Positions 1-30,240 of a DNA stretch of 30,240 nt are shown in pieces (within the stretch, counting starts at the first letter, position 1; every line of letters starts with the position of its first letter). The stretch is from a virus. A program made the position numbers and the translations under genes. The stretch is taken from IMG/VR virus record IMGVR_UViG_3300022902_000003, one strand, 5' to 3'. The notes below the pieces were generated by a model that did not search any database, was not told the origin of the DNA, and saw nothing but the letters and a program-made list of their open reading frames with translations.

Positions 1-127
1 TTATACCCTCGACCCGTTAATAGTTAGCCGTATTTTAAACGATGCATTTATGGAGCTCGACGAGTACGACGATGCCGTGGCAATTTCGTGCTACGATGTA
101 CTTGTACAAGTTTGCACCCGTTGGCAT
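1..127. repeat. Terminal direct repeat, copy 1 (identical to 30114..30240)
   Basis: Base-by-base comparison of the first and last 127 nt shows no mismatch. Confidence 0.95.
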
Positions 128-1681
128 GCCACCCTTTTATTATCAAATGGCGTTTGGCATTTTATACAAACCAATGCACTTTGGCCAAGTACTTTTGCGA
201 GCCGTACGTATAGAAAAAACGGATCAAATTTAACAGCATACAGCGCCGACGATTTTAAGCTAACGAGCTTTTATTTTGATCGCACTGGTAGCTTTATGTT
301 TTTACCGGCGTTAAACTCGGCCTCGGTAAAGTATAATTTTAAACAATCGCTAAATTCCGAGAACATGTTACCCCCTGGTACATCGTACTCAACCGCGGTA
401 AGCTTTGGTAATGTGCAAGGTGGTTCGGATGAAACCCTAACTTTTGCCGGCGTGGTACGTTGTACGCTTAACGTGGGCGTTGCCACCCTTAACGATTTAC
501 ACGCATGGGTTTTTGATATGCGTATACAAGTTGGATCTAAGTATTATACAAATACAAACGGTTACCCCGAGTGGAGTAACACCAGCTCCGACCGTTACCG
601 CATTTTATCGCCGTGGTGGCATTTATGGGGGTTTACCGGTACATATACGTATTACTTTGTTATAGGCTTGGAAACGCTCCCAGTACCAGCCTCCGGCGCG
701 GGTACCTTTGAGTTTGATTTTATCGAGATCCAGGACACCACCGGCGCAACAATAACCTTACCAGGTGGCTCAACCACATCGCATATATGCGAAGATTTTG
801 CAATACACCAGCATATTGGCGAAAGTTACGAGGCCGGCGAGGAGGAGCACACCAGTACAAACGAGGATGGTGCGAGCAACCCCGTCGATTCGAGTAGCGT
901 ATTACAATTTCCTGACATGCTTACCGGCGACGGCCCCCACTTTTATAGCGATGGCCGCGTACAAATTTACACCCATGGCGGTGCCTGGGAAAATTCAAAC
1001 GATGAATGGACCGTAAGCGGCGCCGTATCCGGTGGTATAAATATAAATGCCCTACTTTGCGAGGAGGCCATCGCCGCACAAAAGGCACCAACGCGCGTTT
1101 ATAGTGGCACCATGATAGGCAACGGCGTGGTACTGCATGCCATTACCGTGCTTATAATCGATAGTAAAAAATATCAATTACGTTCGGGCCAATACAATGC
1201 AAATACAAATACATGGGGTGGCGACTGGGTACAAATACATGTTGATCGTGCCAATATAACCACGCTAAAAGATACCACATTTAAAAAAGGCGACCCCAAA
1301 ACCCTCGGCATGGGTAACATGGGTGGCTGGCTCCAGGAGCAAATTAACCGCACAACCAAAACCAACCATATTAATGGGTACCGTACTTTATTAGTGGGCA
1401 ACCACACCGTAAGCGATACCGATAGTATTATATATGCCAACCCTGGTATTGGTGGGTTAACAATTACTTTGCCCGTATTTACCGAAACCGAGAACCGCGC
1501 AATTATAATGGTTAACGTAAGCGCCGCCAATTCGTTAACAGTGGGCCGCGATGCGGGTGGCGACAAAATAAATGCGGCCGCATCCGATTTTACCCTGGCC
1601 GCCGATACCTCAATACAAATACATAACACGGGCATGACCGGCATAGGCTGGGCAACCATTTTTAAATCAGCACGCAAATAA
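1..1681 (+). CDS. 3' part of a ~754-aa minor tail / distal tail-host specificity protein gene that starts at 29530 and crosses the circular junction
   Basis: The frame of ORF 50..1681 is open from base 2. It is the same frame as the ATG at 29530 once 30114 is equated with 1. It lies immediately downstream of the tape measure gene. Confidence 0.8.
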   Translation, partial: YTLDPLIVSRILNDAFMELDEYDDAVAISCYDVLVQVCTRWHATLLLSNGVWHFIQTNALWPSTFASRTYRKNGSNLTAYSADDFKLTSFYFDRTGSFMFLPALNSASVKYNFKQSLNSENMLPPGTSYSTAVSFGNVQGGSDETLTFAGVVRCTLNVGVATLNDLHAWVFDMRIQVGSKYYTNTNGYPEWSNTSSDRYRILSPWWHLWGFTGTYTYYFVIGLETLPVPASGAGTFEFDFIEIQDTTGATITLPGGSTTSHICEDFAIHQHIGESYEAGEEEHTSTNEDGASNPVDSSSVLQFPDMLTGDGPHFYSDGRVQIYTHGGAWENSNDEWTVSGAVSGGININALLCEEAIAAQKAPTRVYSGTMIGNGVVLHAITVLIIDSKKYQLRSGQYNANTNTWGGDWVQIHVDRANITTLKDTTFKKGDPKTLGMGNMGGWLQEQINRTTKTNHINGYRTLLVGNHTVSDTDSIIYANPGIGGLTITLPVFTETENRAIIMVNVSAANSLTVGRDAGGDKINAAASDFTLAADTSIQIHNTGMTGIGWATIFKSARK

Positions 1682-1697
1682 ATTAAATATAAATACC

Positions 1698-2099
1698 ATG
1701 AAAAAAATTATCTTAATAACATTCGTAACACTGGCCTCGATAACCATGATGGGGCAAAGTAGTTTAAACTCAAATACCACAACCACATTATTAAGCGCGG
1801 TTGATCTAACAACCTTAAGCGCCGATACAAGTATATTATATGTGGCGCCAAAAGGATCATGGAGCGCCACGTATGTATGGACCAGTGTAACCGGCTCCGA
1901 TACCGCGTTTATTTATTTGAGTAACGACGACAACGCCGCCAATACTTTCGAGTACGATAATTATAGCACTTACCAGGTTACAATTACCGGCTCAACTGGA
2001 AGCGCGGCACTGGCCGGCACTGAACCCGAAACCGGATTTATAATTTTTATGGTGCCAACCATGACCGCCACGCTCACCTTAAAAGTACACGTAAATTAA
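1698..2099 (+). CDS. Small protein of the distal tail module with a signal-peptide-like N-terminus, function unknown
   Basis: 133-aa ORF. The N-terminus is MKKIILITFVTLASITMMGQ and the remainder is S/T-rich and beta-rich. It is tightly packed between the tail gene and the fibre gene. Confidence 0.6.
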   Translation: MKKIILITFVTLASITMMGQSSLNSNTTTTLLSAVDLTTLSADTSILYVAPKGSWSATYVWTSVTGSDTAFIYLSNDDNAANTFEYDNYSTYQVTITGSTGSAALAGTEPETGFIIFMVPTMTATLTLKVHVN

Positions 2100-2112
2100 A
2101 TAACATACAGCT

Positions 2113-4455
2113 ATGAAAACATTAACAATAATAATATTACTGTTATTTACCACGGTTTATACGTTTGGGCAAACCGTAAAGCGCGAGCCGGTAAACGCGT
2201 TTTTATTTAACGGCAAGCAAGATACCGCCTTTGTGCAAACCACGGGTGCGGATAGCATTTACGGCGCCAAAACATTTTTTAGTATAATAACAGCCGCCGG
2301 CGATATGCTAATAAAAACCGCGGCGCCGGTACTCCAGTTTAAAGATACCGACGCCAGCGCCGGCGATATTAACGCAAGTATACAAGCCAGCGCCACCGAT
2401 ACCGGCGATGGTACCGAGGATATTGATGTACAGATAAATCAACAAATCGGCGGCACTTTAGCACGTTGGATCTTTAGCGATGCCGACCAAGGAATTTGGC
2501 TTTATCCATTAGGCGAAACTGCTAATCCCGTTTCGATTACAACGGGCGGAGCGGTTGATATTCCGGGTGATTTGACAGTTACAACAATAGAGAGTATGAA
2601 TATTTTACACCCAACTACTGGAGTAATTTTGGGGGCAAATGCTGGCAATGCGAGTATAACAGGTGCTGGCGATGTGGGAATTGGAGAGTATGCTTTAAAT
2701 TCTTTGGCTGGTGGGCAATATAATACAGCCGTTGGCTATTATAGCGGGATTGGTATTAGTGCAGGTGCTTATAATTCACTTTATGGCAGTTCTTCGGGGG
2801 CGACTATTAATACAGGTAATTATAATGCTTTATATGCCACTCATTCAGGAGATGACATCACGAGTGGTACTTATAATTCAAATTTTGGATATTATAGTAA
2901 TTCAACGGCTAATACAAGTAACACAACTTCAGTTGGTGCATTTGCTGGGAAATACAATGTAGAAAATAGTGTATTTTATGTTGATGCTTTAGACAGAACA
3001 AACACGGCTGGAGATAAAGCAGGCGCTTTAATGTACGGTACATTTAATGCTACACCGTCAAGTCAGACGTTAACAATAAACGGCAACACAACCATAACGG
3101 GAACTGGAGCGGTAACACAACCCCTCACCCTCGGTCTAAGCGGAGGCACAAGCGGACAACTTAGTTTTGTAGCAAGTGACGGGGATGCGGGTAATATTGC
3201 TATTAATACGAGTGACCAACTTATCTTTAGTGGGTTTTCTGGTGATTATAGTTTTACCGATGGTAATGTGTACGTAAGCCCGATAAAAGGATTTTATTTC
3301 GACGGTGGTTCACATACATTTATAAATGAATCCGCTGCCGATGTGTTGAGCGTTACGGTAGGCGGTACAGAAATGGCAACATTTACCGAAGCAGCAACTA
3401 ACTCAATCGCCTTAAACGGTAATACAACAATTACACCCGACGGGGCGAATACGGCTTTGACGGTTGACCAGAATAATGATGCGACTGCTTTAAATGTAGA
3501 TAGCGAAAGCACAAGCACAGCAGCGATGACTGTTTTTGGAAAGTATGCTGCAAATATAACTCAGGATATTGCAGATGGGAGAGGATTATATGTGGCAAGG
3601 AATCTAAATGAGGCGGGCAGTTTGCCTTTAGCCAACTTTATAAACGACCACACCTCCAACACTCAACCAAGTATTTTTGTTCAGCAGGATGGGGCAGGGT
3701 ATGGGGTTAGTATTGACCAGAATGGAAATCAAAGAGGAATAAATATTGATAGTGAATCCACAAGTGAACCATCAATTTATTCTTTTGGTAAATATGCGGC
3801 AAGACTTACTCAAGATTTAAGTAGTGGTTACGGTCTTAGAGTTGATAGGGACATTGCCGAAGTAGGAAGTCGCCCTTTACTAAGTTTCATAAACGACAAC
3901 GCAACCGACACTCAAGCAACCCTATCACTCCAAAACGATGGCAGCGGCACACACATAACAACGGGAGCAACAAACGAAGATTTAGAGATTGACCCGAATG
4001 GAAGCGGTGAAACAGTTGTAACTGGTGGTTTAACAAGCGATAATTCCTTTGGCGAACTATACGACCCAAGCACAGTAATTTCAACAGCGACAGCAAACTA
4101 TTATACTTTGTCAGGTTGGACTGCTGGACAAGTAACTTCGGGAACATTAGACACAGATAGCACTATTTTAGTCGAACAAGCTGGAACGTATCTAATTAAT
4201 TTCTCAATGAGTTTCACGCACGCGACCAACAACACGGTCGTTCATATATCGGCTTTTAATTCAACTACAAATACAGAATTTATAAACATCGAAACTGAAC
4301 GTAAAATTGGAACGGGAGGTGACTTAGGAAATGTAGGCGGAACGGGAATGGTTGTATTGGCAGCGAATAACAAAGTTTGCATAAGAGCCAAAGCGGACAA
4401 CACGGGAAACTTGACAATTAATCACGGTAATTTTAACTTAATAAGGATAAAATAA
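2113..4455 (+). CDS. Tail fibre / receptor-binding protein candidate (mosaic)
   Basis: 780 aa. It has a GAKTF-type motif near the N-terminus and degenerate G/N/S/Y-rich short repeats (GANAGNASITGAGDVGIGEYALNSLAGG...). It also has two 83-aa tandem repeats and a C-terminal beta-rich globular domain that looks C1q/BclA-like by eye. It sits after the tail genes and before the lysis genes. Confidence 0.65.
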   Translation: MKTLTIIILLLFTTVYTFGQTVKREPVNAFLFNGKQDTAFVQTTGADSIYGAKTFFSIITAAGDMLIKTAAPVLQFKDTDASAGDINASIQASATDTGDGTEDIDVQINQQIGGTLARWIFSDADQGIWLYPLGETANPVSITTGGAVDIPGDLTVTTIESMNILHPTTGVILGANAGNASITGAGDVGIGEYALNSLAGGQYNTAVGYYSGIGISAGAYNSLYGSSSGATINTGNYNALYATHSGDDITSGTYNSNFGYYSNSTANTSNTTSVGAFAGKYNVENSVFYVDALDRTNTAGDKAGALMYGTFNATPSSQTLTINGNTTITGTGAVTQPLTLGLSGGTSGQLSFVASDGDAGNIAINTSDQLIFSGFSGDYSFTDGNVYVSPIKGFYFDGGSHTFINESAADVLSVTVGGTEMATFTEAATNSIALNGNTTITPDGANTALTVDQNNDATALNVDSESTSTAAMTVFGKYAANITQDIADGRGLYVARNLNEAGSLPLANFINDHTSNTQPSIFVQQDGAGYGVSIDQNGNQRGINIDSESTSEPSIYSFGKYAARLTQDLSSGYGLRVDRDIAEVGSRPLLSFINDNATDTQATLSLQNDGSGTHITTGATNEDLEIDPNGSGETVVTGGLTSDNSFGELYDPSTVISTATANYYTLSGWTAGQVTSGTLDTDSTILVEQAGTYLINFSMSFTHATNNTVVHISAFNSTTNTEFINIETERKIGTGGDLGNVGGTGMVVLAANNKVCIRAKADNTGNLTINHGNFNLIRIK
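3487..3984 (+). repeat. Two diverged tandem 249-nt (83-aa) repeats inside the fibre gene
   Basis: ALNVDSESTSTAAMTVFGKYAANITQD...FINDHTSNTQ aligns with GINIDSESTSEPSIYSFGKYAARLTQD...FINDNATDTQ at roughly 45 percent aa identity by eye. Confidence 0.7.
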
Positions 4456-4574
4456 TGCCAAAGAAACTAAAAGTAAAAGACGGTAAAGTAATTGAAACCA
4501 ATGAGGTTGAATATACAGCCGAGCAAGTCAATAGTAAAATTGCTTTATTGGAAGGGGATATTAACCACGCATAA
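4455..4574 (+). CDS. Small ORF (39 aa) overlapping the fibre gene stop (TAATG); an in-frame TAA is followed by 22 more open codons
   Basis: MPKKLKVKDGKVIETNEVEYTAEQVNSKIALLEGDINHA-stop-GQIDGYQTELAEWQSLKDLLKG-stop. It is below the ORF-track size cutoff and was read manually. Confidence 0.4.
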   Translation: MPKKLKVKDGKVIETNEVEYTAEQVNSKIALLEGDINHA

Positions 4575-4647
4575 GGTCAAATAGACGGTTACCAAACGGA
4601 ACTAGCTGAATGGCAATCGTTGAAAGATTTGTTAAAAGGATAAAACA

Positions 4648-4923
4648 ATGAGCCAATCCGAAAGTAGATTTTTAAAATGGTTTGGTGGCATAGCGGCCAC
4701 GTTATTAGTGGCCGCCATAATAGGTTTAATTGGTATGTATAGTAATGATAATGTACATGCCGCCGCCATCGAAACTAATAAAATTAATATTTCACGTATA
4801 GAGTCGACTCACGAAGTAGATAAAGCCGAAATGAATAACGAGCACCGCGAGGATATGCAAGAGTTAAAAGATGGTCAAAAAACAATGCAAGCGGATATAA
4901 AAGAACTATTAAAAAAACTATGA
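4648..4923 (+). CDS. Single-pass membrane protein with a coiled-coil C-terminus (i-spanin-like or holin-like)
   Basis: 91 aa. It has an N-terminal TM helix (WFGGIAATLLVAAIIGLIGMY) followed by a charged helical region. Its stop overlaps the next start (ATGA). Confidence 0.6.
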   Translation: MSQSESRFLKWFGGIAATLLVAAIIGLIGMYSNDNVHAAAIETNKINISRIESTHEVDKAEMNNEHREDMQELKDGQKTMQADIKELLKKL

Positions 4924-5456
4924 AATATTTTATAATTATACTATTTTTTTTTACCGCATGCACAACCGACACAGTAATTAATTACAAAGTGCCAGCGGGT
5001 AAACACCGCTCAACTAATTTAATACGTGTATTAAAAAAGGATGTATTAAGGTACCAGTTTACCACCAATGCAAATTGGGTATGGGATAAACCAGTAAAAA
5101 ACGGCTGGAGTAAAGTAACCGGTATCGCCTGGAATAGTAACCACAAAAATAGTGTAAGGGTTGTTTATACCCGCCTATCGGATACGCTCGGGGTACTTGG
5201 TTATTATTACTATATAAATGGTATTTCGCCCCAACAAAACCCCGCGCAAAAGGGAATTTTAGACACCCTTATAATTGGTAAAAGTTATATGGGGCGCCTG
5301 GGTTGGGAAAATGGGTTTTATTTTATTGAGCTCGGCGATAAACACCACTCAATAAAAGTTGATAAACCAAAAGGCGTAAAGCAATTGCAAAATTTATACA
5401 TCGGTGGCACCTATGTAATTGCCCACCCCTGGACCACAACCGTAACAATACGATAA
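4920..5456 (+). CDS. Putative lipoprotein (o-spanin-position, unusually large)
   Basis: 178 aa. The N-terminus MKYFIIILFFFTAC-TTD is a lipobox-like signal. It is translationally coupled to the preceding membrane protein. Confidence 0.6.
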   Translation: MKYFIIILFFFTACTTDTVINYKVPAGKHRSTNLIRVLKKDVLRYQFTTNANWVWDKPVKNGWSKVTGIAWNSNHKNSVRVVYTRLSDTLGVLGYYYYINGISPQQNPAQKGILDTLIIGKSYMGRLGWENGFYFIELGDKHHSIKVDKPKGVKQLQNLYIGGTYVIAHPWTTTVTIR

Positions 5457-5457
5457 T

Positions 5458-5736
5458 ATGAAAAAAGCGGGCGAACTTTTGGCAATGCTTATACGGCGCT
5501 GGACCTCCAAAACCCCAAAAGGGGCAAAGGTAACCAGTACCGTGCTCGGCATAATTGGCGCCGGGGCACTTGTTACCCTGGCAATACCAACCGGGTTACC
5601 GGTATGGGCCACCGTTGGCATTGCATTGGTAGCCGCAACCTCCTCGGCATACGAGAAATTAAAAACAACCGATGAAAAAACCACGGTTTTACAAGACTAT
5701 AATAAAATATATCCGGCTAAAAGTAAGCGTAAATAA
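5458..5736 (+). CDS. Holin candidate (two TM helices, charged C-terminus)
   Basis: 92 aa. The hydrophobic segments are VLGIIGAGALVTLAI and VWATVGIALVAATSSAY, with a basic tail KSKRK. It lies in the lysis cassette. Confidence 0.55.
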   Translation: MKKAGELLAMLIRRWTSKTPKGAKVTSTVLGIIGAGALVTLAIPTGLPVWATVGIALVAATSSAYEKLKTTDEKTTVLQDYNKIYPAKSKRK

Positions 5737-5808
5737 TACACATTTACATTTTACCCAGGGCCGGCACTCAATACGTAACTCAATTATTAATATTTTAAAC
5801 TCAAAGCA

Positions 5809-6162
5809 ATGGGAAAAATTAAAAAAGAAGTAATTAACAACCTGGCCAACTGGATCGATGCAAAAATTGTACTCGGTGGTATATGGGAAATGGCCGATGG
5901 CCCAGCCATAAAAATGGCATTAAACGCCGCTAATAATAACTTTGGCGACAAAATACCCGACGATCTAACCGACGACATTGAAGCGCTTATAAATAGCATA
6001 GTGGCCGAAGATTGGCCCGCGGTTGAAAACCAGGTGGCCACCGTTATGGCCGAGCTAATTAATACGCCACTAATCGATGGTACCGAGGAGGAACTCGAGG
6101 CGTACAAATTAGTTATTACAGCCATAAGCAATATAATACAAGGCTTTTTATCTAAAAAATAA
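5809..6162 (+). CDS. Acidic hypothetical protein directly upstream of the endolysin
   Basis: 117-aa ORF whose stop abuts the next ATG. No motif was recognised. Confidence 0.55.
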   Translation: MGKIKKEVINNLANWIDAKIVLGGIWEMADGPAIKMALNAANNNFGDKIPDDLTDDIEALINSIVAEDWPAVENQVATVMAELINTPLIDGTEEELEAYKLVITAISNIIQGFLSKK

Positions 6163-6549
6163 ATGCGCCTTTCAGTACAGCAACAAATTTTTACCCAGCA
6201 TATTGCGCTTTTTATTTTAAAGGCCAACTCCATGGGTATTAATTTAACTTTTGGCGAGGCCCACCGCACCGAAAGCCAACAACTTTTATATTATTTTGGT
6301 GCGGTTGTGGTTGAAACCCCAACGGGTTTACAATTGGCACCGGATAAAAAACGAACCAAAACCAAAAAAGGTAACCACCCTCGCCGCCTGGCCGTCGATT
6401 TTAATTATTTTATCGATGGTAAACTCACATATAAGCACCCAAAAATTACCGAGCTCGGTGCATACTGGGAGGGGTTAGATACGGCAAACCGATGGGGTGG
6501 CAATTTTACAAATTTTTACGATAGCCCCCACCTGGAGCGTAATGTGTAA
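6163..6549 (+). CDS. Endolysin, peptidase M15 (VanY / L-Ala-D-Glu peptidase-like)
   Basis: 128 aa. Zinc-site-like motifs are EAHRTESQQ, HPRRLAVDF and DSPHLE (H..D..H arrangement typical of M15 peptidases). It is the last gene before a terminator. Confidence 0.75.
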   Translation: MRLSVQQQIFTQHIALFILKANSMGINLTFGEAHRTESQQLLYYFGAVVVETPTGLQLAPDKKRTKTKKGNHPRRLAVDFNYFIDGKLTYKHPKITELGAYWEGLDTANRWGGNFTNFYDSPHLERNV

Positions 6550-6816
6550 GGTGGGTTAAATGCTACTTATTTTCTACCATTATACATATAGTGTTGATAC
6601 TTAGGTGGGTTTTTTGTCCTGCCGGGATCACTTAAAGCCCCAAGTTTTTGGGGCTTTTTTTATGGTTTTGTAGTTGTACGCCCTAATAAATACCACCTTT
6701 TGGGTATATTGTTAATATAACCACCGTGCCCAACTATATAATAATATACATAAAAATACATATATTTTGCTACTTATTTCCTACCTTCGCAAAATTAACT
6801 CAAAAGGTAGAATAAA
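6550..6816. promoter_or_regulatory. attP-like non-coding region with arm-type repeat motifs upstream of the integrase
   Basis: 19-nt direct repeat TGCTACTTATTTYCTACC at 6561..6579 and 6768..6786. GGTAGAA (its partial complement) occurs twice at about 6806..6825. GGTGGGTT occurs at 6550 and 6604, opposed by ACCACC at 6692 and 6720. Confidence 0.45.
6634..6662 (+). terminator. Rho-independent terminator at the end of the lysis/late operon
   Basis: The stem is AAAGCCCCA / TGGGGCTTT with a 6-nt loop, followed by a run of 7 T. Confidence 0.8.
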
Positions 6817-7974
6817 TTGGTAGAAAAAAAAGCGCGATATCGCCTGGTATACGATCGTAAAAAGAAAGCTAAAGCAACTGGTAAGGGGTTAATTGAGATA
6901 TATGTATACCATAACCCGAAACAAAAAAAATATATTAGTACCAAAATATGGGTGCATCCAAGCGAGTGGGATACATCGCGGCAATTAGTGAACTCTAAAA
7001 ATGATAAATATATAGCTTATAACCTCAATTTAAAAACCAGTATTAACGATATTGAAACCTACGAACTTAAGCAATTAAACACCGGTAAGCCTTTTACAAT
7101 GGATAAATTAGGCCAGCATATTGCCGCCAAAGGTAATGAGCTTACGTTTACCGCTTTTTGGCATAATACATTAACAAAGGATATGAGCCTCCAGCCGGCT
7201 AGTAAACGCCCACAACGCCGAGCACTGGAATTATTAAAAGCGCATGCCGGCACGGTTAAATTTAGCGATATTAATTACCAGCTTATTAATACATTTGATA
7301 CTTATTTGCGGGGCGAGGGGTATGCCACTGGCACCATTTGGCGGGTACATAAGGATGTTAAAAAATATATTAACCTGGCTATTAATTACGATTATTTGGA
7401 TGTTTCAAAATACCCGTATCGTAAATTTAAAGTGGTTAAAGATCCGCAAAAACATATATACCTTAATTACACCGAGCTCGCGCAAATTGAGGAGGCCGAT
7501 TTATCGGGCGTGCCAAGCATCGAAATTATACGCGATATGTTTTTATTTCAGTGTTACACCGGGTTAAGGTACTCGGATGTACACCGGTTAAATGCCGCCG
7601 ATTTTGAGCAACGCCCCGAGGGTTTAACACTTATATTAACCAGGATGTATAAAGTAAACCGGCGGCTATTTTTAAGGCTTTGGGATATGTTTGATGGTAA
7701 GCCCCAGCGGCTAATTAAAAAATATATTGAAGTTACCCCACCCCCTAAATATCTTTTTGGCCGATATGTTGGCAATTCTGAATTGAACGGCGCATTACTC
7801 ATAATAAAGGATAAATTAGGGGTCCGTAAAAAAATAACCACACATGTAGGGCGCCACACTTTCGGCACATTGTATGCAAAACAAACGGGCTCGATTTTCG
7901 ACGTAATGAAAGCAATGGGTATTAGTAAATTTGAAACGGCGCAAATTTATATCGATCTTAGCGAGGAGCTATAA
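6817..7974 (+). CDS. int: Tyrosine integrase (Bacteroidota-type, Arm-binding N-terminus)
   Basis: 385 aa with a TTG start. The N-terminus is RYRLVYDRKKKAKATGKGLIEIYVY-type. Catalytic signature residues are GLRYSDV (R), HVGRHTFGT (H-x-x-R) and TAQIYIDL (Y). Confidence 0.9.
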   Translation: MVEKKARYRLVYDRKKKAKATGKGLIEIYVYHNPKQKKYISTKIWVHPSEWDTSRQLVNSKNDKYIAYNLNLKTSINDIETYELKQLNTGKPFTMDKLGQHIAAKGNELTFTAFWHNTLTKDMSLQPASKRPQRRALELLKAHAGTVKFSDINYQLINTFDTYLRGEGYATGTIWRVHKDVKKYINLAINYDYLDVSKYPYRKFKVVKDPQKHIYLNYTELAQIEEADLSGVPSIEIIRDMFLFQCYTGLRYSDVHRLNAADFEQRPEGLTLILTRMYKVNRRLFLRLWDMFDGKPQRLIKKYIEVTPPPKYLFGRYVGNSELNGALLIIKDKLGVRKKITTHVGRHTFGTLYAKQTGSIFDVMKAMGISKFETAQIYIDLSEEL

Positions 7975-8391
7975 TTTTAAATACTGTAAAGTGTACCCGT
8001 ATTTTTTGGCATACTCAATACAAAGCTCGTTAACTTTATTAAATGCTTTGGTGGCCATGTGGCCGGCGCCACGTTTTGCCATTTTTTCAGATCCGGCCAT
8101 AAAAAAAGCATTACCCGAAACCATGAGCTCGTTATCTTTTTGCCATGCCTCCAGGTTACCAGTATAATTATTATACGATTTATAAATTTTAAACTGGGTG
8201 GTGCGTAATATTTCGGGTGGCGCATCCACTGATAATATGCCCTTATTAACTAAAAATGTTTTAAGCTCGGGTAAATCGCCACCAATAACTTTAATGGTAT
8301 TACACTTTTTAAATGGCTGGTTAGCAACCTGGGCACCACAATAGATAAAAGTAAACAGTAATAAATTAAATAATATTACGCGCTTTTGCAT
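7969..8391 (-). CDS. Secreted protein or lipoprotein of the lysogeny block (moron candidate)
   Basis: 140 aa with the signal peptide MQKRVILFNLLLFTFIYCGAQV. It is convergent with int (6-nt overlap) and co-oriented with the repressor. Confidence 0.6.
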   Translation of the reverse strand: MQKRVILFNLLLFTFIYCGAQVANQPFKKCNTIKVIGGDLPELKTFLVNKGILSVDAPPEILRTTQFKIYKSYNNYTGNLEAWQKDNELMVSGNAFFMAGSEKMAKRGAGHMATKAFNKVNELCIEYAKKYGYTLQYLKL

Positions 8392-8576
8392 TGGTTTAAA
8401 TTATTTGAACATTTACACATTTCGCATTTATTACACATTTTGCGATAACTTATTGAGAGGTTGCAACCGTGGGCCTGATTACTCATACAACTTAATAAAG
8501 TATTATATTGTTTATCTTTTATTTTAAGTTGATCCGTTAAAAATTTAATTTGTTTCTGATAAAAAACCGTATACAT
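8376..8576 (-). CDS. Small Cys-rich protein (start taken at the internal Met; the ORF extends to 8636)
   Basis: MYTVFYQKQIKFLTDQLKIKDKQYNTLL...CNKCEMCKC. The helical motif resembles the repressor C-terminus EQIRVKDRQIEML. Confidence 0.4.
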   Translation of the reverse strand: MYTVFYQKQIKFLTDQLKIKDKQYNTLLSCMSNQAHGCNLSISYRKMCNKCEMCKCSNNLNQCKSA

Positions 8577-8647
8577 CTTAAAAGTTTTATAATTTATATA
8601 TAAAATTAATGTATCGGTTTGTGTCAAAAATAACAAATTTTTAACAA

Positions 8648-9040
8648 CTAGCCGGTTTTATGTATATTATTACTCCTTTTGTTTTTTTCGGTCTTTAATA
8701 AGTCGGTTAACATTTCAATTTGGCGATCTTTTACCCTTATTTGCTCCAGCAATAAGCTATTAATGTGCCTTAATTCGTCGGCCACGGTAATTTTTGAGTA
8801 CTCGCCAGTACCCTCACTTAATATATTACTGGGTTCGGCCAGGGGTATATCGAGCAACTCGTTTAATTTAACCCTGGCCGTGTGTTTTAGCCGGTTTTGT
8901 TTCATGGCCTTTAAAAAACCATTATACGAGTAACCAATTTGCTCGGCCAAATCGACAAGGCTTATGCCCTTGCCTTTTGCCACCCTTTTTATTTCGTTAT
9001 AATTCAGCACTTTATAAATTAATATGCATTTAATATACAT
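8648..9040 (-). CDS. CI-like repressor (XRE-type HTH plus a coiled-coil C-terminus)
   Basis: 130 aa with the HTH segment ISLVDLAEQIGYSYNGFLKAMKQ. It is divergent from the early operon. Confidence 0.7.
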   Translation of the reverse strand: MYIKCILIYKVLNYNEIKRVAKGKGISLVDLAEQIGYSYNGFLKAMKQNRLKHTARVKLNELLDIPLAEPSNILSEGTGEYSKITVADELRHINSLLLEQIRVKDRQIEMLTDLLKTEKNKRSNNIHKTG

Positions 9041-9046
9041 TTTTAC

Positions 9047-9077
9047 TTGACAAATGTGTGTTTATAGTTTATATTTG
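9047..9077 (+). promoter_or_regulatory. Candidate early promoter, TTG-N20-TATATTTG
   Basis: TTG at 9047..9049 and TATATTTG at 9070..9077 match the Bacteroidota -33/-7 consensus (TTG ... TAnnTTTG). They lie 40 nt upstream of the ATG at 9117. Confidence 0.4.
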
Positions 9078-9101
9078 CCGCTTGTTAATATTTATTTAGT
9101 A

Positions 9102-9132
9102 CAAATATATACATAAATGCAAGCCAACGCAA
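9102..9132 (-). promoter_or_regulatory. Candidate repressor-side promoter, TTG-N20-TATATTTG on the minus strand
   Basis: The reverse complement of 9102..9109 is TATATTTG. The reverse complement of 9130..9132 is TTG, with a 20-nt spacer. It faces the plus-strand promoter. Confidence 0.35.
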
Positions 9133-9512
9133 TACCACAAATGCACCAAAATGCATTAAGCCCTCGCGAGCTCGAAATAATATATTATTTAGCTTGGGGC
9201 TTTTCTGATAAAGAAGTAGCGCACCAGCTTAATATATCAACTCACACCGTACGAACCCACCACGGTAATATTAATATAAAAACAAACTCGCGTAACCTGG
9301 CCGATGTGGCACGCTGGTATTTTGAAACCCATACCACCCAAAGCTTTGGCATACGCCCCACACTGGCCCGTATAATGGCCGTATGTGTGTTTTTATTATT
9401 AATTGTTATTGGCGAGTTAATTAATAGCCCCATGATCCGTACCCGTTCGATTAAAACGGCAAAGGTGGCACGCCGCGCCAGGGCAAAACGAAATAATACA
9501 CTCACAATATGA
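9117..9512 (+). CDS. LuxR/GerE-type HTH regulator with a C-terminal TM anchor (cro-position gene)
   Basis: 131 aa. LSPRELEIIYYLAWGFSDKEVAHQLNISTHTVRTHHGNI is GerE-like. It also has the hydrophobic helix IMAVCVFLLLIVIGELI and a basic tail. Confidence 0.7.
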   Translation: MQANAIPQMHQNALSPRELEIIYYLAWGFSDKEVAHQLNISTHTVRTHHGNINIKTNSRNLADVARWYFETHTTQSFGIRPTLARIMAVCVFLLLIVIGELINSPMIRTRSIKTAKVARRARAKRNNTLTI

Positions 9513-9694
9513 AAATTAAATTTTTCAAAGCTCGAGTAATGCTCGATATACAAGTGGATATAAACCGCGAAGTTGATTACACCCAAAAGGATGTAACCGA
9601 GGCCGAAATAATTGCCGAGCTTAAAAAGAAATATGGCCCAAAGGCCGAAATATACCTTTACACCAAACGCGAACAAATACCAATAACCCCATAA
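9509..9694 (+). CDS. Hypothetical early protein
   Basis: 61-aa ORF with an ATGA overlap to the upstream gene, same operon. Confidence 0.5.
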   Translation: MKIKFFKARVMLDIQVDINREVDYTQKDVTEAEIIAELKKKYGPKAEIYLYTKREQIPITP

Positions 9695-9695
9695 T

Positions 9696-9974
9696 ATGGA
9701 AGTAGCAACAAAAACCGATTTTATCGAGCTGGCCGATAGTCTTAACTCTAAAATAGACACCCTTATGAGCCTTATTACAACCAAGGCCGATACCAGTAGC
9801 CGCGTGCTTAACAGTATGCAAATACGTGAGCGCCTTAATTTGAGTTACCAATCGTTTCAAAATAAATTAGAGGGCCTTGTATCCGCTGGCATGTTTAAAG
9901 ATGGCCACTGGAAAATGCGCGAGGCCGATTTAGAAATTTATATAAACCAAAAAATTAGTAAAAATGGAAACTAA
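9696..9974 (+). CDS. Excisionase-like / HTH_17-like DNA-binding protein candidate
   Basis: 92 aa. MQIRERLNLSYQSFQNKLEGLVSAGMFKDGHWKMREADLEIYI resembles the excisionase-family winged HTH pattern by eye. Confidence 0.45.
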   Translation: MEVATKTDFIELADSLNSKIDTLMSLITTKADTSSRVLNSMQIRERLNLSYQSFQNKLEGLVSAGMFKDGHWKMREADLEIYINQKISKNGN

Positions 9975-10236
9975 AAAAAAGGTGCCCGTTACCGTGCCAC
10001 CGCCGGAGTTATTAACTATTAATCAAATACTCGATAAATTCGACCAGGTGCCAATTGATGCCATGAGCGCCCCCCTGGGCCGGATACGCCAAAACCTTAT
10101 TAACGATAAAAGGAGCCACCCAAAAGGTGGGTTAATTAAGGAGCCAAACACACAAATGATTTTGTTTTTAATTGAGGCAAGTATTAAAAACGATTCAAAC
10201 CGCACCGAAACCGCCGCCCATGCCCACGCTATTTAG
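9964..10236 (+). CDS. Hypothetical early protein
   Basis: 90-aa ORF in operon context. No motif was recognised. Confidence 0.5.
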   Translation: METKKKVPVTVPPPELLTINQILDKFDQVPIDAMSAPLGRIRQNLINDKRSHPKGGLIKEPNTQMILFLIEASIKNDSNRTETAAHAHAI

Positions 10237-10381
10237 TAGCCGGCCCATCGATATATTAAAGGAACATACCGCCCTCCAAAAGCGCATGCGTGCCCGGGCA
10301 ATTGAGTTTAAAAAAGCACTTAAAAAGTTAAAAGAAAATGGAAACAACCACAAAAAAACCATCGCAATGCGATCGAATTAA
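10220..10381 (+). CDS. Hypothetical small basic helical protein (start uncertain; the ORF opens at 10172)
   Basis: MPTLFSSRPIDILKEHTALQKRMRARAIEFKKALKKLKENG... It overlaps both neighbouring ORFs. Confidence 0.35.
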   Translation: MPTLFSSRPIDILKEHTALQKRMRARAIEFKKALKKLKENGNNHKKTIAMRSN

Positions 10382-10553
10382 AAGCGCCCTCGAGCGTGGC
10401 GATAGCCTTACCGGTATGCAAATATTAACCCGGTTTAATTGTCTTAATTATAAGGGCCGTATTTCTGATTTAAGGAGCTCCGGCGTAGCCATTAAAACCG
10501 AAATGATTAAAACCACCAGCGGCAAACGCGTTGCCCAATATAGTTTGGTATGA
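10338..10553 (+). CDS. Small winged-helix DNA-binding protein (HTH_39-like)
   Basis: 71 aa. The pattern is SALERGDSLTGMQILTRFNCLNYKGRISDLRSSGVAIKTEMIKTTSGKRVAQYSL, which is typical of this phage HTH family by eye. Confidence 0.55.
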   Translation: METTTKKPSQCDRIKSALERGDSLTGMQILTRFNCLNYKGRISDLRSSGVAIKTEMIKTTSGKRVAQYSLV

Positions 10554-10786
10554 GTATATTATTAACCCACCTTACACATACAAAAAGGTTATTAAGTGAT
10601 GCCCGCAAGTATAATATACCAGCCACGGCAATAATTAAGCATGTGGCCCAAATTGAGCGGCTAATTAAACGGGCTAGTTGTTTACACAACCCAATACCAA
10701 AACCATTTAAAACCGTACGCAGTACCGGTATAATATGGAAATGCGAAAAATGCAATAAAATAACCGGTATCGAAACAAACCCATAA
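10550..10786 (+). CDS. Hypothetical protein
   Basis: 78-aa ORF with an ATGA overlap to the upstream gene and a single CEKC motif near the C-terminus. Confidence 0.5.
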   Translation: MSILLTHLTHTKRLLSDARKYNIPATAIIKHVAQIERLIKRASCLHNPIPKPFKTVRSTGIIWKCEKCNKITGIETNP

Positions 10787-10790
10787 AATT

Positions 10791-11165
10791 ATGATCCTCG
10801 CGCCTTTTGCCATACCCGCTACGGTAAATATAACCTCACTTGAAAATTATTTTAAATTACCCCCTGGATCTATATTAAAAAAAACGCGCGTACGTGAAAT
10901 ATTAATGCCTCGCCAAATAGCTATTTGGTTGGACCACCACGAATACATGGAAAAATACCACGTGGTGGGCTGGAGTATAATAGCGCGAGCATATAATTTC
11001 GATAGGGCCTCAATACGGCATAGCGTTAAAACTGTAAACGACGATCTTAATAATAAGCTATATAAAAAAATGATGTACGATATACAAACTAAAATATATG
11101 GCCAAGTACGGTACCCTCACGCGCCCCAGGTAACCCCAGTTAAAAAACGAATTTCAATTTATTAA
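10791..11165 (+). CDS. DnaA C-terminal (domain IV)-like DNA-binding protein
   Basis: 124 aa. YFKLPPGSILKKTRVREILMPRQIAIWL...FDRASIRHSVKTV aligns by eye with E. coli DnaA domain IV ([28 protein letters not shown]...RDHTTVLHACRKI). Confidence 0.65.
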   Translation: MILAPFAIPATVNITSLENYFKLPPGSILKKTRVREILMPRQIAIWLDHHEYMEKYHVVGWSIIARAYNFDRASIRHSVKTVNDDLNNKLYKKMMYDIQTKIYGQVRYPHAPQVTPVKKRISIY

Positions 11166-11176
11166 GATTAGATAAA

Positions 11177-11992
11177 ATGGCAACCCCCACACTAAACGGC
11201 TACGATTTAACGCGCAACTGGTTCGATTTTTGTTTTGAAAACCCCGAACTTATAAAGCCATTACATACGGCCATTTATTGCTTTGCAATTGAACATTGCA
11301 ACCGCCTGGGCTGGAAAACAAAATACGGTTTTCCTTCACAAATGACCATGGACGCCATCGGCGTAAAAAAATACCAAACTTATATAAAGCATTTTAACGA
11401 GTTAATTGAATGGGGGTTTTTTGATCTTATACAAAAATCGAAAAATCAATACTCGGCAAATATAATTAGCCTTGTAAGTGCTATGCCAAAAAACGGCAAA
11501 GCAGTGGGCAAAGCATTGGATAAAGCAATTATAATGCATGGGGCAAAGCATGGGGTAAAGCAAGGTAAAAGCACCGGGCAAAGCAAGGACAGTATAAATA
11601 AACCAGTAAACAATAAACCAATAAACCAACAAACCAATAAACAAGTTACCGAGGCAAGCACGGTATACAATCAAATTAGAAAAATATTTTTAGATGAATT
11701 TAAAGAATTTACAAATACCGCATATTATTTTGAGGGCCGCGATGGGGCCAAAATTAAAAGCATAATAAAAAAAATAAAGCACGCATATAAAGCAAAGAAA
11801 AACCCGGCGCCCACCGATACCCAAATACTCGATGGCTTTCGGCATATACTTAACCGCGCAATGGCCGATGAATGGATAGCCGACCGCCTCACACTTTCAA
11901 TAATTGATAGCCAGTTTAATAAGTTAAAAATAGGTAAAAATGCAAAAAAAGAAAATCTCATTAGCGAAGTACTTGCCGATATTAACGGTTAA
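11177..11992 (+). CDS. Replication organizer / initiator candidate (DnaD- or DUF4373-like N-terminus) with internal iterons
   Basis: 271 aa. The N-terminal winged-helix-like region is NWFDFCFENPELIKPLHTAIYCFAIEHCNRLGW. It follows the DnaA-like gene and contains DNA-level repeat arrays. Confidence 0.5.
   Translation: MATPTLNGYDLTRNWFDFCFENPELIKPLHTAIYCFAIEHCNRLGWKTKYGFPSQMTMDAIGVKKYQTYIKHFNELIEWGFFDLIQKSKNQYSANIISLVSAMPKNGKAVGKALDKAIIMHGAKHGVKQGKSTGQSKDSINKPVNNKPINQQTNKQVTEASTVYNQIRKIFLDEFKEFTNTAYYFEGRDGAKIKSIIKKIKHAYKAKKNPAPTDTQILDGFRHILNRAMADEWIADRLTLSIIDSQFNKLKIGKNAKKENLISEVLADING
11493..11585. repeat. Iteron-like array A: about 8 copies of GG(C/T)AAAGCA at 11-12 bp spacing
   Basis: The AAAGCA ends fall at 11503, 11515, 11527, (11538, degenerate), 11550, 11562, 11573 and 11585. 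The motif falls in all three codon phases. Confidence 0.6.
11598..11644. repeat. Iteron-like array B: 8-bp tandem repeat A(T/C)AAAC(C/A)A, about 6 units
   Basis: Units occur at 11598, 11606 (degenerate), 11613, 11621, 11629 and 11637. The period is not a multiple of 3. An AT-rich stretch follows to about 11730. Confidence 0.6.
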
Positions 11993-12026
11993 TAACGTAA
12001 GTGAATTAACAGCCCGAGCCACAACC

Positions 12027-12554
12027 ATGGCAAAAATGTGGGATAGCGTCGAACCGTCGTTTATACGGATAAAAAAAGAACTTGGCGAAAAGGTTGTAAA
12101 ATCAATTATAGCCACCGAACTAGGCAAAATGGTTGATTTACTAAAGGCCGATATGCAAAAGGAACATGTTTTGTATATGGTAAATTATATCCTCCAGCAT
12201 TATTATAGTTATACAATAAGCGATTTAACCGTATTAACCGATCGCCTGGTAAAAAACAACCCATACGGCAAGCCAATAATGCAAAACTTAATATACGAAC
12301 TCGATCAATATAGTATTGACAAACAAGAGTACGCCGTCGATCAACATATAAAAGAAACCAACCAGCATAAACACAATACTATTAACCAGGATGTAAATAA
12401 TAAGATCCTTAAAATTTACGACAAAATGAAAGCCAAAGCACGCGAGCCACAACCAACCCAAAAACAAAAGGACCAGGCCGCCCAGGATGCCAACACCGAA
12501 AAAATAAAAGAATTACAACGGTTATACCCACAAAGTAAAATGAACCATGGATAA
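12027..12554 (+). CDS. Hypothetical early protein (the ORF opens at 11940; the Met at 12027 avoids overlap)
   Basis: 175-204 aa ORF with a K/Q/E-rich C-terminus. No motif was recognised. Confidence 0.55.
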   Translation: MAKMWDSVEPSFIRIKKELGEKVVKSIIATELGKMVDLLKADMQKEHVLYMVNYILQHYYSYTISDLTVLTDRLVKNNPYGKPIMQNLIYELDQYSIDKQEYAVDQHIKETNQHKHNTINQDVNNKILKIYDKMKAKAREPQPTQKQKDQAAQDANTEKIKELQRLYPQSKMNHG

Positions 12555-12768
12555 TATTTGCATTGCCACCCAAAAAAATAAAGGGTTACAAATGTGGGCG
12601 GCACGTTTAAATATCCATCAAAAGGAATTAAAAAGAAATTTAGAGTTTACTGGCTACGATAAAGAATTTAACAAACTCAAATGGAAAACTATAAAATCAA
12701 ATATAAAATACCATACCCGGCTAATAACAAAATGCCGCGAACGCATCGAATATTTTAAAGCAAAATAA
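12547..12768 (+). CDS. Hypothetical basic protein
   Basis: 73-aa ORF in operon context. Confidence 0.45.
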   Translation: MDNICIATQKNKGLQMWAARLNIHQKELKRNLEFTGYDKEFNKLKWKTIKSNIKYHTRLITKCRERIEYFKAK

Positions 12769-12773
12769 AAGCT

Positions 12774-13106
12774 ATGCCAACATTTCCAAAGTCAAAAAAA
12801 CGCCCATGGGTGCCCGAGCATAAAGCACAAACCGGCCGTAAGGTAACCAACCCATTTTACCATACCACGGCATGGCGTAATTTTCGCAATGCATACATAA
12901 AAGCGCACCCCCTTTGTGTTGATTGTTACCAGCTCGGTAATACCCGCACCGGTAACGTAGTGGACCATATACGGCAAATAAACCCCACCGATGCATATAA
13001 TACAGCCTTTGGCCATTATGGCGAGCCATTGGATGAAAGTAACGTGCAAACACTTTGCACACACCACCACGCAGTTAAATCAGGTAAAGAAACATGGAAA
13101 AAATAA
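12774..13106 (+). CDS. HNH endonuclease (packaging-associated type)
   Basis: 110 aa. CVDCYQLGNTRTGNVVDHI ... LCTHHHAVKS is an HNH zinc-finger pattern. It lies upstream of the P27-type TerS, as in HK97-like cos phages. Confidence 0.85.
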   Translation: MPTFPKSKKRPWVPEHKAQTGRKVTNPFYHTTAWRNFRNAYIKAHPLCVDCYQLGNTRTGNVVDHIRQINPTDAYNTAFGHYGEPLDESNVQTLCTHHHAVKSGKETWKK

Positions 13107-14017
13107 ACACGCCCCCCGATCCATATAAACTAATAAAGAAATTTTTAGCCGAGCGCGACGTCGTAAAGCTAAGTAAACGGCAATACGAGTTTAATATTAA
13201 CCGCTTTGTTACCTGGGCAATGCTCCAGGGTAAAAGCTTTGGCGAGCTCGGTATATCCGACGTACTTAAATATAAACAAAGCTTATTAGATGAAAACAAA
13301 ACCGACTTAACAGTAGCCTCATATATGACCACCTTAAAACTATTTTACGGTTGGTTAGCCATTAACGATATTACCCAGGATCTAACCACCAGCATAAGAA
13401 TAAACAGAACATACCGCACGTTTCGTAAACGCTCGCTAAGTATGGACCAGGCGAACGCACTATTAAAAACATTCGATCTTAAAACCCCAGGCGGTAAACG
13501 CGATTATGCAATAACTAATTTAATGTTACGTAACGGCTTGCGTGAGATTGAAGTTACCCGCATGAATGTGGGCGATATAATCGATTACAACCCCAAGCAA
13601 AAAGCAATAGTAATACAGCGCAAAGGTAAAACCGAGAAGGATGCCACCATACCATTATCAACAAAAGCCGAGGAGGCCATAGTAGATTACTTACTCGCCC
13701 GCCCTGGTAACTGGCAAGATACCGACCCGTTATTTATATCGTACGCTCGCCGAAATAAAAATAAAAGGTTAATACCCCACCATATAAGCGTTATGATTAA
13801 GCGGCATTTAATTGCCTCCGGTATTAACCACCCCATGGTTACGGCTCACAGCTTACGCCATACAGCCGCCACAATATTATTAGCATCCGGCTTAAACGAG
13901 TACGATGTAATGGTATTCATGGGGCACTCAAATTTTGCAACCACACAAATATATACACGACAAAAAGAAAAGGAAATGATTTTTAATAAAAACATAATCA
14001 AAAGCTTAGATTATTAG
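13094..14017 (+). CDS. Second tyrosine recombinase, XerC/XerD-like
   Basis: 307 aa with an N-terminal SAM-like core-binding domain. Catalytic motifs are GLREIEV (R), HSLRHTAAT (H-x-x-R) and GHSNFATTQIYTR (H..Y). Confidence 0.9.
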   Translation: MEKINTPPDPYKLIKKFLAERDVVKLSKRQYEFNINRFVTWAMLQGKSFGELGISDVLKYKQSLLDENKTDLTVASYMTTLKLFYGWLAINDITQDLTTSIRINRTYRTFRKRSLSMDQANALLKTFDLKTPGGKRDYAITNLMLRNGLREIEVTRMNVGDIIDYNPKQKAIVIQRKGKTEKDATIPLSTKAEEAIVDYLLARPGNWQDTDPLFISYARRNKNKRLIPHHISVMIKRHLIASGINHPMVTAHSLRHTAATILLASGLNEYDVMVFMGHSNFATTQIYTRQKEKEMIFNKNIIKSLDY

Positions 14018-14018
14018 C

Positions 14019-14053
14019 TAGTTGTAATATATCAGTGCATTATATTACAATTA
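14019..14053. repeat. lox-like inverted repeat: 13-bp arms (12/13 match) around a 9-bp asymmetric spacer
   Basis: TAGTTGTAATATA-TCAGTGCAT-TATATTACAATTA, starting 2 nt after the recombinase stop. A third half-site, ATTACAACC, lies at about 14165..14173. Confidence 0.55.
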
Positions 14054-14226
14054 CCTCCTGGCGCTGGTTTTTGAAAATAAAAAACATTTTAAGGGGGGTG
14101 CTATTTTTAAAAAATGAATATAATTATTTGAAAATTAATACAATAGGTAGGGGGGTTGAAAAATTACAACCTTTAATTTAGTAATCGCTTGCCTAGTCTT
14201 TTTTTTATATATGCAAAATTAGGAAA

Positions 14227-14754
14227 ATGCCAAAAGGAAGGAAACCAACACCAACGGCTTTAAAAAAATTAAGGGGCACCACTCAACCATGCCGAGAAAA
14301 TAAAAACGAACTGGTTGGCTCGCCACTTATAAAATTACCGTCGGCGCCAAGGTGGTTTAAAAAAAACGCCCGTAAAATTTACCGGGCCAAGGGTAAACAA
14401 TTACAAAATTTAAGCCTTTTAACCATCCTCGATTTAGAGTTATTCATTTCTTTTTGCCGTGAGTATGGTAATTATTTAGATACATCGGCCGAGCTCGATA
14501 ATTATGGCGTTAATAATACGCTCGATTTTCTCGCCAAAATAGATTTTGAGCGTATACCCCTCGAGAAAAAAGACGATGTAATGGAGGCATTAATGTTTGG
14601 CGAGGATCTTATTTTAAAAAGAATACAAAAAATTAATAAAGAAAGTTGGGAGCGGTCCAAAATATTAGCCTCCGAGTTTGGTTTTACACCCAGTGCCCGT
14701 ACAAAAATAGCAATGCCCGCCGGCGATAACGATGGCGATAACGATTTTGATTAA
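14227..14754 (+). CDS. terS: Terminase small subunit, P27 family
   Basis: 175 aa. The N-terminus MPKGRKPTPTALKKLRGT is characteristic of P27-family TerS. The C-terminus is acidic. Confidence 0.85.
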   Translation: MPKGRKPTPTALKKLRGTTQPCRENKNELVGSPLIKLPSAPRWFKKNARKIYRAKGKQLQNLSLLTILDLELFISFCREYGNYLDTSAELDNYGVNNTLDFLAKIDFERIPLEKKDDVMEALMFGEDLILKRIQKINKESWERSKILASEFGFTPSARTKIAMPAGDNDGDNDFD

Positions 14755-14763
14755 TAAAAAATT

Positions 14764-14964
14764 ATGATGAAAGTACAAAATATAAAAACATTAACCCACG
14801 CCAATAGGTTTTGCGAGGGCACTATAAATGATTTTGAAACCGGCATAAGCACAAAGGCCGAAACCATGGCCGCGCTTGGCGAATATACCGCGCATTTAAT
14901 GGGGTTGTTTTGGGAAAACGCCAAAGCTAGAATAAAAGCGAACCCCTCATTATTACTAGATTAA
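14764..14964 (+). CDS. Hypothetical protein, first ORF of the terS-terL insertion
   Basis: 66-aa ORF. No motif was recognised. Confidence 0.5.
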   Translation: MMKVQNIKTLTHANRFCEGTINDFETGISTKAETMAALGEYTAHLMGLFWENAKARIKANPSLLLD

Positions 14965-14987
14965 TTAAACCCTTTAAATATATACAC

Positions 14988-15983
14988 ATGAACATTTTAT
15001 TATTAGCACAAAACAAATTTGACACCACCAGCTTTTACCGCGCCAATGGCGTATTTGGTAATTTAAGTAAACAACTCAAGGGTAATATTTCCATTACCTC
15101 AATGGATCACAAAAATATGAGCCTATCGTGGGCCGATCTTATGTTATACGATGTGGTGGTAATGCAACGCCCCTACGACGATAGTTTTAAACGCCTCGCC
15201 GTTTACATTAAAGATTTAAACATACCGCTTTGGATTGACTACGACGACAACCTCCTAGCCGTACCACCCGACAATAAACAATATGTACTATATTCAGACC
15301 CGGCAATAATCGCAAACGTAACCGGCTTTTTAGCCATGGCCGACGTTGTAACCGTATCAACTCACGGGTTAAAAAAGGCTTTCGATAAATACAACCCCCG
15401 CATTGAAGTGGTGCCAAATGCTTTTAACCAGGATCTATTTAATTACCGCGATATTAAAAAGCGAAATGATACCGTATTATGGCGCGGCTCCGAAACCCAC
15501 CAACTCGATTTAATGACACACACCGTGCAACTAGTTGAGCGCATCGCCGAGTTAAGTAATTGGAAATGGCATTTTTGTGGGTGGTACCCTTGGATGTTAG
15601 CCTCGCCAAATGTTAAAAATTTATACCACTCGCCCGTTGCCGACGTTGTACCCTATCATAAAAATATACACAACGTGGCACCCAAGGCCATGATAGTACC
15701 ACTAGCCAACCATTTATTTAACCATTGCAAAAGTAACATTGCGGCGCTCGAGGGTATATTTGCCGGGGCCGTTTGCATTGTACCCAACTGGGAGGAGTGG
15801 CAAATACCTGGTACTTTAAAGTACGATAACCCCGCCGAATTTAGCCAGCACATACAAGATATTTACCACGGCCGGGTTAAGATAAAAGAAAATAACGATA
15901 CCGCCTGGGAGTACATTAACGACGTTTACCCACTCAATAAAATAAACAAAAAACGTATTGAAATATTAAACTCGTTAGTATGA
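14988..15983 (+). CDS. Putative GT-B fold glycosyltransferase
   Basis: 331 aa. It has two Rossmann-like halves, an acidic WIDYDDNL segment, and a C-terminal KSNIAALEGIFAGAVCIV resembling the GT1/GT4 E-x7-E region by eye. Confidence 0.55.
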   Translation: MNILLLAQNKFDTTSFYRANGVFGNLSKQLKGNISITSMDHKNMSLSWADLMLYDVVVMQRPYDDSFKRLAVYIKDLNIPLWIDYDDNLLAVPPDNKQYVLYSDPAIIANVTGFLAMADVVTVSTHGLKKAFDKYNPRIEVVPNAFNQDLFNYRDIKKRNDTVLWRGSETHQLDLMTHTVQLVERIAELSNWKWHFCGWYPWMLASPNVKNLYHSPVADVVPYHKNIHNVAPKAMIVPLANHLFNHCKSNIAALEGIFAGAVCIVPNWEEWQIPGTLKYDNPAEFSQHIQDIYHGRVKIKENNDTAWEYINDVYPLNKINKKRIEILNSLV

Positions 15984-16615
15984 AAAAATTAACCGGTGCC
16001 GGCGTCGCAAACCAAAGTTACCGCGATGCCGAGCACGCCAAAAGTTTTACATACGATAATTTGGCCGGCGATTTTCCAACAACCAAATTAACATTTAAGG
16101 CCAACCCGTATAATAAAAAAATACTGGCCGCAAAAAATGTACTTGATTTTGGGTGCGGCGTGGGCCGTAATTTGCATTGGGTAATGCACAACACCCGCGC
16201 CCATTATTACGGTATTGATACCAACCCCGATATGCTTAAATACTTTTGGGTGGTTAATAAACACTTACTCAAATTTAAGCGCCGGGTTACCATCGCTAAC
16301 AATTTTGATTTTCTTTTTAACACCATCGATGTGGTATTAATTACGTTTGTATTTCAACATATTGTAAACCGGTTACCACCCGAGGTAATGAACATTAACG
16401 ACATTACCACCGCAATAAAAAGCCACTGCAAAAAAAATGCCGTGTGGCTTATGCTGGAGCACGAAAGCGAGGCACCAGGATGGCAAGCCACTTGGCTCGC
16501 CGCCAACCAAATTACCCCCGATGTATATATAAAAAATTACACAACCCCGGCGCTATGCCACCAACGCGAGTTATGCGATCGAGGCCCTCACAATTTAATA
16601 ATATTTAAAACATGA
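15980..16615 (+). CDS. Class I SAM-dependent methyltransferase
   Basis: 211 aa. Motif I is VLDFGCGVGRN, with motif-II/III-like segments downstream. Its start overlaps the upstream stop (ATGA). Confidence 0.8.
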   Translation: MKKLTGAGVANQSYRDAEHAKSFTYDNLAGDFPTTKLTFKANPYNKKILAAKNVLDFGCGVGRNLHWVMHNTRAHYYGIDTNPDMLKYFWVVNKHLLKFKRRVTIANNFDFLFNTIDVVLITFVFQHIVNRLPPEVMNINDITTAIKSHCKKNAVWLMLEHESEAPGWQATWLAANQITPDVYIKNYTTPALCHQRELCDRGPHNLIIFKT

Positions 16616-17289
16616 ACTTTTTACATAAACCAAAGTTAGGCGATACAATTTACTCGTTACCACTCATTAAACATTTGGGTGGTGGCGTGCTTTATTTAGA
16701 TCCGGTTAGTACACATTTTGAAGGCCAGGCCGAGCACTGGATAAAACAATTTAATTGGCTTATGCCATTAATAAAAGCCCAGCCATATATCGAGGATGTA
16801 AAAATTCACAACGGCGAGCCCATCGATATGGACCTCGATAAATATATGGATACCACCCACCTAACCGCATACGATACCGTTAATATAGTTGATAACCATT
16901 TTATTGCCCAGGGTATAAAGCCACCGCCATACGCGCCGTGGTTAACGTGCAATCGAGAAGGGTTTGAAGTGTATACAATTGTAGCAAACAGCGATAACCA
17001 CCACGACGATAAAGTGGATTACACCACTATTTTAAAGGATATAAATTTTTTATTTGTGGGCACCTTCGCCGAAATTACAGCCTTTAAAAGCCGCACCGGT
17101 ATAACAGATTTTTTATACCAGGTGCCCGGCGACGCCTTGCACCTTGCCGAGATAATTAACGCGTGCACGCATTTTATTGGTAACCAAAGCTTACCCCTGG
17201 CCATTGCTTTGGGCCTTGGTAAAAAGTGTTACGTTGAACAATCGCCATTATATCCTAATTGTATAATGGGAAATTATAACCGACTTTAA
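16612..17289 (+). CDS. Compact GT9 (heptosyltransferase)-like glycosyltransferase
   Basis: 225 aa. The N-terminal KLGDTIYSLPLIKHL and C-terminal HFIGNQSLPLAIALGLGKKCYV resemble the GT9 motifs (GD..l..P.l..Lk and GNDSGPMHLAAALG.P) by eye. It is ATGA-coupled to the methyltransferase. Confidence 0.55.
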   Translation: MNFLHKPKLGDTIYSLPLIKHLGGGVLYLDPVSTHFEGQAEHWIKQFNWLMPLIKAQPYIEDVKIHNGEPIDMDLDKYMDTTHLTAYDTVNIVDNHFIAQGIKPPPYAPWLTCNREGFEVYTIVANSDNHHDDKVDYTTILKDINFLFVGTFAEITAFKSRTGITDFLYQVPGDALHLAEIINACTHFIGNQSLPLAIALGLGKKCYVEQSPLYPNCIMGNYNRL

Positions 17290-17299
17290 CATTATAGAT

Positions 17300-17533
17300 A
17301 TGGAAAATATTGATACATCTTATGGCACCGGCCGCCGGGTAATGGCCGAGGAAATGATCGCATATTGCGAAAAGAAAATAACCGAAATAAACGCCCACCC
17401 CAAAAGCCCACACATAGCCATACACAATAAACGCGTTGGGTTAATTACCGCGTATGGTAATATTATCGACCGGCTCAATATTAAGTTAAAAAGGATGGCC
17501 GCCAAACTCGAAACCCTAAACCCTAAACAATAA
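17300..17533 (+). CDS. Hypothetical protein
   Basis: 77-aa ORF. No motif was recognised. Confidence 0.5.
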   Translation: MENIDTSYGTGRRVMAEEMIAYCEKKITEINAHPKSPHIAIHNKRVGLITAYGNIIDRLNIKLKRMAAKLETLNPKQ

Positions 17534-17536
17534 CCA

Positions 17537-17683
17537 ATGAACCACTCTAAACTAGCAAACAAATACCTTACCGGTTTAACTGGTATCGAAATTGGTGGCG
17601 CCGCCCCCCAACCCAACAACTCAGATAAAGAGTTTACCACTCAGAACCATTTTTACAACCAACCCCACAACCAAAAACCGTAA
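17537..17683 (+). pseudogene. 48-aa ORF, possible N-terminal remnant of a second methyltransferase
   Basis: MNHSKLANKYLTGLTGIEIGGAAPQPN... The L.G..GIEIGG segment resembles the start of some glycan-cluster SAM methyltransferases. The rest is a Q/P/N-rich tail. This is a weak call made by eye. Confidence 0.25.
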
Positions 17684-17688
17684 CCCCC

Positions 17689-19266
17689 TTGCCAAACCAA
17701 CACAAATACCACTTTGATAAATTCGCCGCCGATCGCGCCGTAACCTGGATTGAGAAATATATTACCCACGTTAAAGGCGAGCACCAGGGTAAACCCCTTA
17801 TACTCGAGCCCTGGCAAAAAAATGATATTGTACGCCCCTTATTTGGTTGGAAGGATAACATTACAAAGCTCCGAAAGTACCGCACCGTATACGTAGAAAT
17901 ACCACGTAAAAATGCAAAAAGTACGTTAGCCGGTGGCATTGGTTTATACTTGTTAATGAACGATGGCGAACCCGGTGCCGAAATATACAGCGCCGCCGCC
18001 GAGCGTGGCCAGGCTGGTATAATATTCGATATTGCAAAGCGTATGGTAACCCAGCGTAAAGCCCTGGCCTCGCGTGCAACCCCGTACCGTAATTCAATAA
18101 CCTACGAAAAAACCGGCTCATTTTATAAAGCCATAAGTGCCGACGCCCATACCAAACACGGGTTTAATGCCCACGGTATTGTATTCGATGAATTTCACAC
18201 ACAAAAAACCCGCGCGCTTTACGATGTATTAACCACATCCGTAGGCTCGCGCCGCCAACCCGTAATACTTTTATTAACCACCGCCGGTAACGATCGTACC
18301 TCAATATGTTACGAACTCCATGAATACGCCCGCAAGGTCCTGGAGGGTATAATAATCGACGATACATTTTTACCCGTAATATACTCGGCCGATAAAGAAC
18401 TCGATATTTTTGCCGCCACCACCTGGAAACTCGCCAACCCAGGGTATGGCTCAATAGTTAAAACCGATTACATACGGGCCGCCGCCAACAAAGTAAAAAA
18501 CAACCCAAACAACGAAAACGCATTTAGGCAATTACATTTAAACCAGTGGACCAGCTCCATATACTCATGGGTGCCCGATCATACCTGGATGGCGTGCAAC
18601 CTGGGCGAAATAAACCCCGACGATTTTAAGGGGTGCGATGTTGTGCTCGGCCTCGACCTTGCCAGCACCGACGATACAACCAGCCTCGCCATAATATTTT
18701 TAGATGGCCTTACACCAATAGGTATTATGCCATACATTTGGGTACCCGAGGAAATGATCGAGCGGCGTAAAGCTCGCGGCGATATGCTATACTTTAATTG
18801 GCAAAGCCAGGGCGTACTACATGTTACCCCTGGCAACGTAACCGATTACCGCGTAATTGAAAAAACCATACTCGATATAAACGAGCAATTTAATATTGTA
18901 CGCATTGGGTTTGATAAATGGAACTCCAGCCAATTAATAATAAACCTGGCCGATAATATCGATGGCGAAATATTCGATAAAGTCGAAATGAATATAGGAA
19001 CCCTAAGCGAACCCACCAAGCGCTTTTACAAACTCATAAAAAACAAAGCAATAAACCACGGCGGGCACCCCGTATTACGCTGGATGTTGAGCAACGTAAT
19101 GATATACCAGGATACAAACGAAAACATACGCCCCAGTAAAAAATCGAGCACCGATAAAATTGATGGCATAATGGCCGTAATTGTAGCACTTACCGCCCTT
19201 TGGAGCCGCCCACTGGAGGAGGATATTAATAAACGATTTGCCACCGAAGGCTTTGCAACAAGTTAG
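17689..19266 (+). CDS. terL: Terminase large subunit
   Basis: 525 aa. The TTG at 17689 is the only in-frame start upstream of the conserved N-terminus (an in-frame TAA lies at 17626). It has a Walker A-like PRKNAKST, a Walker B-like GIVFDEFH and a C-terminal nuclease-like region. Confidence 0.9.
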   Translation: MPNQHKYHFDKFAADRAVTWIEKYITHVKGEHQGKPLILEPWQKNDIVRPLFGWKDNITKLRKYRTVYVEIPRKNAKSTLAGGIGLYLLMNDGEPGAEIYSAAAERGQAGIIFDIAKRMVTQRKALASRATPYRNSITYEKTGSFYKAISADAHTKHGFNAHGIVFDEFHTQKTRALYDVLTTSVGSRRQPVILLLTTAGNDRTSICYELHEYARKVLEGIIIDDTFLPVIYSADKELDIFAATTWKLANPGYGSIVKTDYIRAAANKVKNNPNNENAFRQLHLNQWTSSIYSWVPDHTWMACNLGEINPDDFKGCDVVLGLDLASTDDTTSLAIIFLDGLTPIGIMPYIWVPEEMIERRKARGDMLYFNWQSQGVLHVTPGNVTDYRVIEKTILDINEQFNIVRIGFDKWNSSQLIINLADNIDGEIFDKVEMNIGTLSEPTKRFYKLIKNKAINHGGHPVLRWMLSNVMIYQDTNENIRPSKKSSTDKIDGIMAVIVALTALWSRPLEEDINKRFATEGFATS

Positions 19267-19297
19267 GAAATGTTAAATTTTAAAAGCTAAATGATAA

Positions 19298-19516
19298 ATG
19301 AAAGCCAACCCCCTCACACCCCGCGCCAAAACACTCATAACCGTAAAGGGTTACGATAAAGCATTTACAACACTGTTAAGCGATCCACGCATACCAACAC
19401 AAAAAGCCGCTTACGATCAACTCGAGGATGAATATATAAAACACTTTGGCCGCCGCCGTTACTCAAATTTTGCCAGTTACCGCCACGCCCGTAACTATCG
19501 ACTTAAAAGAAAATAA
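19298..19516 (+). CDS. Hypothetical basic protein
   Basis: 72-aa ORF between terL and the portal gene. Confidence 0.5.
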   Translation: MKANPLTPRAKTLITVKGYDKAFTTLLSDPRIPTQKAAYDQLEDEYIKHFGRRRYSNFASYRHARNYRLKRK

Positions 19517-19544
19517 TTATATTTGATAACTTAAATTTACACCC

Positions 19545-20057
19545 ATGAAATTAAAACTTTCCTCGTACCAAAAACTAAAACAAGAAAACCAAAAATTATT
19601 ACAAGATATATATAACCTGGTAAAACTCGAGGACCAGGCGCCAGGGATAAAAACCCGATTAGAATATAATATTTATTTTAAAATTGAGGAGTTAACATTT
19701 GCCGGCACCGCCACCCCAAAGCAACCAACTGGTATATTAAACCAATGCCCACCATTTGAACCCCCACAAAACAAACCCATGAATAAATTACAAAAAGCAA
19801 TATACGAAACCGCTAAACCATTAATACCCGAGTTACGCGAGCGAGTTAAAAATATAAAATTTGAAAGCCGATATATTGCATTTCCTTTTTTCCATGGTTC
19901 AGTTATCGACTATTTAATATTTGATAAAGAGGCAAACGATTTTACAAAAATCGAGTATAGTTTAGCCATCGGTACCGCCGTACAACTCGAGGGCATGCAA
20001 GATGAATGTTACACCGATGAAGTTAAAACCGAAACATTTTATTTACCTGGCTACTAA
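19545..20057 (+). CDS. Hypothetical protein
   Basis: 170-aa ORF with an N-terminal coiled-coil-like segment. It is followed 7 nt later by the conserved hairpin element. Confidence 0.55.
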   Translation: MKLKLSSYQKLKQENQKLLQDIYNLVKLEDQAPGIKTRLEYNIYFKIEELTFAGTATPKQPTGILNQCPPFEPPQNKPMNKLQKAIYETAKPLIPELRERVKNIKFESRYIAFPFFHGSVIDYLIFDKEANDFTKIEYSLAIGTAVQLEGMQDECYTDEVKTETFYLPGY

Positions 20058-20063
20058 TCACAC

Positions 20064-20090
20064 CACTAGCGCGCGAATGTTTCGCGTGCT
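20064..20090 (+). repeat. Conserved GC-rich hairpin element, copy 1
   Basis: CACTAGCGCGCGAATGTTTCGCGTGCT. The stem is GCGCGCGAA / TTCGCGTGC (one G-U pair) with a TGT loop. Confidence 0.75.
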
Positions 20091-20223
20091 TATTTCAACC
20101 CAAAAATTAACAACCTTATTTAATTAACATTTAATAACATAGCCACTTATTACCACCCCACCGTATAAAAACATGTTAATACAAACGTAACATTGTTACC
20201 ACAATTTTTTTAATACCTCGCCA

Positions 20224-20231
20224 TACATTTG
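20224..20231 (+). promoter_or_regulatory. Candidate -7 box TACATTTG upstream of the portal gene
   Basis: It matches TAnnTTTG and lies 40 nt upstream of the ATG at 20271. No well-spaced TTG -33 element was seen. Confidence 0.25.
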
Positions 20232-20270
20232 GCCCTTTGATTATCGAAAATCGATTAACCACTCAAATGC

Positions 20271-21527
20271 ATGGATAATGTAAAATACAGATTTTTAGGT
20301 ATACCAATTTGGGAAAAACGCAGTGGTAACCTTGGTACATTTAAAGCGCCAAGCTCCAGGCTCGTTGATATAATGGGCGGCGAAAGTAGCACCGGCATGG
20401 CCGTAACTCAAAACACCGCGCTAACCTTTTCGGCCGTGTGGGCATGCGTTCGTATAATTTCCAACACCGTGGCCATGTTACCCTTTGGCGTTTACAAAAC
20501 CGATAGCAATGGCGAAAAGCACCGAACCCCAACCCACGCCAGCCACCGGCTTATACACTCCGAACCCAACCAAATACAAAGCTCGTTTACATGGCGCCAG
20601 GTAATGCAAGCCCACGCAACCCTTAAAGGCAATGCGTACTCAATTATAAAACGCAATGCAATGTTTCGCCCGGTTGAGTTAAAACTAATATCAAACCCCG
20701 ATCATGTAACCCCTTACGAGTTTGAGGGCGATTTATATTATAAAATACAAGGTTACGATAAACCTTTTTTAGCCTCCGATATTTTCCATATACGCGGCCT
20801 GGGTTTTGATGGCCTCGCCGGTAAATCAGTATTAAGCGTTGCCCGCGAAAGTATAGGCAGTGCCCTGGCAATGCAAAAGTATGGTGGCACTATTTTTAAA
20901 AATGGCGGTGCCAAACGTGTGGCCCTTATGCACGACACCGTTGTAAAAGATGCTAACGTACGTAAAAATATTACCGATAGTTGGAATAATACATACGGCG
21001 GCCCCGACAAATTAAACAAAGTGGCGTTAATTGATGCCGGTTTTAAAGTGCAAGAAATTGGCATGAACCCCGAAGACGCCCAATTTATTGGCTCGCGTGA
21101 GTTTAGCGTAAACGAAATTGCCCGGTACTTTGGTTTAATAATGGATCTATTGGCAACCGATAACAACCCCACTTATGCCAGCGCCGAGCAACGCGCACTC
21201 GATTTTATTAAATACACCATGACCCCGTGGCTCGTAACCTGGGAAAGTGAAGTAAACCGCAAATTATTTCCTGACCGCGAGAAAGATACATTTTACTCAA
21301 AGTTTACATTAGAAGGTTTATTACGTGGCGATGCCGCGGCCCGTGCCCAGTATTACAAAGATATGTTTTACATTGGTGCACTTTCGCGCGATGAAATACG
21401 CCAACTTGAGGACCGTAATAAAATTGCCGGTGGCGAAAAATATTACTTACAAAGTAACATGGCCGAGGCCGACAAGCTCCAGGATATACACAACAAAAAT
21501 AATACTCCGAAAAATGAAAACAGTTAA
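20271..21527 (+). CDS. Portal protein, HK97 family
   Basis: 418 aa. The AVWACVRIISNTVAMLPFGVYK-type segment and the overall pattern match HK97-family portals by eye. It is followed by the protease and capsid genes. Confidence 0.9.
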   Translation: MDNVKYRFLGIPIWEKRSGNLGTFKAPSSRLVDIMGGESSTGMAVTQNTALTFSAVWACVRIISNTVAMLPFGVYKTDSNGEKHRTPTHASHRLIHSEPNQIQSSFTWRQVMQAHATLKGNAYSIIKRNAMFRPVELKLISNPDHVTPYEFEGDLYYKIQGYDKPFLASDIFHIRGLGFDGLAGKSVLSVARESIGSALAMQKYGGTIFKNGGAKRVALMHDTVVKDANVRKNITDSWNNTYGGPDKLNKVALIDAGFKVQEIGMNPEDAQFIGSREFSVNEIARYFGLIMDLLATDNNPTYASAEQRALDFIKYTMTPWLVTWESEVNRKLFPDREKDTFYSKFTLEGLLRGDAAARAQYYKDMFYIGALSRDEIRQLEDRNKIAGGEKYYLQSNMAEADKLQDIHNKNNTPKNENS

Positions 21528-22164
21528 AACCACAAAGCCCGATAATAAAGTACTGGCCCGTTTTGCCACTGGTAATATAGGTATTGAAAAACGCGACGAT
21601 GGCGAAACCTCGCGCAAAATAACCGGTTATGCCGCTGTATTTAATCGCTGGAGTAACCCGCTCGGGTTTGATGGTTGGTTTAGAGAAAAAATAGATCCGG
21701 CCGCATTTAACAACGTACTACAAAACGACGTGGTGGCGGTATTTAACCATGATAATAATTTGATCCTGGCGCGCAACAAAAAAACGCTTACGCTTTCGGT
21801 TGACACCACCGGCTTGCGTTTTGAGTTTGAGGCCCCCAACTCGCCAAACGGCGATAACGTACTCGAGGCTATCCAGCGCGGCGATGTAATTGGCTCGAGC
21901 TTTCGGTTTATACCAAAGGTAACACAATGGGCAAAGTCAACCGAGGAGGGTATCGAGGAGGACCGCACCATAATGGAAATTGATAATTTAATTGATGTTG
22001 GCCCCGTTACATTTCCGGCTTACCCCGATGCAACCGCCGAGGCCGATAAACGCGATTACGATAGTTACCTGGAGGCCAACCCACGCGAAACCCCACAACC
22101 CGCAAACGTGCCATGTGAGTGGCAACGCAATTTACGAGAAAAAGAACTTGAATTATATAAATAA
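21514..22164 (+). CDS. Prohead serine protease, HK97 family
   Basis: The start is taken at MKTVKTT (the ORF opens at 21325 inside the portal gene). Motifs are YAAVFN, AVFNHD and GSSFRF. Confidence 0.85.
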   Translation: MKTVKTTKPDNKVLARFATGNIGIEKRDDGETSRKITGYAAVFNRWSNPLGFDGWFREKIDPAAFNNVLQNDVVAVFNHDNNLILARNKKTLTLSVDTTGLRFEFEAPNSPNGDNVLEAIQRGDVIGSSFRFIPKVTQWAKSTEEGIEEDRTIMEIDNLIDVGPVTFPAYPDATAEADKRDYDSYLEANPRETPQPANVPCEWQRNLREKELELYK

Positions 22165-22205
22165 ATAAATCACAATAAAACACTTTACAATTAAATACTT
22201 TAAAA

Positions 22206-23630
22206 ATGAAAACACGTAAAATTATTTTAGGACTAGTTACATTGTTATTTTTAACAATGTTTGCGGGTACGCTCGACGCGAACCCAGCCGAGGGAACACT
22301 CGCGGTAACAACTGCATTTGCCTTGGTGGTTGGTGGTATTAAATCATCAAAAGAATTAAAGGAAAGTAAGGCCGGCATTTGGGAACGCGCCCAGGCTATC
22401 CACGCCCTCGCTAAAGAGGAAAAACGCGATTTAACCGAAGATCAAAACACCGAGTACGATGGTTTAATTGCTGAAATGCGCGAGCTCGATAAAGAAATTA
22501 AACGAGCCGAGGAGCATGAAGCTCGCACGCTCGAAATGGCGAACACTCACATTAACAGTGTAACCAAAAAGCAAGAACAAAAAGAAGTACGTAGTTACTC
22601 GTTTGTTAAAGCCATCCGCTCAAAAGCCGAAGGTAAAGCACTCGAAGGGCTCGAGGCCGAAATGGACCAGGAAGCTAAACGCGAAGCCACAACAAACGGC
22701 GTTGCCATAACTGGTATTGGTATACCATCGATTGTATTAAGCGAAAAAAGAGATTTAACCGAGGGTACCGATAACCAGGGTGGTTATTTAAGCCCCACCG
22801 ATACGGTTGGTTTTATTGAGGCACTACGCGCTAAAATGTTGGTTACTCAATATGGCGCCCAGGTAATGACCGGCTTAATGGGTAATATATCCATGCCAAC
22901 ACAAGCCACCGCCGCCAGCGCGGCATGGGAGGGCGAAGTCGACGCCGGTAGCGAACAATCACAAACATTTGGCGAGCTTTCACTAACACCGAACCGCCTT
23001 GGTTGTTATACTGAAATAAGCAAACAACTAATTATACAAAGCTCAATCGATGTTGAAAACTTTGTGCGTAACGATTTAATTATGGCCATACAATTGGCTA
23101 TTGATTTGGCCGCGATTAACGGCTCGGGTTCCAGCGATCAACCAACCGGTATATTAAACACATCCGGCATTGGTAGCGTTGCGGGTGGTACAAACGGACT
23201 TGCCCCAACTTTCGGCAACCTGGTTAACCTCGAGCGTGAGGTATCCGTAGATAATGCCGATATTGGTAACCTTGCATTTATGACAAACCCAAAGGTACGT
23301 GCGAAACTAAAACAAACCGAACTCGACAGCGGCTCCGGTTTATTTGTATGGCCATCGGCAAGCGATGAATTACTCGGCTACAAAGCTGGAGTTACAACCC
23401 AGGTGCCTAGCACACTGGATAAAGGTACAAGTACCGGCGTTTGTAGCGCAATAATTTTCGGTAATTGGAACGACTTAATTGTAGCACAATGGGGCGGCCT
23501 GGATATTGTTGTAGATCCTTACAGCCTTGCAACTACTAATATGTTGCGCGTTGTTGCAAATAGCTGGTGGGATGTTGGCGTACGCCACGCCCAAAGCTTT
23601 GCCGCAATGGCCGACGCCTTAACTACTTAA
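22206..23630 (+). CDS. Major capsid protein, HK97 family, with delta-domain and an unusual hydrophobic N-terminal leader
   Basis: 474 aa. It has a coiled-coil delta-like region (KELKESKAGIWERAQAIHALAKEEKRDLTEDQ...) and core motifs GGYLSPTD and AAINGSGSSDQPTGILN. Confidence 0.9.
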   Translation: MKTRKIILGLVTLLFLTMFAGTLDANPAEGTLAVTTAFALVVGGIKSSKELKESKAGIWERAQAIHALAKEEKRDLTEDQNTEYDGLIAEMRELDKEIKRAEEHEARTLEMANTHINSVTKKQEQKEVRSYSFVKAIRSKAEGKALEGLEAEMDQEAKREATTNGVAITGIGIPSIVLSEKRDLTEGTDNQGGYLSPTDTVGFIEALRAKMLVTQYGAQVMTGLMGNISMPTQATAASAAWEGEVDAGSEQSQTFGELSLTPNRLGCYTEISKQLIIQSSIDVENFVRNDLIMAIQLAIDLAAINGSGSSDQPTGILNTSGIGSVAGGTNGLAPTFGNLVNLEREVSVDNADIGNLAFMTNPKVRAKLKQTELDSGSGLFVWPSASDELLGYKAGVTTQVPSTLDKGTSTGVCSAIIFGNWNDLIVAQWGGLDIVVDPYSLATTNMLRVVANSWWDVGVRHAQSFAAMADALTT

Positions 23631-23728
23631 TAGTAGTATTTAAACTTTTACATTGGGTTGTAAATTTTGGGTTCCGCTAACCCGCTCACGCGGCGCGGCG
23701 GGGCCTTATTTTAAAACAAAAACCAACT

Positions 23729-23755
23729 CACTGGCGCGCGAATGTTTCGCGTGCT
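23729..23755 (+). repeat. Conserved GC-rich hairpin element, copy 2
   Basis: CACTGGCGCGCGAATGTTTCGCGTGCT, about 100 nt after the capsid stop and 15 nt before the next ATG. It is preceded by a GC-rich segment at 23670..23705. Confidence 0.75.
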
Positions 23756-23770
23756 TTAACCAACAAACCG

Positions 23771-24085
23771 ATGAAAACAAAAACCGCTTTATTTATTAAA
23801 AACGCCATGGGTATCGGTATGGCATATTTTGAAGGCGACACCGCCGAGCTACCTATAAATCGTTTTAACGATCTTAAAGAACTGGGTTACGTAACCGAGC
23901 CAACTACTCAACCCCCGGCCCACACAACCACAACCCCAATACCAAAAGATATACCAGGTTACAAGGCGATTGTAGCCGCTGGCTTTACATCGCTAGCCGA
24001 CGTTAAAGCCGTGCCCGACTTAACCGAAATAAACGGCATTGGCAAAGTACTCGCCGCTCAAATTGTTGAGTATTTTAAAATATAG
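23771..24085 (+). CDS. Small head-module protein with a T/P-rich linker and a C-terminal helix-hairpin-helix motif
   Basis: 104 aa. The linker is TEPTTQPPAHTTTTPIP and the HhH-like segment is LTEINGIGKVLAAQIVEYF. Confidence 0.55.
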   Translation: MKTKTALFIKNAMGIGMAYFEGDTAELPINRFNDLKELGYVTEPTTQPPAHTTTTPIPKDIPGYKAIVAAGFTSLADVKAVPDLTEINGIGKVLAAQIVEYFKI

Positions 24086-24109
24086 CATTTAAAATTTAAC
24101 ATTTAAAAA

Positions 24110-24670
24110 GTGGCATACAAATTACATACAGCTCCCACATCCGAACCGGTAACGGCAAGTGAGGCAAAAGCGCATTTACAAGTTAGCACAAGTGATGACG
24201 ATACCCTCATAGCGGCACTAATAAAAGCGGCTCGCATGCATGTTGAAAGTTACACCAACCGCCAACTCATGCCAGCCACCTGGGAGCTTTATTTAGATGA
24301 ATTTGCGAGCAATGTAATACGCTTGGAAAAATCGCCCAGCGTTGCCATTTCGCATATTAGGTATACCGATACCGACGGTAATGCCGCCACGGCCACCGCC
24401 GGTAATTACGCCATCGACATAGCCACCGAACCCGCCCGCCTGGCACCAACTTACGACGCCGCCTGGCCAAGTACTCGAGCAATTGAAAACGCCGTAATTG
24501 TAAAATTTACCGCGGGGTATGGTAGTGCCGCCCTGGTACCCGATGCCATTAAGTCGGCTATCCTTTTAATCGTCGGTTTTTTATATGAGAACCGCGGCGA
24601 CGAAGGCCACCGTACAATGCCCAAATCGATAAATAATTTATTAGATCCTTACCAAGTAATACAATTTTGA
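24110..24670 (+). CDS. Head-tail connector protein (gp6-like)
   Basis: 186 aa with a GTG start. The pattern is VTASEAKAHLQVSTSDDDTLIAALIKAARMHVESYTNRQL ... AGYG ... VPDAIKSAILLIVGFLYENRGDE. Confidence 0.8.
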   Translation: MAYKLHTAPTSEPVTASEAKAHLQVSTSDDDTLIAALIKAARMHVESYTNRQLMPATWELYLDEFASNVIRLEKSPSVAISHIRYTDTDGNAATATAGNYAIDIATEPARLAPTYDAAWPSTRAIENAVIVKFTAGYGSAALVPDAIKSAILLIVGFLYENRGDEGHRTMPKSINNLLDPYQVIQF

Positions 24671-24673
24671 TTG

Positions 24674-25009
24674 ATGAACAAAAAACCCAACATAGGGCAA
24701 ATGTACTACTCGGTAACAATCCAAAATTTTACCGTGGCCAAAAACGACGATGGCGAACCCATAAAAACATGGGCCACTTTCGCAACTGTTAAGGCCGCCG
24801 TTAATACAACCAGTACCGGCGAGCGTGAGGAAAACGACCGCCAAACCGATGTAAGCGTATTAGAGTTTAGTATTAGAACCCTGGCAAACCTAACCACTAA
24901 AATGCGAATATTACATAACTCACTGTATTACGAAATAACCGGCATTACCCCAGTGGGCCGCCGGTATCAAATTTTAAAAACAATGCTTTCGTTAAAAAGC
25001 ACTTATTAA
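24674..25009 (+). CDS. Head-tail adaptor / head closure protein (gp16-like)
   Basis: 111 aa. It matches the SPP1 gp16-like adaptor in size, position and pattern (VTIQNF...DDGEPIKTWATFATVKAAV...FSIRT...YYEITGI). Confidence 0.65.
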   Translation: MNKKPNIGQMYYSVTIQNFTVAKNDDGEPIKTWATFATVKAAVNTTSTGEREENDRQTDVSVLEFSIRTLANLTTKMRILHNSLYYEITGITPVGRRYQILKTMLSLKSTY

Positions 25010-25013
25010 TAAC

Positions 25014-25550
25014 ATGGTACAAATAACCAGTAGTATACAAGGTTTTGACCAGGCCGTTAGGGCGCTGGATGCGTTACCGGATAAATTCCAAAAGCGCGCC
25101 ATTATGCCAATGTTACGCCGTAGCACTCGCCCAATGATACGCTCGGCCCGGTCCAGGTTATTAGCTTATGGAAGTGCATATAAAAAGTTAGCAAAATCAA
25201 TTGGTAATATTACAGCCAAAAGCCGTAACGCCATTATATACGTTGGCCCCAGGATAAAAGGAAAATGGGGCGCCATTGGATATATAGCCCATTGGGTTGA
25301 ATATGGCACCAGCGGGTTAAAAGGTAAAAGCTCCGGCACACGCTCATGGGCTCGCACCGAAAAAAACGTACAATATGGCTCATGGGTTGGTGGCATAGCA
25401 AAAGGCGGGCGGTACCGTGCCGACCAACCACCAAAGCCATTTATGCGCCCGGCCATCGATGCCGAAAAAAATAACGTGGGTAAACTGGTAACCCAAAATT
25501 TTAGGGATCATTTACAAACCCAAATTAACAGACTACTCAAAAAGGTATGA
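25014..25550 (+). CDS. HK97 gp10-family tail-component protein
   Basis: 178 aa. Position and pattern (ALDALPDKFQKRAIMPMLRRSTRPMIRSARS...) resemble the HK97 gp10 family by eye. Confidence 0.6.
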   Translation: MVQITSSIQGFDQAVRALDALPDKFQKRAIMPMLRRSTRPMIRSARSRLLAYGSAYKKLAKSIGNITAKSRNAIIYVGPRIKGKWGAIGYIAHWVEYGTSGLKGKSSGTRSWARTEKNVQYGSWVGGIAKGGRYRADQPPKPFMRPAIDAEKNNVGKLVTQNFRDHLQTQINRLLKKV

Positions 25551-25936
25551 ACATAGGCAACGCAATATATAATATACTTTCTAACGATGCCACCGTAACC
25601 GGTATCGTAGGTACTAATATATTTCCATTGGCCGCACCCGATGGCACCGATTTACCTTACATAACATATTTTAAATTGTCGCACATACCCAATAAAAATA
25701 AAAGCCGGCAAAAAACTATCGAAACCCTACGCGTACAGATCGACAATTTTGCCATAAGTAATACAACCGTAAGCGCTTTGGCCGATGCCGTTAATAGTGC
25801 ACTATCGTATTACACCGGCACCGTTGAAAGTATAAATATTGACATTATAACTTTTGAGGATGAAAACGATTTGCACGAAACCGATAGTAAAGTTTATAGA
25901 AAAGAACAAGATTATTTAATACGAGTTAAAAATTAG
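25547..25936 (+). CDS. Tail completion / terminator-like protein (DUF3168-like)
   Basis: 129 aa. IYNILSNDATVTGIVGTNIFPLAAPDGTDLPYITY is typical of this family by eye. It has an ATGA overlap with the upstream gene. Confidence 0.6.
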   Translation: MNIGNAIYNILSNDATVTGIVGTNIFPLAAPDGTDLPYITYFKLSHIPNKNKSRQKTIETLRVQIDNFAISNTTVSALADAVNSALSYYTGTVESINIDIITFEDENDLHETDSKVYRKEQDYLIRVKN

Positions 25937-26011
25937 AGGCATGGATACAACGGGATGGAATAAAGGCGGCACTATTGCCGGATAAAAAACTAAAAACTAA
26001 CAACCAAAGAT

Positions 26012-26206
26012 ATGGCACGCAAAAAAAAGATAACAACCAAAGACGGCGCAACCGGTGGCGTAAAAGTTACATTAACTAAAGATTACGTTTACCCCAATGG
26101 TATGATATTACGCGCGGGTAAATCGCCAATTGTAGCCGGTTATTTTGCCGACGAACTAAAGGCCGGCGGGTACCTCGATAAACAACAATCCAACCCAAAA
26201 GACTAG
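26012..26206 (+). CDS. Hypothetical small protein upstream of the major tail gene
   Basis: 64-aa ORF. Its TAG stop lies inside hairpin copy 3. Confidence 0.45.
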   Translation: MARKKKITTKDGATGGVKVTLTKDYVYPNGMILRAGKSPIVAGYFADELKAGGYLDKQQSNPKD

Positions 26207-26226
26207 CGCGCGAATGTTTCGCGGGT
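26201..26226 (+). repeat. Conserved GC-rich hairpin element, copy 3
   Basis: GACTAGCGCGCGAATGTTTCGCGGGT. It has the same core as copies 1 and 2, but a shorter stem because of GGG in place of TGC. Confidence 0.7.
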
Positions 26227-26271
26227 TTAACATTAAACACATTAAACACTAATCAATAAAATAACAAGATC

Positions 26272-26682
26272 ATGGCAACAACTGGAACAATAAACGCAAC
26301 CCTCCTCGCTATTTGGGTGGGTGCCGTTAAAATGGATGTGCAACTAAATTGCGATTTGTCAATTTCACACGACCCCCGCGTATCAATAAATAAAGATTCA
26401 GCCGGATGGGAGGGCACACGCTCGGGTAAAAAGAGTTGGGAAATGAGCGGCGAAAGCGAAATGCAATACGATGCCACCCAAGGTATGGAGGAACTTTTTG
26501 ATGCATTAATAGCCGGCACCGAGCTAACATTACAATTTAGTACCGAGGTAACTGGCGACGTACGCCTAAGTGGCGTGGCCCAGGTTACAAAACTCGATAT
26601 AAGCGCCGGAGTTGAGGAGGATGTAAATTTTTCATACGCTTTTAAAGGTAATGGAGCAATTGCAAAAACAACTGTTTCGTAA
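26272..26682 (+). CDS. Major tail (tube) protein, phi13/TP901-1-like
   Basis: 136 aa. Size, position and pattern (DSAGWEGTRSGKKSWEMSGESEM...FSYAFKGNGAI) match the Phage_tail_2-type tube protein by eye. Confidence 0.75.
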   Translation: MATTGTINATLLAIWVGAVKMDVQLNCDLSISHDPRVSINKDSAGWEGTRSGKKSWEMSGESEMQYDATQGMEELFDALIAGTELTLQFSTEVTGDVRLSGVAQVTKLDISAGVEEDVNFSYAFKGNGAIAKTTVS

Positions 26683-26765
26683 TAATTAGTTAAACAAATT
26701 GGTTGGAACCTGGCACCCCTATACATCGGGGCGCCTTACTCCAGCCTAACCCAAAAATTAAGTAA

Positions 26766-27134
26766 ATGGATACAATTAAAATTGATGGTACAGCGTACCC
26801 CGTAAAATTTGGCCTTTCGGTAATACGAGCCTTTGCCCGTAATAAGGGTTTTATTTCGTTAGATGAATTTGAAGATTGGTATACAAAAGCCGCCGATAAT
26901 AACCTCGAAATGCTCGACGATATTGCAACCCTTTTATTACTTGGTATTAAGCGTGGTTGTAAAAAGGATGGTATTGAGTGCGGTATTGATACCGATGATA
27001 TACTCGATTTGATGCAAGGCGACCCCGCCGAGTTTGCAAAATTACAAACCATTTTGCAAAATTCAGTTGAAAGCGAGGCCGACGAAACACAACCAAACCC
27101 CAAAGCCGAAACCTCCAGCGATGAAAAAAAGTAA
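26766..27134 (+). CDS. Tail assembly chaperone (gpG analogue)
   Basis: 122 aa with an acidic C-terminus. It ends at the slippery site directly upstream of the tape measure gene. Confidence 0.8.
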   Translation: MDTIKIDGTAYPVKFGLSVIRAFARNKGFISLDEFEDWYTKAADNNLEMLDDIATLLLLGIKRGCKKDGIECGIDTDDILDLMQGDPAEFAKLQTILQNSVESEADETQPNPKAETSSDEKK

Positions 27135-27436
27135 TAAGCTGGGCGTGGATTGAGCGGCAAGCGCTTGGCGCGATGGGTATGGCGCTTAAAGATTACGAGG
27201 ATATTACCCTCGCCGCGTTCTTAAATAAGCTGGCCGGCTTTTACGAGCTGGAGCAACAAAAGCAAAAAAATGATTGGCAAAGGTTTGATTACCTGGCGTG
27301 GATGATTGAAATTAACAACCCATATATTAAAGCCAATATGAAGGCAAAAACATTAACAGAATTTCAAAACCGAAAAAAGAAAAAAACAATAAAAAGAAAA
27401 TTAACTAAAAAACAATTTGAGGACTTTATCGAATAA
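26766..27436 (+). CDS. Tail assembly chaperone -1 frameshift fusion product (gpGT analogue)
   Basis: The downstream ORF is in the -1 frame relative to 26766..27134, and there is no stop between the slippery site and 27173. This is the conserved siphovirus arrangement. Confidence 0.7.
27125..27131 (+). promoter_or_regulatory. -1 programmed ribosomal frameshift slippery heptamer A-AAA-AAG
   Basis: The zero-frame reading is GAT GAA AAA AAG TAA. The -1 frame is open from here (KKVISWAWIERQALGAMGMALK...) into ORF 27173..27436. Confidence 0.8.
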
Positions 27437-27472
27437 TTTAATATTTAGAATTTAAAATTTAAAATTTCAATT

Positions 27473-29503
27473 GTGGGCAATTTAGCATCGTTAACATTTA
27501 GGCTTGGAGCAAACATAAAACAGTTTCAAACGAATATGCGTAAGGCTAGTAATACAATTCGTAAAACCGGTGCCGATATGAAACGCATGGGCAAAAGTAT
27601 GAGTTTGTACATGACCGCTCCAATTGTAGCCCTGGGAGCGTTATCGTTAAAAGCCGCTGGCGATGCCGAGGAGGTAAGTAGTAAATTTGACCAGGTTTTT
27701 AGTAATATACAAAGCAAGGCCCGGGCCTCGGCTAACGAGCTCGATAAATCATTTGGGTTGTCCTCCATTGCCGCCAAAAAATTAATGGGCGATACTGGCG
27801 ATTTATTAACCGGCTTTGGTTTTACCCAGGAGGCCGCTCTCGATCTTTCAACTAAAGTTAATAAACTGGCCGTCGATTTGGCGAGTTTTACAAATATTGA
27901 AGGGGGTACCGCAAAGGCAAGCGAGGCATTAACAAAAGCATTATTAGGCGAAAGCGAACAAGCCAAAGCCTTGGGTATTGTAATACGGCAAAACTCGCCC
28001 GAGTACAAAAATTTGGTTGCCGAAAAAATGAAAAGTTTGGGCGTATCTATGCTCCAGGCAAAAGCCCTAACGGCCTTAGAAATTGCCACCAAACAAAGCC
28101 GCAACGCGTGGGGCGATTATGCAAAAACACAAGGTAGTTTTGCAAACCAAAGCCGCGAGCTTACCGAAGATTTAAAAGATTTGGGTATTACATTTGGTAA
28201 GGTATTAATACCTATTGCAAAGTCGTTTATAGAAAAAGCGAGGAGTGTAATAAATGTATTCCAAGGCATGACCGATAGAGGCAAACGTACCATTGTAATA
28301 ATGGCCGGTATTGCCGCCGCCATCGGTCCGGTTATTATAATATTTGGTACAATGCTTACAGTATTACCCGCCATTGGTGCCGCTTTTACGGCCATGCTTG
28401 GCCCCATTGGGTTAGTAATTGCCGCCATCGCCGCCATTGCCGGCGCGTTTGTTTATGTGGTTGGTAACTGGGATGCATTTAAAGAACGGTTAACAAATTG
28501 GGAGTGGCTTAAAAATGCCGCCATCGATGCATTTATAGGTATTATCAAAGTAAGCTCATTTTTTTTAAACGAGTTAACAAAATTATTTGGCGTCGACTTT
28601 GTTGCGCCCGTAGTTAAGGAGCTCGAAAAATTAAAGGGGCCAATACCCGAAATAGAAACCGAGTTTAAAAGCTTTGGCGATACCATTAAGGATATAACGC
28701 GCGATGCCATGCAAGCCATGGGGTTCATGGGTAAATCGGGTACTTGGGCATTTGGCGCCATGAGCTCGGGGGCTAAAGCCTCAACCGATAATATACGGGG
28801 TATCCTCCCACAAATAACAAAAATGAAAACTCGCGTTACTGATTTAAACACCGAGCTAGCAAAAAAACCCGATATATTTACTTTTTTCACAATGCAACTA
28901 CGTAAGGCCGCTGGCGATGCCGCCAAGGAATTTAAAATATATAAGGAGTTTGTTATTAAAAGTTGGGAGCAAACCACGGATAGTATCCAGGCCTCCATGG
29001 TTCAGGGTATTGTTGCCCTGGGCACAACTTTGGGCGAGGCCCTTGGCGATATGATTAGCGGCGTAGATCCTAATTTTGGCGAAAAGGTTGTTGCCGTTAT
29101 TGCCGGCTTTTTAAAACAAATTGGTACCGCACTTATTACTTACGGCGCTTTAATGTTAGCGTTTACGCTATTAAGCTCAAACCCCTGGACCGCCGCCGCG
29201 GCCATTGTTGTGGGTATTGCCGCCATTGCCGCCGCCACGGTATTAACAAACGCAACTAAAAAAGGCCCCACCGGCGCCAAACTTGCCGAGGGTGGTATAA
29301 TACCCCCGGGGTTTAATAACGATACATACCCCGCTTTACTATCCAGCGGCGAGCGGGTAATACCCGCCGCCCTCCCACTTACAGCCGGCGGCTTGGGCGA
29401 GGATGGTATGCATTTTACCGGCACCAGCCGCATAAGCGGTAAAGATTTACTAATTGTATTTGATAAAGCAATGCGCGATCGCACCGCAATACGCGGCCAC
29501 TAA
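27473..29503 (+). CDS. Tape measure protein
   Basis: 676 aa with a GTG start. It is long and helical with central hydrophobic segments (IVIMAGIAAAIGPVIIIFGTMLTVLPAIGAAF...). It lies after the G/GT chaperones. Confidence 0.9.
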   Translation: MGNLASLTFRLGANIKQFQTNMRKASNTIRKTGADMKRMGKSMSLYMTAPIVALGALSLKAAGDAEEVSSKFDQVFSNIQSKARASANELDKSFGLSSIAAKKLMGDTGDLLTGFGFTQEAALDLSTKVNKLAVDLASFTNIEGGTAKASEALTKALLGESEQAKALGIVIRQNSPEYKNLVAEKMKSLGVSMLQAKALTALEIATKQSRNAWGDYAKTQGSFANQSRELTEDLKDLGITFGKVLIPIAKSFIEKARSVINVFQGMTDRGKRTIVIMAGIAAAIGPVIIIFGTMLTVLPAIGAAFTAMLGPIGLVIAAIAAIAGAFVYVVGNWDAFKERLTNWEWLKNAAIDAFIGIIKVSSFFLNELTKLFGVDFVAPVVKELEKLKGPIPEIETEFKSFGDTIKDITRDAMQAMGFMGKSGTWAFGAMSSGAKASTDNIRGILPQITKMKTRVTDLNTELAKKPDIFTFFTMQLRKAAGDAAKEFKIYKEFVIKSWEQTTDSIQASMVQGIVALGTTLGEALGDMISGVDPNFGEKVVAVIAGFLKQIGTALITYGALMLAFTLLSSNPWTAAAAIVVGIAAIAAATVLTNATKKGPTGAKLAEGGIIPPGFNNDTYPALLSSGERVIPAALPLTAGGLGEDGMHFTGTSRISGKDLLIVFDKAMRDRTAIRGH

Positions 29504-29529
29504 AAACTAACGATTAACGATTAAAATAA

Positions 29530-30240
29530 ATGGCAAGTAATATACGATATAGGGCAGACTGGACCAGCGAGGATGGTTATTTATATCGTATTGATTTAAT
29601 TGATATTGATTATAACGATGTAACCAATAGCCTCGAAATTGGTATGGATACCTTTGACGGTTTTACACTCGATTACTCGGGCGAAAACCAAGGGCGGTAT
29701 TCGCCAATATTAGCCAGCGAGTGCGTAATAAATTGCGTGGCCGAAGATGCCGCGTTTGAAACCTTAATCGACGATATAATTGGCGCCCAGGAACAAAGGT
29801 TTTTTGTAGTTATATATTTACATGATGGCGCGAGTTATGAATTATTTTGGTGCGGCCTGGTATTACAAGGGCTAATAAATATTGAAGATACCGCATTGCC
29901 GTACCCATTCCAATTACATGCCGCCGATGGCCTTGGCCGGTTAAAAGATATTGATTACCCAGCCACCGGGGCGCTGGCTCAAACTTTTATTACGTATTTA
30001 GTTACCATACTCGGCCAAACCGATTTACTCCAGTTTTGGGATACATACGATGTATTTTTAAAAACCGCCGTCGACTGGTACGAAGATTCACATTTCGCGG
30101 TATCGCCACCAGCTTATACCCTCGACCCGTTAATAGTTAGCCGTATTTTAAACGATGCATTTATGGAGCTCGACGAGTACGACGATGCCGTGGCAATTTC
30201 GTGCTACGATGTACTTGTACAAGTTTGCACCCGTTGGCAT
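29530..30240 (+). CDS. 5' part of the minor tail / distal tail-host specificity protein gene (continues at 1..1681)
   Basis: ATG at 29530 (MASNIRYRADWTSEDGYLYRIDLIDIDYNDV...). The frame is open to the end of the window and in phase with 2..1681 across the junction. Confidence 0.8.
   Translation, partial: MASNIRYRADWTSEDGYLYRIDLIDIDYNDVTNSLEIGMDTFDGFTLDYSGENQGRYSPILASECVINCVAEDAAFETLIDDIIGAQEQRFFVVIYLHDGASYELFWCGLVLQGLINIEDTALPYPFQLHAADGLGRLKDIDYPATGALAQTFITYLVTILGQTDLLQFWDTYDVFLKTAVDWYEDSHFAVSPPAYTLDPLIVSRILNDAFMELDEYDDAVAISCYDVLVQVCTRWH

Follow-up and report, generated by a model that had tools for sequence, protein, structure and literature searches.

Why should a temperate phage that already carries an integrase keep a second tyrosine recombinase at the edge of its packaging genes, and on what DNA would such an enzyme act? 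The question is raised by IMGVR_UViG_3300022902_000003, a temperate marine Bacteroidota phage, for which the original prediction had proposed a second complete tyrosine recombinase (hereafter Rec), a lox-like inverted repeat directly past its stop codon and, elsewhere in the genome, a Bacteroidota-type integrase. All three are borne out by the analysis that follows, the last as an IntDOT-type enzyme. The stretch of DNA analysed (the window, 30,240 nt) is a phage genome assembled as a circle of 30,113 bp, the 127-bp terminal repeat being assembly overlap. Reading from the small terminase gene, a glycosyltransferase, a methyltransferase and a protein of unknown function precede the genes for the large terminase subunit (terL), portal, protease and capsid; tail genes, lysis genes and the integrase come next, followed by leftward regulatory genes, early genes, an HNH endonuclease and finally Rec. 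The genes on which the argument turns are:

6817 to 7974, plus strand: IntDOT-type integrase of 385 aa, with arm-binding, SAM_5 and catalytic domains

12774 to 13106, plus strand: HNH endonuclease (PHROG HNH families, E 9.4e-19), which precedes Rec in most related loci

13094 to 14017, plus strand: Rec, a Xer-type tyrosine recombinase of 307 aa (PF00589, E 4.5e-30), the last gene before cos

14227 to 14754, plus strand: small terminase subunit, terS (PF05119, E 3e-10; phrog_83, E 8e-26)

HNH endonucleases are packaging accessories typical of HK97-like cos phages, and the 3' end of the HNH gene shares 13 nt with the start of Rec; because the genes overlap, Rec is probably co-transcribed with this packaging gene. 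In an alignment of 14 Rec sequences, with identity down to 35%, residues R150, H252, R255, H278 and Y287 are invariant, as are the candidate catalytic lysines K177 and K182, and the catalytic set of PF00589 tyrosine recombinases (R, K, H-x-x-R, H/W and the Y nucleophile) is present in full. Since the catalytic residues are invariant across homologues, Rec should be a catalytically active enzyme. Its N-terminal SAM-like matches are weak (PF13495 and PF02899 at E about 1e-3, below Pfam gathering scores), and PF02899 appears in the precomputed annotation of its homologues; a domain scan gave no Arm-DNA-bind match, unlike the 385-aa integrase of the same phage. The best solved relatives in the PDB are XerA (E 2.8e-16) and XerD (E 1.7e-12), with no Cre chain among the matches at E <= 1e-3. 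The NCBIfam XerD, XerA and XerC models score Rec at 112–125 bits against cut-offs of 220–335 (TIGR02225, 123.9 against 329.6; TIGR02224, 112 against 335), with E about 1e-36 for XerD and XerA. Judged from these scores, Rec is best described as Xer-like in architecture and not as a XerC or XerD orthologue.

Is such a gene a chance visitor to the packaging module? The original prediction had described Rec as inserted between HNH and terS, an interpretation that comparison with related phages overturns. The Rec alignment was scanned against 185,579 species genomes and IMG/VR, followed by tblastn with the packaging proteins of the window, and the order HNH, Rec, terS, terL, portal was found in dozens of loci, with Rec identity down to 30%, in prophages and viral contigs whose hosts include Marinifilum, Alistipes, Parabacteroides, Tannerella, Rikenellaceae and other Bacteroidales. 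Rec is the final gene in viral contigs L117, L119 and L131 (33–38 kb), lying 110–260 nt from the contig end, and contig L142 stops 41 nt past the Rec stop codon. Adjacency to HNH is not universal, five genes separating the two in L010, one of them a second recombinase; what is constant across loci is the succession of Rec, a conserved element and cos. Rec is a conserved, syntenic final gene of the right genome arm throughout this lineage. A role as a general part of the HNH/terminase cos machinery is ruled out, as none of 43 phages with a TerL 41–50% identical to that of the window has a detectable Rec homologue upstream. An initial viral scan with single-protein patterns gave no match, INPHARED (GenBank phage records) holds no Rec homologue at E <= 1e-20, the region had no blastn match among deposited phage genomes, and no description of a Rec–site–cos arrangement in Bacteroidota phages was found in the literature.

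The original prediction also missed the cohesive-end site that lies inside the 209-bp gap between Rec and terS, where two further features stand out:

14070 to 14099 and 14127 to 14156, plus strand: two cos-proximal 30-nt direct repeats, each ending GGGGGGT

14186 to 14195, unstranded: cosN, 10 nt, CGCTTGCCTA, missing from both virion-end contigs

Contigs L003 and L004, assembled independently from the same phage, stop at 14185, where L003 reads directly into the Illumina adapter AGATCGGAAGAGC, and contig L227 begins at 14196; two further species, whose Rec is 56% and 50% identical, contribute contigs L008 and L013, and both of these terminate at the corresponding ...TA(G)TAAT. A 10-nt cohesive end is implied, probably a 3' overhang, because end-polishing of a 10-nt 3' overhang would leave exactly such missing bases; HK97 serves as the comparison for an overhang of this kind. 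Every clade retains the block of G-runs, which terminase may recognise. It is within this cos block that the third half-site of the original prediction falls (ATTACAACC, 14163 to 14171): the sequence is present at chance level, many 14-nt pairs reaching 86% identity within 2 kb, and is not conserved among relatives. The mapped cos, with its probable 10-nt 3' overhang, and the conserved block around it should help to annotate these phages. Action of Rec as a protelomerase was considered and ruled out: Rec has only 307 aa and is Xer-like, the centre of the adjacent repeat (TCAGTGCAT) is non-palindromic, and the virion ends are cohesive and not hairpins, given that an adapter was ligated at 14185.

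The candidate target of Rec lies between its stop codon (TAG, 14015 to 14017) and the cos block, 133–167 nt to the left of cosN:

14019 to 14031, plus strand: left arm of the candidate core site, TAGTTGTAATATA

14032 to 14040, plus strand: central region of 9 bp, asymmetric, TCAGTGCAT, its outer bases TCA and AT forming part of the conserved core

14041 to 14053, plus strand: right arm of the candidate core site, TATATTACAATTA, with TTATA at 14040 to 14044 invariant in five species

One base (C, 14018) separates the stop codon from the left arm, and the arms of this 13-9-13 inverted repeat agree at 12 of 13 positions, the sole mismatch being a G opposite a T. It is the only repeat in the whole window with 13-nt arms, at least 12 matches and a spacer of 3–12 nt. 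Shuffled genomes contain a mean of 0.6 such repeats, with one or more in 22 of 60 shuffles, and on the scale of the whole genome the repeat is not beyond chance; its position is less readily matched (shuffle p about 0.01 within 110 nt downstream of the Rec stop). At up to three mismatches, 32 copies of an arm occur in the window (24 +/- 5 expected), and at one mismatch or fewer the only copies in the window are the two arms themselves; inversion or excision inside one genome is therefore excluded. An invertase or shufflon is likewise ruled out by the single site.

The real support for the element past the stop codon is comparative. Across five species with Rec 50–57% identical, only two islands are conserved between the Rec stop and terS: the first, right after the stop, reads (A/T)ATCA-N5-ATTATA, in which TTATA is invariant, and the second is the cos block, GGGTAGGGGGT..AAAAAAT..TAGTAAT/CGGTTGCCTAGTCTTTTTT..ATGCAAAA. 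In the clade of gut Bacteroidales, 30 of 72 unique loci carry the related motif AT[GT]A-N7-ATTAAT no more than 80 nt past the Rec stop (for example AGTCGTATGA-tacagtgat-TAATACGACT), against a background rate of 0.0013 per 80 nt. Repeats whose arms match at 9 or more of 12 positions were counted by spacer length in 62 non-redundant regions past the Rec stop: odd spacers (3, 5, 7, 9, 11 and 13) each occur in 7–12 loci, where about 2.4 would be expected, and even spacers in 1–3. Base-centred repeats with odd spacers are the pattern that a fixed protein-dimer geometry would give and that hairpins generally would not. Generic repeat enrichment by shuffling was weak (p <= 0.05 in 7 of 71 loci), and the parity test and the sequence motif told more. 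Only the window and L010 show the full 13-bp arms clearly; L008 has partial arms (9 of 12) about a 9-nt centre, L011 and L013 retain the core without extended arms, and one clade carries a different palindrome after Rec, TACATAGTACTATGTA. Taken together, these patterns make the post-stop element a plausible cognate core site of Rec.

A repeat that begins at the second base past a stop codon could also be read as RNA, a hairpin that ends or processes the HNH–rec transcript before cos, with the target of Rec elsewhere, for instance in the host genome. The lone arm mismatch would be a G-U pair in RNA, folding of 14005 to 14085 extends the stem and places UUUUU at its base (-16.3 kcal/mol, z -1.9), and in L011 the equivalent position shows a weak hairpin with a T-run behind it. 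However, AU pairs dominate the stem, folds as good arise in 12 of 200 shuffles, a scan for the terminator consensus did not report the repeat, and neither the extended fold nor the U tract is conserved in relatives. The comparative evidence also speaks against a hairpin: the arms in the gut clade mismatch too much to form a stable one, and yet the motif is strongly conserved; the bases flanking the loop are conserved and the outer stem is variable, the reverse of what a hairpin would lead one to expect; and the parity of the spacers would be unexpected. An Rfam search returned no meaningful match. We regard the hairpin as an unlikely main function of the repeat, albeit one with an appreciable probability.

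If the element is a site for Rec, is it one at which the phage enters a chromosome? The original prediction had offered a second integration specificity among its options, in which Rec would be an integrase with the repeat as a simple attP beside it and would use an alternative chromosomal site. The site does adjoin the gene for the recombinase, a layout shared by many simple integrative elements, and related ~9-kb circular elements carry an HTH_17 (excisionase-like) gene. Against this, the packaging genes continue without interruption past Rec, and the site is never split, in all 53 phage-context loci that could be tested, namely those where HNH precedes Rec and the sequence runs on for at least 4 kb beyond it; several of the 53 are on bacterial contigs of 100–577 kb. 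In the prophage of the Marinifilum flexuosum isolate DSM 21950 (locus L015) it is the IntDOT-type integrase that adjoins two tandem tRNA-Arg(TCT) genes, the usual mark of integration into a tRNA gene, and Rec, with the sequence that follows it, is found uninterrupted 9 kb into the prophage. Because this duplication stands beside the IntDOT-type enzyme, that enzyme, rather than Rec, is likely to carry out chromosomal integration; it is the first provirus gene in relatives, and many loci with two recombinase reading frames place a larger second tyrosine recombinase 6–9 kb upstream of Rec. Rec also lacks the arm-binding domain. The suggestion that the 35-bp site might be recovered as an attB or junction was followed with its 19-nt core, which gave 16 matches in metagenomes and 31 in a viral collection, all with unrelated flanks, without a Rec gene and none an attB or junction; this is a weak negative, as the phage itself is absent from that metagenome collection. 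Rec is probably not the integrase of the phage, and a second integration system is very unlikely.

Relatives outside phages point in another direction. The nearest annotated homologues of Rec, at 35–37% identity, are encoded by circular plasmids from cultured Flavobacterium and Tenacibaculum, and similar proteins occur on the ~9-kb circular metagenomic elements; in both, the gene order is Rec, a DnaB-like primase-helicase and ParA, and a conserved palindrome lies near the recombinase gene, upstream of it and differing in sequence from the phage site. Such a replicon-maintenance context suggests an ancestry in multimer resolution. It might further suggest that the module serves an episomal, plasmid-prophage state by strictly plasmid-type dimer resolution, another of the options first put forward, and a relative in a Parabacteroides acidifaciens isolate fills a whole 34.4-kb scaffold as a single viral contig in IMG/VR. 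However, neither ParA/ParB nor a plasmid replication gene was found in the precomputed Pfam annotation of 3094 to 24017 or in scans of ten proteins, and the relatives carry an integrase with an adjacent tRNA target. A strictly plasmid-prophage role of the module seems highly improbable. Of the options in the original prediction, the Cre-loxP-style one, the handling of dimers or concatemers, fits best, and the episomal and integration options find no support.

The explanation that we favour, tentatively and with somewhat less than even confidence, is that Rec and its site form a self-contained module, similar to Cre/lox or Xer/dif, that would interconvert monomers and multimers of the phage genome. 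The target of Rec would be one core-type site immediately behind the rec gene, with inverted arms of about 13 bp and an odd, asymmetric centre, and Rec dimers would occupy both arms. Two occupied sites, on separate genome copies or within one multimer, would then synapse, and strand exchange in the central region would fuse or separate whole genomes. Two uses can be envisaged: Firstly, dimers arising from theta replication or in an episomal phase might be resolved. Secondly, two-cos multimers might be supplied for cos packaging; packaging of lambda requires dimers or concatemers. We infer both the binding of Rec at the candidate site and the outcome of the reaction. A joining or separating of genomes fits the single site per genome, the intact catalytic centre, the absence of any use as a junction and the plasmid-borne relatives; one site per genome, together with such relatives, is consistent with a module for multimer resolution. 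Co-expression with a packaging gene, suggested by the start of Rec lying inside the end of HNH, tilts the balance towards action during packaging.

Several considerations weigh against a multimer module. An integrating cos phage has no obvious need of dimer resolution, and resolution would counteract packaging; no par or plasmid replication genes are seen in the partly annotated window phage; the 9-bp centre exceeds the usual 6–8 bp; and the 43 TerL-related phages show that HNH/terminase machinery works without Rec. A narrower version would make Rec and its site a dedicated maker of multimers for packaging, joining monomer circles into two-cos substrates. In this lineage, whose replication module is minimal and in which neither recombination nor anti-nuclease genes are recognisable, such a device would replace rolling-circle or homologous-recombination routes to two-cos substrates, and would account for the probable co-transcription of Rec with HNH and its retention beside cos. 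We consider this dedicated role distinctly unlikely.

The constancy of the arrangement admits one more explanation, in which Rec acts at cos, about 130 bp to the left of cosN, as an architectural, regulatory or site-specific topoisomerase-like factor, perhaps helping terminase to end packaging (in the manner of cosQ) or controlling late transcription across cos. The order of Rec, site and cos is invariant across clades, the site always lies within about 100–260 bp of the right end of the genome, and Rec is probably co-expressed with HNH. A purely architectural role, however, would have no need of the full catalytic set, which is conserved; the gap between the core site and the G-run/cos block varies from about 75 to 170 nt among loci, giving no fixed phasing; and TerL-related phages in which no Rec homologue was detected still package their DNA. 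To this reading we attach only a slight probability.

How, then, does the proposed interconversion of monomers and multimers compare with known systems? The mode of action proposed for the Rec module is that of Cre/loxP, ResD/rfsF and single-recombinase Xer/dif systems. With Cre/loxP of P1 it has in common one phage tyrosine recombinase, a nearby site with two 13-bp inverted arms and an asymmetric centre, and a proposed reaction in which whole genome copies are joined or separated. It differs in that Rec has no detectable sequence relation to Cre, the centre of its site is 9 bp where that of loxP is 8, the site adjoins cos, and the phage is a cos phage with an integrase, whereas P1 is a headful-packaged plasmid prophage. 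The single-recombinase modules (archaeal XerA, XerS/difSL, XerH/difH) and XerCD/dif include the best sequence relatives of Rec and apparently share its two-domain layout, and the sites of XerS and XerH adjoin their own genes. In contrast to these, Rec scores (about 124 bits) far under the equivalog cut-offs (220–330), is phage-borne rather than chromosomal, and is not known to be linked to FtsK; dif has an 11-6-11 layout and lies at the chromosomal terminus, whereas the Rec site is 13-9-13, on a phage and beside cos. Heterobivalent integrases of the lambda Int and IntDOT type, of which the window phage has one (6817 to 7974), belong to the same catalytic superfamily; Rec differs from them in having no arm-binding domain and a site that is never a prophage junction. 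The recombinases of Flavobacteriia plasmids and ~9-kb circles come from the same phylum and also have a conserved palindrome close to the gene, but their palindromes lie upstream and have another sequence, and the replicon is a plasmid.

Compared by layout and context, the nearest described situation is that of gp50 in the Tyroviruses of Bacillus, together with similar recombinases inside late or structural modules; gp50 is a Xer-like recombinase transcribed with late genes in phages where other recombinases are present, with an inverted repeat (11-bp arms, 6-bp core) immediately past its stop codon (PMC9703825). The hosts are different, the Tyrovirus genome is 160–170 kb, and gp50 lies between neck and tape-measure genes and not at cos. 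What second tyrosine recombinases do in phage late operons is a question raised for those phages without an answer being given (PMC9703825), and the Rec module, if the proposal is right, would offer a tractable case. Should Rec act on the adjacent site, a large uncultured lineage of temperate Bacteroidota phages, marine and gut, would possess a recombinase/site pair devoted to something other than integration, and lox-like pairs from Bacteroidota might in turn become genetic tools. In its operation the module would resemble Cre/loxP or a single-recombinase Xer/dif system, whilst belonging by sequence to neither, and what it adds to them is an order of Rec, site and cos kept across a wide lineage of Bacteroidota phages, a centre of the odd length of 9 bp, and the coexistence of Rec with a tRNA-targeting integrase of the IntDOT type.

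The cohesive-end site (cos) that lies between the gene for the Xer-type tyrosine recombinase, Rec, and that for the small terminase subunit (terS) can be placed at window 14186..14195, because contig termini mark it: contig right ends fall at 14185 and a left end at 14196 (window coordinates), with the 10 nt CGCTTGCCTA as the gap between them. The block flanking cos is shared by distant clades, and two direct repeats upstream of the cos cut, both ending in GGGGGGT and with a separation given as 57 nt, may be binding repeats of the small subunit. The exact repeat at the window's ends arose when the assembly of a circular or concatemeric template overlapped itself, and the unique genome is therefore 30,113 bp.

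Features of the window around cos, within the terminase pair and at the termini
14070..14099 and 14127..14156: direct repeat pair, 30 nt each, TTTGAAAAT...GGGGGGT
14147..14226: conserved cos-flanking block, consisting of G-run, A-run, TAGTAAT|CGGTTGCC, T-run and ATGCAAAA
14988..17289: three-gene insert between terS and terL (large subunit), coding for a glycosyltransferase-like product, a SAM methyltransferase and an unknown of 225 aa
1..127 and 30114..30240: terminal direct repeat, 127 bp

Among relatives of the window phage, terL follows terS directly and without the insert in one (L011), and another (L012) has a different insert of 196 aa at the same position, such that the interval looks like a variable moron slot within the terminase pair. 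A third relative (L013, 1..159) has, close to the genes for tail and lysis, a reverse transcriptase (RVT_1) that is probably part of a diversity-generating retroelement; no such reverse transcriptase or retroelement was seen in the window. Some relatives also encode an extra small recombinase of ~268 aa, XerA/integron-integrase-like, and these phages thus have three tyrosine recombinases; the symmetry of the candidate core site after the Rec stop codon is kept in them despite the third enzyme.

Extra XerA/integron-integrase-like recombinases
L010, 9198..10004: directly upstream of Rec
L014, 16..843: directly upstream of Rec
L101, 6925..7752: ~2 kb upstream of Rec

A further Rec-bearing relative (L061/L116) fills the entire 34,414-bp scaffold48 of the Parabacteroides acidifaciens strain 426-9 isolate assembly, a single viral contig in IMG/VR, and could represent excised or episomal DNA, or a mere assembly break. 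Rec homologues also occur on circular replicons, namely metagenomic circles of 8-9.7 kb (L221-L225) and Flavobacterium and Tenacibaculum plasmids (L309, L310), alongside a DnaG-Toprim-DnaB_C primase-helicase, ParA, an HTH_17 protein and several unknowns. These small replicons form a widely distributed family in marine and freshwater samples, within which the palindrome TCTTAATAC-TATTAAGA is conserved upstream of the gene for the Rec homologue, at a distance of ~200 bp.

Outside phages, Rec homologues with 32-33% identity in Cytophagales and Fibrella MAGs (L032, L047, L051, L070) are followed, 10 nt past their stop codons, by TTCGACTTCCGTAA-tgtaatct-TTATGGAAGTCGAA, of which one MAG holds at least two copies. 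With arms of 14 bp and a centre of 8 bp, this site bears a strong likeness to lox.

Follow-up and report, generated by a model that had tools for sequence, protein, structure and literature searches.

A compact cassette of predicted glycosyltransferase (GT) and methyltransferase (MT) genes was located between the terminase genes terS and terL of a small temperate phage. The window, which is the whole stretch of DNA analyzed, comprised 30,240 nucleotides, and the genome was complete at 30,113 bp. Among the explanations considered, the best reading of the cassette is a virion glycosylation module, and we hold this reading tentatively.

According to this reading, the cassette would act as a late-expressed cytoplasmic module that glycosylates a structural protein of the phage, and it would form a single transcription unit with terS and terL. 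ORF3 would transfer a sugar from a host nucleotide-sugar to a hydroxyl of a virion protein. ORF5 would add a second sugar or serve as the acceptor-binding partner of ORF3, comparable to GtfB for GtfA, and the SAM-dependent MT would afterwards O-methylate the sugar. Capsid, tail tube or fibre subunits would thereby receive a short methylated glycan before or during assembly. In this scheme, the identity of the acceptor and of the sugars, the sequence of the steps and the time of expression are inferred. The acceptors put forward in the first-pass annotation, namely the fibre repeats and the TTTTP linker, are speculative candidates.

The terS–terL interval

The cassette is co-oriented, compositionally native and without room for a promoter or terminator of its own. 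As shown in Table 1, six tightly packed ORFs occupied the 2.9-kb gap. When the ORF coordinates were recomputed, all of those given in the first-pass annotation held, and the two ATGA overlaps (at 15980 and 16612) and the VLDFGCGVGRN motif were present as it had described them. All six ORFs exist, but the 48-aa ORF is a methyltransferase remnant rather than an independent gene. The remaining gaps from terS to terL were all 3–23 nt. The GC content of the cassette was 0.419 compared to 0.418 for the genome, and the codon usage of its three enzyme genes correlated with the rest of the genome at 0.80–0.85, within the range of the other genes (0.56–0.93), in agreement with the earlier remark on codon style. 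Promoter-like sites (24 versus 23.9 expected) and terminator-like sites (13 versus 13.0 expected) were not enriched, and there was no Bacteroides-type promoter on the + strand. Transmembrane segments were found in none of the six products, whose hydrophobic maxima corresponded to Rossmann core strands. The 66-aa and 77-aa ORFs had no family match in Pfam, PHROG and the other collections searched and no homologue across the fetched loci.

The statement that the cassette does not lie next to int overlooked the Xer-sized recombinase upstream of terS. The order HNH–recombinase–terS was kept in two other loci (L034 and L070).

Table 1. Features of the terS–terL interval and of the two recombinase genes.
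Feature	Coordinates	Strand	Evidence	Remark
Canonical integrase	6817–7974			Lysogeny module with divergent regulators, 7 kb from cassette
Second tyrosine recombinase, Xer-sized	13094–14017	+	Pfam Phage_integrase 4.5e-30	Ends 210 nt upstream of terS
terS, small terminase subunit	14227–14754	+	Pfam Terminase_4 3e-10; PHROG 83 8e-26	Upstream edge of insertion
66-aa orphan ORF	14764–14964	+		Starts 9 nt past terS
ORF3, soluble GT-B glycosyltransferase, GT4-like (predicted), 331 aa	14988–15983	+	AF2 model, Foldseek, PHROG 7162	
Class I SAM-dependent methyltransferase, 211 aa	15980–16615	+	Pfam profiles	ATGA-coupled at both ends
ORF5, compact GT-B protein, GT9/heptosyltransferase-like fold (predicted), 225 aa	16612–17289	+	AF2 model, Foldseek	
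77-aa orphan ORF	17300–17533	+		No family assignment
48-aa remnant, second methyltransferase family (c28 type)	17537–17683	+	c28 profile match	
terL, large terminase subunit, TTG start	17689–19266	+	Pfam TerL_ATPase 3e-27, TerL_nuclease 4e-37; PHROG 9 8e-159	Downstream edge of insertion

Predicted enzymes of the cassette

The AF2 model of ORF3 (pLDDT 96.8) predicted a GT-B fold of the GT4 type. Foldseek against the PDB gave 235 matches at E ≤ 1e-3, the best of which were GT4 enzymes (E 1e-10, TMq 0.63–0.73), at an identity of only 10–15%. These structural neighbors included PglA and WbnH, which build O-antigen and protein glycans, as well as GtfA and GtfC. In BFVD, the best matches were phage “group 1” GTs (TM 0.8–0.88), and PHROG 7162 “glycosyltransferase” was matched at 3e-28. 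ORF3 shares the GT-B fold with GT4 enzymes such as PglA, MshA, BshA and GtfA but differs from them in its profile matches. At E ≤ 1 it had no Pfam match, including PF00534, PF13692 and PF13439 (Glycos_transf_1 and others), and the best 120 of its 674 relatives carried no precomputed Pfam domain and no match to Glycos_transf_1 or Glyco_trans_1_4. The family is thus large, mostly viral and unannotated in Pfam. In the EX7E-like stretch, whose correspondence was judged by eye, K248-S249-N250 and E255 were invariant, and the second Glu (E255) alone was kept. Similar to the GtfA/GtfB pair that glycosylates serine-rich-repeat proteins, ORF3 nearly always had a second GT-B-like protein as its partner; relatives of ORF3 and ORF5 were adjacent in 48 of the 49 ORF5-seeded loci that held both.

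ORF5 is predicted to be a compact GT-B protein that is GT9-like by fold only. Its model had a pLDDT of 91.4, and the best 24 PDB matches were all GT9 enzymes (3tov, WaaC, WaaF and the autotransporter heptosyltransferase TibC), with E values of 4e-7 to 3e-4 and TMq of 0.5–0.65. On the other hand, sequence searches returned nothing in Pfam (including PF01075), PHROG, NCBIfam or the PDB, and the profile-profile comparison of the family with bona fide GT9 domains by hhalign was not significant (E 0.14). The label “GT9-like” therefore stands for the fold and fails at the level of PF01075 and the profile-profile test. GT9 enzymes use ADP-heptose as donor and have a catalytic N-terminal Asp (Asp13 in WaaC). 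In the ORF5 family, the N-terminal G10-D11 was invariant, and the C-terminal motif GNQSLPLAIA was lined up with VDTATLHLAAA of GT9 in the same non-significant comparison. With 225 aa, ORF5 resembles most stand-alone members of its family (~220–260 aa), in contrast to the ~320–390 aa of the GT9 enzymes, and it lies below the ~320–350 aa expected of a full-length two-domain GT9. This family is also large (3,004 representative clusters), mostly viral and without a Pfam model. ORF5-like domains were found fused to GT4, GT2, GT9, GT25 and TylF-type sugar O-methyltransferase domains, and in fusion proteins that contain a bona fide GT9 domain the two lie side by side as separate domains.

The product of 15980–16615 is a class I SAM-dependent MT of the small-molecule type and presumably a sugar O-methyltransferase. 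The profiles Methyltransf_12, 25, 11, 23 and 31 matched with E values from 6e-10 to 1e-6 and exceeded their curated cut-offs (40.1 bits against 30 for Methyltransf_12, 37.8 against 27 for Methyltransf_25, and 37.1 against 21.2 for Methyltransf_11), and VLDFGCGVGRN represents the glycine-rich motif I. No DNA-methylase family was matched. Residues 2–30 of the 48-aa ORF aligned to positions 5–33 of the 189-position c28 methyltransferase profile (E 2.6e-7). The ORF is therefore what is left of the N-terminus of another MT, from a different family than the cassette MT, and it retains only the region of the SAM-binding motif I. An intact c28-type gene followed the GT9-like gene in one locus (L002) and was truncated in four (L001, L003, L004, and L169). 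MTs have been gained, swapped and lost. Overall, the fold assignments of the first-pass annotation were borne out by AlphaFold and Foldseek for the GTs and by Pfam for the MT.

Relatives and their gene neighborhoods

In the terL relatives with a visible terS (L198, L200, and L203–L208), terS abutted terL, as the first-pass annotation had expected, and a GT was absent from 35 of 35 terL-seeded loci. Since the related terL lineages have a contiguous and GT-free terS–terL–portal block, the cassette is an accessory insertion.

In the 79 similarity-seeded IMG/VR loci with ORF3 relatives, a packaging or head gene was located within 3 kb in 71 loci, and in 62 the relative had a gene for terminase, portal or capsid as its immediate neighbor. 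This adjacency exceeds the 10% expected for a random gene, a figure that is a rough estimate. The neighborhoods covered three non-homologous terminase types and included the orders terL–GT–portal, portal–GT–MT–capsid (lineage D of the ORF3 family), SPP1 portal–GT–GT2–GT2–DegT–epimerase–gp7/MuF minor head protein, GT–GT9-like–terS–terL (Terminase_6) and, in L220, GT9-like–MT–terL–portal. The GT islands often contained sugar-nucleotide genes as well, namely a DegT aminotransferase, an SDR epimerase/dehydratase, an RmlC-like isomerase and a radical SAM protein. These genes, together with the fusions of ORF5-like domains, fit the assembly of a multi-sugar methylated glycan.

Only 8 pattern matches were found among 185,579 species genomes of cellular organisms. 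Seven of the eight came from short contigs of MAGs, and phage genes were visible on four of these (L169, L170, L175, and L176). The family is therefore almost virus-restricted, and its near absence from bacterial genomes indicates that the cassette did not originate in polysaccharide loci of the host, where routine occurrence would have counted against a virion target.

A close architectural, non-homologous precedent is the mycobacteriophage Corndog. Virion glycosylation has been attributed to Corndog gp35–38 and Che8 gp110 (Freeman et al., 2023, as cited in PMC12363180 and PMC12619734), and Corndog gp38 was described as essential for capsid glycosylation (PMC12363180). The Corndog gene order is terS, terL, gp33, portal gp34, MT gp35, GTs gp36–38, gp39, gp40 and capsid gp41. 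The claim that no equivalent had been described at this locus overlooked this MT with three GTs in the portal–capsid interval of the same module. Both phages combine a SAM-dependent MT with several soluble, co-oriented and translationally coupled GTs inside the packaging/head operon, and one branch of the ORF3 family, lineage D, shares the portal–GT–MT–capsid layout. However, the cassette proteins showed no homology to gp35–38 (all phmmer and hmmsearch E > 0.2), so the analogy is positional only. By Pfam, gp35 is a TylF-type MT, gp36 had no match, and gp37 and gp38 are GT-A-like by weak matches (GT2-like at E 1e-4, which misses the curated cut-off, and GT25 at 3e-5), compared to two GT-B proteins and a generic class I MT here. 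Moreover, the insertion lies between portal and capsid in Corndog and between terS and terL here, the present host is not an actinobacterium, and glycosylation is published for Corndog and putative here.

Candidate targets and significance

The main competitor of virion glycosylation, which we regard as unlikely, is remodelling of the host envelope, in which LPS core, capsule or another lipid-linked glycan would be altered at the cytoplasmic face during lysogeny or late infection. A possible benefit would be that superinfecting phage are excluded or that progeny are kept off debris. The structural neighbors of both GTs agree with this, since those of ORF5 are mostly LPS heptosyltransferases (WaaC and WaaF) and those of ORF3 include PglA and WbnH. 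LPS-like sugar pathway genes occur in some islands, one source labels a relative “O-antigen biosynthesis protein”, and an attP in the 210-nt gap between recombinase and terS, if any, would place the cassette near a prophage end, a typical site of conversion genes. However, the cassette lacks a membrane component, flippase, polymerase or bactoprenol-linked GT, and an independent promoter, terminator and intergenic space are all missing. The canonical lysogeny module is distant, and the families are nearly absent from bacterial genomes and also present in large, apparently lytic phages of 100–170 kb. Gtr-type conversion modules comprise membrane components (flippase, bactoprenol GT and GT-C) and are expressed autonomously near int/att. 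The cassette differs from GtrABC-like modules in having neither transmembrane segments nor a separate promoter or terminator signal; a second recombinase does lie nearby.

DNA hypermodification, in which one or both GTs would glycosylate a modified base before packaging and thereby evade restriction, is in our view improbable. T-even alpha- and beta-glucosyltransferases and TET-linked GTs glycosylate modified bases of phage DNA. Like the T4 enzymes, which act on 5hmC, the cassette GTs are phage-encoded soluble proteins with a predicted GT-B fold, and a cyanophage “DNA alpha-GT” was the 11th structural match of ORF3 in BFVD. Some neighborhoods also point to DNA. The GT pair follows a helicase and a gp32-like SSB in lineage E, phAPEC8 encodes four GTs next to primase/helicase, Dam and PolA, and a GT9-like gene with an MT follows PolA and a MazZ-like gene in L218. 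In L216, the closest relative (83% identity), a C5 DNA methylase directly follows the GT with an overlapping start, and lineages A and F carry DNA methylases in the same slot. The proposal of a late, virion-directed target is favored by the recurrence of ORF3 relatives beside terminase, portal and capsid genes in unrelated lineages and weakened by relatives of both GTs beside replication genes and DNA methylases. Against a DNA target, no Pfam or PHROG match to a hydroxymethylase, TET/JBP or C5-methylase was detected among the ORFs scanned in the complete 30.1-kb genome, several of which are unannotated. The MT is of the small-molecule type, and the profiles of the two GT families found no match in a-gt or b-gt of T4, with which there is no homology. 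In addition, the T4 enzymes are encoded beside the hydroxymethylase gene 42 in a neighborhood of early replication genes, whereas the cassette lies in the packaging operon. We know of no description of DegT, dehydratase and isomerase pathways for phage DNA glycans; capsid and fibril glycans of giant viruses use pathways of this type.

Slightly less probable still is that the cassette is accessory cargo in a permissive slot near the terminase which modifies a host protein, signalling nucleotide or small molecule, for example in counter-defence: elsewhere this slot holds DNA methylases or, beside a GT9-like gene and an MT, an Acb2/Tad1-type anti-defence sponge, “GT4-conflict” of Pfam occurs in 5 of 56 ORF5-domain fusions, the position of the cassette shifts even between related phages and its MTs come and go, but no known defence-related partner was found in the window, sugar-nucleotide biosynthesis and multi-GT islands point to glycan building rather than capping of a single metabolite, and adjacency to head genes recurs in unrelated lineages above the estimated random expectation.

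For virion glycosylation itself, the terminase adjacency may be due to a hot spot of insertion rather than to function, because the terS region is a general accessory slot. The capsid C-terminus “DALTT” was conserved in the nearest GT-positive group, which has no close GT-negative comparator, so that phylogeny confounds this observation. The Thr/Ser-rich C-termini of the major capsid protein (...DALTT) and tail tube (...KTTVS) were statistically not distinctive. Chloroviruses and giant viruses offer a parallel. Their virus-encoded sets, including the fibril glycosylation clusters of giant viruses, combine cytoplasmic GTs with a sugar methyltransferase, sometimes with their own amino- or deoxy-sugar pathways, and target virion proteins; A064R of PBCV-1 is a GT-GT-methyltransferase that acts on the capsid glycan. 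Both groups infect eukaryotes, and their enzymes belong to other families.

More tentatively than for the present cassette, we propose that the GT4-like and truncated GT9-like pair may be central to a so far unrecognised system of virion glycosylation. Such a system would be widespread, occurring across numerous unrelated lineages of tailed phages that infect Gram-negative and Bacteroidota hosts; it would cover hundreds to thousands of sequence clusters and would have evolved independently of the mycobacteriophage system. To our knowledge, phage virion glycosylation has so far been demonstrated only in mycobacteriophages, in which the glycans shield particles from antibodies. If the target were instead DNA, in a phage free of hydroxymethylase, this would be even more surprising. 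If the virion proposal is correct, two large viral protein families left unannotated in current profile databases would gain a function, and GT genes within the terminase–portal–capsid block would provide a simple genomic marker. It would also bear on the immunogenicity and pharmacokinetics of therapeutic phages, on mucus adherence and virion stability, and on the reading of cryo-EM densities. In that case, glycan coats would no longer be a peculiarity of actinophages but would be widespread among phages of the environment and the gut, and they would be a general, convergently evolved feature of virions, including those of phages of Bacteroidota and other Gram-negative bacteria.

Layout of the cassette and of the window genome

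The interval from the terS stop (14754) to the terL start (17689) contains six ORFs, all on the + strand and all at the positions proposed in the first-pass annotation. The three large genes, ORF3 (14988-15983), a methyltransferase gene (15980-16615) and ORF5 (16612-17289), overlap by ATGA at 15980 and 16612, and all remaining junctions from terS to terL measure 3-23 nt. The composition and codon usage of the cassette are indistinguishable from the rest of the genome: its GC content was 0.419 compared to 0.418 for the genome, and the codon correlation of its genes (0.80-0.85) fell inside the 0.56-0.93 spanned by the genome. A scan of the cassette for sigma-70 promoters and terminators gave sites at chance level without enrichment, and no Bacteroides-type promoter pattern was found on the + strand within or before it.

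At 30,113 bp, the phage genome in the window is complete and circular or permuted; an exact 127-nt direct repeat at the window ends (1-127 and 30114-30240) has the usual form of an assembler's k-mer overlap. The gene order runs from tail and fibre genes through lysis genes, a canonical integrase with divergent regulators, a small replication region, HNH and a second tyrosine recombinase to terS, the cassette, terL, portal, protease, capsid, connector, tail tube and tape measure. The host is probably a member of Bacteroidota, and a nucleotide search with the cassette region returned no match in a collection of 50,697 phage records. The second recombinase could serve as a second integration system, in dimer resolution or in cos-region recombination. 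Its block (271-aa protein, 204-aa protein, HNH, recombinase, terS; the first two are unannotated ORFs at 11177-12554) is kept in further phages, and in phages with this HNH-recombinase-terS block a glycosyltransferase (GT) lies several kb upstream of terS.

Several other features of the genome were observed. Copies of a GC-rich, conserved hairpin, GCGCGCGAAUGUUUCGCGUGC (-15 kcal/mol, with z of about -4 and -3 in two cases), stand at 20068-20090, 23733-23755 and 26205-26227. All three fall in late-operon intergenic gaps, directly ahead of the portal, 23771-protein and tail-tube genes, and may act in RNA stability, processing or attenuation. An AT-rich direct repeat of 51 nt (24063-24113 and 27426-27476; the copies share 78% identity) runs as far as the GTG with which the head-tail adaptor and tape-measure genes start, and may be a translation-initiation or regulatory element common to both. 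Signal-peptide-like hydrophobic N-termini (e.g., MKTLTIIILLLFTTVYTFGQ), which are odd for virion proteins assembled in the cytoplasm, were seen in a 133-aa protein (1698-2099), a 780-aa fibre-like protein (2113-4455) and the capsid ORF (22206-23630); the last exceeds its relatives by about 63 aa.

Enzyme families of the cassette

Sequence and profile searches of Pfam, NCBIfam and PDB were empty for both ORF3 and ORF5, and the two were resolved by structure prediction alone. The sole match of ORF3 was PHROG 7162 "glycosyltransferase" (3e-28), and its identity to phAPEC8-like GTs was about 25% by tblastn. ORF5 had no match in Pfam, PHROGs, NCBIfam, PDB sequences or cultured phage genomes. AlphaFold models were built from homologue alignments. 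The ORF3 model (pLDDT 96.8) was nearest to the GT4-type transferases ManT, PglA, MshA, BshA and GtfA/C (E ~1e-10, TMq 0.63-0.73), and also near uncharacterised "group 1" GTs from uncultured phages (TM 0.8-0.88). ORF3 is a GT-B enzyme closest to the GT4 type. For the ORF5 model (pLDDT 91.4), the top 24 PDB structure matches were GT9 throughout, including Veillonella GT9, WaaC, WaaF and TibC. The middle gene, the only one that sequence methods recognised, encodes a class I SAM methyltransferase, which scores above the cut-offs of Methyltransf_12, 25, 11, 23 and 31 and has VLDFGCGVGRN as motif I. The GT-B, methyltransferase and GT9-like folds called in the first-pass annotation were therefore correct. 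Family membership is weaker than fold, as neither GT matches its Pfam family.

With hhalign, the ORF5-family profile aligned to established GT9 domains at E 0.14, which is not significant, and paired its conserved GNQSLPLAIA motif with the GT9 motif VDTATLHLAAA. ORF5-like domains also occur inside proteins of 500-1,100 aa, fused to GT4/GT1, GT2, GT9, GT25, DUF5672 and methyltransferase domains, the last including the sugar O-methyltransferase family TylF. The fusion protein P0181 and about 55 others from the same alignment (A3) each carry one or two ORF5-like domains, with GH130 among the partner domains. A sequence bridge from ORF5 to GT9 through such fusions was rejected, since the PF01075 match of P0181 is a separate domain and the hhalign result was non-significant.

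The 48-aa ORF at 17537-17683 was ruled out as a real gene. It retains SAM motif I only, and is what remains of the N-terminus of a methyltransferase from another, unrelated family (c28 type). In L002, a relative of 62% identity, an intact gene of this family follows the GT9-like gene; in four other loci (L001, L003, L004 and L169) it is truncated. The methyltransferases of the cassette are repeatedly swapped and lost.

Distribution and genomic position

The ORF3 family forms 674 or more clusters at 90% identity, with no Pfam domain in the best 120 of the relatives listed, and the ORF5 family 3,004 representative clusters at 50% identity. IMG/VR held 282 ORF3-related and 177 ORF5-related stretches. 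Genes were called in all fetched loci and their products clustered. Where an ORF5-seeded locus had both genes, they were adjacent and in the order ORF3-ORF5 in 48 of 49 cases; the window is atypical, with a methyltransferase gene between them. The ORF3-ORF5 pair is widespread in environmental phages.

In 185,579 species genomes, a pattern scan picked up no more than 8 ORF3 relatives. Seven were on short MAG contigs, four of them with phage genes (L169, L170, L175 and L176), and the nearest were in bins assigned to Bacteroidales or elsewhere in Bacteroidota. The eighth, a distant relative on the Thermoplasmatales chromosome CP070712 (29% identity to ORF3), was the sole copy that the scan found in a long cellular replicon. 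There (L174, 9959-12123) the GT is followed by c28-type and TylF-type methyltransferases amid unrelated riboflavin and patatin genes. The first-pass annotation had named as its refuting case a cassette routine in host polysaccharide loci, which these 8 matches did not show. An origin from such a locus was ruled out, with one of the matches chromosomal and in an unrelated context.

The comparison set for gene order was 35 loci seeded with the window terL (34-54% identity). None contained a GT. In these loci terL lies directly next to the portal gene, as does terS to terL in each case where terS is visible, in line with the earlier expectation that the two are normally adjacent. Because these relatives lack a GT and keep terS, terL and portal contiguous, the cassette is an accessory insertion. 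Among 79 loci seeded by ORF3 similarity, a packaging/head gene lay within 3 kb in 71 and directly adjacent in 62. This association is not universal among ORF3/ORF5 loci, as shown in the table.

Gene order around cassette relatives, and positions of the second recombinase (lineages A-F, gene-order groups of fetched loci; MT, methyltransferase; GT9-like, ORF5-type gene; semicolons set off the GT-bearing segment)
Group or locus	Position	Gene order or setting
Lineage A (relatives of the window phage)		HNH-terS-terL; GT; small protein-portal-protease-capsid
Lineages B and C		terS-terL (Terminase_3 or divergent terL)-SPP1 portal; GT-GT2-(GIY-YIG)-GT2-DegT-epimerase...; gp7/MuF-like minor head protein
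Lineage D		terL-portal; GT-MT; ...capsid
Lineage E		pair after SbcC, RNR, DnaB and gp32-like SSB; then further GT9-like paralogues and sugar genes
Lineage F		DNA methylase...; GT-GT9-like; terS-like-terL (Terminase_6)
L220		GT9-like-MT-Acb2/Tad1; terL-portal-MuF-protease-capsid
L218		GT9-like-MT after PolA
phAPEC8		four GTs beside primase/helicase, Dam and PolA
L001-L004		pair after 800-bp non-coding stretch, then small ORFs
L216 (closest relative; ORF3 homologue 83% identity)	964-2663	terS, GT, C5 cytosine DNA methylase with overlapping start
Second tyrosine recombinase, Xer-sized	window 13094-14017	between HNH and terS, overlapping HNH stop
Recombinase counterparts	L034 14480-15475; L070 5415-6401; L075 9890-10798	other phages

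Two of these contexts have further features. In a marine phage (L218, 1672-5068; also L219), a MazZ-like dGTP diphosphohydrolase domain gene, PolA, a GT9-like gene (49% identity to ORF5) and a methyltransferase gene stand in a row, and this may be a modified-base (Z-genome-like) phage with a GT9-like and methyltransferase unit lacking an ORF3-type GT. The contigs of the 62%-identity cassette relatives (L001-L004, 1-895) also carry a reverse transcriptase (RVT_1) upstream of lysis genes, possibly a diversity-generating retroelement.

Proposed target of the cassette and relation to known systems

According to an mSystems survey (PMC12363180), Che8 gp110 and Corndog gp38 are essential capsid-glycosylation GTs, and mycobacteriophage glycans are described at the C-termini of capsid and tail-tube subunits (PMC12619734). 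The annotated Corndog genome has terS (gp31), terL (gp32), gp33, portal (gp34), a methyltransferase (gp35), GTs (gp36-38), gp39, gp40 and capsid (gp41). An essential capsid-glycosylation GT (gp38), with the methyltransferase and GTs beside it, thus sits in the module that holds the window cassette. Both blocks combine one methyltransferase with several coupled GTs in the packaging/head operon. However, the proteins are without sequence relation. The Corndog methyltransferase is of TylF type and that of the window of generic SAM type, and the Corndog GTs have weak Pfam matches (gp37 GT2-like, E 1e-4, under the curated cut-off; gp38 GT25-like; gp36 none), whereas the window block uses two GT-B enzymes.

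Judged from genomic context, the best-supported mechanism, which we favour tentatively, is that a virion protein is glycosylated late and in the cytoplasm. The first step would fall to ORF3; ORF5 would either lengthen the glycan or serve as a partner that binds the acceptor, and the methyltransferase would cap the sugar. Candidate acceptors are the capsid protein (22206-23630), the putative tail tube (26272-26682), the 23771 protein and the fibre (2113-4455), the last two being those put forward in the first-pass annotation. The one further lead, the hydroxyl-residue C-termini of the capsid (...DALTT) and putative tail tube (...KTTVS), is not statistically distinctive, and neither protein was distinctive in C-terminal Thr/Ser content across all window proteins. 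A search for acceptors among capsid C-termini in phages with and without the GT was rejected as confounded by phylogeny. Against the synteny argument stand the replication-side contexts and the evidence that the surroundings of terS take up accessory genes in general.

Remodelling of host envelope glycans is an unlikely alternative to virion glycosylation; no membrane segment was found in any cassette product. DNA hypermodification seems quite improbable. No hydroxymethylase, TET/JBP or DNA C5-methylase was found among the window ORFs scanned. In favour of this reading, however, the slot after the GT holds a C5 cytosine DNA methylase in L216, as against a generic SAM methyltransferase in the window. 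The T4 DNA glucosyltransferases are unrelated to the ORF3 and ORF5 families and lie among early replication genes, b-gt adjoining dCMP hydroxymethylase. Isoelectric point was uninformative as a proxy for DNA binding (T4 a-gt, pI 6.1). Counter-defence or another target is the least probable reading.

A methyltransferase and GT block within a packaging/head operon is already known from Corndog; what is new is such a block built from non-homologous, unannotated GT-B families and carried by a phage with a probable Bacteroidota host. The virion-glycosylation hypothesis is open to direct testing, and the breadth of the families and their convergent architecture are notable to specialists.
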